64,000 nucleotides of DNA, from assembly GCA_965116415.1 (NCBI GenBank), contig OZ220693.1:436837-500836 (forward strand), written 5' to 3'. The first letter of the stretch is position 1; every line of letters starts with the position of its first letter. This stretch comes from Dehalococcoidia bacterium (GTDB taxonomy: Bacteria > Chloroflexota > Dehalococcoidia > Lucifugimonadales > UBA1123). Positions 1 to 64,000 of this stretch are shown piece by piece. A program made the translations under genes and the position numbers. Below the pieces are notes generated by a model that made no database searches, was not told where the DNA came from, and saw only the letters and a program-made list of their open reading frames with translations.

Positions 1-423
1 ACCCCAGGACGTAACTCTCCCAGGCCTCAGCCTGATCACAGGAGCCTCATCAGCGAGCAGAGTCCTGTACTGGACGTACTTGTACCTCAGCGCTGCTATC
101 GCGTTGGCGCTCTCCTGGTCGTCAGATACGAGGCCGGCATCCACAGAAACTAGCACGTAACCCAATTCGCCCCAGTCATCCGAGTACCGATCGACGACAA
201 AGGACGCCCGCGGGTTGGAAGTGATGTTGCGAACTCTACGCAGCTTCAATACGTCTACTGACTTGGGTTTTGCGTCGAGCCCTATGTAGATGAAGTCGTC
301 CACCAGGACGAAACACACTGGCACGACGTGCGGCACACCGTCGGGAGTCGAGGTGGCCAGCCGCCCTACCCTCGCGCTCGCGACGAATCGTGTCTCCTCG
401 TCACTAAAGACCCGACGCGGCAT
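1..423 (-). CDS. PPOX-class, probably F420-dependent oxidoreductase (Rv0121-like), 3'-truncated by window edge
   Basis: Not in the ORF track. Manual translation from ATG at 423: MPRRVFSDEETRFVASARVGRLATSTPDGVPHVVPVCF...DAKPKS...LRRVRNITSNPRASFVVDRYSDDW...SWG. These are typical split-barrel PPOX motifs. Confidence 0.8.
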   Translation of the reverse strand, partial: MPRRVFSDEETRFVASARVGRLATSTPDGVPHVVPVCFVLVDDFIYIGLDAKPKSVDVLKLRRVRNITSNPRASFVVDRYSDDWGELGYVLVSVDAGLVSDDQESANAIAALRYKYVQYRTLLADEAPVIRLRPGRVTSWG

Positions 424-429
424 CTCGCT

Positions 430-1233
430 CTATTCCGGCTGCCAGATGCGTCTATCGCCTGTGCGTACGAATCTGCCGAATCCAGGGTGCGGGAAGTGCC
501 CGGAGGCGACCAGTGTTCCGTCGCCCTCCAGCCTGTCGAGTACAGAGTGCCGCGTCTCACGGGCCAGGTCGGGGTCGGTATCGAATCCGGGACTCCAGTC
601 AGTGTACTGGGCCTGGGCAGGACTGTGCGCCACGTCGCCTAGTATGAACGCGCTTTCGCCAGCAGACGAGATCACCAGTGAGATGTGACCTGGGGTGTGG
701 CCGGGCGTAGGCAGTGTCTCTACCTCGTCCGTCACGTCGTACTCGCCCTCGATCAGGTCCAGTACGTTGAGGCCTTCCAGCGGGACCATTTGCGCGTCTA
801 CGTGCGGCGCCTGCTCTCGCACTTCAGGCTGAGTCCAGTGGTCCCAGTCGACACGTGTGACCAGGTATCTGGCGTTCGGAAACGTTGGACTGCCGTCCGA
901 CATGTTCCAGCCCACGTGGTCGGGGTGGATGTGGGTCAGCACCACGAGGTCGACCGCATCCCTGTCTACACCGCTCTCGTTGAGCTGGGTCAGGAGCGTT
1001 CCGTCAGGCCCGCCAAGTCCCGTATCGACCAACACAAGTTTGCCGCCGGAGTTGAATGCGAACGACCCGAATCTTGGATGAATCAGGCCCGCATCGTCGA
1101 GGAGGTCACCGTACTCAGACCTCCAGATTTCCATGTCGCTGGCCGGAAAGACGTCCGTGGGGGACATGTCTCCCCGTCCGTCGGAGACCGACACTATCTC
1201 GATGTTGCCTACTACAACTTTTGCACCTGCCAC
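430..1233 (-). CDS. MBL-fold metallo-hydrolase (AHL lactonase-like)
   Basis: THIHPDHVG (HxHxDH), PGHTPGH, GD and C-terminal His motifs. Confidence 0.9.
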   Translation of the reverse strand: MAGAKVVVGNIEIVSVSDGRGDMSPTDVFPASDMEIWRSEYGDLLDDAGLIHPRFGSFAFNSGGKLVLVDTGLGGPDGTLLTQLNESGVDRDAVDLVVLTHIHPDHVGWNMSDGSPTFPNARYLVTRVDWDHWTQPEVREQAPHVDAQMVPLEGLNVLDLIEGEYDVTDEVETLPTPGHTPGHISLVISSAGESAFILGDVAHSPAQAQYTDWSPGFDTDPDLARETRHSVLDRLEGDGTLVASGHFPHPGFGRFVRTGDRRIWQPE

Positions 1234-1326
1234 GAGTCTCCTCCCTATCGTGGAATGTGGGCCCAGCTAAGGGGCCAGTGGGGCGTATTCTATACAGCGC
1301 TCAATAGGGGGGCAAACGCGGCCAGC

Positions 1327-1354
1327 TTGACACCTCAGCCTGCCCAGATATGAT
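1327..1354 (+). promoter_or_regulatory. sigma70-type promoter of the dihydropyrimidinase gene
   Basis: TTGACA-N16-TATGAT, followed by GGGAGG RBS before the start at 1378. Confidence 0.6.
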
Positions 1355-1377
1355 AGCTGGAGAGACCACCAGGGAGG

Positions 1378-2817
1378 TTGAAACCCATGGCAGGCAGAGG
1401 AGCTGACTACATGATCAGGGGCGGCCTAGTCGTCCGAGGAAGCGGCATTACGCGCGAGGACATCATCGTCGCCGACGGCAAGATCGTCGAAAATGACGGC
1501 GCCTACGCCGATCCTGATATAGGCAGAATCATCGACGCCTCGGGGCACTTCGTCCTCCCCGGCATAGTCGACGCGCACAACCACCCGGTCAATGCCGACC
1601 GTATTGAGACTTTCTCCCTGAGCGCGGCGCATGGTGGCGTGACCACAGTCGTGCCGTTCATCCAGAACATGCGCAGGCAGGGCATCGAGGGCACCGTCGT
1701 CGACATGATCGACGAGTTCATGGACGAGGCTGCAGCGGACTCGTACCTCGACTACGCCATCCACGCGATCCTGCTCGGCGACGACGACGTTGAAGACCAG
1801 GTTCCAAAGCTGATGGACATGGGCGTCATCTCGTTCAAGATGTACATGACATACCCCAGGCGCGGCATGATGATGCCCGACGACCGGATGTTAAGGGCAA
1901 TGGAGATGGCCGCTGCCGACGGCGGCATCGCCATGGTACATGCGGAGAACGGCTACTGCATCGACCATCTCGTCGAACGGTCGATCGAGGCGGGCCAAGT
2001 CGGTAGAGAGCACTACGCGCCCTCCCAGCCCAGGATACTGGAGATCGAGGCGGCCAACCGAGCCGCGACCTACGCCCAGGTTACCGGCTGTCCTCTGTAC
2101 ATCGTCCACCTCTCTGCGAGGGAGATTCTCGGCGTGCTGGAGGAGTTTCGCGGAGAGGAGATGCACCTGTTCGGCGAGACGTGCCCACAGTACCTCGACC
2201 TCACCAACCAGGCGATGCTCGACCATGGCCCGCTTGCAAAGATCGGGCCTCCGCTCAGGGAGCCCGAGGACAACGAGGCGATGTGGCGCGGGCTGGACAC
2301 ACACCTTATCGACACCATCGCGAGCGACTTCTGCGGGTTCAAGAAGTCCCAGAAGGGCTCGTATGACACGGAGGCTGACCACGACCACGAGGGATCCATC
2401 TTCGACGCCACTTTCGGCGGCAACTGGGTCGAGCAGATGTTGCCCGTCGTATACCAGGAGGGTGTTAACGCCGGCCGGATCACGCTTCCACGCCTCGTGC
2501 AGGTCATGTGCGAAAACCCTGCGAAGATATTCGGACTGTACCCGCAGAAGGGTTCTCTGGACGCTGGAGCGGACGCAGACATAGTGCTCTTCGATCCCAC
2601 GGTCGAGCACACGCTCAGTGCGGAGAGCCAGCACTGCAACGCCGACTACACGATGTTCGAAGGCAAGCGGATCACCGGCAAGCCCGTCCTCACGATGCAG
2701 CGTGGCGAGATCCTGGTCGAGAACGGGGTGATGCAACGTCCCAAGGGTCGCGCCACGTATCTACCGGGCAACAGGGAACTCACTGCCTACTCTGAGACTG
2801 GCTACGCAGTTTCATAG
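1378..2817 (+). CDS. Dihydropyrimidinase/hydantoinase-family cyclic amidohydrolase
   Basis: DAHNH, SFKMYM (carbamylated Lys), VHAEN, VHLS, PPLR, NPAKIFGLYPQKGSL..GADADIV. Confidence 0.85.
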   Translation: MKPMAGRGADYMIRGGLVVRGSGITREDIIVADGKIVENDGAYADPDIGRIIDASGHFVLPGIVDAHNHPVNADRIETFSLSAAHGGVTTVVPFIQNMRRQGIEGTVVDMIDEFMDEAAADSYLDYAIHAILLGDDDVEDQVPKLMDMGVISFKMYMTYPRRGMMMPDDRMLRAMEMAAADGGIAMVHAENGYCIDHLVERSIEAGQVGREHYAPSQPRILEIEAANRAATYAQVTGCPLYIVHLSAREILGVLEEFRGEEMHLFGETCPQYLDLTNQAMLDHGPLAKIGPPLREPEDNEAMWRGLDTHLIDTIASDFCGFKKSQKGSYDTEADHDHEGSIFDATFGGNWVEQMLPVVYQEGVNAGRITLPRLVQVMCENPAKIFGLYPQKGSLDAGADADIVLFDPTVEHTLSAESQHCNADYTMFEGKRITGKPVLTMQRGEILVENGVMQRPKGRATYLPGNRELTAYSETGYAVS

Positions 2818-2899
2818 AGCGCTAACGGCTCGGGCATAAACGAGGGCTATGCTATACTTACGTGGCTTCTTCAGCATGTCTAGACAGGGAGGAAATCAC

Positions 2900-3961
2900 G
2901 TGGTCGAGACCAGCGATGCCATTCGTTTGACCAGCCTTGCAAGCTGCGCAGGTTGAGCGTCCAAGTTCAGCCCTGAGGATCTTGGACAGATCCTGAGCCA
3001 GCTCCCACCCGTATCGGACGAGAACCTGCTCGTTGGCGTGAACACCGGGGACGACGCCGCGGTGTACCGGATGAGCGAAGACACCGCCCTCATACAAACG
3101 GTCGACTTCTTCCCTCCGATTGTGGACGATCCATACGCCTTCGGACAGATCGCGGTCGCAAATGCACTTAGTGACGTGTATGCAATGGGCGGCAAGCCCC
3201 TTATCGCACTGAACATCGTCGGTTTTCCGGTTGCACTACCCAAGGACATCCTCGGGTCAATTCTCGTCGGCGGCGCTGATAAGGCTCAGGAGGCCGGAGT
3301 GCTCATCGTCGGCGGGCATACCGTGGACGACGAAGAACCCAAGTACGGACTCTCGGTAACAGGTGTTGTGAGGCCGGGCGACGAGGTCACCAACGCAGGA
3401 GCTCAGCCCGGCGACAGGCTGGTTCTTACCAAGCCGATCGGCACCGGGGTGATTACCACCGCAGGCAAGCAGGGAGTGGCAGGACAGGACGTCATCGCCT
3501 CCGCAGTGGAGATCATGGGCGCCCTTAACCGGGACGCCTCCCATGCAATGACCTCTGTTGGCGTCAACGCATGTGTAGACGTAACAGGATTCGGGCTACT
3601 GGGGCACCTGAGGGGGATGACGAGGGCCAGCGGCGTATCTGCGTCCGTTAGACTTGGCGCAATCCCGTTCATCCCCGGCGCTCAGGAGTTGGCGGAACAG
3701 GGAGTCGCCCCAGGTGGGACTCACCGTAACCTCGATTCGCTCGAACCTGACGTCCTGTGGGACGACTCCGTCACGGACATCGAGAAGTTGCTCCTGGCAG
3801 ACGCGCAGACTTCTGGGGGACTGCTGATCTCTGTCCCGGAGTCTTCCACCGGTGCGCTCATAGACGCCCTGGAGAAGCATGGCGTTACGACTCACGCGGA
3901 AATCGGATCGATAGCCGAATGCCCACAGAGTGGCGGCCCGTCGATTCACGTGTCTGCCTGA
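2900..3961 (+). CDS. selD: Selenide, water dikinase (selenophosphate synthetase), selenocysteine-containing; UGA at 2954-2956
   Basis: GTG at 2900 after GGGAGG reads MVETSDAIRLTSLASCAG-UGA-ASKFSPEDL..., in frame with track ORF 3038-3961 (GDDAAVY, QTVDFF, NALSDVYAMGG, DVTGFGLLGH, DAQTSGGLL). The UGA occupies the catalytic Cys/Sec-x-x-Lys position. Confidence 0.93.
2957..2987 (+). promoter_or_regulatory. Bacterial SECIS-like hairpin
   Basis: GTCCAAG (2959-2965) pairs perfectly with CTTGGAC (2981-2987). The inner TTCA/TGAG stem has a GCCC apical loop. It lies immediately 3' of the UGA. Confidence 0.65.
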
Positions 3962-4002
3962 CAAACCGCTCACCAACTCCGAATCAGATGGGCTTCTAAT
4001 CA

Positions 4003-5679
4003 ATGACTACTTCTCTACGCTCAGAGGTGGCGCAGCTTGTCAGAAGCGCGCTCGATTCCGCCGTCGGGTCAGGGACACTCCCTGAAGTAGATGTTCAGGA
4101 CCTCTCCATAGAGCGGCCGCAGAAGTCCGAGAATGGCGATTTCTCCTGTAGCCTGGCAATGAAACTTGCCCGTCCCATGCGGATGAACCCGCGGGCGATT
4201 GGGCAGGCCATTGTCGACTCCCTTCCCGACTCTCCTCTAGTAGGAAGTGCGTGGCTTGCCGGCCCTGGGTTCGTGAATTTCAGCTTTGACCATGACTGGC
4301 TGCGGTCACAGGTGGACACTGTAATCGAGTCAGGAGCCAGTTACGGCAACTCTGCCGCTCCGAAAGGAGTGAGGGTCCAGGTCGAATTCGTAAGCGTGAA
4401 TCCGACCGGCCCGGTCCATGTGGGACACGCCAGGGGCGCCGTACTGGGAAGCGCACTCGCCAGTGTGCTCGCGGCAGCCGGATACGACGTTCAACGCGAA
4501 TACTATGTGAACGACGCCGGTCGCCAGATGGAGCTATTCTACGAGACCGCGTACGTCCGGTACCTGCAATCATGGGGCCTGGAGGCCCAGGTACCTGACG
4601 AAGGCTATATGGGCGAGTACATGGTCGACCTGGGACGGCAGATCGGGGCGGACCACGACGACAAGTTCCTGGTCATGGGCCGCGATGATGCCGTTGCCGC
4701 CATAGGGGAGGTTGGCCTGGAGGCAATGGTCGCCTCGATTCGGGCATCCCTGCAGAGAATCGGAGTGTCGTACGACAACTGGTTCAGGGAGCGGGACCTC
4801 TACAGAGGGGGCGAGTTCGAACGGGTCATGGAACTGATCGAACAGCGCGGGTACAGGACCTCGGCAGACGGGGCCGTGTGGTTCGCGGCCACCAGGCTCG
4901 GCGAGGAGAAAGACGCCGTCCTGATCCGGTCGAACGGTGACCCGACGTACTTCGCCTCAGACGTCGCATACCACTATGACAAGTTCGTCGAGCGCAAGTT
5001 CGACCAGGTCATCAACATCTGGGGAGCGGACCATCAGGGACACGTCAGCAGGATGAAGGCAGCTGTGTCGGCAATGGACGTCGACCCGGACCGCCTCACG
5101 CTGATGATCTACCAGATGGTCACGTTCAAGCAGGGCGAGGAGCTTGTCCGGCTGTCCAAGCGTTCAGGGGACATAATCACCGTAGACGACCTCGTGGACC
5201 AGGTCGGGGCCGACGCGTGCCGGTTCTTCTTCCTGTCCAGGGCGGCCGAGACCCAGATGGAATTCGATCTGGAGCTTGCGACCCGGCAGTCGTCGGACAA
5301 CCCCGTATACTACGTCCAGTACGCTCACGCGCGCATAGCCGGGATCATCTCGAACGCACATGAAAGGGGAATCGACCTCGAACACGGCGACCTGTCGCTG
5401 CTCGATCACGAAGCCGAACTAGACCTGATACGCAAGATCGTCCAGCTACCGGAACTGATCGAGTTGATGGCGAACAGCCTGGCCGTCCACCACTTGCCCC
5501 ACTTCGCGCAGGAGCTTGCCACGGCGTTCCACTGGTTCTACCAGCAGTGCCGTGTCATTTCGACCGTCGAGGGCGAGGAAGAACTCACGCGGGCGCGACT
5601 TCGCCTCTGCCAGGCTTCTAAGGTTGCACTGGCGAAGTGCCTCGACCTCATGGGCGTGAGCGCGCCAGACAAGATGTGA
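4003..5679 (+). CDS. argS: Arginine--tRNA ligase
   Basis: VEFVSVNPTGPVHVGHARG (HIGH), GADHQGH, LSKRSG, YVQYAHAR. Confidence 0.97.
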   Translation: MTTSLRSEVAQLVRSALDSAVGSGTLPEVDVQDLSIERPQKSENGDFSCSLAMKLARPMRMNPRAIGQAIVDSLPDSPLVGSAWLAGPGFVNFSFDHDWLRSQVDTVIESGASYGNSAAPKGVRVQVEFVSVNPTGPVHVGHARGAVLGSALASVLAAAGYDVQREYYVNDAGRQMELFYETAYVRYLQSWGLEAQVPDEGYMGEYMVDLGRQIGADHDDKFLVMGRDDAVAAIGEVGLEAMVASIRASLQRIGVSYDNWFRERDLYRGGEFERVMELIEQRGYRTSADGAVWFAATRLGEEKDAVLIRSNGDPTYFASDVAYHYDKFVERKFDQVINIWGADHQGHVSRMKAAVSAMDVDPDRLTLMIYQMVTFKQGEELVRLSKRSGDIITVDDLVDQVGADACRFFFLSRAAETQMEFDLELATRQSSDNPVYYVQYAHARIAGIISNAHERGIDLEHGDLSLLDHEAELDLIRKIVQLPELIELMANSLAVHHLPHFAQELATAFHWFYQQCRVISTVEGEEELTRARLRLCQASKVALAKCLDLMGVSAPDKM

Positions 5680-5680
5680 G

Positions 5681-5698
5681 GCAGGGGCACGCCCCTGC
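5681..5698. terminator. GC hairpin between convergent argS and gamma-CA genes
   Basis: GCAGGGGC-AC-GCCCCTGC inverted repeat; no U-tract. Confidence 0.5.
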
Positions 5699-5754
5699 AC
5701 CCCACAAGTCTTGCCGAAGACACTGGCTACTGCTCGCCGGCCGCTGACCCTCGG

Positions 5755-6270
5755 TTACGATCCCAGGTCGCCGTTTCTCAGGTACCGCTGCGTCTTCAGC
5801 ACGTAGACGCCGCTGAAGTAGTCGCCGAGTTCCAGGTGCCTGTCCTGAACCTCGCCCCTGACTCGACCGGGGACTCCGACGACGATTGACCTCTCGGGTA
5901 CCTGCATGTCGTCCAGCACTACTGCACCCGATGCGATGACGCACTCGTCACCAATCGATACGCCGTCGTTGACGACCGAGCCGTTGCCGAGCAGCGATCT
6001 CGAGCCAACGTTCCTGGCATGGCAGACAACCCTGTGTCCGATCACGACGTAGTCGCCTATGGTCGCATCGGTGTCGCAATGTACGACCGAGTTGTCCTGG
6101 ACGCAGGTGTACTTGCCGATGGTGATGCGCCCCATATCGCCGCGTACGACAGAGCCTGGCCACACGCTGGAACCCTCACCGATGACGACGTCGCCAATAA
6201 CATAGGCCGCCTCGCTGACGAACGCGGTCGGGTGAATTCTCGGAGTTATCCCGTCAAGAGACCTGATCAC
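5755..6270 (-). CDS. Gamma carbonic anhydrase family protein (hexapeptide repeat, YrdA/PaaY-like)
   Basis: IHPTAFV..A.VIGDV.IG..SSVW...VRGD, QDNSVVH, IGHRVVCH (three Zn-binding His). Confidence 0.9.
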   Translation of the reverse strand: MIRSLDGITPRIHPTAFVSEAAYVIGDVVIGEGSSVWPGSVVRGDMGRITIGKYTCVQDNSVVHCDTDATIGDYVVIGHRVVCHARNVGSRSLLGNGSVVNDGVSIGDECVIASGAVVLDDMQVPERSIVVGVPGRVRGEVQDRHLELGDYFSGVYVLKTQRYLRNGDLGS

Positions 6271-6457
6271 TTTACCTCCTTGTGCCGGCCGGTTGCCGGG
6301 CCCGAATACTGTATTTCATCGCATTCTCGAATGGAACTCCCAACCTCAAGGTCGTTTGAGCGTTCTACCAGAATAGCGGGATAGCGTTTGTCCGGTCTGT
6401 TACACAGGCTATGCTATTCTGTTATCGCAGTTTTCCAAGTACTGACAGGCTGGATTC

Positions 6458-7018
6458 ATGCTAAAACTCGGGTTAATTATCTCAATCCTGGTGGCGCTCG
6501 TCTTCACGATCAGTTGCAGTTCTCCGCCGCCAGAGCCGACGCCAGAACCCACACCAACGCCTCAACCGACGCCCACTCCTGAGCCGACACCAACCCCGGA
6601 GCCGACGCCAACTCCCACTCCGGAAGTGGACCCCACTGCGACTCCCCAGATTGCGGCGCTGTTCGAGTACATGCGCGCGGTCAGGCTTCTACAGGTCCAG
6701 GAGTTCGACGATGCCGTAACAGCCTTCGATCTCGTGATCAGGAAGCTGCCCGACTTTGGACGCGCCTACTACGGTCGGGGCAAGGCATTCTATGGGGATG
6801 AGCGACCGGAGCTGGCCCTGGAGGATTTCGAGACATCCATCCGGCTGGAACCAGACCACCCAGGCGCTTACATAGAGAGAGCGAGGCTCTCCCTCGACAG
6901 GGAACAGGTAGATGATGCGAGAGCCGACCTCAAGAAGGCGCTCGAGATCGCCAATCCCATAAGGGACTGGGAGCACATTTCGGAGGCGGAGATGATGATC
7001 GCGGACCTAGGCGGCTGA
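6458..7018 (+). CDS. TPR-repeat lipoprotein with Pro-Thr linker
   Basis: Hydrophobic signal ending TISC, (PEPTPT)n linker, TPR-like helices (AYYGRGKA, AYIERAR). Confidence 0.8.
   Translation: MLKLGLIISILVALVFTISCSSPPPEPTPEPTPTPQPTPTPEPTPTPEPTPTPTPEVDPTATPQIAALFEYMRAVRLLQVQEFDDAVTAFDLVIRKLPDFGRAYYGRGKAFYGDERPELALEDFETSIRLEPDHPGAYIERARLSLDREQVDDARADLKKALEIANPIRDWEHISEAEMMIADLGG
6530..6625 (+). repeat. Coding tandem repeat encoding P(E/Q)PTPT linker
   Basis: Imperfect repeats such as GAGCCGACGCCAACTCCC. Confidence 0.7.
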
Positions 7019-8239
7019 AGCTCCTGAGCCCGGCCACGACCTCGATCTGGCAAGGGCGTGCAGCCCAAAGTGCTGGGTCGCCAGCCGTGGACGAACGTCC
7101 AGCCCCAGGACCGAACTGATCCCCCTCGTCACCTCGTCCTGAGGGGGAGAAGGCATCTCCCTGAACGCTTCTTCTATCAGGTGGTACTCGCCCGCGTGGC
7201 TGAATAGAGAGTATGCGTGTAGAGCAGGCACGATTACGTTCGCCACGACGGTGACCGCGAGGCCGCGGCCAATGTACGGCCGGCTCTCCACCTCGCGAAT
7301 CAGGCCACGCACCCCTTCCCGCTCGAACACGGCCTCCAGAGAGTTAATGAGCCCATCCCTGGTGCCCTGCGCTATCAAAGGCGTGATTCCTTTCAGTCGG
7401 GACACCGGAGCATTCGTAGGCCTGACCCGGAACCGGTTCCAGGACTTGGGACTCAGGCAGCTCTTGACGCCCATCTGGCGGGCTATCCGGCGCATCTGGA
7501 CCTGTTCAATGTGGTCCAAGTCCGCCACCAGGGCGCCACCTACCACCAACGCCGAGAGTACGGCGAACTCCCGGGTGGAGGTCGGCTCACCTTTCAGGCT
7601 TAGGAACGTGCTGAGCGGGACCCGCCTCGCCAGAATTCGAAACGGCTTCCTGTTGCGCGCATATCCCATGGCGTCCAGAAGCGACTCGTAGACGACCTGG
7701 TCAGGGCTTGTCGCGGATTCCATTTCGAGCCTGAATCCAGCGCTCTTTGCGAGAAATCGTCTAACCCCCAACTCCTCGATGTCAGGCGCCTCAAGCTGGG
7801 ACATGAGGCTCAGCGGTCGTTCTCCTGCGGTATCAAACCGCGCCTCGGCGGTTGGCGGCATCTCAGCGTAGCTGCGTCCCCGCCCGGCCTTGAGTACGAC
7901 CTGAAGTACGACTCCCCGGTAACGAGGGTCTCCATGATGACCGTGGCCCCTCCAGCCGCTGGGGTCAAGGTGAAGCTCGATGTCGCCGCCAATGGTTTCG
8001 CCGTCTCGTTTGAGCACCGCTCCTTTGAAGTCGGGGCCGGCTCCCTGGTTGCGCACACCGGGGAACAGGATCTCGTAATCTTCACCGTCGCGCCCAGTTA
8101 GCTCAGGATGGAGCTCAAGGGAACGTTCCCACAGGTCGGAGAACGCCTTTTCGGAGGGAATCGGAGACTCGCGTATCCCTGAGCCACCAGGAAGCGGCTC
8201 CCTCACCCTCCTCGAGTCTCGGGCAGGACTGGTGACCAA
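7007..8239 (-). CDS. DUF2851-family protein (probable TTG start at 8239)
   Basis: ILFPG.RN.GAGPDF..A, GDIELH...W..HGHHGDPRY..VVLQVV, GY..N..PF, RVRPTNAP..RL. Confidence 0.75.
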   Translation of the reverse strand: MVTSPARDSRRVREPLPGGSGIRESPIPSEKAFSDLWERSLELHPELTGRDGEDYEILFPGVRNQGAGPDFKGAVLKRDGETIGGDIELHLDPSGWRGHGHHGDPRYRGVVLQVVLKAGRGRSYAEMPPTAEARFDTAGERPLSLMSQLEAPDIEELGVRRFLAKSAGFRLEMESATSPDQVVYESLLDAMGYARNRKPFRILARRVPLSTFLSLKGEPTSTREFAVLSALVVGGALVADLDHIEQVQMRRIARQMGVKSCLSPKSWNRFRVRPTNAPVSRLKGITPLIAQGTRDGLINSLEAVFEREGVRGLIREVESRPYIGRGLAVTVVANVIVPALHAYSLFSHAGEYHLIEEAFREMPSPPQDEVTRGISSVLGLDVRPRLATQHFGLHALARSRSWPGSGASAA

Positions 8240-8244
8240 TGAAC

Positions 8245-9639
8245 TCAAACGACCGGCCAGCGGGGGCCGAAGTCGACCCCTGCCCTTTTCATCATGTCCG
8301 CGCCGAAGCCCTGGACCTCCTGGATCAGTTCCCACTCGTCAACGAACGTCGGCGAATGGTCGCGCACAACGACCCGGCCGTCCACGATCACGGTATGAAC
8401 GCTTCGGCCGTCTGCAGAGTAGACCAGGTTGTTGACCGGATTGAAAAGCGTGCGCCACTCCGGACGCCTCGTATCAAACAGCACGAGGTCCGCCCTTTTG
8501 CCAGGTTCGATCGACCCGATCCTGTCGTCCATTCCCAGCGCCTTCGCTCCGGTGATCGTCGCCATCTCCACCGCAGTCTCGGCGGGAATCATGGTCACAT
8601 CCTCGCGACCGTCCTTGTACAGTATCGCGGCGAGGTACATCGACCTCATGGTCTCTATTAGATTGGAGTTGTTCGCTGCGTCGGTTCCCAGGGCCACGGG
8701 TACGCCGGCGGCGAGAAGCTCAGGAAGCAACGCTGTCCTGGTCATGCCCGAGCCACCTTTGGCTGCTGCCGTCGGACACATAGCCACTGAAGCGCCGGAC
8801 CTCGCGACGATGCCGACGTCGTCTCGCGTAATACCGAGCGCGTGGGCGAGAAGCATGTCTTCGTCGAGTACGCCGATCTGGTCCAGGAATGCAGTCGGCG
8901 TTCTGCCGGTCCGGTCCAGCCAGCCGCTGCGGGATGACGTTGTGTAGCTGTGGTGGGTAGTCGTCCGAGTATCCAGATCGCGGGCAATCTGCGCCGTGCC
9001 TACGAGGAGCTCTGCCGAGGCGAAGTCCGGCGAGAACGGCATCGCCCAGGCGCTGACCATCCCGTCAAGCTCGCCGTCGAAACGGCCAATCGTGTCCCGG
9101 GTGATCTCCAGGGCCTCTGCGGTCTCGTATACCGGCACGTTAAGCGGGTTCTCCCTGTCCGTGACCTGGGCGCCGGTCACGATTCTGCATCCTGACTGCC
9201 TGTAGGCGTCGAGGCATGTCTCGATGTACTTGGTGGACCCCGGATCGACGAACGTCGTCGTGCCGTACTTCAGCAATTCCGTGATCGCCAGGAGCGAGGT
9301 TAGCCGCTCCTCCTCGGGCGTCATCACACCCTGGAGGGCGAAGACGTTCGGAAGGTAGGCAGGACCCAGGTCGTCAGGGAAGATCCCGCGGGTGGCGTGA
9401 GCGTAGCTAATGTGCATGTGCCCGCTTACGAAACCGGGGGTAACCACGAAGTGCCGGGCGTCTATAGTCTCCTCGGCGTCAATTCCCTCGAGTTCGCCGG
9501 TCTTACCGACAGCGGTGATCGTGTTCCCGGTTACCACTATTGAAGCGTCAGTAACAATACGCCGATCATCGTCCATCGTCAGGATGAAGTCGCAGTTGTC
9601 TATCTTCAGAGAAGCTCTCTTGGTGTCTGAGGAAACCAC
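8245..9639 (-). CDS. Amidohydrolase (MTA/SAH deaminase, SsnA-like)
   Basis: PGFVSGHMH, LKYGTTT, LLAH, ALGTD, GSIEPGKRADLV. Confidence 0.85.
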   Translation of the reverse strand: MVSSDTKRASLKIDNCDFILTMDDDRRIVTDASIVVTGNTITAVGKTGELEGIDAEETIDARHFVVTPGFVSGHMHISYAHATRGIFPDDLGPAYLPNVFALQGVMTPEEERLTSLLAITELLKYGTTTFVDPGSTKYIETCLDAYRQSGCRIVTGAQVTDRENPLNVPVYETAEALEITRDTIGRFDGELDGMVSAWAMPFSPDFASAELLVGTAQIARDLDTRTTTHHSYTTSSRSGWLDRTGRTPTAFLDQIGVLDEDMLLAHALGITRDDVGIVARSGASVAMCPTAAAKGGSGMTRTALLPELLAAGVPVALGTDAANNSNLIETMRSMYLAAILYKDGREDVTMIPAETAVEMATITGAKALGMDDRIGSIEPGKRADLVLFDTRRPEWRTLFNPVNNLVYSADGRSVHTVIVDGRVVVRDHSPTFVDEWELIQEVQGFGADMMKRAGVDFGPRWPVV

Positions 9640-9644
9640 GACTG

Positions 9645-10559
9645 CTATCTCCAGTGAGCGGGGACTATCGGCTCTTCAAAGCCCAGCTTTGACGCGACCC
9701 ACTGCTCCTGGAACAGGCCGTCCTTGTAGCTGGACTGCTGTGAGGCATAGACTTCGGCGCCCCCAGGGATCGACGACGCGAGGTCTCCAAGCGCTTCAGG
9801 TCCGAGCGCTGAGCCGGTTGGTCCAGCCATGACCAGCGTGCTGGCATTCACCATTGACGCGAAATTGCGCAGGTCGAAATATGACAGTGTCCCGGCGGCC
9901 TGTTCTCTGAGGGATGGATGGAGGCGCAGGTAGTCGTTGATCTCCTCCAGTGGATAGGACCCGGTCCGCGCCGCCAGTCCCAGGGTGTCGAAGAACAGCG
10001 CTGGTGTACTGACCACATGGGACGCCTTCCCGGCCAGCGCCACCGCCTGCATCGCGACATCGTTACCGATGGCTACTATGGACGATGTATCGACCTCCGG
10101 AACTGTGCTGATGAACTCCAGCCCGCGTATCGCGTCGGCGACTATGCCCCTGAAGACGTAGCTGTCCCTGGAGTCAATTCCCACTGTAAGCTGTCCGGGG
10201 AACATTGCTGCGAACGGCTGGTCGGAGTTTCGTTGGCCCCTGCCGGCCAGTGAGAATGTCACGAACCTGCTCCTGATGCCGTTCTCCGTCCCCTGAGGGA
10301 TGACCTCCAGCACGCTCTGGTACTTCGGAGCCCAGTAGATCGCGGGAAACGGCCTCGACCCTTTGGGAATGCTGAGGTACCCGTACAACCTGTATGGGCC
10401 TATACTGCTGAGACGCACACCATAGAGAGTGGCAAAGTCCATCTCGCGCATGGGTATCTTTTCGACTTCAGGCCTCACGGGAGTCGAGGCCAACTCACCG
10501 GCAACGGCTGACCAGTAATCCTCGAAATCATCCGGCCGGTAATAGGTCAGTTCAGTCAT
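9645..10559 (-). CDS. Acetylxylan esterase (CE7)-like paralog, apparently catalytically dead
   Basis: RPDDFEDYW, GRGQ, YPLEEINDYLRLHP match the neighbouring esterase, but there is no GxSxG. ATG at 10559 overlaps the upstream stop. Confidence 0.8.
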   Translation of the reverse strand: MTELTYYRPDDFEDYWSAVAGELASTPVRPEVEKIPMREMDFATLYGVRLSSIGPYRLYGYLSIPKGSRPFPAIYWAPKYQSVLEVIPQGTENGIRSRFVTFSLAGRGQRNSDQPFAAMFPGQLTVGIDSRDSYVFRGIVADAIRGLEFISTVPEVDTSSIVAIGNDVAMQAVALAGKASHVVSTPALFFDTLGLAARTGSYPLEEINDYLRLHPSLREQAAGTLSYFDLRNFASMVNASTLVMAGPTGSALGPEALGDLASSIPGGAEVYASQQSSYKDGLFQEQWVASKLGFEEPIVPAHWR

Positions 10560-11493
10560 TTGACACCTCCCCCTTGACGTGGCGGTCGAAGAACGACGCA
10601 ACGATGGCGTCGTGCTCGTGCCTACCGGCGCTGTGACCCTGACCGTCGTACGCGTACAGTCGCTTGTCCTCGCTTGCTATCCGGTGGTAGAGCGCGTAGC
10701 CGGTCTCAGGCGGACACACGTTGTCCTGGAGTCCGATGTTCACGATAATCGGGCAATCTATCCTGTCGGCAAAGTTGATGCAGTCGAAGTAGCTGACCGT
10801 CTCTTCCACCAGGTCCCTGCTCTCAGGATGCAGCCTGAGGTAGTCATTGATCTCTTCATACGGGTAGGTGTGGGTCAGTTCGATCGAGTCCATGTATCCG
10901 GTAAGGTAGGGACATCCTGCGGCCGCGGCGACGATCTCATTTCGCATTGCGGCGGTGCACAGTGTCAGCCCACCACCCTGGCTGCTGCCCGTGACGCCGA
11001 TGCGCGTCCCGTCGACCTCATTCCGAGAATGCAGGAAGTCCACTGCCCTCCACGCGTCCACGTAAAAGCCCCTGTACGAGTAGATGTTGCGGTCGGTTAT
11101 GCCATAGGTCAGCAGTCCTGGATAGCCGGGGTTGAACTGGGAATTGGAACGCAGCTTCCCTCTGGGCGCCACTGACAGGGCCGCGTAGCCCCTTCTCGCC
11201 CACTCCTTGGGTATCCCGGGATCGCTCTGGTACCCGGGCACGACGAGTACTGCCGGCAGAGGCCCTTCCCTGGCCCTCGGCACGCAGTACCACCCGGCTA
11301 TGCGCACGTTGTCGATGCTGGTGTGATGTGTCTGGAAGACTTCAATGTCGTCCGAAGTCCTGAGCGGGTCCGGAACGGCCTTTGGGTTGAGATCGAGCCT
11401 CTCGACCTGCGAGACCACGTCCGCCCAGAACTCGTCGAAGTCATCCGGCTTGCGGGCCTTGGTCTGGTAGTTGGGATCGACGAAATACGCCAC
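10552..11493 (-). CDS. Acetylxylan esterase / cephalosporin-C deacetylase (CE7) family
   Basis: KPDDFDEFW, GSSQGGG nucleophile motif, GLQDNVCPP (Asp), GQGH (His). Confidence 0.9.
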   Translation of the reverse strand: MAYFVDPNYQTKARKPDDFDEFWADVVSQVERLDLNPKAVPDPLRTSDDIEVFQTHHTSIDNVRIAGWYCVPRAREGPLPAVLVVPGYQSDPGIPKEWARRGYAALSVAPRGKLRSNSQFNPGYPGLLTYGITDRNIYSYRGFYVDAWRAVDFLHSRNEVDGTRIGVTGSSQGGGLTLCTAAMRNEIVAAAAGCPYLTGYMDSIELTHTYPYEEINDYLRLHPESRDLVEETVSYFDCINFADRIDCPIIVNIGLQDNVCPPETGYALYHRIASEDKRLYAYDGQGHSAGRHEHDAIVASFFDRHVKGEVSND

Positions 11494-11518
11494 TGTCCCC
11501 TCCTTTACAGTCGGAGCG

Positions 11519-11547
11519 ATTTTATGAAGGGCTTCCTAGCGTGTCAA
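11519..11547 (-). promoter_or_regulatory. sigma70-type promoter of the esterase operon
   Basis: Minus strand TTGACA-N17-TAAAAT. Confidence 0.6.
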
Positions 11548-11570
11548 TCCATTGTTCACACTGGAGTCTG

Positions 11571-14500
11571 TCAGGTGTAGCCGTTTCGACGGTCCCACGC
11601 CGAGGACGCCGGTGAACGGTCGGCAGGGTCGCCATATCCGCCACCGCCAGAGGATAGTGCAACGATGCGGTCACCGGGCTTCACGACAACTCCGGTCAGC
11701 TTGGTCGGCAGCACCGTCTCTTCCCCATTGGAGACAATCGAGTACGTGTGAGGAAGACCGGGTTCTCCGCCCAAAACACCGAACGGCGGCACTATGGCGC
11801 CATCCCCCGCGGTGTTGAGAAGAGCGTCCCCTTCGCCTTCGTAGACGATCTCACATACGGCCCCGAGTCCCCCTCGCCACCTGCCCTTTCCCGCAGAGCC
11901 TGGCCTGAGCTCGTGGTTCACGACGAACAGTGGGAAGCGCTCCTCTGTGACCTCGACGCTGTTGGCGCGGATACCTCCAGCGACGTTCACCTCGCCGACG
12001 CAGCTCCATCCGTCGTGTCCGAGCGACGCGCCCCCGCCGCCCCTGGCCATGAAGAAGTGCCACAGGAACGACTCGCCGGTCCTCGGGTCGATTCCCGTTA
12101 TGGCGTACCGCAGGCGGCGCGAGAATCCGGCATTCACAGCCTCCGGCACAGCCTGGGACAGCGCCTTGAATATCGCCTCGACGATCTCCTCAGCACAGTG
12201 GTTGGTGCTCATACACACCGGCGCGGGAGAGTCAGCATTGACGATAAGACCTGTTGGCGCGATAACCTCCAGCGGCCCCATGGAGCCCTCGTTTTTTGGT
12301 ATGTCGTAAGGGGCTACGTACATGATGGCGGCGTGTGCGAGCGACCTCGTGTTTGCGTACGCGCTGTTGATGAATCCGGTGACCTGGCGGGAGGACTCGC
12401 TCAGGTCGATGGTCATCGTGTCGCCGGCGATTGTGATCTTCGCCCTGATTGGAATAAGCTCCGAGTCGAACCCGTCGTCGTCTACCAGGGACTCACCATA
12501 GTAGACACCGTCAGGCCATTCGGTGATGAAGCTCCTCACCTGTGCCTCAGTTGCATAGAGAATTCCGTCAACGATTCGCGTCAGTCTCTCAGCCCCGTAG
12601 TGGTCGACAAGCTCGCGGATCCGGCGTTCAGCGGTCAACACGGAACCGATCTGGGCGTTGAGGTCGCCCAGGAAGTTTTTAGGAGTCCTGACGTTGGCAG
12701 CCATCATCTGCAGCAGGTCGTCACGAGGGACGTCGCGGTCATAGATCCTGAGAGGCGGAATGCGAAGACCCTCGTGGAAGATCTCGCTCGCTGAGGGATT
12801 GTAGCCCCCGTGCGTGCCTCCACCGACGTCTGTATGGTGCGCCCTGTTGACGGTCATGAACGCAAGATCCCCGTCCACAAATACTGGCCTGATCACGGTC
12901 AGATCGGGCAGGTGTGATCCTCCAAAGTACGGATCGTTGAGGAGGAACACGTCGCCCGGGGATATACCGTCTCCGAAGTAGTCGAGGACGGCGCGTCCGG
13001 CGACTGGAAGTGCGCTCATGTGTACAGGGATGCCCTCACCCTGCGCGACCATCCTGCTCTGGCTGTCCAGGATTGCCGTGGAAAAGTCCCTGCTCGCGTT
13101 AAGTATCTGCGAGAGGGCCGTGCGGAGCATTACGTCCATCATCTCGATGGCGATGGACTCCAGCCGGTTTCCGACTACGGACAGGGTAACCGAGTCTGCC
13201 TCTGCGTTTTCAGGGGCTTGCGTCCCACTCCCGACGTCGATGTGCATGATGCCCCGTGCATCTAGCGTCGCGGAGCATCCCTCCCCGACTACCACCGTGT
13301 TGTAGTCGGTGTTGACTACAGACGGACCCTGCATTGACGGGAGCGGGCTAGCCTCACTGCTGCCATCTTCTGCCAATTCTCGCGCTGCAACTGCTGCCAT
13401 AGGAAGTCTTCCGACCGCGCTTGCCCGAAGGGTGACGATCCTGATGTCCTGCTCCTGCTGGCGATATGCATAGAGGCGTTCGAAACGAAGGTGCATGTTT
13501 TCTGCCCATCGCAGCCGCAGCTCATCGTCAGGCAGGTGCAGGTCCGGCACGTCCACGGTCACCTCGTAGATCTGGTCGAGGTAGCGCATGTCCGCCGAGA
13601 GGCTCACGCAGATGTCTGAGTCAGTTGCGCCGGCCGAGCGAAGCCGCGCCCTGCCCTCTTCAGCCAGGTCTCCGAATGCTGAGCGCACCCCGTCGAGGTC
13701 CACCGTGCTGAGGCTCGACGGGTGTGAGACGGCCAGGTCGTACTTCAGGTCTGACGCCATCATTCCGAACGCCGACAGCACCGGGCCAGCAGGGGGAATC
13801 AGGACGCGGCTGATGCCGATCTCGGCGGCTACTCTCGTTGCCACGAGTCCAGCGGCCCCTCCGAAGCCCATCAGTGCGAATTCACGGGGATCGAGTCCAC
13901 GGCTCACTGAGGCCAGCCGAATGCCCTCTGCGATCGAGCTGGACACGACGCGCAGAATCCCCTCGGCCGCCGCCTCAACATCCACGCCCAGCGGTTCCGC
14001 TATCTGGCTGCGAATCGTATCGACGGCGAGGTCTTCGTCAAGCTGAACGGCCCCGCCGAGGAATCTATCGGTGTCCAGCAGGCCGAGAACTAGCGCGGCG
14101 TCCGTTACAGTCGGCTGGGTTCCGCCCTTCCCATAACAGGCAGGGCCTGGGTCGGCTCCGGCACTGGCCGGGCCGACACGGAGCACCCCGCCTTCGTCCA
14201 CACGGGCTATGCTTCCGCCACCCGCGCCGAGCGTGTGAATGTCGACTGTTGGCACAGCGATCTTCCAGCCCGCCTCGAATTTCTCTCCCGTGACATGCGG
14301 TGCGCCATCTTCAATCAACGTGATGTCGGTGCTTGTGCCTCCCATGTCCAGGGCTATGACCCGATCTTCACCCAGTTGCCTGGCTACGTACGCTGCGCCA
14401 GCCGCTCCCCCCGCCGGGCCGGAAAGTATGGACCGCACCGCCTGTTCGGAGCTGTCCGAAACCGGGGCGATACCGCCGTTTGACTGGATTACGAAGAGTG

Positions 14501-15233
14501 GGACCGCACCGCCGGCTTCGGTAATTCGACCTTCGAGTCGCAGGAGGTAGCTGGCCAGTGACGGGCCGACGTAGGCGTTCAGAGCCGTGGTCGATAGTCG
14601 GTCGAACTCCTTGATTTGGGGCAGTATGACGTGAGACGAGGAGACATAGGCCTCCGGCATCATCTCCCTGACTATCCGGTCAGCTTCCATCTCATGCTCG
14701 GGATTCAGGAACGAGAACAGGAAGCAGATCGCGACAGAATCAACGCCTTCAGACTTCAGGTACTCAACCTGACGCCTCAACTCCTCAACGTCGAGTTCCC
14801 GCCGCACCGCACCACTGGAGTCAACGCGCTCAGGCGCCCCGACCCTCAGATACCTTGGCGCCAGCGGCTCGACCTGGTCCATTCGCAGGTTGTACCTGTC
14901 TTCTTTCAGGCCTTCACGAATCTCGAGTAGATCGCGAAACCCTTCCGTTGTAATCAGGCCCACCCTGGCGCCTTTCCTCTCAACAAGTGTGTTCGTAGCC
15001 ACCGTGGTCCCGTGTATGAGGACCTCGGCGCTGTTCAACAACTCCTGCGGTTCCACTCCCAGGGTGGCGGCAAGCCCCTCGATGCCGTCGACGACGCCAA
15101 TCGACGGGTCGTCAGGCGTCGTTGGTGTCTTGAAGACGAAAGGGGCTGCATCTCCCTCGCGCATCGCAACAAGGTCTGTGAAAGTTCCACCCACGTCGAT
15201 TCCGATTCTCAATCCCTCTGTCCTTTCGTTCAA
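11571..15233 (-). CDS. Fused hydantoinase A/B (5-oxoprolinase / N-methylhydantoinase family) ATP-dependent lactamase
   Basis: IDVGGTFTD, HGTTVATN, SGPAGG, DMGGTSTD, GAGGGS; B half has NDPYFGGSHLPD, HHTDVGG, GGGGYGDP. Confidence 0.92.
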   Translation of the reverse strand: MNERTEGLRIGIDVGGTFTDLVAMREGDAAPFVFKTPTTPDDPSIGVVDGIEGLAATLGVEPQELLNSAEVLIHGTTVATNTLVERKGARVGLITTEGFRDLLEIREGLKEDRYNLRMDQVEPLAPRYLRVGAPERVDSSGAVRRELDVEELRRQVEYLKSEGVDSVAICFLFSFLNPEHEMEADRIVREMMPEAYVSSSHVILPQIKEFDRLSTTALNAYVGPSLASYLLRLEGRITEAGGAVPLFVIQSNGGIAPVSDSSEQAVRSILSGPAGGAAGAAYVARQLGEDRVIALDMGGTSTDITLIEDGAPHVTGEKFEAGWKIAVPTVDIHTLGAGGGSIARVDEGGVLRVGPASAGADPGPACYGKGGTQPTVTDAALVLGLLDTDRFLGGAVQLDEDLAVDTIRSQIAEPLGVDVEAAAEGILRVVSSSIAEGIRLASVSRGLDPREFALMGFGGAAGLVATRVAAEIGISRVLIPPAGPVLSAFGMMASDLKYDLAVSHPSSLSTVDLDGVRSAFGDLAEEGRARLRSAGATDSDICVSLSADMRYLDQIYEVTVDVPDLHLPDDELRLRWAENMHLRFERLYAYRQQEQDIRIVTLRASAVGRLPMAAVAARELAEDGSSEASPLPSMQGPSVVNTDYNTVVVGEGCSATLDARGIMHIDVGSGTQAPENAEADSVTLSVVGNRLESIAIEMMDVMLRTALSQILNASRDFSTAILDSQSRMVAQGEGIPVHMSALPVAGRAVLDYFGDGISPGDVFLLNDPYFGGSHLPDLTVIRPVFVDGDLAFMTVNRAHHTDVGGGTHGGYNPSASEIFHEGLRIPPLRIYDRDVPRDDLLQMMAANVRTPKNFLGDLNAQIGSVLTAERRIRELVDHYGAERLTRIVDGILYATEAQVRSFITEWPDGVYYGESLVDDDGFDSELIPIRAKITIAGDTMTIDLSESSRQVTGFINSAYANTRSLAHAAIMYVAPYDIPKNEGSMGPLEVIAPTGLIVNADSPAPVCMSTNHCAEEIVEAIFKALSQAVPEAVNAGFSRRLRYAITGIDPRTGESFLWHFFMARGGGGASLGHDGWSCVGEVNVAGGIRANSVEVTEERFPLFVVNHELRPGSAGKGRWRGGLGAVCEIVYEGEGDALLNTAGDGAIVPPFGVLGGEPGLPHTYSIVSNGEETVLPTKLTGVVVKPGDRIVALSSGGGGYGDPADRSPASSAWDRRNGYT

Positions 15234-15663
15234 CAGCGAAGTACATGGGCCAGTCAGTCTGAGGCGGAGCGTAGAATACTACAGATCGGCGCTGTCCAGT
15301 AGAGGAAAAATCGAGGGGGAATGTTGAGCCCGCCCTGCAGCACAGGTGAAGGTACCAGCGTTGTTCCCCAGTTGTCCCGGCAAGTGTTCAGGGGCCTGGT
15401 GGGATAAGGCGTACCGATTTGCGAACTCTTCGCTGGGAGGTCCGAATATAGGAGCGAGGTAGACTGAGCCGCTAGAGTGGCGATCTGACGAATTTCGAGA
15501 GCAGGCGATCTCGGGGCGGGTTGCCCACGCCAGAAGAGAATGGAGGCGCGCCGTGCGGCCGGTCGCCCTAGCACTGCAGCGATTACAGTGCTGGCCATCT
15601 GCTGCGGCGACGGCTCCGCCGACGCGGTAGCCCCTACACGCACCGACATGCTAACCAGTGGGT

Positions 15664-16218
15664 CTAATGGCGTCGAATAACCCCGCAGGCGACTCTTATT
15701 CCGAGATCGGCTCCCTCGACGTAGCTGTCGGGCTTTTCGGAAATGACGATAGACGTGCCATCGTCATCAAAGAGCGAATGGTCTACGCCTGAACCCAGGG
15801 TGATGTCCACCGCAAAGAAGTCGGCTCGCGCGGTGCCGTCGTCTGATGCGTAGATGTTCGGAAGGTCCCCGACATGCGGGCCATCCCCTTGGAGAAAGCC
15901 ATGCTCACCACCGTGGGGGTTGAAATTCTCACCGGCGGCGGCGAAGTCTGGGGCACAAGTCCCGACAGAATTGATGCTCATGGAGTGGCCGCCAGGGGCC
16001 AGGCCTTGCACATCGGCAGCCAAGACGATTCCGTTGGGACCTTGAGTGATAGTGACGATCCCCATATCTCTGCCGTCAGGCGACACCAACGTAGCTTCAG
16101 CACTTGCTCCCACCGGATGCTTATGATGGGACCTCTCAGCTAGCAGTAACACTAGTCCAAAGCATGCGACCGCCACTAAAGGTACTCCAAGAATTGCAAG
16201 GTACAGCTTCCAGCCCAT
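15664..16218 (-). CDS. Membrane-anchored Cu/Zn superoxide dismutase-fold protein lacking the Cu ligands
   Basis: ATG at 16218 after AGGAG; N-terminal TM helix; FNP, HG, HVGDLPNI and RVACGVI motifs. Confidence 0.85.
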   Translation of the reverse strand: MGWKLYLAILGVPLVAVACFGLVLLLAERSHHKHPVGASAEATLVSPDGRDMGIVTITQGPNGIVLAADVQGLAPGGHSMSINSVGTCAPDFAAAGENFNPHGGEHGFLQGDGPHVGDLPNIYASDDGTARADFFAVDITLGSGVDHSLFDDDGTSIVISEKPDSYVEGADLGIRVACGVIRRH

Positions 16219-16769
16219 GAAGTGCTTTCTCCTGTTCAGACTTAAGCGCTCTTGAGTATTCTGTCTGACCTTTCCCGTCGATCCGACGGGTAGCCGTCGC
16301 AGCGTCCCGTAACGCAGACCGCAACCCGACTTGTCCTTCACTTGCGAAGCGAACGCAACCCCCACGAGTGGGGCAATTGCCACTCCCATTATAGGGGGGG
16401 GTGTAAACGCACCGTAAAGTTTTGGGGTTTCTCGAACGCATTTCATGTGAGTTTAGTGTAAAGATAGCAGTATGCCCCGATTATCCAGAATTCTCCCAGC
16501 CCGTCGTCAGGTTGAGTGGAAAGCGATGAATGAGAGGCGTGGGTTGTTGCCTTAGCCTCTAAGAGGTAGAAGCAAGCAGGGCCATAAGGTGATGGATGCG
16601 TTGAGGCTGGTGGGGAGTGTTGCCAATTCACCCGAGCGAGGGGCAATTAGCGCAGTTTGCCGCAGAAGCTGTTGTCTTGACGCATTAGCGCCTTGGCCGA
16701 CCGACTTGGTCTCCAGCTCCTTCGCGTGTTGGAAAGTTGGAGTCTCCGAAAGCTCTAGCTACGAATGAG

Positions 16770-16851
16770 TGGGGAAGGGGAGACTCGAACTCCCACGCCT
16801 TGCGGCACATGATCCTAAGTCATGCTCGTCTACCAATTCCGACACTTCCCC
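16770..16851 (-). tRNA. tRNA-Leu(TAG)
   Basis: GGGGAAG acceptor stem, D-arm GGAATTGGTAGAC, anticodon loop CTTAGGA, long variable arm, GTTCGAGTC; CCA not encoded. Confidence 0.96.
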
Positions 16852-17042
16852 AGAGGTGCAGGCGATGCTCGGAAATTATAGTAGCCGCGTAGTTCGTGTG
16901 TCGAACGCCTACCGTGTATTCGACACCTCGAAAATGCTAAAATACTGTCGGCGGAAATGCTCGGTGGCACGGTTGCTCTGAAGCGGGGCGAACGTGCCTG
17001 GATTGACCGCAGTTCAAGTACTCAAACAGAGGTGAGGGATAG

Positions 17043-18644
17043 ATGGCGAAGCAGTTTCAGTTCGATTCTGACGCCCGACAGCAGTTGATGTCGGGCATCG
17101 ACACGCTGGTCGCGGCGGTCGGCGTGACGCTTGGTCCGGCCGGCAGAAATGTCGTGCTGGACAAGGAGTTTGGACCTCCATACGTCTGCAGTGACGGTGT
17201 GACGATCGCTAAGGAGATCGAGCTCGAGGAGCCGTTCCCCAACATGGGCGTTCAGCTTGTCAAGGAGGCCTCCAGCAAGACAAACGACGACGTTGGTGAC
17301 GGAACCACGTCTTCTACCGTCGTTGCACAGGCGATGATTCGGAACGGCTTCAGGGTTCTGACAGCCGGCGCGAATCCCCTCGCGCTCAAGCGCGGCATTG
17401 AGATGGCAGTCAACGGCGCCAGGGACGAGATCCGTGCCATGGCACAGCCCGTCGATGGAAAAGAGCAGATCGAGCAGATCGCGGTGCTTTCCGCCCACGA
17501 TACCGAGATGGGCGAGTTGATCGCCGACGTGCTTGACAAGGTGGGGCCTCACGGGATCGTGACAGTGGAGGAGTCCAGGGGACTCAGCTACGAGGTTGAC
17601 TTCGTCGAGGGAATGCAGGTCGATCGGGGTTACCTCTCGCCCTACTTCGCCACCAACCAGGACAGGATGATCGCTGAGATCGAAAACCCCTACATACTGG
17701 TGACTTCCTCCAAGATTTCAGCTGTAAGCGAACTGCTTCCGGTGTTGGAGCAGGTTTCCCAGGTATCCAGGGACTTCGTGCTGATTGCGGAAGACGTTGA
17801 CGGGGAGGCGCTTGCCACACTCGTCGTCAACAAGCTGAGAGGCACGCTCAACTGCGTGGCAATCAAGGCGCCCGCCTTCGGAGACAGGCGCAAGGCGATA
17901 CTTGAGGACATGTCGATTCTCTTTGGGTGCCAGGTCATAAGCGAGGACGTTGGCAGGTCGCTTGACTCCGTGACAGTGGCCGACCTCGGCAGGTGCGGTC
18001 GCGTCATCTCCGACAAGGACAACACGACGTTCGTGAACGGCGGCGGAGATCAGGCATCCATTCAGTCGCGGATCAGCCAGATTCAGTCGCAGGCTGAGGA
18101 CACCACCTCCGACTATGATCGGGAGAAGCTGGAAGAACGCGCGGCGAAGCTCGCCGGCGGGGTCTCCGTTCTCAGGGTTGGCGCTTCGACCGAGATAGAG
18201 CTTCGAGAGAAGAAGCAGAGGCTCGAGGACGCGCTTTCAGCCAGCCGCGCCGCAATGGAGGAGGGAATCGTTCCAGGTGGCGGGACTGCTCTGCTCAGGG
18301 CGGTGCAGGCTGCGGTCGCCAAGATCGAGGCGCAGGGCGACGAGATGTCAGGCGTTAACCTCGTGCTGCGAGCCGCCGAAGAGCCCATCAAGGTCATCTC
18401 GGCTAACTCCGGGCTGAGCGGCGAGGTCGTACTCCATAGAGTGTCCGCGCAGGAAGGCGACTACGGATTCGACGCCGAAAGCGAGCAGTACGGCAGCATG
18501 CTCGAAATGGGCATCGTGGACCCTGCGAAGGTGACGCGCGCGGTGCTGGAGAACGCTGCCAGTGTTGCGGGCATGGTCCTGACGACTGAGTCCCTGATCA
18601 CAGAATTGAATCCGATGAAACTGCCCGCCCCGTACGATGATTAG
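17043..18644 (+). CDS. groEL: Chaperonin GroEL (divergent paralog, no adjacent groES)
   Basis: VTLGPAGRNVV, DGVTIAKEI, GDGTT, KAPAFGDRRK, GIVPGGG, GIVDPAKV. Confidence 0.95.
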   Translation: MAKQFQFDSDARQQLMSGIDTLVAAVGVTLGPAGRNVVLDKEFGPPYVCSDGVTIAKEIELEEPFPNMGVQLVKEASSKTNDDVGDGTTSSTVVAQAMIRNGFRVLTAGANPLALKRGIEMAVNGARDEIRAMAQPVDGKEQIEQIAVLSAHDTEMGELIADVLDKVGPHGIVTVEESRGLSYEVDFVEGMQVDRGYLSPYFATNQDRMIAEIENPYILVTSSKISAVSELLPVLEQVSQVSRDFVLIAEDVDGEALATLVVNKLRGTLNCVAIKAPAFGDRRKAILEDMSILFGCQVISEDVGRSLDSVTVADLGRCGRVISDKDNTTFVNGGGDQASIQSRISQIQSQAEDTTSDYDREKLEERAAKLAGGVSVLRVGASTEIELREKKQRLEDALSASRAAMEEGIVPGGGTALLRAVQAAVAKIEAQGDEMSGVNLVLRAAEEPIKVISANSGLSGEVVLHRVSAQEGDYGFDAESEQYGSMLEMGIVDPAKVTRAVLENAASVAGMVLTTESLITELNPMKLPAPYDD

Positions 18645-18762
18645 AAGATGGTCATAAGTGGCCGTTTAATCTTGTGCACAGATTGAGGTTTTGCTGGCGG
18701 TGGCGGTCCTGTCAGGAACTGGCCATCGCCAGCGTCCAGCCATCGCAACAGGGCGCCTTTGA

Positions 18763-19767
18763 ATGACTGACCAGATAGAAGAGGTTTCAACTGCCGAGCA
18801 GCCGTCGGACCCCGACGCCACCATCCAGGTGAAGGGCGTTACGAAACGGTTCGGCTCCCACGTCGCGGTTGACAACCTCTCGTTTGACGTAAAGCGCGGC
18901 GAGATCGTTGGATTCCTTGGCCCAAACGGATCGGGAAAGACGACCACCATGCGAATGCTGACGTCCTTCTACACCCCCGACATCGGCTCGATTGCCATCA
19001 ATGGCACCGACACGCAGGAGAGTGACCTCCTCACTCGAGGGTCGATAGGTTATCTCCCTGAAAACAACCCTCTCTACGAAGATATGCTGGTTGCCGAGTA
19101 CCTCGCCTTTGTGGCCGAACTCCGCGGGCTTCACGGGGCCGAACGCAAGACCAACATGGATCTGACGGTTGAAGAGACCGGCATCCAGGAGGTCTTCTAC
19201 CGTCCCATCCACGAGCTTTCGAAGGGCTACCACCAGAGGGTGGGTCTTGCACAGGCAATTCTCCACAGGCCTTCGATTCTCGTGCTCGACGAACCGACAG
19301 AGGGCCTCGATCCTAACCAGCGAATTACCATTCGCGACCTGATCAGGCACTTGGGCGGCGAGAGAACAGTCCTGCTGAGCACGCACGTCATGCAGGAGGT
19401 TGAAAACACCTGTGAGCGCGTCCTTGTGATCAGGCGCGGCAAGCTGGTGGCCAACAGCCCGGTCCAGGACCTTCTGCAGCAGACGCTCGAGCTCAGGACC
19501 GTGCATCTCGAGGTGGTTGGCAACAACGTCGAGGTCGGGCTCGCGCAAGTTGACGGAATCACGGCGGTCGAAAGAATGGGGATCGAAGCCGGAAGGAAGC
19601 GATACAGGCTGTCGGTGTCGGCCGAGGCAGACCCCAGGGGCGACATTTTCGCCCTCGCAAAGTCAAGAGACTGGACCCTGTGGGAGCTGCACGAGGAGCG
19701 ACCCAGGCTGGAGGACGTGTTCCACCACCTGACCGCCGAGGGCGATCGGACTGGAGACGAGTCCTAG
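18763..19767 (+). CDS. ABC-2 transporter ATP-binding protein (GldA-like)
   Basis: GPNGSGKTT, LSKGYHQR, LDEPT, STH. Confidence 0.92.
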   Translation: MTDQIEEVSTAEQPSDPDATIQVKGVTKRFGSHVAVDNLSFDVKRGEIVGFLGPNGSGKTTTMRMLTSFYTPDIGSIAINGTDTQESDLLTRGSIGYLPENNPLYEDMLVAEYLAFVAELRGLHGAERKTNMDLTVEETGIQEVFYRPIHELSKGYHQRVGLAQAILHRPSILVLDEPTEGLDPNQRITIRDLIRHLGGERTVLLSTHVMQEVENTCERVLVIRRGKLVANSPVQDLLQQTLELRTVHLEVVGNNVEVGLAQVDGITAVERMGIEAGRKRYRLSVSAEADPRGDIFALAKSRDWTLWELHEERPRLEDVFHHLTAEGDRTGDES

Positions 19768-19771
19768 ACAG

Positions 19772-22093
19772 ATGCGCTCACCACTATTCGCACTGGTCAA
19801 GAAGGACGTCAAGAGCTACTTCGACCAGCCAACCGCGTACATTCTGATCGTCCCATTTGTAGCAGTACTCGCCTACGTCTTCTTCAGTAGCGCTCTGCTC
19901 ACAGCCGAGGCCTCGCTGAGGCCGATGTTCACCGTCGACTTTCAGATCGACAGCCCTTCCCTGCCCTGGCTACTCGCCATATTCGTTCCTGCCGCCACCA
20001 TGAGGTTGCTTGCAGAGGAGAACCGCGACGGGACCCTGGAGCTGCTGCTGACTCATCCTGTACGAGGATGGATCGTTCTCATCTCGAAGTTCCTTGCTGG
20101 CTTCATCTTCGTGGCGTTTGCCATTCTGGCCACGGTGGGCATACCAATCGCTGTTACCACGGCTGGAAATCTCGACGTTGGGGCCACGGTGGGACAGTAC
20201 GTCAGCAGCCTTTTCCTGGCCGCAGCTTTCGTCTCGATCGGGCTGTTTACGTCGAGCCTGACTCGCAACCAGATAGTTGCGTTCATCCTGGGGCTCTCGC
20301 TAACTATGACCCTGATGGTCATGGGGCTGGACATCGTGGCCGTCACTCTCCCTCCGCGCCTGGCGTCCCTGCTGCAGGACCTCAGCCCGGTGACCCACTT
20401 TTCGAGCATTGCCCGGGGAGTCATTCACCTCAGAGACGTGCTCTACTTCGTCGCACTGATCTCGACCTTCCTGAGCGCTACGTTCCTGGTCATCAGGGGG
20501 AGAACGCTGAGCCATTCGTCGGCACAGTACCGCAACCTTCAGCTCGGCACGGTGGGGCTGATCGTCGTAAGCCTCCTGGTTGGTTGGTCTGGCAACTCAA
20601 TCGGTGGTCGAATTGATCTGACAGAAGACCAGCTCTTCACCCTCAGTCCTGCGACAGCAGACATCCTGGACGGGCTTGACGACATCCTGACACTGGAACT
20701 CTTCGAGTCCAGAGAGCCTCCCGTGCAGGTGGCAATAACCGCGCGGGACGTTGGGGACTTCCTAGAAGACTTCGCAGCCGGCTCAGGCGGGGACGTCAAG
20801 CTGGTAAGGCGCTTCCCTGCCGACGACGAGGACGAGTCCCGGAAGGCGCAGCTGGCCGGTATTCCTCCTGTGCAGTTCAACGTTCAGAGCCAGGGCGAAC
20901 TCCAGATCAAGACGGGGTATCTCGGACTCGCCATGACCTACGTTGACAGGCGCCAGGTCATCCCGTACATCACTAACTTCGATGGCTTCGAGTACCAGCT
21001 GGCGTCGATCGCAAACCGGATGCTCCAGGAAGACAAGAAGACGGTGGCATTCCTGACCGGCCATGGAGAGGCCGGTCCTTCAGCCGGATACAACACCTTC
21101 GCTGGACTGCTACTCGATTCGTATCGAGTCAAGGAGCTGGACACATCTGAGGACCCGAATATAGACCTGTCAGACGTGGACGTGCTGATAATCGGTGGTC
21201 CGACGAGCTCCATCCGTGATGAGACGGCCAACGCGATCAGGCAGTACCTGCTCGGCGGAGGCAAGGCGATGATCATGGTGAACTCCGTCGTCATCGACCA
21301 GAGCCGCCTGATCGCCAACCGAAACCGCAACAGCTTTTCCTACCTGCCCGAAGAGTTCGGCGTGATCGTCGAGGACGATCTGGTATTCGACCTGCAGTCG
21401 AACGAGACCCTGTCGTTCAACACAGGTGTCGGCAACGTATTCCTACCCTACCCGTTCTGGATGCGCGTACCGGTGATCGACAGAAAGGTGGCAGGAAACG
21501 TGGGCTCAGTCTTGCTGCCGTGGGCGTCCTCAGTTGGCATAGCAGAGTCCGAACGCGGCCGGATCGAGGTCATACCTCTGCTCGAAACTACGGAGTTTGC
21601 AGCCATCGACTTCAATTACGGAGACGTTCGGCCAAACTCACCGATATTCGAGGAGGTCACACGAGGGAACTTCGTTCAGGCCATGATGGGAGCGGCGATC
21701 GTTCAGAGCGATGCTCCCGCCGGCCAGGATGCCTTCAGAATTGTCGTGTTCGGGGACTCCGAGTGGCTTACTGACAGCGTGTTGCCCAGGTCACAGGAGA
21801 ACATCGCGCTTGGCCTGAACCTCGTGGACTGGCTCGCCCAGGAAGATACCCTTGCAGCTGTACGGTCAAAAATAGTCACTTCACGTGACCTATTGTTCGA
21901 CTCCACCACGCACAAGAACATTGCGCAGTGGGGAAACGTCGCCGGTGTGCCGCTGCTGATTGTGGTCATCGGACTCTTCCGCTCCATTAGAAGGCGCAGA
22001 TTCGGCTTCACCATGTATGGTCAGGCCAGGGCAGGCGGGTTCGGATTCAGGCGCCGACGCCGCGGCGACCAGGGCCAGGAGGACGACGAATGA
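19772..22093 (+). CDS. Fused GldF-like permease / GldG-like auxiliary domain protein
   Basis: TMRLLAEE..GTLELLLT.P, TRNQIVAF, IDLTEDQLFTLS, FLTGHGE, NLVDWL. Confidence 0.85.
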   Translation: MRSPLFALVKKDVKSYFDQPTAYILIVPFVAVLAYVFFSSALLTAEASLRPMFTVDFQIDSPSLPWLLAIFVPAATMRLLAEENRDGTLELLLTHPVRGWIVLISKFLAGFIFVAFAILATVGIPIAVTTAGNLDVGATVGQYVSSLFLAAAFVSIGLFTSSLTRNQIVAFILGLSLTMTLMVMGLDIVAVTLPPRLASLLQDLSPVTHFSSIARGVIHLRDVLYFVALISTFLSATFLVIRGRTLSHSSAQYRNLQLGTVGLIVVSLLVGWSGNSIGGRIDLTEDQLFTLSPATADILDGLDDILTLELFESREPPVQVAITARDVGDFLEDFAAGSGGDVKLVRRFPADDEDESRKAQLAGIPPVQFNVQSQGELQIKTGYLGLAMTYVDRRQVIPYITNFDGFEYQLASIANRMLQEDKKTVAFLTGHGEAGPSAGYNTFAGLLLDSYRVKELDTSEDPNIDLSDVDVLIIGGPTSSIRDETANAIRQYLLGGGKAMIMVNSVVIDQSRLIANRNRNSFSYLPEEFGVIVEDDLVFDLQSNETLSFNTGVGNVFLPYPFWMRVPVIDRKVAGNVGSVLLPWASSVGIAESERGRIEVIPLLETTEFAAIDFNYGDVRPNSPIFEEVTRGNFVQAMMGAAIVQSDAPAGQDAFRIVVFGDSEWLTDSVLPRSQENIALGLNLVDWLAQEDTLAAVRSKIVTSRDLLFDSTTHKNIAQWGNVAGVPLLIVVIGLFRSIRRRRFGFTMYGQARAGGFGFRRRRRGDQGQEDDE

Positions 22094-23049
22094 AGAGCAG
22101 GCAGCTCGGCTTCGTCCTGATGGCGCTTATCGCAGTCGGCGTGGCGGGCCTGATATTCCGGATAGTATCTGCCGGCTCAGACGAGATCATTCTTGAGGGG
22201 CTGGTCCAGGTATCGCGTGAGGCCAGCGATCGAGTCCTGATCAACGACGCCGAACTGCAGACTGAGCTGGTCAGATTGGGTGACGGTGAGCAGGCAACAT
22301 GGTTCGTAGACGATCAGGCCGTGTTTCAACCGATACTCGCGCAGTTCTGGCAGGCTGTAGACGACCTGTACGACGCTCAGCTGGTGTCCATTAACCCTGC
22401 CAATCACACTCCTCTCGGCGTGGTGGACGGCGATTCGATCGAAGTGTCGTTCTTCATCGGTGGGAGGTCGTTGCAGGAGAAGTTCCTGGTCGGCGAGTGG
22501 CAACCCGACGTGAGACTTTGCTACATCCGAAGGGCCGGGCACGAGGAGACGTATGGAGTTCCCTGCCCTGCAGGAAATATCTTCGACCCCGACCCGGACA
22601 GGTGGAAGAACCCGGTGGTGGCCTCGGTCCCTCCCAACGAGATTCTCGAGATCCAGTTCACTTACCCTGAAGAGGCGTTCGTACTTCGCCCAGACGAAGA
22701 GGGCGAGTGGTACGCCCTTGGGCAGGATGGGTCCGAAGAACCGATCAATCCGTTTGCTCTGAATTCCATCATAGGCACGCTGCAGCTTGTGGTTGCCTCA
22801 GGATTTGCAGAGGAAGAAGAGGCCGACAAGCTCAACTTCGCCGTCCCAGATGCGATGGTGCGAGTGATAACGCGTGAGGATGCTTCCACGCCATCGACCA
22901 GGCTGAGGTTCCTGAGGCGCGACGACCTGACCTCTTACCTGTCAGTTCCTACGACCGGGACGGTGTACATAGTCGACAATCAGGCTGTCGGAGGGCTGCT
23001 CCTACGTTTTGAGCAGATGGTTGACGCGCAGGGCGGCGAAGGGGGTTAA
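22090..23049 (+). CDS. DUF4340-like membrane-anchored protein of the Gld-like ABC system
   Basis: N-terminal TM segment, overlaps upstream stop (ATGA), typical third-gene position. Confidence 0.65.
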   Translation: MKSRQLGFVLMALIAVGVAGLIFRIVSAGSDEIILEGLVQVSREASDRVLINDAELQTELVRLGDGEQATWFVDDQAVFQPILAQFWQAVDDLYDAQLVSINPANHTPLGVVDGDSIEVSFFIGGRSLQEKFLVGEWQPDVRLCYIRRAGHEETYGVPCPAGNIFDPDPDRWKNPVVASVPPNEILEIQFTYPEEAFVLRPDEEGEWYALGQDGSEEPINPFALNSIIGTLQLVVASGFAEEEEADKLNFAVPDAMVRVITREDASTPSTRLRFLRRDDLTSYLSVPTTGTVYIVDNQAVGGLLLRFEQMVDAQGGEGG

Positions 23050-23067
23050 ACCAGACCGGATTGGCAA

Positions 23068-23730
23068 CTAGCCAGTCTCGCGGTTGTCGACTAAGTCACC
23101 AGCCAAATCGTCGCCCGATCGTCGCCGCTTCGCATGTCCCACCAATGCATGGCCGAGCACTACTAGCGCCAGCGCGCCCATTACCAGAGCAGTGTCAAGG
23201 TCCTCGACGCGGTTCTGCATGAACAGCAATATAATGACCCCATAACCCGCAATTATGCAGAAGAGCGACGAGTATGGGAGCTTCTGTCCACCCAGCGCAA
23301 CGGCCACCGCCACAAGTACTGCGATGATGGTTTCCCAGTAACCCTGGTAGATGGGGAAGACCGCCAGGGTGACTCCCCCGAGGGTAACCAGTCCGTCTCC
23401 GCCCCTGAACCCGGTGAATACCGAGTTCCAATGGCCGATGATGGCAGCGGCGGCTGGAATCACTATCCAGAGCCCGTCCACGCCGAGCGCTTGAGCGATA
23501 AGTATGGCTACAATGCCCTTGGCAGCATCGCCAAGTACAACCAGACTGGCAGGGATGAAGCCCACGTTTCGACGGACGTTCGTGGCCCCGGCGAGGCCGG
23601 TGCCGGAACTGAAGACATTCACTCCCCGCCTTTTGCTCACACGGTCCGCCAGTGGCAATGCACCACAGATGTATGCGATAACTGCCGCTAGAATCAGGTT
23701 GAGGATCTGCGGTGCTTCATGCAGGGGCAT
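23068..23730 (-). CDS. PlsY-like glycerol-3-phosphate acyltransferase (divergent)
   Basis: GATNVRR, D..KG, GH..SVF.GFRGG; multiple TM segments. Confidence 0.75.
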   Translation of the reverse strand: MPLHEAPQILNLILAAVIAYICGALPLADRVSKRRGVNVFSSGTGLAGATNVRRNVGFIPASLVVLGDAAKGIVAILIAQALGVDGLWIVIPAAAAIIGHWNSVFTGFRGGDGLVTLGGVTLAVFPIYQGYWETIIAVLVAVAVALGGQKLPYSSLFCIIAGYGVIILLFMQNRVEDLDTALVMGALALVVLGHALVGHAKRRRSGDDLAGDLVDNRETG

Positions 23731-23825
23731 AAGTAGTCTTCCACTGAATTGTTCTTGTCATCAATAATTGTATCATCGGCCTCGTTTGCTGAACATATCT
23801 TGACCAGCGTGTAAACTCTGTTCAA

Positions 23826-24842
23826 ATGACTGATCTGGACTTGAGCCCGCCTCGTGACTTGGAACGATTCCGCCTGGGTGACGTTCTGGGCGAGGGCGCA
23901 GACATGCAGGTGTTTGCCGCGACCGATGTCGAGTCCGGCGCGCAATGCGTCGTTAAGCGTCCCCACCCTTCACTCATTTCTCGAAACATCCATGACGACG
24001 TAGAACGAAGGATGACCCTTCAGGCCGAACTGAGATCTAACGGCGGCGTATGCGCTGGCGTGCCGAGACTGCTGACAGTCACCGCCTCAGACACTTTCAG
24101 CTGGTACTTCGGAGATGACCACGCCAGCCCATATGTCGTCCAGGTAGAAGAACGGGCGCCTGGTATACCTCTACTTGGAAGCGTCGGGGACCAGGTCAGG
24201 GGACATCCCATCGGTCTGCCGCTCAACCTGTTCGTTCTGTTCCCTTCGACCGGGCACATTAGGAGAAACCTCGAGAACCCGGCGCTTACCGCGCTCAGCA
24301 TAATCGAACAATGCCTTGAATCAGGCTATCTGGCAGGAGACCTCGGCCCTAGAAACGTGTTCTACTCTCCTGGCACCGGCCGAACTACTGCCATCGATCT
24401 CGGTTCGCTGAGGAGGCCAGAGCCGGAAAGCGATCGTTCGGCGGCATTCGACCTCAACAACATACTGTTCGAGTTCTTTCTGTTCTACACCACACCGGAA
24501 GGACGTCCCACCTCGACAGATGACTACATGCATGTCAGCGAACAGAGACTCGTTGGGACATTGGAGAGAATGGTCCGGTCTATGTTTGAGAAGTATTCGA
24601 CCCTCGCCAATGCTGGGCGGCGGGCTTCTGCCGAATCAATTCTGACAAACTTGGCTGAACGTCGTTACCAGGCTGTCTCGGAGTTTCGACCCGATTTCAA
24701 CGAGTACCTGGCAGAAGCTGCGCGCGAGCCGAGAAGTGAGGCCGCAGATCGAGCTTGGTCTACAGCCATGGAGCGGCTTCGTGAGCCATACTGGACAAAG
24801 TATCTCTTCGACCCAGCTACAGAACTAGCCCACTACACCTGA
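23826..24842 (+). CDS. Divergent Ser/Thr protein kinase-like protein
   Basis: LGEGA Gly-loop, VVKRP (ATP Lys), GDLGPRN catalytic loop, IDLG (DFG-like). Confidence 0.65.
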   Translation: MTDLDLSPPRDLERFRLGDVLGEGADMQVFAATDVESGAQCVVKRPHPSLISRNIHDDVERRMTLQAELRSNGGVCAGVPRLLTVTASDTFSWYFGDDHASPYVVQVEERAPGIPLLGSVGDQVRGHPIGLPLNLFVLFPSTGHIRRNLENPALTALSIIEQCLESGYLAGDLGPRNVFYSPGTGRTTAIDLGSLRRPEPESDRSAAFDLNNILFEFFLFYTTPEGRPTSTDDYMHVSEQRLVGTLERMVRSMFEKYSTLANAGRRASAESILTNLAERRYQAVSEFRPDFNEYLAEAAREPRSEAADRAWSTAMERLREPYWTKYLFDPATELAHYT

Positions 24843-24874
24843 ATGACAGAGCGCTTCCGCGGAGCATTCGGCCT

Positions 24875-25981
24875 CTAAACGAAAATATCCTCAGGGAGAA
24901 ATGCTGAGACAGTTACATTCGGCAGATCGACGATGTTGCTTATCTTCAGATCAACGGCCACCGAGCAGATTACGTAGGCTTGCTCTCGTGAATAGCCGCG
25001 CTCTCCAAGCAGGTCAATCATACTTAGCAGTGCGCTCTTCGCTGCGAGCGTTACGTCCTCGTCCTCCTGTGTGCCGTCTTCTCGAATAGGATAGCCGACG
25101 GTCGCCGTGAAGTTTCTGGGCACGGAGAACTGCGGGGGCAGAAAATAGCCAGGGTGCGAAAATCGGGGCATGGTTATGCCTCTGCTGGCTGCTGCTCCTT
25201 TGTGCACGGTGAACCGCACGGAAACAGTCGCGCCCATCTCGATTGCCGTAATGCACACTTCTCCGTCGCCCTGAGCAAAGTGTCCGTCTCCCACAGAGAA
25301 CAGCCCTCCTTCGACGGCGACCGGTATGTACAGGCGAGACCCTCGAGTAAGCTGTTTGACGTCCATGTTGCCCGCGTTTTCGCGCGGAGGACCTGTCCTA
25401 AGTCCCTCTTCCGCAATTCGTCCGCCAGGGACAGCGTCCTGAGGGTCAGGGGGCGGTACGTTCCCGCCTCGTTCCAGAAGGTCGGCCTCACGAGCAGTCC
25501 AGGCAGCGAGCTGTTCGTGCGATGGGGCGAGCCCTGCGGTCCCCATGAAAGAGCCATCAGGAATTCGCACGCCAGGGACCTGCTCCGAAGTCGCGTAGCC
25601 ATGCTCGATGTCCCAGTGAGCAATGAATGGGACAGTAAATACGTCTCTGAGAAAGCCTGCGCCGGGACGGAAGCGCGTGAAGCCATAGGGCTGAGGAAAG
25701 ATGTCGACGTACTCGATCTCCAACAAGTCTCCGGGTTCAGCGCCATTCACATGGATCGGCCCGGTGAGAGGGTGGCTGACCTTCTGGTCCATGGCGTCGA
25801 GGTCTTCTACCACCGTCGAGGGCTTCATCTGACCGTCACTGGCATCACGGGTGTCGATCACGATGTTCTCGTTCTCACCAACCTCCAGAATTGGCGGTAC
25901 GTCCGGGTGCCAGCGATTGTGGCCGGTCTCCGGCTGCTCCTTGAGCCTCTTGCTCCTGTCTATCCTGATGAACTGGGTCAA
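24875..25981 (-). CDS. Acetamidase/formamidase family protein
   Basis: HNRWHPD, HPLTGPI, GNMD, GDGHFAQGDGEV, AIE. Confidence 0.92.
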   Translation of the reverse strand: MTQFIRIDRSKRLKEQPETGHNRWHPDVPPILEVGENENIVIDTRDASDGQMKPSTVVEDLDAMDQKVSHPLTGPIHVNGAEPGDLLEIEYVDIFPQPYGFTRFRPGAGFLRDVFTVPFIAHWDIEHGYATSEQVPGVRIPDGSFMGTAGLAPSHEQLAAWTAREADLLERGGNVPPPDPQDAVPGGRIAEEGLRTGPPRENAGNMDVKQLTRGSRLYIPVAVEGGLFSVGDGHFAQGDGEVCITAIEMGATVSVRFTVHKGAAASRGITMPRFSHPGYFLPPQFSVPRNFTATVGYPIREDGTQEDEDVTLAAKSALLSMIDLLGERGYSREQAYVICSVAVDLKISNIVDLPNVTVSAFLPEDIFV

Positions 25982-26002
25982 GGTCAGTGTCTCCTGGCTG
26001 TG

Positions 26003-26767
26003 TTAAGCGGTGAACATCTTGTCGTCAGCGGTATCCTGCGGCTCCCAACCGAGTACTTGCCTGGGATGGGTGAGGTCACGGTAGTTCCATCGGTTATTGG
26101 ACACCGCGAAGAATGTGTCGCACCTCAGGTCATCGGGGGCGTCGATGCAAGACTTGAGATGGGTCGCGACATCCCTGTGGCTCAGGTAGATCGCGTTCTC
26201 ACGAACTGTTCTGGGGCGATTCTCCTGGGTGACAGAGCCTATCCTCACGGAAATCATGCTCATACCGTAGTCATCGGAGAAGTGCCGGGCCAGGGCCTCG
26301 CCCCAGATCTTCGCCGCCCCGTAGAGCGCCTCGGGCCTGACGTCTAGATGAGTGAGCTTTCTGAAGTCCGAGGGCACCTTGTCGTACTCACCAGCCGCTA
26401 TGTGTGAATACGGTGGAACAAACTCAAACCCTCGAATCGCGTTGCCACTAGAGGCGAAGATCACCCGCTTGACCCCTGCCCTGCGCGACGCCTCGAAAAC
26501 GTTGTATGTGCCGACCACGTTGCCGGCATGCTGCCCTTCCCAGTCCTGTGACCCAAGATATGCAGCCAGGTGCACTACCACTTCCTGCCCTTCGAATGCC
26601 GGTTGAATGGCGTCGAGGTCAGAAATGTCGGCCTGTACGGTCGGAATGCCTTCGACCGGACGGCGGTTCAGGGCTGTAAGTTCGTAACCTCCTGACTCCA
26701 GCAGGTGGTCCTTGAGCAGCCCTCCAATCAGTCCGCTCATTCCGGTTATCAGCACTCTCTTCGCCAT
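26003..26767 (-). CDS. NAD-dependent epimerase/dehydratase (uronate dehydrogenase-like SDR)
   Basis: ITGMSGLIG, HLAA, FASS, YGAAK. Confidence 0.88.
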   Translation of the reverse strand: MAKRVLITGMSGLIGGLLKDHLLESGGYELTALNRRPVEGIPTVQADISDLDAIQPAFEGQEVVVHLAAYLGSQDWEGQHAGNVVGTYNVFEASRRAGVKRVIFASSGNAIRGFEFVPPYSHIAAGEYDKVPSDFRKLTHLDVRPEALYGAAKIWGEALARHFSDDYGMSMISVRIGSVTQENRPRTVRENAIYLSHRDVATHLKSCIDAPDDLRCDTFFAVSNNRWNYRDLTHPRQVLGWEPQDTADDKMFTA

Positions 26768-26826
26768 AGATTTCCTCCGTTCAGCGCGCGCTGGTCACTG
26801 CAAGCAACGCGGACACATTCACGAGA

Positions 26827-26835
26827 TGGTATAAT
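26827..26835 (+). promoter_or_regulatory. Extended -10 promoter upstream of the sigma factor leader
   Basis: TGgTATAAT. Confidence 0.65.
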
Positions 26836-26838
26836 AGT

Positions 26839-27062
26839 AGTTCGCGCGCAAGGCGAACTGGTTAGCGACAGTTAACTAGCCGTCATGGGGGATGTCAAGC
26901 CCAGCACGGCAACTACGAACGTGAACCCCACCGGCAACTGAACCGGTAGGGCCCCTTCGGAAGGGGCGCGTTTCAACCCTCCGCAATACAGGTAGGCGCG
27001 AAAGTCATTGAACGGTATATCACGGTCTGATATGGTCTGCTGAGAAGCAGTCGACGGTTCAA
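26839..27062 (+). ncRNA. Candidate structured RNA leader (unassigned family)
   Basis: Run of adjacent hairpins filling the span from the promoter to the sigma start; see findings. Confidence 0.55.
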
Positions 27063-27071
27063 AGTGAGAAC

Positions 27072-28496
27072 ATGGTTGAACGACAGGACAGTCTCATAGG
27101 AGCGGAGTCCGAATCCAACGAAGAGTGGTCTCTGCTCAGCACCAACCGACGCAGGAGGTCCAACGAAGGCTCCATAGACCTGCTCAAGGCCTATGAGCGC
27201 GAGCTGGGGGATGAGCCGACTGACACTGTCAGGGAGTACCTGAGGTCGATCGGCCAGCACGCGCTGTTGACAGCCCCCGAAGAGCTGGACCTCGGTCTCG
27301 ACGTCGAGCGCTGGATGCTTCTCAAGGAGACGCGGTCGCAGATGACCGCTGAGCTCGAGCGTGATCCTACGACAATAGAAGTTGCAGCCACCCTAATTGC
27401 GGCGACAGTAAGGGAGTTGCTTCTGCTCAGGACTCTCGGCGGGGAAACTGGTTTGGAGCTTCCCAACGAGGCGCCGATCAGCGTACTGCTCGGGGACCCT
27501 GACGTTCGGGAGATCCTCGACAAGCCTCCGACCGACACGCTTAAGGAACTCCTGGCAGGGGTAAGCGGAGATACACCGGACGAGTCGGCTCCGCGCCTTG
27601 CCGCGCTGTCTCGCACCTCTAGCCTGATACCACCTGATGTGTTCGAGGTTGTAGAGCGGACACTGGGAGCGGAACTCTACGCAGACCTGCTGGACGTGGC
27701 GGCAGTGGAAACCGCGATTGAAGGCCACGACCGTCGCATCGAACAGTGGTGGTCCCTGATTACAGATCGTGGACAGTCAGCCTCGGAGAGACTGACAAAC
27801 TCAAACCTGAGGTTGGTCGTAAGCGTCGCGCGCCGTTACCTCCGCCGAGGACTGCCTCTCCTCGACCTAGTACAGGAAGGCAATCTCGGGCTGATGCGGG
27901 CCGTAGAGAAGTACGACCCTCATCGAGGGTTCAAGTTCAGCACATACGCTACGTGGTGGATCCGTCAGGCGGTCACAAGGGCCCTGGCCGACCAGGGCAG
28001 GACGATCAGGCTGCCTGTGCACGTCGTCGAGCGGCTGCAGCAGCTTAATACCGCTGAACGACACCTCATGCGCGACAGGGACAGAGATCCGACCACTGAG
28101 GAGTTAGCCGCCGAATTGGAGTGGACACCTGAGCAGGTTGAGACCCTGATGCGGCAGCGACAGCACACGATTTCCCTTGGAACACCGGTCGGCGAGGAAG
28201 AGTCCACTCTTGAGGACTTCATCCAGGATACCAGCGGACGCACCCCGGACGAGGTTGCGATGCGTCTTCTGACGCGCGAGGACGTTATCGAGGCTCTGGA
28301 TGACATTCCGCCCAGGCTGAGAATGGTGCTAGCCCTGAGGTTCGGATTCATCGACGATCGGCCCCGCACCCTTGAAGAGGTCGGCCGCGAGTTGGGTGTG
28401 ACCCGAGAGCGCGTACGTCAGCTGGAGAAGCAGGCGCTGACGCTGCTGCGCAGCTCAGGGAAGCTCCCGAAGATCGAAGAGATGGAGCCCGACTAG
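27072..28496 (+). CDS. RNA polymerase sigma70 factor, RpoD/SigA-like (group 2-like, no region 1.1)
   Basis: Region 1.2 DTVREYLRSIG..LLT..EE; region 2 NLRLVVSVA..Y..RGLPLLDLVQEGNLGLMRAVEK, FSTYATWWIRQA; region 4 TLEEVG..LGVTRERVRQLE. Confidence 0.93.
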   Translation: MVERQDSLIGAESESNEEWSLLSTNRRRRSNEGSIDLLKAYERELGDEPTDTVREYLRSIGQHALLTAPEELDLGLDVERWMLLKETRSQMTAELERDPTTIEVAATLIAATVRELLLLRTLGGETGLELPNEAPISVLLGDPDVREILDKPPTDTLKELLAGVSGDTPDESAPRLAALSRTSSLIPPDVFEVVERTLGAELYADLLDVAAVETAIEGHDRRIEQWWSLITDRGQSASERLTNSNLRLVVSVARRYLRRGLPLLDLVQEGNLGLMRAVEKYDPHRGFKFSTYATWWIRQAVTRALADQGRTIRLPVHVVERLQQLNTAERHLMRDRDRDPTTEELAAELEWTPEQVETLMRQRQHTISLGTPVGEEESTLEDFIQDTSGRTPDEVAMRLLTREDVIEALDDIPPRLRMVLALRFGFIDDRPRTLEEVGRELGVTRERVRQLEKQALTLLRSSGKLPKIEEMEPD

Positions 28497-28528
28497 TACC
28501 GGTTCCATTTGATTCTGGTGGCTATGAT

Positions 28529-28554
28529 CGTTCGTCCTGAGCCTGTCGAAGGGC
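28529..28554. repeat. Single REP-like extragenic motif
   Basis: CGTTCGTCCTGAGCCTGTCGAAGGGC resembles, from recall, a widespread CTTCGACAGGCTCAGG-type intergenic repeat; it lies between convergent genes. Confidence 0.45.
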
Positions 28555-28599
28555 GGTATGTCAGCCAAACCAATGTGCCAAAACCATCTGGAAACGGCA

Positions 28600-29295
28600 C
28601 TAGCGCCAGAGGGTAATCCGCTTGAAGGACTCTGCGAGTCCTCCTCCAATGGCCTTCCCGGTCTCGGCCGCGCGTTCCATGGACCGCTTCGATGCCACCT
28701 CTTTGGGTCGTGACATCTGGCTCACGTGGCAGTACAACGAGTCCATTTTCTTCTCAAACGTGTCCGTTATGTCTATGTATATGTCGGGATCCTCTGACCT
28801 GAAGAGCCACACTTCCCTCACGTTGAACGGCTCCAGGCCCTCATCTAGGAGGTCTGGGAATGCAAGGTGGTCCCGGGCGTATGGGAAGACCGCGTCAAGG
28901 GTCACCCTGCCCGTCATGTAGTGGTCGCGGTGCCGGATGTAGGGGCGGTTGGGATCGATGGTCACAACCAGGTCCGGCCGGTGCTTTCTAATCTGCCTGA
29001 CCAGGGCTTTCCTGAACTCGACGCAGTCTTCAAGGTTCTGGTCCGGGAAGCGCAGGAAGGCCACTTCCGCTATGTTCAGCAATTTTGCGGCGTCAAGCTG
29101 CTCCTTTTCCCGGGTCTTCGCGAGCGCCGCGGGTTCGATAGACCTGTCGCTCGTCCCTTTGTCGCCGTTGGTACAGACGACCAGCACGACTTTCTTGCCC
29201 TCGGAGGTCCACTTTGCAATGGTGCCCCCTGCCCCACCTTCTGCGTCGTCTGGATGAGGCGTCACTACGAGAATGGTTTCCTGGTTGTCGGACAT
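28600..29295 (-). CDS. PIG-L/LmbE family deacetylase
   Basis: PHPDDAE, TNGDKG, R..E..AA, HRDH; probable ATG at 29295. Confidence 0.92.
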   Translation of the reverse strand: MSDNQETILVVTPHPDDAEGGAGGTIAKWTSEGKKVVLVVCTNGDKGTSDRSIEPAALAKTREKEQLDAAKLLNIAEVAFLRFPDQNLEDCVEFRKALVRQIRKHRPDLVVTIDPNRPYIRHRDHYMTGRVTLDAVFPYARDHLAFPDLLDEGLEPFNVREVWLFRSEDPDIYIDITDTFEKKMDSLYCHVSQMSRPKEVASKRSMERAAETGKAIGGGLAESFKRITLWR

Positions 29296-29421
29296 TTTTT
29301 CTGCTAGACTCCTGCGCCGACGTGCGGCGTGTTGTATCCTGTCGATGGCTGGGAATGGTCCCAAACCATAGGCGGCGAGGCCACAATTAACCCTATTAGG
29401 CAACTCAGACTCTCAGACCCA

Positions 29422-31896
29422 ATGGCAGATATTACCACACCAGAACAGTTCCTGGGATTTGAGGTGGGAGCTGACCGATCACTTGCGGGCTGGCCGCAAA
29501 TCATCCAGTACCTCCAGGCTATCGAAGGTCAGACCGATCGTTTGAAGGTCACCGAACTCGGCCGGACAACCGAAGACAACCCCCTTCTGTTGTGTACGGT
29601 AAGCTCGTCCGAAAACCTCAGTCGATTGGAGGAATACCGTCAGTACCAACAGGCGCTGTCGGACCCGCGCTCGCTGGCCGATGGCGAGGCTTCCCACGCC
29701 ATTGAAGAAGCGCGTGCCGTGGTCACGATCACCTGCAGCATTCACGCGACCGAGGTAGGAGCTACGCAGATGTCGCTGGAGCTGGCGTACCTTCTGGCAT
29801 CCTCAGATGAACCACGGGTGCGGTCGATTCTGGACAATGTGATCCTGCTGCTGATCCCCAGCCTGAATCCGGATGGACTGATACGAGTCAAGGACTGGTA
29901 CGACGCCTCACTCGGAACACACTTCGAGGGCACGATCCCGCCGTACCTGTACCACAAGTACGCCGGTCACGATAACAACCGCGACTGGTTCATGTTCACA
30001 CAACGTGAGACCCAGTTGGTCGTGGACCATATTCACAACGCATGGCGACCCCATATAACATTTGACCTTCACCAGACGCGCTCGGACGGGATGCGCATGA
30101 TCCTTCCGCCGCTCGTAGATCCTGTGGGGCCGAATGTCGACCCGGTGCTGCAAAGCGAGCTCTCAGTGCTTGGCACGCACATGGCCGCGCAGATGACGGC
30201 AGAGGGCAAGGCCGGTGTTGCGGTCAACGTGGTCTACGACTCATACAGTCCCAGTCGTTCATACCCCCACTACCATGGTGGAGTACGAGTACTCTCAGAG
30301 GCCGCGAGCGTGCGGATTGCCACCCCAATCGAGCTTCCCCAATCCGCGCTGAGAGATGACAGGGGGGAGAAGCCGAGGGCCAAGTCGTGGAACCACCCGA
30401 TGCCCTGGAAAGGCGGGCGCTGGACGCTGCGCGACATCGTGGAATACGACCTGTCAGCGTCGATGGCCTGCCTGGACCACGCCGCCAGGAACAGGGAATG
30501 GTGGGTCAGAAACTCGTTTGAAGTCCTGAAGCGTGCCACTGAACACAATGGCAGGCCCTACGCATACGTCATCCCCGGCGCCCAGCACGACGGCAGCGCC
30601 GCCGATGAGTTGACCGACATTCTTCGTGCGGCAGACGTGGACGTCGTTGAATCCATCGAGAGTGCGGAGTGCGACGACCTGACCATCGAGCAGGGCGACC
30701 GGCTGGTCATGGTCCGACAGCCTTATGGCTCATTCGCCCAGACCATGCTGGAACGGCAGCGGTACCCGGATATGAGACAGTATCCCGGAGGTCCTCCCAA
30801 GCGACCCTATGATGCCACGGCGCACAGTCTGCCTCTCAAGATGGGGGTGACATGCCACGAGATACAACAGCCGGTTGAACTGAAGACGAAGCCGATCTCT
30901 CACTATTCAGACCTCTCCCGAAGAAACGGTCACTCGATAGACCCTGCTGTCCCCGCTTACGCAATAGGACCCGAGTCCAATGCAGCCTCCACGCTCGTTA
31001 ACCGGCTGCTGTTCAGTCAGCGTGCCGTGTTCAGGGCGATGTCCAACCTCGAGTGTGACGGCGTTACCTTGAGGCCTGGGACATGGGTCGTCCCCTCGTC
31101 TGAGGCCCTTCAGGAGGCCCTGGGGCGTTGCTCCAACAATATCGCCGTGCAAGCCCTCTGGCACAGACCGTCGGAGGGTCTGAGGCTGATCAGGCCACCG
31201 AGGATTGGACTGTACGCGAGCTACGTGCCCTGCATCGAAGAGGGTTGGACGCGATTTGTATTCGACGAGTACGGCTTTAGGTACACCTCACTTGTGGACC
31301 ACGATATCCGTGAAGAGCGGCTGGATACTCGCTTCGACTGCATAATCGTTCCTCACCAGCTTGTGCGCCAGCTGTACCGCGGGTTCAGCCGGGCTCACTA
31401 TTCGTCGAAGTTCGCAGGTGGACTGGGTGATCGGGGAGTAGCAGCGCTTCGGCAGTTTGCAGAGCGCGGTGGAACGATCATCGCGTGGGACGACTCATCG
31501 CGCTTCCTTTCACGGCGCCTGGAACTGCCAGTATCCAATCCGCTGGCAAGGCTGACGCACTCGGAGTTCTTTGCACCCGGAAGCCTGCTCAGCATAGAAG
31601 TCGATACAGACCACCCGCTCGGATTCGGAATGCCGGCCCGCGCAGCGGCCCTGTACATGAATGGGCCGGGCTATCGCGTCGAGAAGGGAGACGTGGTCGC
31701 CAGATTCTCGCCAGAGTCCACGCTATTGAGTGGATGGCTGATTGGCGAGAAGCGAATCGCAGGTCTTTCCGCGCTGGCTTCTATCCCTGTTGGTCTGGGC
31801 AAGGTGATACTGTTCGGGATCAGGCCGCACTTCAGGGCGCAGGCCAGAGGAACGTATAAACTGTTGTTCAATTCCATATATCACTCTGTGAGGTAG
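29422..31896 (+). CDS. M14 family zinc carboxypeptidase with C-terminal GATase-like domain
   Basis: IHATE, NPDG, DNNRDW, DLHQ, EGWTR; probable ATG at 29422. Confidence 0.88.
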   Translation: MADITTPEQFLGFEVGADRSLAGWPQIIQYLQAIEGQTDRLKVTELGRTTEDNPLLLCTVSSSENLSRLEEYRQYQQALSDPRSLADGEASHAIEEARAVVTITCSIHATEVGATQMSLELAYLLASSDEPRVRSILDNVILLLIPSLNPDGLIRVKDWYDASLGTHFEGTIPPYLYHKYAGHDNNRDWFMFTQRETQLVVDHIHNAWRPHITFDLHQTRSDGMRMILPPLVDPVGPNVDPVLQSELSVLGTHMAAQMTAEGKAGVAVNVVYDSYSPSRSYPHYHGGVRVLSEAASVRIATPIELPQSALRDDRGEKPRAKSWNHPMPWKGGRWTLRDIVEYDLSASMACLDHAARNREWWVRNSFEVLKRATEHNGRPYAYVIPGAQHDGSAADELTDILRAADVDVVESIESAECDDLTIEQGDRLVMVRQPYGSFAQTMLERQRYPDMRQYPGGPPKRPYDATAHSLPLKMGVTCHEIQQPVELKTKPISHYSDLSRRNGHSIDPAVPAYAIGPESNAASTLVNRLLFSQRAVFRAMSNLECDGVTLRPGTWVVPSSEALQEALGRCSNNIAVQALWHRPSEGLRLIRPPRIGLYASYVPCIEEGWTRFVFDEYGFRYTSLVDHDIREERLDTRFDCIIVPHQLVRQLYRGFSRAHYSSKFAGGLGDRGVAALRQFAERGGTIIAWDDSSRFLSRRLELPVSNPLARLTHSEFFAPGSLLSIEVDTDHPLGFGMPARAAALYMNGPGYRVEKGDVVARFSPESTLLSGWLIGEKRIAGLSALASIPVGLGKVILFGIRPHFRAQARGTYKLLFNSIYHSVR

Positions 31897-31899
31897 CTC

Positions 31900-33429
31900 G
31901 TGGCAGTAACACTGGTAAGAGGTCGCCATGTGGTCTGCCGGGTCACGGGTAGAAGCTCCGCCGAGATTGTGGACGACGGCGCAGTCGTTGTGGACAACGG
32001 GGCTGTCGCTGAAGTTGGGACTTTCGACGATCTTCACGGCAGGTACCCATCCGCGGAAGTGATCGGCTCGAATCGCCAGGTCGTCATTCCCGGACTGATC
32101 AACGCACATCACCATGTAGGGCTGACACCATTCCAGCTAGGCGTTCTCGACGAACCTCTTGAGAGGTGGATCATAGCCAGGTGGGCTATTCGCGATGTTG
32201 ATCCGTACCTCGATACCCTGTGGTGCGCCATCCAGATGATCGAGTCCGGCATAACCACTGTCCAGCACAACCACATGGCTGCCAGACTCCCTCCCGGAGT
32301 AGAGCTGTACGACGCCGCGTCCGAGATTGTGAACGCGTACGAAGACAGCGGCATGAGAGTCGCATTCTCGCTCTCGACTCGCGATCAGAACCACCTTGTG
32401 TACGAGGACGATTCACGGTTTCTGTCTACGCTGCCTTCAGAGCTCGCTGAGCGAGCGCGGGCGCAGATTGCGGCACGTCCAGTCGAGCTCGAAGAGTACC
32501 TGTCAGCGTGCGGTGAATTGCACGACCGACGACAGGGGCCCAGGACAAACATCTTCATAAGCCCTCACAACGTCCACTGGTGTTCGGACGAGATGCTAAC
32601 TGCGATCAGCGACTTCGCGCGGAGACATGAGACAGGACTCCACATACATCTCCACGAGACCATCTACCAGAGAATGTACGGCAGTCGCCACTGGAACGGG
32701 ACGCCGCTGGCCCACCTGGCCGAATTGGGGGTCCTTGGTCCAGAGGTGTCCTGCGCCCATGGCGTCTGGTTGTCAGAGGCGGACATCGACATACTTGCGG
32801 AGACGGGGACCGCTATCTGCACCAACCCCAGCTCCAACCTCAGGCTCAAGAGTGGGATTGCACCAATCAACCGTCTCCTGGAAAGTGGCGTGCTGGTCGC
32901 CCTCGGTATCGATGAAGCCGGCCTCAACGACGACAACGACATCCTCCAAGAGATGCGGATGGCTCAGAAGATCCACAGGGAACCGGGTGTCGACGCCCCC
33001 TACCCCACATCGCACGAGATCCTGGAACTCGCCACAGCAAACGGGGCCAGGGTGACCTACTTCGACCAAGTCGGCACGATTGAACCCGGCAAGCGCGCCG
33101 ACCTTGTCGTACTAAACCTCGACCGCATTGAAGACCCTTATCTTGACCCCGACACTGGCATCGTCGACGCGCTCGTTTACAGGGGCAAGGGACTCGACGT
33201 AGACACCGTAATGGTGGACGGAGAGGTCCTGCTGAAAGACGGCGAATTCCTGAAGGTGGACAAATCAGAAGTCAGGGCCAGACTGCAGGAGTCCCTGGCA
33301 AGAGAGCTGACCGACCGGGAGATTCGACGCGCTGAGTTGTCTCGAGACCTGCTGCCATACGTCAACAGGTGGTTCTCAGCCTGGGAGCTGGAAGAGGGGC
33401 CTCAGCACTACACGTACAATCTTCTCTAG
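31900..33429 (+). CDS. Amidohydrolase (Atz/Trz, cytosine/guanine deaminase-like)
   Basis: INAHHH, IHLHET, CAHGVW, SNLRLKSG, LGID. Confidence 0.87.
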   Translation: MAVTLVRGRHVVCRVTGRSSAEIVDDGAVVVDNGAVAEVGTFDDLHGRYPSAEVIGSNRQVVIPGLINAHHHVGLTPFQLGVLDEPLERWIIARWAIRDVDPYLDTLWCAIQMIESGITTVQHNHMAARLPPGVELYDAASEIVNAYEDSGMRVAFSLSTRDQNHLVYEDDSRFLSTLPSELAERARAQIAARPVELEEYLSACGELHDRRQGPRTNIFISPHNVHWCSDEMLTAISDFARRHETGLHIHLHETIYQRMYGSRHWNGTPLAHLAELGVLGPEVSCAHGVWLSEADIDILAETGTAICTNPSSNLRLKSGIAPINRLLESGVLVALGIDEAGLNDDNDILQEMRMAQKIHREPGVDAPYPTSHEILELATANGARVTYFDQVGTIEPGKRADLVVLNLDRIEDPYLDPDTGIVDALVYRGKGLDVDTVMVDGEVLLKDGEFLKVDKSEVRARLQESLARELTDREIRRAELSRDLLPYVNRWFSAWELEEGPQHYTYNLL

Positions 33430-34679
33430 GCAGCCGACTCCTCGGGCGCCCTGACGGTTCTAAACATCACGTACAGCGCGCCGTTGTAGCCTAGCTTGAT
33501 GACGCTGCCGACAATTATCGGGATTCCGAGGGCCGTCGTTCCGGCGACAAAACCGGCAATCGCAGGTGTTATGGCCTGAGCGAGGGTTCTGCCCAGGTTT
33601 GTCATCCCGGCCGTTGCCGTTCTGGCCTCCGGTGGGACTATCGCCATTGAGTAGGACTGACGCGTCGGGATGTCCATGTCATTGATCAGCTCGCGCGCCA
33701 TGAAGAACACGACTGCCAGCAGTGGGTTTCCTGTGAGCGCGAGGAATATCATCATCGTGTTGGCAAGTCCCTGTGACGCCGCCATGGTCAGTATCAGACC
33801 TATTCGTTCGGCAGTTGGCGCGGCCAGGAGGATCGATACGGAGTTGAGCAGCTGACCTATGAAGAATATAGCCGCAATCGTCTCTGCCCCCATGTCGAAC
33901 CTATTTGCAAAGAAGTAGGACATGAAGCTGTAGACCATGAATCCACCGCCCAGTGAATCAAGGGTGAACAGGAGTGACAGCTGGATCATGATCGTCCTGG
34001 AAGTTCTCGACATGCCCTGCCGCTGTTCGGAGCTATCAGCCGTGATCCGTGGGGGCTCCGCCTGGGGGCTCAGCATCCAGTAGACTGCGAGGCCGCAGAA
34101 TGCTGAGACCGCGTACACGAAGAACATCAGCTTGTATGAAGCAACTTCGTCAATCCCGAGCATGAACTGAAGCCCTGCCGGTATCGCGATCATCAGCGAT
34201 CCCGCCGCCTTGGTGAGTCTTCCTGCCAGGTTGTACATGCTGAAGACGAGTGTGCGCTGATCGGGTCTGCCGGACTGCGCCAGGATCGCCATGTCGATTG
34301 ATAGGAACGCCGTCCGGTCTCCGCCACTGGAGGTCGTCATTGCAATGAGCGAGATCGCTATCAACAGGGCGGTCTGCTCGGTGAGGGGGAAGAGCACGCC
34401 GCCAATGCCCATCAGCGCGGCCATGACGATCAACATGCGCCGCCTGCCGATGGCGTCTCCACGCCAACTGGCTACTACGTTGGAGAGAGTGCCGCCGGCC
34501 ATGATTGCGCTGAAGACAAGGCCCGCCTGGACAGGAGTGAACTCCAGCAGGTCGAGGTAGACGCCGAGAAAAACGCTGAGGAAACCGTAGCCAAGCGAAC
34601 GCACCGAAGCAGCGGCAATAACTACTTTGCCGTCGCGATCAACGGAGGGGAAGGCCGAACGCAGGTATTTGGTTAGCAC
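33426..34679 (-). CDS. MFS transporter
   Basis: About 12 hydrophobic segments, GDAIGRRR motif A. Confidence 0.88.
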   Translation of the reverse strand: MLTKYLRSAFPSVDRDGKVVIAAASVRSLGYGFLSVFLGVYLDLLEFTPVQAGLVFSAIMAGGTLSNVVASWRGDAIGRRRMLIVMAALMGIGGVLFPLTEQTALLIAISLIAMTTSSGGDRTAFLSIDMAILAQSGRPDQRTLVFSMYNLAGRLTKAAGSLMIAIPAGLQFMLGIDEVASYKLMFFVYAVSAFCGLAVYWMLSPQAEPPRITADSSEQRQGMSRTSRTIMIQLSLLFTLDSLGGGFMVYSFMSYFFANRFDMGAETIAAIFFIGQLLNSVSILLAAPTAERIGLILTMAASQGLANTMMIFLALTGNPLLAVVFFMARELINDMDIPTRQSYSMAIVPPEARTATAGMTNLGRTLAQAITPAIAGFVAGTTALGIPIIVGSVIKLGYNGALYVMFRTVRAPEESAA

Positions 34680-34699
34680 ATCAGGTCTGGGTGGCTCGC

Positions 34700-37375
34700 C
34701 TATCCAGACAGGCGATCAAGGATCTCAACCAGACGCTCCATTCGCGCCTCCGTACTGGACAACCTGTCGCGCTCCCTCTCGACGACCTCTTCGGGAGCGC
34801 GATTGACGAAGTTCTCGTTCTGCAGGTTCTTCGACACCCTGGCCTGGTACTTACGGAGGTCCTCTAGCTCAGTTCTGAGGCGTTCCGTCTCTTCCTCAAG
34901 GTCCACTAGACCTTCGAGGGAGACCGCGAGTGTACCGGCGTTGAGCACCTGCACGGCCTGGTCCGCAGAAGCCTGATGAGCAGACTCCAAGGGAGCGACT
35001 TCAAGCTCAATCCTCGCCTGCGACCTGATGAACCCCATTGCGTCATCGAAGACCGCAGAGATCCCATTGGCGACCGCGAGTTGCGCTGTGAGCTGCTGGT
35101 TGTTCTCTATCCTGAACTCGGCCCTGAGATTGCGGGCTGCCCTGACGATCTCGATGACCGACTCGACTTCACTCTCGGCTTCGACATCATACCGGGATGA
35201 ATCAGCCTGCGGGTACGGAGCAACCATGGCCGCCTCGGGCGGGTCTTCTACTCCTGGCAGCACAGCCGTAAGCCTGCTCCAGATCTCCTCAGTGGCAAAC
35301 GGAAGGAACGGATGCAGCAGTCTGAGAGTTCGTTCGAGCACGTGTGCCAACACAGGCAACGGCGATGGCCCACTGCCTGCCCTCAGCCTAATCTTGGACA
35401 TCTCGATGTACCAGTCGCAGTACTCGTTCCAGAGGAAGTCATGAATGGTACGCTGCGCCTCACCGAACTGGTAGGCCTTCATGTGCGAGTCGACCTGATC
35501 GGCAATCCGATTCAGCCTGCTGACGATCCACCGGTCTTCTCGATGTTCGAGATTTCCAAGCTCGTACCACTCTTCCAGACCTGCCGCATCTTCCAAGTTC
35601 GCAATCACGTAACGTGCCGCGTTCCACAGCTTGTTCACAAAATTTCGGCTGGCTTCCAGCTTCTGCTCGTTCATCCGCATGTCATTGCCGGCCGACGTGC
35701 CGGTTGTGAGTGCGAACCTGACTGCGTCCGCGCCGTAGATGTCCACAAGCTCGAGGGGATCGACCACGTTCCCCTTGGTCTTGCTCATCTTCACGCCCTC
35801 GGGGTCTCTCACGAGGCCGTGAAGATAGACCGTGTGGAACGGCGACTTGCCCGTGTTCTCGATCGCCATGAAGATCATCCTGGCGACCCAGAAGAACAGG
35901 ATGTCGTGCCCGGTCTCCATGACAGATGTCGGGTAGAAGTAGTCGAAGTCGTCCGTGTCGCCAGGCCATCCAAGCGTTGAATGGGTCCACAGCCCGGAGC
36001 TGAACCAGGTGTCGAGCACGTCCGGGTCCCGCTCCAACTGGGTGCTACCGCACTCAGGGCAGCTCGTTGGGTCCTCCATCTCCACAATCTGGCACCCCTT
36101 CTCGCAGTACCAGACAGGTATGCGGTGACCCCACCAGAGTTGTCGACTAATGGGCCAGTCCCGGATGTTGTCCATCCAGTTGAGATACACCTTTGTGAAG
36201 CGCTCTGGAACGATGCTGATCTCGCCGTCCGCAACTGCCGCCCGTGCAGGGGCTGCAAGCGGGGCCATCTTGACATACCACTGGTCGGTAACTATGGGTT
36301 CGACTACCTCGTCGCAGCGGTCACAGTGACCCACGGCGTGGCTGAAGTCTTCGATGCCCTCGAGGATGCCTTCTTCTTCCAGACGCGCGACGACACCAGC
36401 GCGAGCCTCGTCGACGCTCTGGCCTGCGAACGGTCCGGCGTTCTCATTGAGTGTCCCGTCCAAGTTCAGGATGCTGACGGTATCGAGGTTGTGCCGTTCA
36501 CCTATCTCGTAGTCGGTTGGATCGTGGCCAGGCGTAACCTTAAGCGCTCCGGTACCAAACCCCAACTCCACTGCCTCGTCAGCGACGACTGGTATCAGGC
36601 GGTCCATGATTGGCAATTTCACATTCTTGCCGACGAAGCCTGAGTACCGCTCATCATCGGGATTGACTGCGACCGCGGTATCGCCGAGCATCGTCTCAGG
36701 CCTGGTTGTCGCAATTGTCAGTTGGCCGGAGCCATCCTCCAGCGGGTAGCGAATGTGGTACAGTCCTGACTTCTCGTCCTGGTGTTTGACCTCGAGATCG
36801 GACAGGGCCGTCCGGCACCTCGGACACCAGTTTGTGATCCGAGTGCCCTTGTAGATGAGACCCTCTTTGTAGAGGTTGACGAAGGTGGTCCTGACAGCCA
36901 GCGCAGGGCCGGGATCCAGTGTGAAGGCCTTGCGGCTCCAGTCGCAGGAGGCTCCCAACCTTTCCGTCTGGCGGTAGATGCGGTCGCCGTAATCGTCCAC
37001 CCACGACCACACGCGCTCGATGAACCTATCCCGGCCAAGGTCGTGCCGGCTCAGGCCATCTGATGCAAGCTGGCGCTCCACGACCACCTGCGTCGCAATG
37101 CCGGCGTGGTCGGAACCGGGAAGGTACAGGGACGGCTCGCCAAGCATCCTGTGCCACCTGACCATCAGGTCTTCGACGGCGATAGTCAGGGCGTGTCCCA
37201 TGTGCAGCTCACCGGTTACGTTGGGCGGCGGCATGATGACTACGAACGGCTCCTTCGAGTGATCAATCTCCGGCCTGAAGAACCCGCTATCGTTCCAGAA
37301 CTTGTAGATCGGACCTTCAACTGAGCCCGGATCATAAGCCCTTGGCATCTCACCTGTGGAAGCCGCCCTCGCCAT
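34700..37375 (-). CDS. valS: Valine--tRNA ligase
   Basis: PPPNVTGELHMGH, ISRQLWWGHRIP, KMSKTKGN, C-terminal coiled coil; ATG at 37375 after a GAGG-rich RBS. Confidence 0.97.
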   Translation of the reverse strand: MARAASTGEMPRAYDPGSVEGPIYKFWNDSGFFRPEIDHSKEPFVVIMPPPNVTGELHMGHALTIAVEDLMVRWHRMLGEPSLYLPGSDHAGIATQVVVERQLASDGLSRHDLGRDRFIERVWSWVDDYGDRIYRQTERLGASCDWSRKAFTLDPGPALAVRTTFVNLYKEGLIYKGTRITNWCPRCRTALSDLEVKHQDEKSGLYHIRYPLEDGSGQLTIATTRPETMLGDTAVAVNPDDERYSGFVGKNVKLPIMDRLIPVVADEAVELGFGTGALKVTPGHDPTDYEIGERHNLDTVSILNLDGTLNENAGPFAGQSVDEARAGVVARLEEEGILEGIEDFSHAVGHCDRCDEVVEPIVTDQWYVKMAPLAAPARAAVADGEISIVPERFTKVYLNWMDNIRDWPISRQLWWGHRIPVWYCEKGCQIVEMEDPTSCPECGSTQLERDPDVLDTWFSSGLWTHSTLGWPGDTDDFDYFYPTSVMETGHDILFFWVARMIFMAIENTGKSPFHTVYLHGLVRDPEGVKMSKTKGNVVDPLELVDIYGADAVRFALTTGTSAGNDMRMNEQKLEASRNFVNKLWNAARYVIANLEDAAGLEEWYELGNLEHREDRWIVSRLNRIADQVDSHMKAYQFGEAQRTIHDFLWNEYCDWYIEMSKIRLRAGSGPSPLPVLAHVLERTLRLLHPFLPFATEEIWSRLTAVLPGVEDPPEAAMVAPYPQADSSRYDVEAESEVESVIEIVRAARNLRAEFRIENNQQLTAQLAVANGISAVFDDAMGFIRSQARIELEVAPLESAHQASADQAVQVLNAGTLAVSLEGLVDLEEETERLRTELEDLRKYQARVSKNLQNENFVNRAPEEVVERERDRLSSTEARMERLVEILDRLSG

Positions 37376-37477
37376 ACCTCTTCTCCTCCTGCTTTCAAGT
37401 AGATGGCTAATTCTAGGTTTGGCCAAATTTCGGCGTCAAACCGCAGCCTTACCCATGCGACGCATACAGCGTGTTGG

Positions 37478-38572
37478 CTAGACGCGCCCCGCGAGCACCG
37501 TTCCCATGCGCTCTGTGCTGACGACGTCGCCTCCGTCAGCAGCAATATCTGCCGTGCGGTAGCCCTCGGCAAGCACGCCTTCGACGGCCGACTCAACCGC
37601 GCTTGCCTCTTCATCGAGTCCAAACGAGAGTCTGAGCATCATCGCCATGCTGAGCACCATTCCGATCGGGTTTGCTATGCCCTGGCCCGCAATGTCCGGC
37701 GCGGAGCCGTGGATCGGCTCGTAGAGGCTCACCGAGTCCGTGGAAGACCCTGGCATACCGGCCAGTGATGCCGACGGCTGCATACCCATCGAACCGGAAA
37801 GCACCGCTGCCTCGTCGGTGAGAATGTCACCAAACATGTTCTCTGCGACGATCACGTCGTAGTGGGCTGGATTCCTAATGAGGGCCATCGCGGCCGCGTC
37901 CACCAGGACGTGCTCGAGTTCAACGTCGGGGTAGTCCTCGTGTACCTCTTCCGTCACCTGTCGCCAGAGACGGGATGACTCAAGGACGTTTGCCTTGTCC
38001 ACGCTCGTCAGGTGGCCGCTTCGAGACTTGGCCAGCTCGAATGCGACCCTCACGATGCGCTCGATCTCGTGCTCGGTGTAGCGCAGCGTGTCCACGCCTC
38101 GTCGCCCGGTCTTGGTCGTCCACCGGCGCTTGGGCTTTGCGAAGTACAGGCCGCCGGTCAGCTCCCGGAGCACGATCATGTCGACGCCCTCAAGCAACGA
38201 CGGCTTGATGGGGCTCGAGTTGATGAGCGCGGGGTAGACCTTCACAGGTCGAAGGTTGGCGAACAGACCGAGGCTCTTTCTGATGGCAAGAATGCCGTCT
38301 TCAGGCCTTACCGTGTTCTGAGGGTCGTCCCACTTGGGCCCGCCGACAGCGCCAAACAGGATGGCATCTGACCCCTGGCACAGTTCTACCGTTTCGTCAG
38401 GGAGAGGAGTGCCAAAGTCGTCTATAGCGTTGCCGCCTACTCTTCCCTGCTCAGTGTTGAACGAGTGCCCAAACCGACGGCCCACGGCATCCATCACTTT
38501 GACGGCCTCGACGGTTACCTCAGGACCTATGCCATCTCCGGGCAGAACCGCAACGTTGAATTCCATTCTCAT
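37478..38572 (-). CDS. leuB: 3-isopropylmalate dehydrogenase
   Basis: [54 protein letters not shown]. Confidence 0.96.
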
Positions 38573-38698
38573 CTCCTACTTGAAGGTCGGCCGCAATGCA
38601 CGTCTTTGGATTCCTGGCTCTGAACCGAGGACAGCCTTCATTGTGTACGCGGTGCGGCGGGGGTATTATAGGCGAAATCTCTCAGGAGGCGGAATCCG

Positions 38699-39874
38699 AT
38701 GGCAGTGACGGCCAGCGCAGTGGTCATAGGCGGCGGTGTCATGGGAGCGAGCATACTGTTCAACCTTGCGAAGCGAGGCGTGGATGGCCCCATCCTTCTT
38801 GAACGCGACACTCTCGGTTCAGGCTCCACAGGTCGTTCCTCCGGGGCGATTCGAATGCACTACTCAACCGAGGTCAATGCGCGCCTCGCGTGGGAGAGCC
38901 TTCAGGTGTTCCAGAACTGGGCCGATGAGGTCGGCGGAGACGGCGACCCGGGGTTCGTCAGGACCGGGTACATGGTCATTGCCCCTGACCGCGAGGTCGA
39001 CGGCTTCCATCACAACATCAAGATGCAGCAACAGGTCGGAATCGATACGAGAATCGTTGGCTGGCAGGAGGCTAAAGAACTGGCGCCGGACTTCCACCTG
39101 GGCGAAGACGAGCACTTCGCCTGGGAAGACCAGTCAGGTCACGGCGACCCGTCCGGCACTGGGCTGGCGTTTACGATGCGAGCCCGAGAACTGGGGGCCA
39201 GGGTCGTTCTGGAATCGCCAGCCACGTCAGTAGAGGTTGAAAACGGACGCGTGGTCGGAGTTCGTACAGGGACCGAGCTGTATTCGACTGACACGGCAGT
39301 GATTGCCACTGGGCCGTGGTCTTCGAGGTTCCTCAACCACCTCGACATAGACCTTCCCCTCCTCGCAACGAGGCACGAGGTGATCCTCATCAGAAGGTCT
39401 GAGACCGGTGTGGGGCATCATCCGGGCGGCGGGGACATGGCGAACCTGATCTACTTCAGGCCAGAGGCAGACAACCTCACACTTGTCGGCAACGGAAACC
39501 GGGAAGAAGAGGCAGACCCCGATACCTACAACCAGAGGGCGAGCACCGACTATGTCCAGGACGTCTGGAGTCGCCTGGCACTGCGCATTCCCGGCATCGC
39601 AGACGGCCAGCTAGCCCATGGCTACGCGGGACTCTACACTACTACTCCCGACCTGCACCCCGTGATGGACCGCGTCGACGGCATCGAGGGCCTGTACATC
39701 TGCACAGGCTTCAGCGGGCACGGATTCAAGCTCGCGCCAGCCGTAGGCGTGTGCATGTCGGAGCTGATCCTCGAAGGTGAGTCGCGGCTGGTGGACATAT
39801 CAACGCTCAGGATGGGCCGCTTTTCGGACGGCTCACTCAACACCACCCAGTACGACTTCAAGGTCATCGCATAG
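38699..39874 (+). CDS. FAD-dependent oxidoreductase (DAO / sarcosine oxidase beta-like)
   Basis: IGGGVMG, GSTGRSSG, TPD.HP, GFSGHGFK. Confidence 0.88.
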   Translation: MAVTASAVVIGGGVMGASILFNLAKRGVDGPILLERDTLGSGSTGRSSGAIRMHYSTEVNARLAWESLQVFQNWADEVGGDGDPGFVRTGYMVIAPDREVDGFHHNIKMQQQVGIDTRIVGWQEAKELAPDFHLGEDEHFAWEDQSGHGDPSGTGLAFTMRARELGARVVLESPATSVEVENGRVVGVRTGTELYSTDTAVIATGPWSSRFLNHLDIDLPLLATRHEVILIRRSETGVGHHPGGGDMANLIYFRPEADNLTLVGNGNREEEADPDTYNQRASTDYVQDVWSRLALRIPGIADGQLAHGYAGLYTTTPDLHPVMDRVDGIEGLYICTGFSGHGFKLAPAVGVCMSELILEGESRLVDISTLRMGRFSDGSLNTTQYDFKVIA

Positions 39875-39883
39875 AGGAAGTCA

Positions 39884-39909
39884 TGCCGCCTTCCTGGTGG
39901 CAGGCGGCA
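39884..39909. terminator. Hairpin between convergent oxidoreductase and leuS genes
   Basis: TGCCGCCT...AGGCGGCA inverted repeat. Confidence 0.5.
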
Positions 39910-39939
39910 CGCGAAAGTTCCGATTCGGCGGGTGCCGAT

Positions 39940-42414
39940 CTAGGTGGCCACGATGTTCACCAGGCGACCGGGCACGTAGATTACGCGGCGGACCTCTTTG
40001 CCTGCCGTGTGGGTCTTGGCTCGATCAGACTCGAGGGCCCTTGCCTTGGCGTCTTCTTCGGCGATGTCAGCCGGCACGTCTATCCGGTCCCTCAGACGAC
40101 CGTTGACCTGAACGACTAACGTGATCGTCTCGTCGGCGGCAAGCTCCGGTTCCCACTCAGGCCACGGCTGCTGGTGGATACTGAAAGACTCGCCCACTCG
40201 TTCCCAGATCTCTTCTGCAAGGAAGGGAGTTACCGGCGACATCAGCAGAGCCAAACTCCTGACGGCCTCATTCCACGCGCCTGAGTCAACTACGCCCGAG
40301 TCCCACTCCTGGCCCAGCGAGTTCGAGAACTCCATCATGGACGCGATCGCCGTGTTGAACTTAAAGCGCTCGACATCCTCCGTTACTTTCCTGATTGTCT
40401 GGTGCTGAAGGCGGCGCAGTTTCCTGACAGCGTCGGGATGCGTATCAGACTCGTCCAGTACAGAAGCATCACGGGTTGCGAGGTCCCAGACACGATTGGT
40501 CCACCGCGCCATACCGTTGATGCCGTCGTCGTTCCACTCGCCTCCGGCCTCCCACGGCCCCATGAACATCATGTAGGTGCGCACAACGTCCGTACCGACG
40601 TCGGACACGTAGGCGTCGGGGGCGATCACGTTACCCCTGGACTTGCTCATCTTCTGGTGGTTGAAGACTATCGTGCCCTGGTTCACCAGGCGGACGAATG
40701 GCTCGTCGAAGTCGAGGTATCCCAGATCGCGCAGCGCCTTGACGAAGAAACGCGCATACAGCAGATGCATGACTGCGTGCTCCACGCCGCCCGTGTACTG
40801 GTCAACGGCGCCCCACTGTCCAAGGGCGTCTGGATCGAACGGGCCGTCTTCGAAGTGAGGGCTCGCATAGCGCAGGAAGTACCAGGACGAGTCGACGAAC
40901 GTGTCCATCGTGTCGGTCTCTCGCTTGGCGGGACTGCCGCAGTCCGGACACGTCGTGTTAACGAAGCCCTCGTGAAGCGCCAGCGGAGAGTCGCCTGTCG
41001 GCAGGAACTCTGCGTCCTCGGGCAGAAGCACCGGCAGGTAAGATTCAGGAACCGGGGTCTCGCCGCACTTCTCACAGTAGACGATCGGAATGGGAGTTCC
41101 CCAGTATCGCTGCCGGCTAATGAGCCAGTCGCGCATCCTCAAGTTGACCGCGCGTTGGCCCCATCCGTTGACCTGGATGAAGTCGGCGATGCGCTCAAGC
41201 CCCTCGGCGTTGGACATGCCATCGAACTGGCCTGAATTGACCTGTGTTCCCGGTTCAATGTAGGCCTCTTCAAGGTCGGAGCCGTCCCAGTCCGGCGGTG
41301 CGATGACTGTACGGATCGGCAGACCGTACTTCTTGGCAAATTCGAAGTCGCGGACATCGTGAGCCGGAACGCCCATTACCATGCCGGTGCCGTAGCTCAG
41401 CAGGACGTAGTCTGCGACCAGGATCGGTACACGCTCGTCGTTCAACTTGTTTACCGCGAACGAGCCTGTGAAGACGCCAGTCTTCTCCTTCTCAGTAGAT
41501 AAACGCTCGATCTCCGATTGCAGTCGAGCCTGCTTGACGTATGCCTCGACCTCGTCGCGATGTTCGCTGGTTGTCAGCTTATCGACGAGAGGATGTTCAG
41601 GAGCCAGTACAATGAATGTCACGCCGAACACGGTGTCGATTCGGGTCGTAAAGGTGCGTATTGACTTCTCATCCAGACCGTACTCGGATATGTCGAAGTC
41701 GACCTCGACGCCCTCGGAGCGCCCGATCCAGTTCGTCTGCATCGTATTGATACGGTCGGGCCAGTCGATCTTGGAGTGGTCGAGCAACTCGTCGGCATAG
41801 TCGGTGATCTTGAAGAACCACTGCTCCATGTCTCTGTGGACTACAGATGTGTCGCATCGTTCGCAGAGGCCGTTGACAACCTGCTCATTGGCCAGCACCG
41901 TCTGGCACGACGGGCACCAGTTGACGGGGGCGTCCGACCTGTAGGCCAGCCCGTTCTTATAGAGCTGCAGGAAGAACCACTGGTTCCACTTGTAGTAGTC
42001 GGGCGTACAGGTGACGACCTCGCGGTCCCAGTCGTACATGGGCCCCATCGACCTGAGCTGACGCCGCATGTTCTCGATGTTGGACATAGTCCACGTATGG
42101 GGATGGATGCCGTTCTTGATGGCCGCGTTCTCGGCGTTCAGCCCGAAGGCGTCAAAGCCCATCGGATGGAGCACGTTGAAACCCTTCATTCGCATGAATC
42201 GGGCATGGACGTCGGCGCCGGTCATCGCGAACCAGTGGCCAACGTGGAGGTCTCCAGACGGATACGGGTACATGTGGAGTTCGTACCACTTCGGACGCGG
42301 GTCGTCGTCCTCGACGGTGTAGACCCCGTCTTCGTCCCAGCGATCGCTCCACCTCGTCTGCATGTCATGATGGTCGTATGACATGCGTGAACTTTGCGAT
42401 GCAGTAGTTGCCAT
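39940..42414 (-). CDS. leuS: Leucine--tRNA ligase
   Basis: MYPYPSGDLHVGH, SRQRYWGTPIP, GGVEHA, KMSKSRGN. Confidence 0.97.
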   Translation of the reverse strand: MATTASQSSRMSYDHHDMQTRWSDRWDEDGVYTVEDDDPRPKWYELHMYPYPSGDLHVGHWFAMTGADVHARFMRMKGFNVLHPMGFDAFGLNAENAAIKNGIHPHTWTMSNIENMRRQLRSMGPMYDWDREVVTCTPDYYKWNQWFFLQLYKNGLAYRSDAPVNWCPSCQTVLANEQVVNGLCERCDTSVVHRDMEQWFFKITDYADELLDHSKIDWPDRINTMQTNWIGRSEGVEVDFDISEYGLDEKSIRTFTTRIDTVFGVTFIVLAPEHPLVDKLTTSEHRDEVEAYVKQARLQSEIERLSTEKEKTGVFTGSFAVNKLNDERVPILVADYVLLSYGTGMVMGVPAHDVRDFEFAKKYGLPIRTVIAPPDWDGSDLEEAYIEPGTQVNSGQFDGMSNAEGLERIADFIQVNGWGQRAVNLRMRDWLISRQRYWGTPIPIVYCEKCGETPVPESYLPVLLPEDAEFLPTGDSPLALHEGFVNTTCPDCGSPAKRETDTMDTFVDSSWYFLRYASPHFEDGPFDPDALGQWGAVDQYTGGVEHAVMHLLYARFFVKALRDLGYLDFDEPFVRLVNQGTIVFNHQKMSKSRGNVIAPDAYVSDVGTDVVRTYMMFMGPWEAGGEWNDDGINGMARWTNRVWDLATRDASVLDESDTHPDAVRKLRRLQHQTIRKVTEDVERFKFNTAIASMMEFSNSLGQEWDSGVVDSGAWNEAVRSLALLMSPVTPFLAEEIWERVGESFSIHQQPWPEWEPELAADETITLVVQVNGRLRDRIDVPADIAEEDAKARALESDRAKTHTAGKEVRRVIYVPGRLVNIVAT

Positions 42415-42486
42415 CTGGAAACTCTCTCCGTCCGCTGGCGCCTAAAGGCTTACCACTAGCTACTTGACTCTCACACTCTTGCCAAC

Positions 42487-42733
42487 AAAAAAACCCGTCC
42501 CCATGTAAGGGACGGGACGTCGTTTCGATACCCGCGGTACCACCCTGATTTCCTACCGGCCTCGCGGAAGGACACTCACTTGGCTGTAACGGCGCTAACC
42601 GTCCGGACTTACTTGGCCAATTTCAGGCCGGAAGCTCCAGGGCGAGTTCGAGTCGGTCACTGCGCCGGGTTCTCACCTCTTCCCGGCTCTCTACGGCCGA
42701 TACCGACCTCTACTACTCCCTTTCGCAGCCTTT
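42487..42733 (-). promoter_or_regulatory. T-box riboswitch (Leu) with intrinsic terminator
   Basis: Minus strand: AGTA, AGAGAG, GGTGAGA, specifier CTG, T-box AGGGTGGTACCGCG (42533-42546), terminator CCCGTCCC..GGGACGGG followed by a T run. Confidence 0.92.
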
Positions 42734-42797
42734 AGCTATCTCAAAAACGCTAGCACAGCGTCAAAAGTTGAGTCAAGAAAACTCGTTGAAATTCGTA

Positions 42798-42825
42798 TTG
42801 CCATTTCCGAAATTTAAGTTAGAAT
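42798..42825 (+). promoter_or_regulatory. sigma70-type promoter of the demethylase cluster
   Basis: TTGCCA-N16-TAGAAT. Confidence 0.55.
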
Positions 42826-42927
42826 TTGTCGTATCGACAGGCTAATACTCGCACATACTTCCCAGCAACAGTCCACCGTAGCAAGCCAACACCGGTTTCG
42901 ACTCACCACATACGAGGGACAATTGAG

Positions 42928-45396
42928 ATGGCCGACATCAAGTTGCCGGACAGGGCGAGGGCCGTAATCGTCGGCGCAGGCATCGCAGGATGCAGCGTCG
43001 CCTACCACTTGACGAAACTCGGCTGGCGTGACGTAGTCGTCGTCGACCAGGGACCACTCTACGAGACAGGCGGCTCCACTTCTCATGCTCCAGGTCTCGT
43101 CTTTCAGCTCAACGCGTCGAAGACCATGACCAACTTCGCGAGCTACACCGTTGGTCTGTGGAAGCAATTGGAGTTGGACGGAGAACCTTGCGTTAATCCA
43201 GTCGGCAGCCTGGAGGTTGCCTGGACTGACGAGCGGCTCGCCGATCTGAAACGCAAGGCCGGGTACGGAATGAGCTGGGGGGTCGAGGGCCACGTGATCA
43301 GCCCCGGCGAAGCCCGTGAAATGATCCCGATGCTGTCTGATCGCATCAAGGGCGCGCTGTACGTGCCCTCTGACATTCAGACTCGGCCAACGCGCCCCGC
43401 AGAGGCAATGGCAAAATGTGCAGAGCAGAGAGGCGCCTCCATCTTCGGCAATGTCGAGGTCACTGGTTTCGGCATGGAGAACGGTCGCGTCACTGCGGTG
43501 CAGACGTCACAGGGGGATGTGGAGACAGAGTTGGTCGTAGCAGCTGCGGGGATCTGGGCGCCGAAGCTAGGCGGTATGGCAGGTGTCTCGATTCCGCTGT
43601 CCCCGATGGAGCACCTGTACGCTGTTACGACTCCCCTACCCGGTCTGGCTGGCGCCAAGGAGGAGGTCACCCAACCGCTACTTCGCCATCAGGACCATTC
43701 AATGTACTTCCGCCAGGTTGGCGAGAGCTACGGCATCGGGTCGTACAACCACGAGCCACTACTCGTCGATGCCAGCGAGATTCTCTCCCACGACGAGGCT
43801 CCGATCGCTCCCGCGGAAACTGAGTTCACGCCTGAGCACTTCGAAAAGGCCATTGCATCGGCCGGCGAAATACTGCCAGCCCTCAAGAATGTCGGATTGA
43901 CCCGCAAGTTCAACGGCATGTTCTCGTTCACTCCCGACGGGTTTCCGATTCTCGGCGAGTCTCCCAGCCTCAGGGGATTCTGGTCGGCGCAGGCAGTGTG
44001 GATCACACACGCCGGTGGAGTCGGGAAAGCGGTTGCCGAGTGGATCGTCAATGGAGAACCGACAACAGACCTCCACGAGTGCGACATCCGAAGATTCCAC
44101 CCCCATGCGTTCAGCCGTCCCTACGTCAAGACAAGAGCGGCCCAGCAGTACCGCGAGGTGTACGACATCATCCACCCTCGCCAGCAAATCGAGGAACCCA
44201 GGAACGTAAGGGTGACGCCCTTCTACGCACGACAGAAGGAGCTCGGGGCCGTCTTCTTTGAAAGCGCGGGTTGGGAGAGGCCACAGTGGTACGACACCAA
44301 CGAGGGCCTGCTTGACTCACTGACCGTCGCTGGCGAATCAAGAACAGGCTGGGAAGCCCGCGAGTGGTCTCCAACCGTGGCAGCAGAGCACGTCGCAACT
44401 CGCGAACGCGTCGCGATGTTCGACCTGACCCCATTCGCCAAGTTCGAAGTCTCCGGACCGAATGCGCTCAAGGGGCTTCAACGGCTTGCTGCCAATCAGA
44501 TGAACAAGCCTGTGGGAACGATAACCTACACGCCAATGCTCACGCCCTCCGGCGGAATGAAGTGCGACCTTACCATTACTCGGCTCGCGGAAGACCGCTT
44601 CATGGTGGTTACAGGCGGCGGAATGGGCCTTCATGACCTGCACTGGATCGAGTCCCACCTTCCTAATGACGGCTCTGTAACTGTCAAGGACATCTCGTCA
44701 GGCTCGTGCTGCATTGGGCTGTGGGGTCCACGGGCGCGAGACCTATTGAGCCTGGTGTGCGACGATGATCTGTCCAATGATGGCTTCCCGTACATGACCG
44801 CAAGGCAAATCAGTATTGCCGAAGTGCCGGCACTTGCGCTCCGCATCTCGTACGTCGGAGAACTCGGCTGGGAGATATACACTCCCAGCGAACACGGCCT
44901 ACGGCTCTGGGACGTGCTCTGGGAGGCCGGACAGCCACTTGGTGTAATAGCTGCCGGTGGAGGAGCATTCGACTCGCTGAGACTGGAAAAGGGATACCGG
45001 TTGTGGGGCAACGACATCCACACCGAATACAACCCGTATGAGGCCGGGACGGGATTCGCGGTGAGGATGAGAAAGGGAGCGTTCATAGGAAGGGACGCCC
45101 TCAGAGAGGTCCGCGCAGAAGGCGTGGAGCGCAAGCTCTGCTGCATCACGTTGGACGACCCTGACGCCGTAGTCACAGGTAAGGAACCGATCGTCGACGG
45201 CGACGAAGTACTCGGCTATGTGACGAGCGCGAACTACGGGCACTCCATAGGACGTGGCATCGTGTACGGCTACCTACCCGTCAGCCACGCTGACGCTGGA
45301 ACGAGTGTTGACGTGGTCTACTTTGGAGAACGGCTCCAGGCCACTGTGGCCCAGGAGCCTCTGTATGACCCAAGCGGCGCGAAGATGAAGGTGTAA
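42928..45396 (+). CDS. Dimethylglycine oxidase/dehydrogenase-like FAD + GcvT (THF-binding) protein
   Basis: VGAGIAG, GGSTSHAPG (flavinylation His), FSFTPDG, WERP.W, RISYVGELGWE, SLRLEKGY; ATG at 42928. Confidence 0.9.
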   Translation: MADIKLPDRARAVIVGAGIAGCSVAYHLTKLGWRDVVVVDQGPLYETGGSTSHAPGLVFQLNASKTMTNFASYTVGLWKQLELDGEPCVNPVGSLEVAWTDERLADLKRKAGYGMSWGVEGHVISPGEAREMIPMLSDRIKGALYVPSDIQTRPTRPAEAMAKCAEQRGASIFGNVEVTGFGMENGRVTAVQTSQGDVETELVVAAAGIWAPKLGGMAGVSIPLSPMEHLYAVTTPLPGLAGAKEEVTQPLLRHQDHSMYFRQVGESYGIGSYNHEPLLVDASEILSHDEAPIAPAETEFTPEHFEKAIASAGEILPALKNVGLTRKFNGMFSFTPDGFPILGESPSLRGFWSAQAVWITHAGGVGKAVAEWIVNGEPTTDLHECDIRRFHPHAFSRPYVKTRAAQQYREVYDIIHPRQQIEEPRNVRVTPFYARQKELGAVFFESAGWERPQWYDTNEGLLDSLTVAGESRTGWEAREWSPTVAAEHVATRERVAMFDLTPFAKFEVSGPNALKGLQRLAANQMNKPVGTITYTPMLTPSGGMKCDLTITRLAEDRFMVVTGGGMGLHDLHWIESHLPNDGSVTVKDISSGSCCIGLWGPRARDLLSLVCDDDLSNDGFPYMTARQISIAEVPALALRISYVGELGWEIYTPSEHGLRLWDVLWEAGQPLGVIAAGGGAFDSLRLEKGYRLWGNDIHTEYNPYEAGTGFAVRMRKGAFIGRDALREVRAEGVERKLCCITLDDPDAVVTGKEPIVDGDEVLGYVTSANYGHSIGRGIVYGYLPVSHADAGTSVDVVYFGERLQATVAQEPLYDPSGAKMKV

Positions 45397-45522
45397 AGTC
45401 AATTTCAAGGAGTACGGGGCTGTAGATGGGGTCGTACGGATCCGTTCCGATCTCCCGTACGTAGGGTCAGTGAGTTGGAACTCGCACTCCGAGTTCAGAA
45501 GTTGTGGCAGGAGGTGGTCTCG

Positions 45523-46773
45523 GTGGTCAAGTCGATAAGCCACACGGTAACAAGACCAGGACGACGCCCAGGCGATTCCAATGTCAACATACCGGTCCCC
45601 ACTGATCTCGCCACAGTACCCGGCATTCCACAAAGGCCGGTTGACGTGGCGTTCTACAGCAGAGAGCACCCGCTGGAGTCTCAGGCAGTCTACAAATCCG
45701 CCGATCGCCAGTGGGCGGTTATCCACCAGTCGAAGGACATCGACGAATTCAGAACAGGTCACGACGAACGAATGGAGCCGATGTACCAGGAGGGCCTGGT
45801 ATCCGGCGACGTCGAGCCGACAGGCACGCCCATTTCGGGCGAAGACTTGACCGATGAAATTCGCCAGTTTGCACGAGACCTTGGTTTCGGAGAAGTAGGC
45901 TTCGCCAAACACGACCGTCACTACACCTACACTGGCAAGAAACGCTGGGCAAAGTTCGAACACGCCATCTGTCTGGCTTACGAGCAGGACTACCGAATGA
46001 CGCAGTCGGGGCCGAGTCCCGAGGCTGACCAGGCGCGATTCGAGACCTACGAGTTCGAGCAGGCCGGATGTCTGAAGCTGGCTGAGTTCATCAGGGGCAG
46101 GGGTTACCGAGCGCAGGTCCACGATGGATACGATTGCAGCGGGCCTTACATACCCATGTTCGTTGAGGCGGGGCTTGGACAGCTCGGTGCGAACGGCCAA
46201 CTGTTGTCGCCGCACTTTGGGTCGCGGGCGAGGCTGATGCTCGTCACTACCGACGCCCCCGTCACCTACGACGGGCCTGAAGACTACGGCATCCACAAGT
46301 TCTGCCAGGAGTGCCAGGTCTGCGTCAATCGCTGCCCCGGAAGGGCCTTGACGCGAGACAAGGTCTGGTGGCGAGGGGTTGAAAAGAACAAGCTCATCTA
46401 CGAGCGGTGCCGGCCCATCATGATCACCTACCACGGCTGCGCGGTCTGCATGATCGTCTGTCCCGTCCAACGCTACGGGATGAAGCCCGTGATGGAGCAC
46501 TATGTTGAGACAGGGAAAGTGCTCGGCAAGGGCACGGAGAACCTCGAAGGATACCCGTTGAAGGGCAAGGGTCACTTCGGCCCTGGCGAATTACCGAGCT
46601 TCAAGAGGGACTTCTTCGAAATCCCACACGGGCGTGAAGAAGACTGGCTCTTCGAGAGATTCAAAGAGAAACTGCGTTCATCCGGTGTTCCGGCCGAGTC
46701 TGAACTGCTAGAATTCGCGACCGACGTTAAGAGAGTGCTCGACAAGGGTGAAACGACATATGACATAGCTTGA
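45523..46773 (+). CDS. Reductive dehalogenase / QueG-like Fe-S (probably cobamide-binding) protein, no Tat signal
   Basis: AGLGQLGANG..LSPHFGSRARL..VTTD, FCQECQVCVNRCP, C...CAVCMIVCP; GTG at 45523 after AGGAGG. Confidence 0.8.
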   Translation: MVKSISHTVTRPGRRPGDSNVNIPVPTDLATVPGIPQRPVDVAFYSREHPLESQAVYKSADRQWAVIHQSKDIDEFRTGHDERMEPMYQEGLVSGDVEPTGTPISGEDLTDEIRQFARDLGFGEVGFAKHDRHYTYTGKKRWAKFEHAICLAYEQDYRMTQSGPSPEADQARFETYEFEQAGCLKLAEFIRGRGYRAQVHDGYDCSGPYIPMFVEAGLGQLGANGQLLSPHFGSRARLMLVTTDAPVTYDGPEDYGIHKFCQECQVCVNRCPGRALTRDKVWWRGVEKNKLIYERCRPIMITYHGCAVCMIVCPVQRYGMKPVMEHYVETGKVLGKGTENLEGYPLKGKGHFGPGELPSFKRDFFEIPHGREEDWLFERFKEKLRSSGVPAESELLEFATDVKRVLDKGETTYDIA

Positions 46774-46800
46774 GAACTCTCGTGAGTTAACCGTTGGATT

Positions 46801-47685
46801 GTGGAGGCTCGATTGCAGACGTTTTCTGAATCACTGAAGTCCGGTAAGTTCGTAGTTACAACTGAGCTGAACCCCCCAAAGGGTACAGACCTTCGTAGGC
46901 TGTTCAGGGAAGCCGATGCCCTCAGTGGCATGGTGGACGCATTCAACCTTACGGACTCTCCAGGAGCCAACATGTCAATGGCTCCCATAGCAGCAGCCCA
47001 CTTGATGCGGGACCGCGAAATTGAGCCCATTTTGCAAGTGACGGGGCGTGACCGTAATCGCATTGCCATTGAGGGGGAAATACTAGCGGCCGCCGCGCTG
47101 GGGGTTACAAACGTTCTCTGCATGAGCGGCGACCCTCCCGGGCGTGGGGATCACCCGGACGCCGTGGGAGTCTTCGACCTCAGGGCCGAAACGCTGCTCG
47201 AGGCCGTCTCTTCGATGAACTCTGGAACCGACATGTACGGCAACGACCTAAGGGGAACCCCGTCGATCCTCGCTGGAGCCGTTGCCAATCCGGGCGCTGA
47301 CGACCTGGACGTCGAGCTTGCCCGCATGGAGGAGAAGGTCCGCATGGGAGCGTCCTTCTTCCAGACACAGGCTGTTTACGACGCGGCAGCGTTCGAGACG
47401 TTCATGGAGACCGCCAGGGGATTCGGGGTCCCCGTGCTGGCAGGCATGATCGTCCTGAAATCGGCGCGAATGGCGAGGTTCCTGGACGCGAATCTGCCCG
47501 GTGTATCTGTGCCTGACAGCATCATCGAGGAAATGGATTCAGCGGATGTCCCTGCTGAGACCAGCATCGAAATCACATCCCGCCTCATCAGCGATGTACG
47601 CGACATGTGCGACGGTACGCACATCATGGCTATCGGATGGGAGTCCCGCATTCCTGAGATTCTGGAGAAATCCCGCCTGAACTAA
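46801..47685 (+). CDS. metF: Methylenetetrahydrofolate reductase
   Basis: ELNPPKG, NLTD, TGRDRN, GDPP, K..GA.FFQTQ. Confidence 0.88.
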   Translation: MEARLQTFSESLKSGKFVVTTELNPPKGTDLRRLFREADALSGMVDAFNLTDSPGANMSMAPIAAAHLMRDREIEPILQVTGRDRNRIAIEGEILAAAALGVTNVLCMSGDPPGRGDHPDAVGVFDLRAETLLEAVSSMNSGTDMYGNDLRGTPSILAGAVANPGADDLDVELARMEEKVRMGASFFQTQAVYDAAAFETFMETARGFGVPVLAGMIVLKSARMARFLDANLPGVSVPDSIIEEMDSADVPAETSIEITSRLISDVRDMCDGTHIMAIGWESRIPEILEKSRLN

Positions 47686-47873
47686 TTGTCATCGCCCACG
47701 GCGACTGAGGAATCTCTACTGCTTACTGTTCAAGAAAGGCGTGTGGGGTCTTGCGCCTGGCACGCCAGCTTTCGGTTCCATCCCGGCAAGTGAAAGGAGG
47801 CTAATCTGCATAAATCACATAGCGGAATTACTTAAGGTTGTCGGATTAAGGCTGAACAACTGGAGGACAGATA

Positions 47874-49124
47874 ATGGGGGAAACTCTAGTTATTGGCGGT
47901 CTCAAGAATAGGATCTTGCCTGTTAACCTTAGGCAGAGCGGAAACAGCGACGCGAAGATGCTCATTTCAACGCGCGTTAGGAAGTCTCCGTGGTGGCACA
48001 TGTCGAAGGCTGCAGGCTGCTGGGCATACACGGTTTATAACCACCTGTATCACCCTCGGGCGTACATCAAGCCGGAAGACGGCGGCCTGATGGCCGAGTA
48101 CGATACATTGACGAATCATGTGAGTATGTGGGACGTTGCGGTCGAACGACAGATCCAAGTCAAAGGACCTGACGCAGCCGCCTTTGTAGACTACCTGATC
48201 ACCCGCGACGTGTATGAGCGTGTCCCACCCATGCAGGCCCGCTATGTGATCCTGTGCAACCAGTACGGCGGCATAATCAACGATCCAGTGCTCCTGCGTG
48301 TGGCAGAGGACGAATTCTGGTTCAGCATCTCAGACTCTGATGTCCTCCTGTGGGCCCAGGGTGTCAACTCCACGGGCAGATTCAATGTGGACGTCCATGA
48401 GATAGACGTGTCGCCTGTCCAGATCCAGGGACCCAAGTCGGTTGATCTTCTTGAAAAGATGGTCGGCTCCCATGTTAGGGAGATCCCCTACTACGGACTG
48501 GTCCACGACAAGGTGAACGGCTATCCCGTCACAATCTCGCGCACGGGCTTCTCCGCTGAGGTCGGATTCGAGATCTACCTTCACAACGCGATGCTCTACT
48601 CGGACGAAATCTGGCCTTACATCATGGAACAGGGTGAGGAGTTCAACCTCGGTGTTATCGCGCCAAGCCACATCCGTAGACTGGAAGCGGGGATTCTCTC
48701 CTACGGCCAGGATATGGACATCGAGAGCAACCCTTTCGAGGTCCGACTCGGCTGGCAGGTGGACCTGCAAAAGGGAGACTATATCGGAAGAGAAGCGCTA
48801 GTACGAATCAAGGAAGAGGGTGTCCAGCAGCGGCTGGTCGGACTGCGTGTCGGAGGCGAACCCATCACCTGGTACAACGAGGACTTTTACCTCGTGAAAG
48901 ACAGGGACTCCGGCGCCGATGTGGGCTATGTCACGAGCGCCTTCTGGTCGCCAAGCCTGGGTTCAAACATCGCCCTCGCGGTGATGCCTCGATCACACTG
49001 GAGGCGCGGCACCGAGGTCATGGTACAGCTTCCGAAGGACGGCATCGTAGGTGCACAGGTAGTACGGGTGCCCTTTGTCGACCCGACCAAGGAACTCCCC
49101 AAGCTTGCTCTCGCGGCGGTCTGA
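47874..49124 (+). CDS. GcvT-family THF-dependent methyltransferase, DmdA (DMSP demethylase)-like
   Basis: R.RKSP, YTVYNH..HP, WDVAVERQ, NDPVLLR, FWFSISDSD, QIQGPKS, SRTGFS.E.GFEIY, RRLEAG.LSYG.D. Confidence 0.8.
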   Translation: MGETLVIGGLKNRILPVNLRQSGNSDAKMLISTRVRKSPWWHMSKAAGCWAYTVYNHLYHPRAYIKPEDGGLMAEYDTLTNHVSMWDVAVERQIQVKGPDAAAFVDYLITRDVYERVPPMQARYVILCNQYGGIINDPVLLRVAEDEFWFSISDSDVLLWAQGVNSTGRFNVDVHEIDVSPVQIQGPKSVDLLEKMVGSHVREIPYYGLVHDKVNGYPVTISRTGFSAEVGFEIYLHNAMLYSDEIWPYIMEQGEEFNLGVIAPSHIRRLEAGILSYGQDMDIESNPFEVRLGWQVDLQKGDYIGREALVRIKEEGVQQRLVGLRVGGEPITWYNEDFYLVKDRDSGADVGYVTSAFWSPSLGSNIALAVMPRSHWRRGTEVMVQLPKDGIVGAQVVRVPFVDPTKELPKLALAAV

Positions 49125-49142
49125 TAAGCAGACAGTTGATCC

Positions 49143-49174
49143 GGGGACGGTGGCCAGTCTACTGCCCCGTCCCC
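49143..49174. terminator. Hairpin between convergent genes
   Basis: GGGGACGG...CCGTCCCC. Confidence 0.5.
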
Positions 49175-49179
49175 AACGT

Positions 49180-50463
49180 CTAAGTGCGCGCCCTTACCGA
49201 CGGTCGAGACTTGACAGGCGCCTTCGCCATGAATACCAGGACCATGGACACGAGTGCGGCCCCTGAGAAGCTCAGGAATGCGATAGTGTAGCTGCCTGTC
49301 GTGTCGAATACGTACCCGCTGATGATCGGCCCAACGATGATCCCGAGCATCTGGATCGTGGACCTGAATCCCTGGATCGTCGCGTATGAACGACGTCCGA
49401 AATAGTCGGCAATCAGGGACTGCGGTATCACCGAAATCCCGCCCTGCGAAGCTGAGAATGCCACCAGGATGGGAATCACGGCAGCCACGCTCGGCGCGCG
49501 AGCCATGAACACGATCGACACGGACATCAACGCAAGCGAGGCGACCATCACGTAGCGTTTGTTGATGTAGTCGCCGAGAGCGCTGAGGCCGAACCTGCCG
49601 GGTATGCTCATCAGCCCGACAGAGCCTGCGAGAGCGGCCGCAGTCACGCTCGACGCGCCCAGGTCGACGAAGAACGGCACAAGGTGGAGTCCGATGCCTC
49701 CGCTCACCAGCGAACGCGCCATGATGGACAGCGTCAGGTACCAGAAGCTGGATGTCTGCAGGGCCTCCCGTGCGGTGAAGTCACTCGAGAGGTCCGGCAG
49801 CACCGGACGTCGCGACGCGCCTGACGCCCTGACTTCCTCAGGCACAATCCCATCGGGGTAGTAGCCGTACGGCTCCGGTCTGTGCCTCATGACCGCCGCG
49901 ACCGGAACGCCCAAAGCTGCGATGAAGACGCCTACCATTAAAGCTGCCGGTCGCCAGCCATAAGTTTCCACAAGCCAGCCCAGGGCCGGCACGAACAGGC
50001 CTCCTATTCCAACTCCAGACCACATGATTCCAAAGGCAAGGCCTCGTTTGCGGTTAAACCAGTTGGCTACAGACGCCGTGATCGGGGTGCTCATCCCAAG
50101 ACTGTTGCCCAGGGCGATCATGAACACGTAGACGAAGAAGAACGCCAGCAGCCCGTCGACGCGGCTCATCGCCATGTATCCCAGGCCCATGAGCGGTATG
50201 CCTATCGCAATCAGTCTCCGGGGCCCAAATCGGTCGACGGCCCAGCCTTCTACCGGGCCGATGAGACCTGACTCAAGTCGAGCGACGCTGAAGACGACGG
50301 AGATTGTCGTGCGACTCCAGCCAAATTCCTCGCCCAGCGGAATGATAAAATTCCCGAAGCCGTGGAAGTTGATGCCGGACGCGATCGACATCGCGGCCCC
50401 ACCCGCGACCACAATCCACCAGCCGTAGAATATCCTCGGGTTGTTTGGAACGTTAGCTGCCAG
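49180..50463 (-). CDS. MFS transporter (OFA/MCT-like); start uncertain (CTG 50463 or GTG 50412)
   Basis: FYGWWIV N-terminal motif, DRFGPR, WFNRKRGLA, DYFGRR. Confidence 0.85.
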   Translation of the reverse strand: MAANVPNNPRIFYGWWIVVAGGAAMSIASGINFHGFGNFIIPLGEEFGWSRTTISVVFSVARLESGLIGPVEGWAVDRFGPRRLIAIGIPLMGLGYMAMSRVDGLLAFFFVYVFMIALGNSLGMSTPITASVANWFNRKRGLAFGIMWSGVGIGGLFVPALGWLVETYGWRPAALMVGVFIAALGVPVAAVMRHRPEPYGYYPDGIVPEEVRASGASRRPVLPDLSSDFTAREALQTSSFWYLTLSIMARSLVSGGIGLHLVPFFVDLGASSVTAAALAGSVGLMSIPGRFGLSALGDYINKRYVMVASLALMSVSIVFMARAPSVAAVIPILVAFSASQGGISVIPQSLIADYFGRRSYATIQGFRSTIQMLGIIVGPIISGYVFDTTGSYTIAFLSFSGAALVSMVLVFMAKAPVKSRPSVRART

Positions 50464-50506
50464 TGGTCAGTGAGAGTCGAATTCGGTCCATCATCGGCTG
50501 ACCCGA

Positions 50507-52147
50507 CTAGAACCCGATCGCAGTGCCGTCACGCCTGGGGTCCGCCCCACCCTGGAACGTTCCCTCTTCACGGTTCACCTGGATTCCCTGGGCACCTCCG
50601 ACGGCTGTTGTGAAGGGTTCGTCCAGGTCGATTTCGTGGCCCTTTGCCGCGAGCGCCATGCGAACTGGGGCCGGGAATCGCTCCTCCACTACGACCCTGC
50701 GCTCCTCGAACACACGCAGCCTCGGAGCCTCGATCGCCTCCTGGACATTCATTCCGAAGTCCAGCACGTTCATCACAAACTGCGGCGTGGTCTGGAGGAT
50801 TCCCCAGCTCCCGGGCGTCCCGAGGCTAACATGGAACTTGCCATCCTTGAAGGTCTGCGTTGGGGCGACGCAGAAGTCGACACGCTTGCCGCCCTCAAGA
50901 CGGTTTGGCGCGCCCTCTTCGAGGTCGAACCAGTGCGCCATGTTATTGAGGAACAGGCCGGTGTCGCCGGGTGCGACGGCTGAGCCGAATCCGCCACCGA
51001 GGGTCTGGGTGACCGAGACTACATTGCCGTCGCTGTCCGCAACCGCGAAGTGCGTGGTCATCCCGCCGTCGAATGCGTCAGGACTGCCGGCCATGATCGA
51101 TCCTGAAGGGACCATCCTGCTGAACTGCTCACCTGACACAATTGCGGCCTTGTTGCGGTCGATTCGTGCCCTCTGCTGCTCGGCGTAGCCGTCCGACAGC
51201 AGCGCATCCACAGGGGCCTTTACGTAGTCGGGATCGCCGCCCCACTTGATGCGGTCGGCAACGGCCAGCTTCACGCTCTCAATGTACAGGTGCAGGGTTT
51301 CCGGGTGCTGGAAGATCAGGTCAGAGCCATCGAATCCCTCCATGAGCTTCAGTGTCTCAAGGAGTTGAAAGCCCGTGGAGTTCGGAGGTACCGAGAAAAT
51401 CTCGTAGTCTCGGTAGCTTATGCTGATCGGCTCGCACCACTCAGCATCGTAAGTGGCGAGGTCTTCTTCAGTGAACTGCCCGCCGAGCTCCTGGGCGCCC
51501 TTTACGATCCTGCTTGCTAGGTTGCCCCGGTAGAACTCGTCCTTGCCTCCTTGTGCAATCGCCTTGAGAGACTCTGCGAGCTGCGGCTGCTTGACCCTCT
51601 CCCCCACTCGCGGACCGCTGCCGTTCTTGACCCAGATTCCCGCCGACGGAAACATCGATAGCCTCGGCACGGAGTTGCCGATCGACTTGGCGTTGAAAGG
51701 GGTAATGGGAGTCCCATTGGCTGCGTATCCAATGGCGGGTTCGAATAGCTGTTCCCGTTCAAGTCTGCCGTAGGTCTCGTGGAGAGTCAGCCATCCAGCG
51801 GCGTTGCCGGGGACGAGGGCCGACTTGATTCCGACGTCCTTATCGTTCGCTGAGTATTCTTCAGGATCCGCAGCCGCAGGCATTCGCCCAGAGAAGTTCA
51901 GCGCTCTCACCCGGTCCTCAGCAGCAACGTAGGCGAGCGCAACGCCCACGCCTGCTGCTCCTGACATGAACGGTTCACATACATTGAGAGTCGACGCGAC
52001 TGCGACGGCCGCATCAAAGGCATTGCCGCCCGCCATCATCATTCGAACGCCAGCGAGTGAAGCCAGCGGATGGGCCGATGCTGCCATTCCATTCGTGCCG
52101 ACTGCCGGGGATCGACCTGCTGGAGGAGTTACGGACAAGTTGACCAT
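50507..52147 (-). CDS. Gamma-glutamyltransferase family Ntn-hydrolase
   Basis: GGNAFDAAVA, VPG, PPNS.G, TTHF.VAD (Thr nucleophile), GGADPRRDG. Confidence 0.9.
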   Translation of the reverse strand: MVNLSVTPPAGRSPAVGTNGMAASAHPLASLAGVRMMMAGGNAFDAAVAVASTLNVCEPFMSGAAGVGVALAYVAAEDRVRALNFSGRMPAAADPEEYSANDKDVGIKSALVPGNAAGWLTLHETYGRLEREQLFEPAIGYAANGTPITPFNAKSIGNSVPRLSMFPSAGIWVKNGSGPRVGERVKQPQLAESLKAIAQGGKDEFYRGNLASRIVKGAQELGGQFTEEDLATYDAEWCEPISISYRDYEIFSVPPNSTGFQLLETLKLMEGFDGSDLIFQHPETLHLYIESVKLAVADRIKWGGDPDYVKAPVDALLSDGYAEQQRARIDRNKAAIVSGEQFSRMVPSGSIMAGSPDAFDGGMTTHFAVADSDGNVVSVTQTLGGGFGSAVAPGDTGLFLNNMAHWFDLEEGAPNRLEGGKRVDFCVAPTQTFKDGKFHVSLGTPGSWGILQTTPQFVMNVLDFGMNVQEAIEAPRLRVFEERRVVVEERFPAPVRMALAAKGHEIDLDEPFTTAVGGAQGIQVNREEGTFQGGADPRRDGTAIGF

Positions 52148-52292
52148 GAAGGCTCTCCTACTTGGCTGTTCTACTGACAGGGCTAAACGCTAATGACCGT
52201 TCCGTGCTATGTCAAGCTCGGCTCCGCACAGGATGCTGTGTCAATTTGGTCGGTGCCTCCTTACGGAATCTAGTGTCCCCTCTCCCTCAGGG

Positions 52293-53613
52293 CTGACAGG
52301 GGTAGGTAAAGTATGAAACTGGTATAAGAACTTGGAAAGCGCATGGCTTTCGGGCATCTTTTTGGTACGAATCAGAAAGGTTGCCAGAGATTCGCCATGC
52401 GCCTCCCGCCCGAATGCTATCAGATGAAACAGACCGTTGAGCAGCACATGTCCCATCTCAGACCCTCCCAGATGACGGGAGTCGTTCTGTGGGTTTATGG
52501 GACGATACTGGCCAAGAGTGGCTGTCAGAACGCCGTTGCTGGAGCTCTGACGACCGTGGGTAGCTACAACAGCGTGCGTCAGTACCTCAGAGAGTGGCTC
52601 TACGATGGTCAAGACCGCTCCAAGCCCTGCCGAGTGGAGCTCGACGTGAGGACGTGCTTTGTGCCGCTGTTGAGGTGGGTGCTGTCGCTGTGGCAGTCGG
52701 ACAGGCTGGTGTTGGCGATAGACCCGACGATGAAGGCAGACCAGATAAACTCCATAGTCATAAGCGTGGTCTATCGCAGTTGCGCCATTCCTGTTGCGTG
52801 GCACATCCTGCCCGCCAACAGGCCCGGACAGTGGATAGCGCCTGTGGTCGAGTTGGTGGAACTGCTCTCTTTGGCTGTGCCTGATGATAGGACCGTGCTG
52901 GTGATGTGTGACCGTGGTCTGAGGAGTCCGAGACTGTGGAAGCAGATATGCTCTGTGGGTTGGCATCCGTACATACGACAGTCGATCAACACCGTGTTCT
53001 GCCCTGACGGGGGTACTCGACTGTCGGCACGGACTCTGGTGCCGGGTCCGGGTCATGCATATGTGGGATACGGCACAGCGTTCAGGGATAGTTCCAAGCG
53101 ACGGCGTGGAACGATGATCGTACTCTGGGACATCGATCAGGATGAGCCGTGTGTGGTGATGACCGACCTCAGACCTGCTGAAGCAGGTGTGTGCTGGTAC
53201 GCACTTCGCTTCTGGATAGAGTTGGGCTTCAAGGCGCTCAAGAGTGTCGGGTGGCAATGGCAGAAGACTCGAAGGACTGACCCCAGACGAGTCAGCCGTC
53301 ACTGGCTGGTGTTGTCTGTGGCAACACTGCTGACGCTGGCATATGGGACCAGAGTCGAAGACGCCAATGATCTGGGCAGAACGCCGGATCGTCTCAGAGC
53401 GCCGCCAAAGGTGCTGTCGCCTGCTGCGAGCAGACCTAGAAGAATCACAAGCGTACTGTACCAGGGCATCACCTGGCTGAGTCGCCTGCTGCTCAAAGGC
53501 AGACTGTGGAAGAGGGTCTGGCTGCTTCCTGAAGACTGGCCCCAACCATCGCCCAACCTCAAGATCATCTACCATCCTGATACCTGACACCACACAATAC
53601 CTACCCCTGTCAG
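52293..53613 (+). mobile_element. Complete insertion sequence (IS4-like DDE), 1321 bp
   Basis: Perfect 16-bp TIRs CTGACAGGGGTAGGTA / TACCTACCCCTGTCAG; 11-bp TSD CTCCCTCAGGG at 52282-52292 and 53614-53624. Confidence 0.93.
52397..53587 (+). CDS. DDE transposase (IS4-like)
   Basis: LAIDPT, MCDRG, Y..R.WIE.GFK.LKS (YREK signature); probable ATG at 52397. Confidence 0.9.
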   Translation: MRLPPECYQMKQTVEQHMSHLRPSQMTGVVLWVYGTILAKSGCQNAVAGALTTVGSYNSVRQYLREWLYDGQDRSKPCRVELDVRTCFVPLLRWVLSLWQSDRLVLAIDPTMKADQINSIVISVVYRSCAIPVAWHILPANRPGQWIAPVVELVELLSLAVPDDRTVLVMCDRGLRSPRLWKQICSVGWHPYIRQSINTVFCPDGGTRLSARTLVPGPGHAYVGYGTAFRDSSKRRRGTMIVLWDIDQDEPCVVMTDLRPAEAGVCWYALRFWIELGFKALKSVGWQWQKTRRTDPRRVSRHWLVLSVATLLTLAYGTRVEDANDLGRTPDRLRAPPKVLSPAASRPRRITSVLYQGITWLSRLLLKGRLWKRVWLLPEDWPQPSPNLKIIYHPDT

Positions 53614-53644
53614 CTCCCTCAGGGAGAGGGTTAGGGTGAGGGTG
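53614..53644. repeat. Right part of REP-like palindrome split by the IS (left part 52277-52292)
   Basis: Reconstructed empty site CCCCTCTCCC-TCA-GGGAGAGGG-TTAGGGTGAGGGTG. Confidence 0.7.
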
Positions 53645-53722
53645 AAAACACTGCCTACCAAACTGACACAGTCTCTCCGCACAGCCAGTTGCAGAGGATT
53701 GCAGGTACGCGAGCTGACCCCC

Positions 53723-55891
53723 TTACGAGTCAGGCTCTGTTATCACCACGACCTGGTTCGCATCTACATCCCTAATTACCTGATCCCGTCCACTCGGCCA
53801 GAGCACCTTGATTTCGCCAACTGAATCAGCGCCGCCGAGCCCGAACTCGAGCTCAATGCTATCCATTGACAGGTAACTGGAGCCGGCTCTCACCTCCTGC
53901 ACCTGCGTATGATCACCGGCGGTTAGGAATACCCTCGCTCCCACTGCGTCAGCATTGCTTCCGGCGCCGTCGATCCCCATGCGCCCTTTGAGGCGCAGTG
54001 AAATCCAATTGTTCTCGCCGCCGCCGTTCATCCAGATGAACACAGGCCCCTGCATAGGCTCCCAGGAGTTGGTGCGGCTGTCCCAGACCGGACCGCTGCT
54101 GTTTGTTCCCACAAGGTCAAGATATCCGTCCCCATTCAGGTCAGCGTGTGCCAGTGCCTTCCCGTTGAGATGGAACTTGCTACTGATCCTTTGGCGGTCA
54201 GGGTTGAATGCTGGGTCGTCGGCATCCAGGACTGAGTAGTCCACATCGAGGATATCAAGCAGCTGAGCCCGAACCGTGATGTCTTCGAAGTTCCCCTGCC
54301 CGTCCCCACGCAGCATGCGTCCGGCGGCCGGGTAGCTGCTCTTGCCCGGAGGCCCTTCTGAGCCCAACCAGTAGAGGTCCTGGTCGCCGTCGTTGTCGTA
54401 ATCGAAGAAGGTAGTCCCATACCCGAAGTCGTAGGCTGCCAACCCAGTGGGCTGCTCCCATTCAGGATGTAACCGCCTCCTGTCGAACGATTTGGGGGGC
54501 ATTAACGGACTTGAGACGACTGACGTGCTAGGGGCAACATCTACGAACCGACCGACGGTTCCAACGTCGGCCACGTCCCCTGGCCCGTCATTTCGCAACA
54601 GGTAGTGAAGGCACGTTCCCCAGGCGAATCTCTCTGTGTACCGGCAATCTCCCCCGGGCTCCTCCTGAGGTGGGAATAGTCGCAGATGGAATCCTACGTT
54701 CGTAACGAAGAGATCAAGGTCTTGATCGCTGTCGTAGTCTCCTACTGCAAAACCCATCCAGTTACCGGACTTATCGACGCTCATTGCCTCCGCTACCGGC
54801 GTAAACTGTACGTTCCCAGGAGTGGAGTCGTTTCGAAAGACGTAGGGCCTGTGTCCATCGTTTGCCACCCATAGGTCGGGATCTCTATCGTCATCGTGGT
54901 CGAAGAAGAGGACCGCGTGGGTCCTACCGGATGGGTCGGCTATTCGGTTGCCTTGGGCGTCTACCAGGCTGGGGTCGTATCCTTCGTACTGGAGCCCGGT
55001 TTCCGGGTCTGTGAACAGGACCGGCTGGCCTTCCGCGTCTCTCAGCATGATGGGTCCGCCGTCGACGCCGGCTGCCTCAGCCATCTCCGTGAACGTCAGA
55101 TCGCCGTTGTTGACGTATAGCACGTTGTAGTGGCCCGCATGGGATTCCTGGTCGAACATAAACCAGTCTTCATCCACTGCGTTGCCGACGTAAATGTCTA
55201 GCCAGCCGTCTCCGTCGACATCGGCGCACGCCGCGCTCGATGCCGAACGGAGGTTGACGTGTTCGCCCAGCGCAGACACCGTGATGTCTTTGAACGTTCC
55301 GTCTCCTTGGTTCAGCAGCAGGCGATCACCTATCGTCCTTCTAAGGTGTCTCGACACGAGATCCACCCCCTCGGCCGAGCGGAAGTCCAGCCCGTCGCCG
55401 ATGATCCCCCTCGCTCCAACGTATAGGTCCTTGTGGCCGTCGTTGTCGAGATCGCAGGCAATTGCCCCGCTACTGTTCTGGAATGTGAGGTCCGCACCGG
55501 CATCCGCGGAGACGTTAACGAACGTGCCGTCTCCCTGGTTGCTGTAAAGGAAGTTCGGGTCATCGGCATTCTGCGTAATGTAAAGGTCCTGGTCTCCATC
55601 GTTGTCGTAATCGAAGACAACGGCCGACGGACGGTAGTTGGAAACCTCGAAGCCGTCCTTGAGGGCGTGGGGAGCAACATTTTCGAACGGCGTTATCCCT
55701 GAGGCAGCAGCAGCCTCCACGCTCTCATTCGGGACCAGCGTCGAGACCGATTCAGGGGGATTTGGAAGTGAAGTGGCGGCGGCCTTCGCCGGACTTGGGG
55801 CTGCGCCAACTAGCTGGGAGGAATCATCAGAACATGCGACAATCGCGCAACATAAGGCGAGCCATATAGCTGCTGACAACACATTCTGCAA
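53723..55891 (-). CDS. CRTAC1/ASPIC-UnbV family FG-GAP repeat lipoprotein
   Basis: Lipobox IVAC; repeated D(Y/L)DNDGD.D(L/I)Y motifs; C-terminal SN.DAVGARV...GSSYLS...FGLG...WPSG. Confidence 0.9.
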   Translation of the reverse strand: MQNVLSAAIWLALCCAIVACSDDSSQLVGAAPSPAKAAATSLPNPPESVSTLVPNESVEAAAASGITPFENVAPHALKDGFEVSNYRPSAVVFDYDNDGDQDLYITQNADDPNFLYSNQGDGTFVNVSADAGADLTFQNSSGAIACDLDNDGHKDLYVGARGIIGDGLDFRSAEGVDLVSRHLRRTIGDRLLLNQGDGTFKDITVSALGEHVNLRSASSAACADVDGDGWLDIYVGNAVDEDWFMFDQESHAGHYNVLYVNNGDLTFTEMAEAAGVDGGPIMLRDAEGQPVLFTDPETGLQYEGYDPSLVDAQGNRIADPSGRTHAVLFFDHDDDRDPDLWVANDGHRPYVFRNDSTPGNVQFTPVAEAMSVDKSGNWMGFAVGDYDSDQDLDLFVTNVGFHLRLFPPQEEPGGDCRYTERFAWGTCLHYLLRNDGPGDVADVGTVGRFVDVAPSTSVVSSPLMPPKSFDRRRLHPEWEQPTGLAAYDFGYGTTFFDYDNDGDQDLYWLGSEGPPGKSSYPAAGRMLRGDGQGNFEDITVRAQLLDILDVDYSVLDADDPAFNPDRQRISSKFHLNGKALAHADLNGDGYLDLVGTNSSGPVWDSRTNSWEPMQGPVFIWMNGGGENNWISLRLKGRMGIDGAGSNADAVGARVFLTAGDHTQVQEVRAGSSYLSMDSIELEFGLGGADSVGEIKVLWPSGRDQVIRDVDANQVVVITEPDS

Positions 55892-55900
55892 TTGAGGAGG

Positions 55901-56809
55901 CTAGATCTGCCGCAGTCTCGGGTCCAGCTTGTCCCTTAGCCAGTCACCGAAGAAATTCATCGAAAATACGATCAGCAGAATTGCGCATCCAGGGAAGAAC
56001 GAAATCCACCAGTCCGTTGCAACGTACTGCCTTCCTTCTGACACCATGCTGCCCCACGAAGGCTGCGGGGGAGGAATGCCAACACCGAGGAAGCTAAGTA
56101 CAGACTCAGTGAGTATCAATGAGCCAACCTGCAAAGACGACAACACCATGACGGTGTTTACCACCCCAGGCAGAATGTGCCTCAGGGCTATTCGCAGTCC
56201 CGATGCCCCTGCCACTCTTGCCAGGGCTACATAATCGGTCGTCTTTAGCTGGAGTGTTTCCGCTCGTACCTGTCTTGCGAATGGCGCCCAGGTAAACAGC
56301 GCCAACAGAATGATCACCAGCTCCAGGCTCGGTCCCCAGACCACCGAGGCCACGAGGGCCACGACGATAAATGGCAAGGCGAACACGAAGTCCACAAGCC
56401 TCATTAGTGCCTCATCGATCAAGCCACCAATGTACCCTGATACGAGGCCGACCACGGTCCCGAGCGCAGCGCCGGCAACCAGCACAACAGAGGCTACCAA
56501 CAGGGATATACGCGCGCCAAATATCATTCTGCTGAGAACGTCGCGCCCTATGTGGTCCGTGCCCAATAGGAACTTAGACGATCCCTCCTCATCCCAGACA
56601 GGAGGAACCCTGACATCATCCAGGTCCCCTTCCAGCGGATCGTGCGGGGATACCAGTTCAGCGAAGACGGCAACGAACACCAGGATCAGGACTATCGCCA
56701 CTGGGATAACCGGCCAGCGCCTGAAGGTCTGGAAGATCCCAACGAGACGGTTGCTTGTCGGCGCGAATTCGCGGGAGATAGCGCCCGCATCCGTTCTCTG
56801 GCTACTCAT
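55901..56809 (-). CDS. Peptide/nickel ABC transporter permease (DppC/OppC-like)
   Basis: LGTDHIGRDVLSR, EAA-like loop, ESVLSFLG.G..PP.PSWG. Confidence 0.93.
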   Translation of the reverse strand: MSSQRTDAGAISREFAPTSNRLVGIFQTFRRWPVIPVAIVLILVFVAVFAELVSPHDPLEGDLDDVRVPPVWDEEGSSKFLLGTDHIGRDVLSRMIFGARISLLVASVVLVAGAALGTVVGLVSGYIGGLIDEALMRLVDFVFALPFIVVALVASVVWGPSLELVIILLALFTWAPFARQVRAETLQLKTTDYVALARVAGASGLRIALRHILPGVVNTVMVLSSLQVGSLILTESVLSFLGVGIPPPQPSWGSMVSEGRQYVATDWWISFFPGCAILLIVFSMNFFGDWLRDKLDPRLRQI

Positions 56810-57725
56810 ACCGGATTCTCGGATCCAGCACTCCGTACAGCACGTCCGCGACCAGGCTGGCAGCCAGGAACATCATGCCGAACACGAGGGCCAACCCAGT
56901 AACGAGAGGGAAGTCAGTGTTCAGGGCAGCATTCACTGCAAGTCTTCCTATCCCCGGCCAGGCGAAGACCGTTTCCACGACCACGGTACCGGTCATAAAC
57001 CCTGCCAGAAGGATCATGGCGTAAGTGACCGGCGCAATCAGCGCATTCCTGAAGGCGTGCTTCCAGACAATCGCCCCTGAGCTCACACCCTTCGCTCTTG
57101 CGAGCTTCACGAACTCGCTGTCGAGGACCTCAAGCATCGAGGATCTCGTGAGACGCAGAAGTCCGGCAGCCGGCAGCCATCCCAGCGTCGCAACGGGAAG
57201 AACGAAGTGTTGCCAGTCTCCCCGACGGGAAGTGGGGAGCCAGTCCAGCTGCACGCTGAATATGATGACCAGCACAATGGCTATCCAGAATGGGGGCACC
57301 GACTGCCCAAGAAGCGCGAAGCTCCGGCCCGCATAGTCCCAGGCAGTGCTCCGTTTGACAGCCGACAGCACACCCAATGGAATCCCAAGAATCATCGCAG
57401 CGAGAAAGGAGATTCCAGATAGTTGGAGGGTGGCCGGAAGCGACTCCAAGATCATTTCAAGGGAATTTCGCTGATAGTAGACGGAGTTGCCGAAGTCTCC
57501 ACGCACCGCCTTACCTACCCAAATCATGTACTGGACGACCAGCGGCTTATCTAAGCCCATTGCTTTGCCCTGGGCCTCCCACGCCTCTGATGTAGTGCGT
57601 GTGTACTGCGTCATATACAGATACCGCGGGTCTCCCGTGGCATGGGATAGGGAGAACACGAGCATGGTCAGCCCCAATAGGACGACCACGATCGCGGCGA
57701 GTTTTCGAAGGATTAGTCTTCGCAT
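56802..57725 (-). CDS. Peptide/nickel ABC transporter permease (DppB/OppB-like)
   Basis: GLDKPL..QY, GDFG.S, ARAKG, ETVFAWPGIG, LDPRIR; probable ATG at 57725. Confidence 0.93.
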   Translation of the reverse strand: MRRLILRKLAAIVVVLLGLTMLVFSLSHATGDPRYLYMTQYTRTTSEAWEAQGKAMGLDKPLVVQYMIWVGKAVRGDFGNSVYYQRNSLEMILESLPATLQLSGISFLAAMILGIPLGVLSAVKRSTAWDYAGRSFALLGQSVPPFWIAIVLVIIFSVQLDWLPTSRRGDWQHFVLPVATLGWLPAAGLLRLTRSSMLEVLDSEFVKLARAKGVSSGAIVWKHAFRNALIAPVTYAMILLAGFMTGTVVVETVFAWPGIGRLAVNAALNTDFPLVTGLALVFGMMFLAASLVADVLYGVLDPRIRYE

Positions 57726-57770
57726 TCTAAGTTGCCGGTCATCCGGAGTGAGGACTCTAGCCAAGGACGA

Positions 57771-57804
57771 TCAGGCAGCGACCACCGAATGTGCCGCTGC
57801 CTGA
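57771..57804 (-). terminator. Intergenic hairpin after the SBP gene (partial terminator or mRNA stabiliser)
   Basis: 10-bp stem TCAGGCAGCG/CGCTGCCTGA. Confidence 0.55.
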
Positions 57805-57836
57805 AGTCCAAGTGCCCTCACCCAGACGCGGGGTAG

Positions 57837-59765
57837 CTACTTGTCTATGACTACGGTTGCCGGGTTATTGAAGCTGCTGCCCCAGTAAGGATGCCATTCC
57901 TTGATGGTGGGCAACTTCACCCAGAAGCTCTTGACCGTTACGATCCCGGCATTTATGTGCCAGTACGACATGTAGTTCTGGAAGTGGATGCTGTTCTCGA
58001 TCCTCTTCTCAAGATTTGGCTCAATGTCGTTCTCGTAGTTCACGTCGCAAATGACAGCCGGCAGCTCAGCGCCGCCGAGGTGCCCGGGAGTCGGGCAGAA
58101 GAACGGAGCCTTGGTACCGCCGGGGGGCATGCCCCAGCCATGCAGCCACGGAACGTCCATCTCTTTCGTGACGGTTTCAGGTCTCCTGGAGGCGTAGGGG
58201 GATTTGTCCACCGTAACGTCCAGGTTCAGGTGTTCTCGCCACATCTCGGCCACGGCGTCAGCAACTTCAGGGTCCCACGTGTTTGGAACGCTCTCAGTCG
58301 CCCAGAACACGACTGGGAAGCCGTCGGGGAAGCCCGCCTCTGCCAGGTAATCTCTGGCCATCTGCGGGTCGAATGGTACTGTCCAATCTTCCTGGAAGTT
58401 CTCGTCGCCTGGCGGGAACTGCGTGTGCATGGCCGTGTAAGCCACATCACTGAAGCCGTCCATCACGTTGTCAACGATACCCTGGCGATCGATGGCCATC
58501 GACATTGCCCAGCGGACCTTACGGGGGCCTTCCATCTCAGGGCAATTGGAGCCAGCAGGCGCAGGTATGTCGGAGAACAGTGCATCATAGTCACAGCCTT
58601 CCCCGAATGGATTGCCTATCCAGGGATGCTCGTCGTCCGGCAGGAATCCAGGCCTCGGATTCGCAACCAGGTCCGGGTCTTCGCACTCAGGGCAGATCTT
58701 AGCCCAGTAGTTGCCCGAGAAGTAGATCGTGTTCGGGTTGGGCAGACCCATCGGCACCGCTATGCCATTGGTGTCATCAACTATGCCCGCTACTTTCTTC
58801 ACGGAGATCTTCGTGATATCCACTTCACCGGTCCGAATCGCGGCTTCGCGAGTCGCGTCTTCCGGCATTTCGTAAATGTTAAGTGTCTTGATGTTGGGGA
58901 CTATGCGCCAGTGGTCGACAACTGCCTCAGCGACGATCTCGTCGTTACCAACCCACCGCCTGGCCTGGAATGGACCTGTCCCAATAGGCGTTGAGATGAA
59001 GTCATCCTCACCCATTTCCTCGAAACAGTGCTTGCAGGTGATACCGAACGTGGAATCCCATCCAAGTCCGCCATGCAGCACGCCCCAGGTTGGGCTGAAC
59101 TCACCAGGTACGACGTTCATCTGTGCGGTGAACTCGTCAATGACTTCCCACCCTGCCCTGTGTCCGGGCGAAAGCTGTTCGCCAGCATTGCTGACCGAAC
59201 CGGTCTTGAACGCGTTATTGAAGGTGAAAACGACGTCCTCGGCTTTGAGTTCACCCCAGTCGTCGTGCCACATGATGCCGCGTCTGATGTTCAGCGTCGC
59301 GCTGTTCATGTCGTCAGCGATCGTCCAGGACTCGGCAATCTCAGGCTCATGAATCTCCTGTGAAGGTATCGTGCCCGGCTCTGTAAACTGGGCCCTGAAG
59401 ATGCCTTCGAATATCTGGAAGTCAGTGCCCGGACCACCAACCGTGCCGTTCGCGTCCTTCTCCTGGAGCTGCACCAGTGGATGCAGCAACGGAACGCCGA
59501 CGTAGAGCTCACCCTTCGGTTCCTTGTCCATCGCCTGCGGTGGAGCCGCTGCCGGCACTGCGGTGGCAGCAGGAGCTGGGGCTGCAGGAGCCGCCGCTGC
59601 TGGCGCAGCTGCCGTCGGGGCCGGCGCTGCCGGAGCTGGCGCCGGAGCAGCGGGCTCGGCCTCTTCAGTTTCGCTGCTACAGGCAAGGACCATCATGACG
59701 GCCAATGTGGCGACTACAAGTACGCACAATGGCACCGACAAAACCCTGCCTCTGAGTATACGCAT
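57837..59765 (-). CDS. ABC transporter family 5 substrate-binding lipoprotein with Ala/Pro linker
   Basis: Lipobox VLAC, AESWT, PIGTGPF, VRWAMSMAIDR, LAEAGFPDG; ATG at 59765. Confidence 0.88.
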   Translation of the reverse strand: MRILRGRVLSVPLCVLVVATLAVMMVLACSSETEEAEPAAPAPAPAAPAPTAAAPAAAAPAAPAPAATAVPAAAPPQAMDKEPKGELYVGVPLLHPLVQLQEKDANGTVGGPGTDFQIFEGIFRAQFTEPGTIPSQEIHEPEIAESWTIADDMNSATLNIRRGIMWHDDWGELKAEDVVFTFNNAFKTGSVSNAGEQLSPGHRAGWEVIDEFTAQMNVVPGEFSPTWGVLHGGLGWDSTFGITCKHCFEEMGEDDFISTPIGTGPFQARRWVGNDEIVAEAVVDHWRIVPNIKTLNIYEMPEDATREAAIRTGEVDITKISVKKVAGIVDDTNGIAVPMGLPNPNTIYFSGNYWAKICPECEDPDLVANPRPGFLPDDEHPWIGNPFGEGCDYDALFSDIPAPAGSNCPEMEGPRKVRWAMSMAIDRQGIVDNVMDGFSDVAYTAMHTQFPPGDENFQEDWTVPFDPQMARDYLAEAGFPDGFPVVFWATESVPNTWDPEVADAVAEMWREHLNLDVTVDKSPYASRRPETVTKEMDVPWLHGWGMPPGGTKAPFFCPTPGHLGGAELPAVICDVNYENDIEPNLEKRIENSIHFQNYMSYWHINAGIVTVKSFWVKLPTIKEWHPYWGSSFNNPATVVIDK

Positions 59766-59998
59766 CAATTCCTCCCCAGGTGTCCTGTGCCGCTCGACCC
59801 TGACGGGTGGATACTTCCACCGCGTACAGGTGAGACGACAATTACAGCGGAGCGCAGATGGTGTCCGCATTGGGTGCAAAAATACGTCGGCACCGCAGAG
59901 ATGTCAAGTTTCCGAGGATGACGTCGGCTCGGGCAATGATGCCTGCTTATTGCCCGCAAAACTGTCTAGTCGTTACAATGTGAAGCGTTGGTGGAAAT

Positions 59999-60074
59999 CG
60001 GGGCGTAGCGCAGTCGGTAGCGCGCCACGTTCGGGACGTGGAGGTCGCTGGTTCAAGTCCAGTCGCCCCGACCA
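59999..60074 (+). tRNA. tRNA-Pro(CGG)
   Basis: CGGGGCG acceptor stem, anticodon loop TTCGGGA, GGTTCAAGTCC, encoded CCA. Confidence 0.96.
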
Positions 60075-60163
60075 GATCCGCCACCGAACCTTGCAAGCGG
60101 GTCCGCTCGTCGTGAGCCCGTTCGCTGCTTCGGGTCACACTGGCCTCAAAGGGACCGGGGCCT

Positions 60164-61480
60164 GTGGAGTATCTCGCGGAGACGATCTTCTTGAACGGCG
60201 ATGACGGCCGCGTCGGCATCCTGATGGGTGGCGGCCCAGCTCCGGGCATCAATAGCGCAATCAGCGCCGCTACCATTGAGGCGGTCAACCAGGGTTACCA
60301 GGTAGTCGGCATACTGGACGGCTTCTCTCACCTGATGGAAGGCCGCACCGACATGGTATTACCCCTGGGTATCGCCGATGTTGCACAGATCCATCATCGC
60401 GGCGGATCTATACTCCGCACTTCCCGTGCCAACCCTACACGCAGACCAGAACACCTCGACAACACGGTTGGCGCCCTTCAGCGGCTGGGAATCTCATACC
60501 TGGTTACGATCGGCGGCGATGACACCGCCTTCAGCGCCTCGGAGGTATCCAGTCATGCTGGAAACCGCATCCGGGTCGCCCACATTCCGAAGACTATCGA
60601 TAACGACCTGCCTCTACCGGGCAACATGCCCACGTTTGGTTACGAGACGGCCCGACACCTTGGAACAGAGCTCGTCCGCAACCTCATAGAAGACTTCCGG
60701 ACCACCAACCGCTGGTATTTAGTCACTGCAATGGGACGCGCCGCAGGCCACCTCGCCCTTGGCATCGGAAAGGCCGCCGCGGCAACGCTCACCATTATCC
60801 CGGAGGAGTTTCCTGGTGACCGCATCAGGCTCAGCCAGGTGTGCGACGTACTGGAAACGGCCATTTTCAAGCGTCGCGTGATGGGGAAGAGCCGGGGGCT
60901 GGCTGTGGTAGCGGAGGGTGTCGCTGAGAGATTCGATCCCGAGGAGTTGGCGAGTATTCCCGGGGTGGAAGTATCAAGAGACCAACACGGACACCTGAGA
61001 TTGGGCGACATCCAGTTGGAGAAAGCACTCAGACGGGAGATTCAGAGGCGGTTCGCAGTCCGTGGTGAAGACCTGCAGATAGTGGACAGCAATGTTGGAT
61101 ACGAGCTCAGGTCATACCCCCCAATTCCCTTCGATATCGACTACACTCGCAGCCTTGGCTACGGCGCCGCGAGATTCCTCGTTGGAAGTTCTGACCAGTC
61201 TTCCGATACTGCCGGCGGGCTAATCTGCCAGGTAGATGGGAAGATTGAGGTCCTCCCCTTCAGCCAGCTCAGGGACCCATCCACGGGTAGAACGAAGGTT
61301 AGGACCGTAGACATCGATGGGGATATCTACCGCGTAGCGCGAAAGTACATGATCAGGTTGGAAAAGTCCGACCTGGAGGATCACGACATGTGTCGCAAAC
61401 TAGCGGATGAGGCGTGCATGACGCCCGACGCTTTCGCCCAGCGATATGGCGGCGTGGTAGAGTTGGCCGGGGCCAATTAG
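60164..61480 (+). CDS. pfp: Phosphofructokinase, pyrophosphate-dependent type
   Basis: GGGPAPGIN, GGDD, PKTIDND, MGR; the GGDD and PKTIDND pair is the PPi signature. Confidence 0.87.
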   Translation: MEYLAETIFLNGDDGRVGILMGGGPAPGINSAISAATIEAVNQGYQVVGILDGFSHLMEGRTDMVLPLGIADVAQIHHRGGSILRTSRANPTRRPEHLDNTVGALQRLGISYLVTIGGDDTAFSASEVSSHAGNRIRVAHIPKTIDNDLPLPGNMPTFGYETARHLGTELVRNLIEDFRTTNRWYLVTAMGRAAGHLALGIGKAAAATLTIIPEEFPGDRIRLSQVCDVLETAIFKRRVMGKSRGLAVVAEGVAERFDPEELASIPGVEVSRDQHGHLRLGDIQLEKALRREIQRRFAVRGEDLQIVDSNVGYELRSYPPIPFDIDYTRSLGYGAARFLVGSSDQSSDTAGGLICQVDGKIEVLPFSQLRDPSTGRTKVRTVDIDGDIYRVARKYMIRLEKSDLEDHDMCRKLADEACMTPDAFAQRYGGVVELAGAN

Positions 61481-61498
61481 TTTCACAGGACTTTAGGG

Positions 61499-62521
61499 AT
61501 GACCGCTGAATCGCTAGTTCGGACCGCCCAGACCCTGGTTGCTCCAGGAAAGGGCATACTCGCTGCCGACGAGAGTACACGGACCATAGGCTCCAGGTTT
61601 CTCCAGCTCGGCATAGAAAACACCGAGGTCAACCGTCGAGACTATCGTGAAATGCTGTTCTCGACCGTGGGAATCGACGACTACATCAGCGGCGTCATCC
61701 TCTATGACGAGACACTGAGACAGCGTGGAGCAAGCGGAGTCTCCATCGTGGAGTTACTCTCACGGCGCGGGATTCTGCCAGGAATAAAGGTAGATTCAGG
61801 CGCCAAGCGGCTTGCAAATTCCCCGAAGGAGATGGTCACCGAAGGACTCGACGGACTACGCGAGCGGCTCCATGAATACAGGGAACTCGGTGCGAGATTC
61901 ACCAAGTGGCGAGCAGTTATCAACGTCGGGCCGACAGTTCCCAGCGAATACTGCATTGAGGTCAACGCTCATGCCCTCGCGAGATACGCCGCTCTGGCCC
62001 AGGAAGCTGGTCTTGTGCCTATTGTTGAGCCAGAGGTCATGATGGCTGGCACTCACGACATCGACAGGTGCCAGGAAGTGACCGAGTGCGCCCTCCGACA
62101 CACCTACCAGCACCTTCTATCGCAGCGCGTACTGCTGGAAGGCACCCTACTGAAGCCGAATATGGTTGTATCTGGCGCAGACTCATCGAACAGGGCGGGC
62201 TCTCAGGAGGTCGCACAGAAGACCGTTGAAACCCTGATGAGGTCGGTACCGGCTGCTGTACCAGGCATCATGTTCCTGTCCGGCGGACAGGGGGATGAGG
62301 AGGCCACCAGCAACCTGAACGCGATCGTTCTAAGAGGCCTCGAAGTTGGAGTTCCGTGGGAACTGAGCTTCTCGTTTGCGCGAGGCCTTCAGTCGGCCTC
62401 CTTGCGAGCGTGGGCTGGGAATGGCGCCAACGTCATCACGGCCCAGACGACCTTCCAGACTCGTGCTCGTTTGACTGCTGCGGCCAGGCGGGGAGAACTG
62501 TCCACTCAATCGGTTGCTTAG
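61499..62521 (+). CDS. fba: Fructose-bisphosphate aldolase class I
   Basis: GKGILAADES, GIKVD, KWR, VPIVEPE, LLKPNMV (Schiff-base Lys), FLSGGQ. Confidence 0.95.
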   Translation: MTAESLVRTAQTLVAPGKGILAADESTRTIGSRFLQLGIENTEVNRRDYREMLFSTVGIDDYISGVILYDETLRQRGASGVSIVELLSRRGILPGIKVDSGAKRLANSPKEMVTEGLDGLRERLHEYRELGARFTKWRAVINVGPTVPSEYCIEVNAHALARYAALAQEAGLVPIVEPEVMMAGTHDIDRCQEVTECALRHTYQHLLSQRVLLEGTLLKPNMVVSGADSSNRAGSQEVAQKTVETLMRSVPAAVPGIMFLSGGQGDEEATSNLNAIVLRGLEVGVPWELSFSFARGLQSASLRAWAGNGANVITAQTTFQTRARLTAAARRGELSTQSVA

Positions 62522-62544
62522 GCATCAGGACGGAATGACGGTCT

Positions 62545-63270
62545 CTACGGGACGTCCATCGTCCTGAGCCGCCACACCGTTAGCAGCCAGAACGCTACGA
62601 CCACCGCGGCTGATCCAATCAACGCCGCAGGCAGTTCAATCGTTTGATCGGCCACAGCCTCCAGGGCTCCATCGCTGAGTCGATACATGACTGAGAGCGC
62701 AAAGGCGCTCACACTCAGGTACTTCACTCCAGGCACAAGCGCGCTGATGACACCCTCCCACAGGAAGACGTACACAATCGCGAACGGTAGGGCCCTGGTC
62801 GTGATGAGCCCTACCCAGGTGAAGACCGAGGCGTACGCCAAAACTCCGACCAGCAGTCCGATGCAAACTGCGAGTACACTGTTCGCATCACCGTCCATGC
62901 CAACGTAGATCGTGGCGGCGGCGCTCACCACTATCAGAGGCGTGCCGATCATTATCGGCGCAGCCAATTTGGACAGCGCGATCTTCCACCTCGCCGCGGG
63001 CGTCATGATGATGAAGCTGAGGGTTCGATCCTCCAGGTCGTTACCGAAAACGGTTGTAGAGAACGAAATCATCACGATCGGGAGTACCACCCCGACGAGC
63101 AGGGCGTTTACCACAGCAATTGCAAATTCCCCTGGGTCCCCGTCCCCATTGGATGACGTGAGTCGCAGCAGAACTGTCAACGCTACTGGAAGCAACACCA
63201 GCAGGAGGACGATCAGTAGTCGTCGCACCCCGGTGATCTGCCTTAGAGAGAGCCTGAAGACGGGTCCCAT
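62545..63270 (-). CDS. ABC-2 type permease
   Basis: About 6 TM segments, EDRTL.F..TP..R.KI..SKL. Confidence 0.85.
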   Translation of the reverse strand: MGPVFRLSLRQITGVRRLLIVLLLVLLPVALTVLLRLTSSNGDGDPGEFAIAVVNALLVGVVLPIVMISFSTTVFGNDLEDRTLSFIIMTPAARWKIALSKLAAPIMIGTPLIVVSAAATIYVGMDGDANSVLAVCIGLLVGVLAYASVFTWVGLITTRALPFAIVYVFLWEGVISALVPGVKYLSVSAFALSVMYRLSDGALEAVADQTIELPAALIGSAAVVVAFWLLTVWRLRTMDVP

Positions 63271-64000
63271 CTAACGGTCCACCATGTACTCGAAAAGACT
63301 CTCGAGCGACTCATCCAGAGGCTCTACTCTCGTCAAACGAATGCCTCTCTCCTGGGCGAGCCTGGGAATGGATGTCTGTAGAGCCGCAACGTCCCTGCTA
63401 TGAACTGTCAGGGAACGATCGTCAGAAAAGGCGACTGAGTCCACGGTGTTCATGCCGATGATAGCGGAGGCCATCTCGTTGGGGCGATCAACTACCACCC
63501 TCACCTGGTAGGCGTGCTCATCGAGCCTTGCCCTGATCGCACGAAAGTCGCCCGATGCCGCAAGCTTTCCGCTCAGCATCAGCAGGATCCGGCCGGCAAG
63601 GGTCTCTACTTCCTCTAAGATGTGCGACGAGATCAGTATGGTCTTGCCCTCAGATACAAGACGCTCCATGGAGTCCTGGAACTCGATTCGCTGGCGCGGG
63701 TCCGTGCCGTTGAGGGGCTCATCCAGGATTATCACTTCCGGGTCGTGGACAAGAGCGGCCGCTAGTCGCATTCTTTGTCTCATGCCCCGGGAGTAGCCGC
63801 CCATCGAACGATGCTGAACATCCTCTAGCCCAACCATCTCTACCGCCCTGTCCGAGGCGTGAGACACGTCGGCAACTTCGTGAAGTTTGGCCGATGCCTC
63901 GACAAACTGTCGGCCGGTTAGAAAGGGGTAGATGGACTCGTACTCCGGCATGAACCCCAAGCGCCTGTACAGGTCCGGGTTGTTCCTTACGGGCTGGCCC
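63271..64000 (-). CDS. ABC-2 ATP-binding protein, 5'-truncated by window edge
   Basis: YSRGMRQR, ILDEP, SSH; the frame stays open to the window edge. Confidence 0.88.
   Translation of the reverse strand, partial: GQPVRNNPDLYRRLGFMPEYESIYPFLTGRQFVEASAKLHEVADVSHASDRAVEMVGLEDVQHRSMGGYSRGMRQRMRLAAALVHDPEVIILDEPLNGTDPRQRIEFQDSMERLVSEGKTILISSHILEEVETLAGRILLMLSGKLAASGDFRAIRARLDEHAYQVRVVVDRPNEMASAIIGMNTVDSVAFSDDRSLTVHSRDVAALQTSIPRLAQERGIRLTRVEPLDESLESLFEYMVDR

Follow-up and report, generated by a model that had tools for sequence, protein, structure and literature searches.

An RdhA-fold protein, predicted to be cytoplasmic, is encoded inside a conserved cluster of folate-linked genes in a marine, SAR202-type Dehalococcoidia bacterium, a placement that suggests, as a hypothesis, a new role for this fold. 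Our preferred reading, to which we assign a probability of roughly 0.4, is that the protein is a cytoplasmic cobamide reductase that would act on substituted N-methyl compounds, stripping off a halide or similar leaving group and thereby feeding a folate-linked demethylation module. The cluster lies in the window, the whole 64,000-nucleotide stretch of DNA that was analysed, and comprises four genes, all on the plus strand between 42928 and 49124 (ORF calls). The features are as follows.

42798..42825, + strand: sigma70-like promoter match (TTGCCA-16-TAGAAT, 10/12 positions), about 100 bp 5′ of gene 1
42928..45396, + strand: gene 1, predicted DMG-oxidase-type FAD/folate enzyme, 822 amino acids (Pfam domains, 1pj5 match)
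45523..46773, + strand: gene 2, predicted RdhA-fold protein, 416 amino acids (TIGR02486 below cutoff, phmmer, AlphaFold2/Foldseek)
46801..47685, + strand: gene 3, MetF, 294 amino acids (PF02219)
47874..49124, + strand: gene 4, predicted DmdA-related GcvT-fold protein, 416 amino acids (GCV_T and GCV_T_C)

The four co-oriented genes of the preliminary description are all present, and the 27 bp that it gives from the RdhA-like gene to metF holds exactly, the three intergenic gaps being, in order, 126, 27 and 188 bp. Gene 1 begins with an ATG with GAGGGA upstream, in a reading frame that is open from 42826, and the RdhA-like gene begins with a GTG with GGAGG 8 nt 5′ of it; because the homologs are 416 amino acids long, the latter probably does not begin at the TTG at 45475. 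The single sigma70-like promoter that had been proposed does exist as a site, but such sites are no more frequent than chance (1 observed against 2.3 ± 1.4 in shuffles, promoter-motif scan), and the match alone is therefore no evidence of function. All seven terminator-like sites in 42300–49400 are on the minus strand.

The domain assignments first made for the four proteins (DAO/FAO_M/GCV_T, two 4Fe-4S motifs, MTHFR, and GCV_T with DmdA as best match) were borne out. The RdhA-like protein scores 103.7 bits with the RDH model TIGR02486, below the cutoff of 160.35, and a Pfam search finds no match to PF13486 at E ≤ 0.01, so it may carry out a chemistry other than dehalogenation. By phmmer it matches NpRdhA (4ras) with an E value of 8e-22, and Foldseek ranks its AlphaFold2 model (pLDDT 81.3) nearest to NpRdhA (E 1e-11), followed by PceA (1e-10) and QueG (3e-6); the best matches, to NpRdhA and PceA, have a probability of 1.00, E values of 1e-11 to 1e-9 and TMq of 0.44–0.50, and the modelled protein keeps the RdhA three-dimensional fold. 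Pfam recognizes Fer4_7 and Fer4_16, and eight Cys residues that are invariant in 51 sequences, arranged as C-x2-C-x2-C-x3-CP (C261/264/267/271-P) and C...C-x2-C-x3-CP (C296/306/309/313-P), form two predicted [4Fe-4S] motifs C-terminal to the putative cobamide domain. R237 never varies across 51 sequences, and Y176 is at least 90% conserved in them. Both residues align with the Tyr and Arg of a different protein of the same genome that passes TIGR02486 (179.4 bits) and also, with low posterior around the Tyr, with NpRdhA Y426/K488, which we take to be the active-site Tyr and its Arg/Lys partner; a Met is aligned, at low confidence, with NpRdhA R552. PMC4646009 describes an active-site Tyr with an Arg partner in PceA (Y246/R305), the Tyr being common to class III enzymes and the Arg specific to RdhA, and describes class III enzymes as lacking a cobamide sequence motif.

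On reading of the sequence, the N-terminal RPGRRPGD is followed by no hydrophobic stretch, in keeping with the earlier view of the protein as Tat-less, and AlphaFold2 models residues 1–30 as strands (block pLDDT 91, 85 and 94). No rdhB membrane anchor adjoins the gene, whose flanking genes are DMGO and metF. With no Tat signal evident and no adjoining rdhB, the protein does not fit the respiratory type and is predicted to be cytoplasmic. We regard it as a member of a divergent, uncharacterised subfamily, of the class III cobamide/2×[4Fe-4S] type by likeness of sequence and model, that is by profile score neither QueG nor a model-passing RdhA.

Gene 1 encodes DAO, FAO_M, GCV_T and GCV_T_C domains (Pfam) and matches Arthrobacter N,N-dimethylglycine oxidase 1pj5 over its full length (855 bits, residues 10–819 on 5–827), compared with 461 bits for mammalian DMGDH; an NCBIfam profile search returns no model at or above cutoff. 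The four-domain architecture and the close similarity to 1pj5 identify it as DMGO-type, a predicted function. Gene 3 matches PF02219 (MTHFR) at 114.5 bits (cutoff 24) over positions 3–286 of 287; its best NCBIfam match is the C-terminal half of a YitJ-type bifunctional model (241.6 bits), and with TIGR00676, the E. coli-type NAD(P)H enzyme, it reaches 59.5 bits, below the cutoff of 293.7. It is the only metF detected in the genome (tblastn, E ≤ 1e-5), and MetV (PF12225) was not found in this 97% complete genome; by these profile matches MetF is of a short type, neither the E. coli-type equivalog nor the acetogen type with MetV.

Gene 4 carries GCV_T (142.7 bits) and GCV_T_C (56.7 bits) domains (Pfam) and matches P. 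ubique DmdA (3tfh) at 223.8 bits. The likeness to DmdA proposed earlier holds insofar as DmdA NF009133 is its best NCBIfam match, but at 328 bits it is below the equivalog cutoff of 410, and at the site of the DMSP-contact Trp of 3tfh (RSGWS...E.Y) it has a Phe (RTGFS...E.Y). This Trp (W171 in PMC7487153, which describes its role and that of the folate E/Y in DmdA) was located in gene 4 by the W-x6-E-x-Y spacing; the Phe occurs in 35/35 gene 4 orthologs, with the folate E/Y retained. Gene 4 is thus predicted to be a DmdA-related, GcvT-fold, folate-dependent methyl or aminomethyl transferase, and probably not a DMSP demethylase.

Linkage of RdhA-like orthologs to metF and GcvT genes in other genomes had been preset as a test, and it was found. 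Within an ortholog clade with an SH-aLRT support of 100, at least one of the neighbours is kept in 39 of the 46 orthologous loci besides the window (25 with DMGO, MetF and DmdA-like, 9 with DMGO and DmdA-like, 5 with partial sets, 7 with none), compared with none of the 34 loci of paralogous clades. DMGO is directly 5′ of the RdhA-like gene in 37/46 loci, the DmdA-like gene is 3′ of it in 36/46, and metF separates the RdhA-like gene from the DmdA-like gene in 27/46. Recurrence of the three- to four-gene core, co-oriented and with short gaps, amid at least four distinct sets of flanking genes places the arrangement far beyond chance, although related genomes are not independent and the linkage counts therefore overstate the support. 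Gene order is retained where RdhA-like identity drops to 71–72%. Among 35 other genomes sampled from the GTDB family, 22 have the RdhA-like ortholog; all 22 have the DmdA-like gene and 21 have DMGO.

The genome encodes four RdhA-like paralogs, as do its relatives, each with its own conserved partner genes, the other three contexts being enolase/amidohydrolase, MFS/cupin and RsmG/IlvD; this is the behaviour of an enzyme-like family. The RdhA-like gene is dispensable for the other three: three genomes of the same genus have a contiguous DMGO-MetF-DmdA-like cluster and no RdhA-like gene. Together with a monophyletic group of nine loci that keep DMGO-RdhA-like-DmdA-like with no metF in the cluster, these contexts argue for an accessory reductase and not for an obligate partner of MetF. 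From gene content, fold, cluster motifs, Tyr/Arg conservation, synteny and co-occurrence, we infer that the protein binds a cobamide and acts by reductive elimination upstream of the demethylases, with a substrate of the “halogenated-methylated” kind as the preferred choice. Cobalamin is used in this genome, which encodes MetH and four other B12-binding-domain proteins.

In the proposed module, the DMG-oxidase-type enzyme would convert N-methyl groups to methylene-THF, the DmdA-related enzyme would pass methyl groups to give methyl-THF, and MetF would interconvert the two. The RdhA-like protein would be an accessory catalytic enzyme recruited to these steps: electrons from a general low-potential donor would pass through its two clusters to a base-off cobamide, which would reductively free a substituted N-methylated compound of a halide, or of a leaving group that resembles one chemically, with the proton supplied by the conserved Tyr/Arg pair, and the product would then go into the demethylation steps. 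The DMGO-type enzyme is about as near to a true DMG oxidase as anything, which argues for plain DMG or sarcosine and against exotic substrates. A more specific version, which we offer as a long shot, is a catabolic module whose substrates would be halogenated N-methyl betaines like those made in sponges (bromohypaphorine-like). Here the RdhA-type protein would debrominate, the DmdA-related enzyme would transfer a first methyl from the quaternary amine to THF, the next would be taken off by the DMGO-type enzyme, and MetF would oxidise methyl-THF. If true, an RdhA-family enzyme would for the first time be linked to the one-carbon/folate metabolism of an aerobic marine heterotroph, and the DmdA-related enzyme would be the first GcvT-fold folate-dependent quaternary-amine demethylase.

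Several observations on habitat and on nearby genes are hints in favour of the preferred reading. A database lists a 70%-identical protein under the sponge Geodia barretti, the RNA-library holders are labelled sponge metagenome, and published abstracts report brominated N-methyl betaines in such sponges. A haloacid dehalogenase type II, above cutoff, is two genes upstream in one subclade (6 loci), and an N-methyl-Trp oxidase (MTOX) is downstream in another (4 loci); each is limited to one subclade and may represent a single event.

The alternative that survives best, though we consider it unlikely, is that the linkage reflects inherited gene order with no shared function, the RdhA-like protein having a substrate unrelated to the neighbouring genes, as a free-standing catabolic dehalogenase would, for instance. 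All of the genomes are related, the family has several paralogs in varied contexts, and seven loci are unlinked; of the five among them that were checked, four have the partners dispersed elsewhere, and genome G007, for which completeness is not given, has the ortholog with neither partner found. Inherited order fits poorly, however, with a core that stays co-oriented and closely spaced while its flanks change at least four times, with the DmdA-like gene accompanying every ortholog in the family sample, and with synteny that outlasts the divergence of the RdhA-like protein itself.

More doubtful is a role as redox partner, in which the clusters, with or without a cobamide, would take electrons from MetF (methyl-THF oxidation) or from the DMGO flavin, replacing a MetV/Hdr-type partner. 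Methyl-THF oxidation requires an acceptor more positive than NAD+, MetF is of the short type in a genome where MetV was not found, and the gap to metF is short, 27 bp in the window and 11–141 bp in the 27 loci with metF. The proposal that the protein is the electron partner of MetF is nevertheless disfavoured by the metF-less group of nine loci: in the five genomes checked (four from this subclade and that of the DmdA-like-only locus L037) MetF is located elsewhere, and none has an RdhA-like gene within 1.5 kb either side of it. The three clusters that manage without an RdhA-like gene, the conservation of a catalytic-type Tyr/Arg pair, and paralogs that adjoin genes other than flavoenzymes also argue against it, and gene 1, far nearer the O2-using DMG oxidase than DMGDH, would need no acceptor protein.

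We also find it improbable that the protein is a cobamide methyl carrier or demethylase, whose Co(I) would demethylate glycine betaine or another quaternary amine and whose built-in clusters would re-reduce Co(II), with the DmdA-related protein passing the methyl to THF. Such a scheme would account for all four genes together, as one betaine-to-sarcosine pathway, and is consistent with a DmdA-related protein that lacks the DMSP-contact Trp; corrinoid methyltransferase systems offer an analogy, as does the cmu pathway for chloromethane, where a MetF is likewise found. Yet the RdhA-type cobamide is buried, and we know of no methyl exchange between it and a second protein; DMGO, MetF and the DmdA-like gene remain together in genomes that lack the RdhA-like gene; the Tyr/Arg proton-donor pair better suits reductive elimination; and for chemistry of this sort the genome has, at other sites, two stand-alone proteins with a homocysteine S-methyltransferase domain as well as classical B12-binding-domain proteins. 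Identity with epoxyqueuosine reductase (QueG), the label that one database source gives to a homolog and the other preset ground for rejecting the first interpretation, is effectively refuted, since the weak TIGR00276 match of the protein (50.4 bits) misses the 200-bit cutoff, the profile alignment with the genome's QueG spans only residues 216–316 and has a QueG Phe at the Arg237 position, QueG ranks third by Foldseek, and a separate, true QueG (G000:C1:2077409-2078584) scores 348 bits.

Returning to the preferred reading of an accessory cobamide reductase, parts of the module have precedents. A GcvT-fold methyl-to-THF demethylase beside MetF is known from DmdA pathways and from LigM-MetF-LigH of Sphingobium SYK-6; in such clusters MetF recycles methyl-THF, which parallels three of the four genes of the window. 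To our knowledge neither type of cluster contains an RdhA-fold protein, and our search of a limited body of literature found no paper joining such a protein with folate demethylase/MetF clusters. In the cmu pathway (CmuA/CmuB and MetF2), a cobamide-dependent attack breaks a carbon-halogen bond, the methyl goes to THF, and a MetF is dedicated to the pathway, a theme that the proposed module may share by analogy; cmu differs in that its corrinoid domain is of the MetH type and its methyltransferase MtaA-like, with neither an RdhA nor a GcvT fold.

For the RdhA-like protein itself, the best sequence and fold match is the catabolic cytosolic NpRdhA of Nitratireductor pacificus (4ras, 6zy1), which it resembles in being predicted cytoplasmic with no Tat signal, in its two [4Fe-4S] motifs and in the Tyr at the Y426 position. 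Unlike NpRdhA (∼700 amino acids), it has 416 amino acids and no vestigial second cobalamin-like domain, the match covering NpRdhA 385–572 only; it has Arg for K488 and Met at R552, misses the RDH model cutoff, and stands in a folate/N-methyl gene context in contrast to the aromatic catabolism of NpRdhA. It is like QueG in the class III cobamide and 2×[4Fe-4S] architecture and the conserved Tyr, as set out in PMC4646009, whereas QueG has no Arg partner and a different C-terminal domain. PMC12219181 describes, from cold-seep sediments, a “simplified cytosolic” class of RdhA-like proteins in Chloroflexota and Desulfobacterota (average 395 amino acids, no vestigial domain), to which it assigns neither a function nor a gene context. 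Compared by description, the window protein resembles this class: it is short, predicted to be cytosolic, free of the vestigial domain and from a member of the Chloroflexota.

The RdhA-like gene stands second in a cluster of four plus-strand genes and encodes a divergent RdhA-type class III enzyme (predicted cobamide plus two [4Fe-4S] clusters) recruited into a folate demethylation operon. The genome is a single contig of 3.76 Mb (97% complete), and the nearest database entries are labelled either MAG Dehalococcoidia bacterium or SAR202 cluster bacterium. The cluster and its borders are as follows:

39940-42414, minus strand: leuS, bounding the cluster on the left
42505-42735, minus strand: T-box leader of leuS (RF00230, 121.6 bits, E 2.3e-27), terminator hairpin at 42494-42516
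42928-45396, plus strand: dimethylglycine-oxidase-type (DMGO) gene, with DAO, FAO_M, GCV_T and GCV_T_C domains
45523-46773, plus strand: RdhA-like gene, second in the cluster
46801-47685, plus strand: metF, with an MTHFR domain
47874-49124, plus strand: DmdA-like gene, GcvT fold, best models DmdA
49180-50412, minus strand: MFS transporter gene, convergent with the cluster and bounding its right side

The four co-oriented genes of the preliminary description, with 27 bp between the RdhA-like gene and metF, are confirmed, the intergenic gaps being 126, 27 and 188 bp in gene order. Its sigma70-like promoter is present as a match at 42798-42825, but such matches are no more than shuffled sequences give. 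No terminator-like site was found on the plus strand within the cluster, and an Rfam search of 42300-49400 (E ≤ 0.1) found no riboswitch for the cluster, the only match being the leuS T-box, whose leader takes up the greater part of the leuS-DMGO spacer. Short RNA-library contigs (three runs of one study) match parts of all four genes at 95-99% identity, one crossing the DMGO/RdhA-like gap (45360-45559) and one the RdhA-like/MetF gap (46672-46872); such libraries may contain DNA, the contigs do not show a single transcript, and uncovered parts are uninformative, leaving a weak hint of cluster expression in a close relative only. Elsewhere in the window are a fused hydantoinase/oxoprolinase A+B gene (11571-15233, minus strand, 1220 aa) and several amidohydrolase genes (8245-9639, 1378-2817 and 31900-33429), in keeping with an amide/amine catabolic flavour of the region.

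The linkage is conserved. Scanning a single genome from each species yielded 80 loci, and in a quick IQ-TREE phylogeny (LG+G4) the window and 46 of these form one clade (SH-aLRT 100). Neighbours called by tblastn at these 46 ortholog loci comprise all three of DMGO, MetF and DmdA-like at 25, DMGO and DmdA-like without MetF at nine, DMGO only at two, DMGO with MetF, MetF with DmdA-like and DmdA-like only at one each, and none at seven, with L020, L025 and L040 ended early by contig ends. The preliminary description had allowed for orthologs unlinked to metF/GcvT genes in other genomes; linked orthologs were found, and that objection fails. Paralog-clade loci (62-67% identity) have none of the three neighbours (0/34). 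Several types of flank occur in the different subclades: leuS with MFS/GGT, copper amine oxidase with a peptide ABC transporter, HAD hydrolases with LysA/amidases, and phosphotriesterase/PfkB with a hydrolase and N-methyl-Trp oxidase. Because the flanks differ between subclades, the three- or four-gene core is taken to travel as a unit; that its genes share inherited synteny and no function is an unlikely explanation. In the class-level sample only 2 of 200 other genomes matched at the E ≤ 1e-60 level (41-43% identity), too few for a co-occurrence profile, for which the GTDB family was therefore used. There, 22 of 35 other genomes carry an ortholog (at least 71% identity); all 22 have the DmdA-like gene (at least 79%) and 21 have DMGO (at least 72%), the exception being 63% complete with its locus at a contig end.

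The genome holds four members of the RdhA-like family (100, 62, 58 and 50% identity to the window protein), and the same roughly four members are seen throughout the genus, the subfamily being conserved at 65-90% identity with about four paralogs per genome. Those outside the window are:

G000:C1:2943463-2944722 (locus L007): paralog, 62% identity
G000:C1:552545-554008 (locus L008): paralog, 58% identity
G000:C1:1423714-1425033 (locus L009): paralog, 50% identity

The paralog P2 is accompanied by RsmG, an LPG-synthase-TM protein and IlvD; P3 by an enolase-superfamily gene and an Amidohydro_3 gene (each at 7 of 10 sampled loci); and P4 by an MFS transporter (10/10) and a cupin (8/10). Such conserved company of their own is the behaviour of substrate-diversified enzymes, not of a dedicated electron carrier.

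The other three genes also occur without the RdhA-like gene, which is thus dispensable for them. The nine metF-less loci form one clade (SH-aLRT 100), and five genomes with a metF-less cluster (four from this clade, the fifth carrying the DmdA-like-only locus L037) encode a 57-61% identical MetF elsewhere, with no RdhA-like gene in its 1.5-kb flanks. Of the 27 MetF orthologs encoded in clusters, 26 entered the MetF alignment, together with that of the window and one unlinked MetF; L055:8278-9153 was left out for an in-frame stop. Three same-genus genomes (G226, G228 and G229) lack the ortholog, their best match, at 63-64%, being a paralog, and have DMGO, MetF and DmdA-like genes contiguous at L109, L110 and L111, with DMGO-MetF gaps of 56-238 bp; these loci offer a natural deletion/insertion comparison for the RdhA-like gene. 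Among the seven genomes with none of the neighbours, five were checked, of which four have DMGO and DmdA-like genes elsewhere and one has neither. Within the family sample the ortholog occurs only where DMGO, MetF and DmdA-like genes occur, a pattern that fits an accessory enzyme extending or feeding the demethylation module and does not fit a subunit that any of their three products requires. That the RdhA-like protein is the redox partner of MetF or DMGO is accordingly very unlikely, given the persistence of the other genes without it and the independent partners of its paralogs, and the MetF-partner option in the preliminary description is weakened. A complex prediction for the RdhA-like protein with MetF gave no answer (score 0.00) and carries no weight for or against binding.

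A GcvT-fold demethylase beside MetF follows a known logic, that of DmdA pathways and of LigM-MetF-LigH, and three of the four cluster genes are therefore ordinary in kind. The DMGO-type protein aligns along its whole length with Arthrobacter N,N-dimethylglycine oxidase (855 bits) and matches mammalian DMGDH at 461 bits. A tblastn search (E ≤ 1e-5) detected no second MetF homolog in the genome, nor was a MetV found there. The DmdA-like protein scores 328 bits against the DmdA model (cutoff 410) and 223.8 bits against P. ubique DmdA (3tfh). It retains the folate-binding Glu and Tyr, with Phe in place of the DmdA Trp that contacts DMSP, residue roles being those given in PMC7487153, with numbering transferred by the W-x6-E-x-Y spacing. 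Phe occupies this position in 35/35 orthologs. We read the protein as a putative folate-dependent methyl or aminomethyl transferase, not DmdA. A 28-residue N-terminal extension (window 47874-47957; consensus MAQTLVIDGLK.R.LPINLRQSGNSDA) is conserved in all 17 sequences inspected and absent from P. ubique DmdA. A role for the RdhA-like protein as a cobamide methyl carrier working with this DmdA-like protein is likewise very unlikely. Cobalamin use in the genome is represented by MetH and four more B12-binding-domain proteins, and there are two stand-alone homocysteine-methyltransferase-domain proteins. At G000:C1:3709683-3713151, a 301-aa stand-alone homocysteine S-methyltransferase-domain gene and a small B12-binding-domain gene (257-aa frame) stand about 2 kb apart, and the pair could form a split corrinoid methyltransferase system.

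To our knowledge, class III cobamide enzymes have two characterised functions only, reductive dehalogenation and epoxyqueuosine reduction. The RdhA-like start was placed at the GTG at 45523 because homologs are 416 aa; GGAGG lies 8 nt 5' of it. The protein scores 103.7 bits against the RDH model TIGR02486 (cutoff 160.35) and 50.4 bits against the QueG model TIGR00276 (cutoff 200), with no PF13486 match at E ≤ 0.01. Its closest solved relative by sequence is NpRdhA (E 8e-22, residues 153-333 on NpRdhA 385-572), followed by PceA-type enzymes and then QueG (E 2e-7), and Foldseek ordered the AlphaFold2 model (mean pLDDT 81.3, 51-sequence input) likewise: NpRdhA (E ~1e-11), PceA (~1e-10), QueG (~3e-6). 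In the 51-sequence alignment all eight cysteines of both cluster motifs and R237 are invariant, with Y176 conserved at 90% or more. By profile alignment, Y176 and R237 match the Tyr and Arg of one further protein, which passes the RDH model, so that this aerobic-type genome also has a more canonical cytosolic RdhA:

G000:C1:2201921-2203204 (L010:8521-9804): 427-aa protein, TIGR02486 179.4 bits against the cutoff of 160.35

Against the genome's own QueG, only residues 216-316 are alignable and R237 stands opposite Phe. According to the QueG structure paper (PMC4646009), the Tyr above the corrin is common to all class III enzymes, and its Arg partner occurs in RdhA, not in QueG. On the strength of the fold, the sub-cutoff scores, the conserved residues and these Tyr/Arg points, the protein resembles RdhA in its fold, its redox chain and its proton-donor pair, yet falls outside the curated family boundaries. 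The QueG identity entertained in the preliminary description has practically no chance of being correct, the protein lying below the QueG cutoff in a genome with a true QueG at 348 bits.

A profile search of 1.84 billion representatives gave 3685 clusters with E ≤ 1e-3, 207 of which reach E ≤ 1e-30. Longer proteins among them were NpRdhA-type self-sufficient forms and an ABC-ATPase fusion that probably reflects a gene-calling error; no fused forms of 729-2080 aa were found at E ≤ 1e-20, which is weak evidence. Homologs in source records, the ESM Atlas and the clusters are named 'hypothetical protein', '4Fe-4S binding' or by scattered automatic names, none giving a function.

Our preferred reading, which is tentative (probability roughly 0.4), is that of an RdhA-type cobamide reductase feeding substituted N-methyl compounds to its folate demethylation neighbours; the halogenated-methylated substrate of the preliminary description is thus kept. 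A base-off cobamide would receive electrons via the two clusters, the substituted N-methyl compound would lose a halide or a similar leaving group with Tyr176/Arg237 as the proton relay, and the product would then be demethylated onto folate by the neighbouring enzymes. Two kinds of neighbour bear on this proposal:

L035:2105-2824 and equivalents in L028, L031, L032, L034 and L056: type II haloacid dehalogenase (TIGR01428, 141.6 bits against a cutoff of 125.4), two genes 5' of DMGO, which with a second HAD hydrolase lies directly 5' of DMGO in the metF-less subclade (6 loci)
L042:12729-13871 and equivalents in 4 loci: ortholog of N-methyl-L-tryptophan oxidase (475.5 bits to NF008425, cutoff 257), 3' of the cluster in another subclade

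A weaker MTOX/sarcosine-oxidase-like DAO gene lies in the window itself (38699-39874). The sponge Geodia barretti is the listed source of a protein with 70% identity, the RNA libraries with matching contigs carry the label sponge metagenome, and brominated N-methyl betaines, e.g. 6-bromohypaphorine, are reported from such sponges. This support beyond anatomy is circumstantial. Counting against the preferred reading, the RdhA-like protein lies below the RDH cutoff, the DMGO-type enzyme resembles a plain DMG oxidase, and the haloacid dehalogenase and N-methyl-Trp oxidase neighbours each occur in one subclade only.

The cluster thus places one member of a strongly conserved RdhA-like subfamily of abundant, uncultured marine Dehalococcoidia inside a folate demethylation operon, a context that focuses the search for a substrate on substituted N-methyl compounds and names the proteins to express together. 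If the enzyme dehalogenates or otherwise reduces derivatives of methylated osmolytes, the marine cycles of organohalogens and methylated amines would be linked through it, and the SAR202 paralog expansions would be explained in part. Among the literature matches listed, we found no report of an RdhA-type enzyme in a folate demethylation operon, and the accessible text of SAR202 and sponge Chloroflexi genome papers mentions neither the cluster nor the RdhA-like family (PMC5395668, PMC5864207, PMC6306507, PMC6946804). Further uncharacterised class III families may exist, as the QueG structure paper explicitly expected (PMC4646009). The nearest published description found, in a cold-seep study (PMC12219181), is of an RdhA-like type termed 'simplified cytosolic', about 395 aa long, from Chloroflexota and Desulfobacterota, described there without an assigned function.
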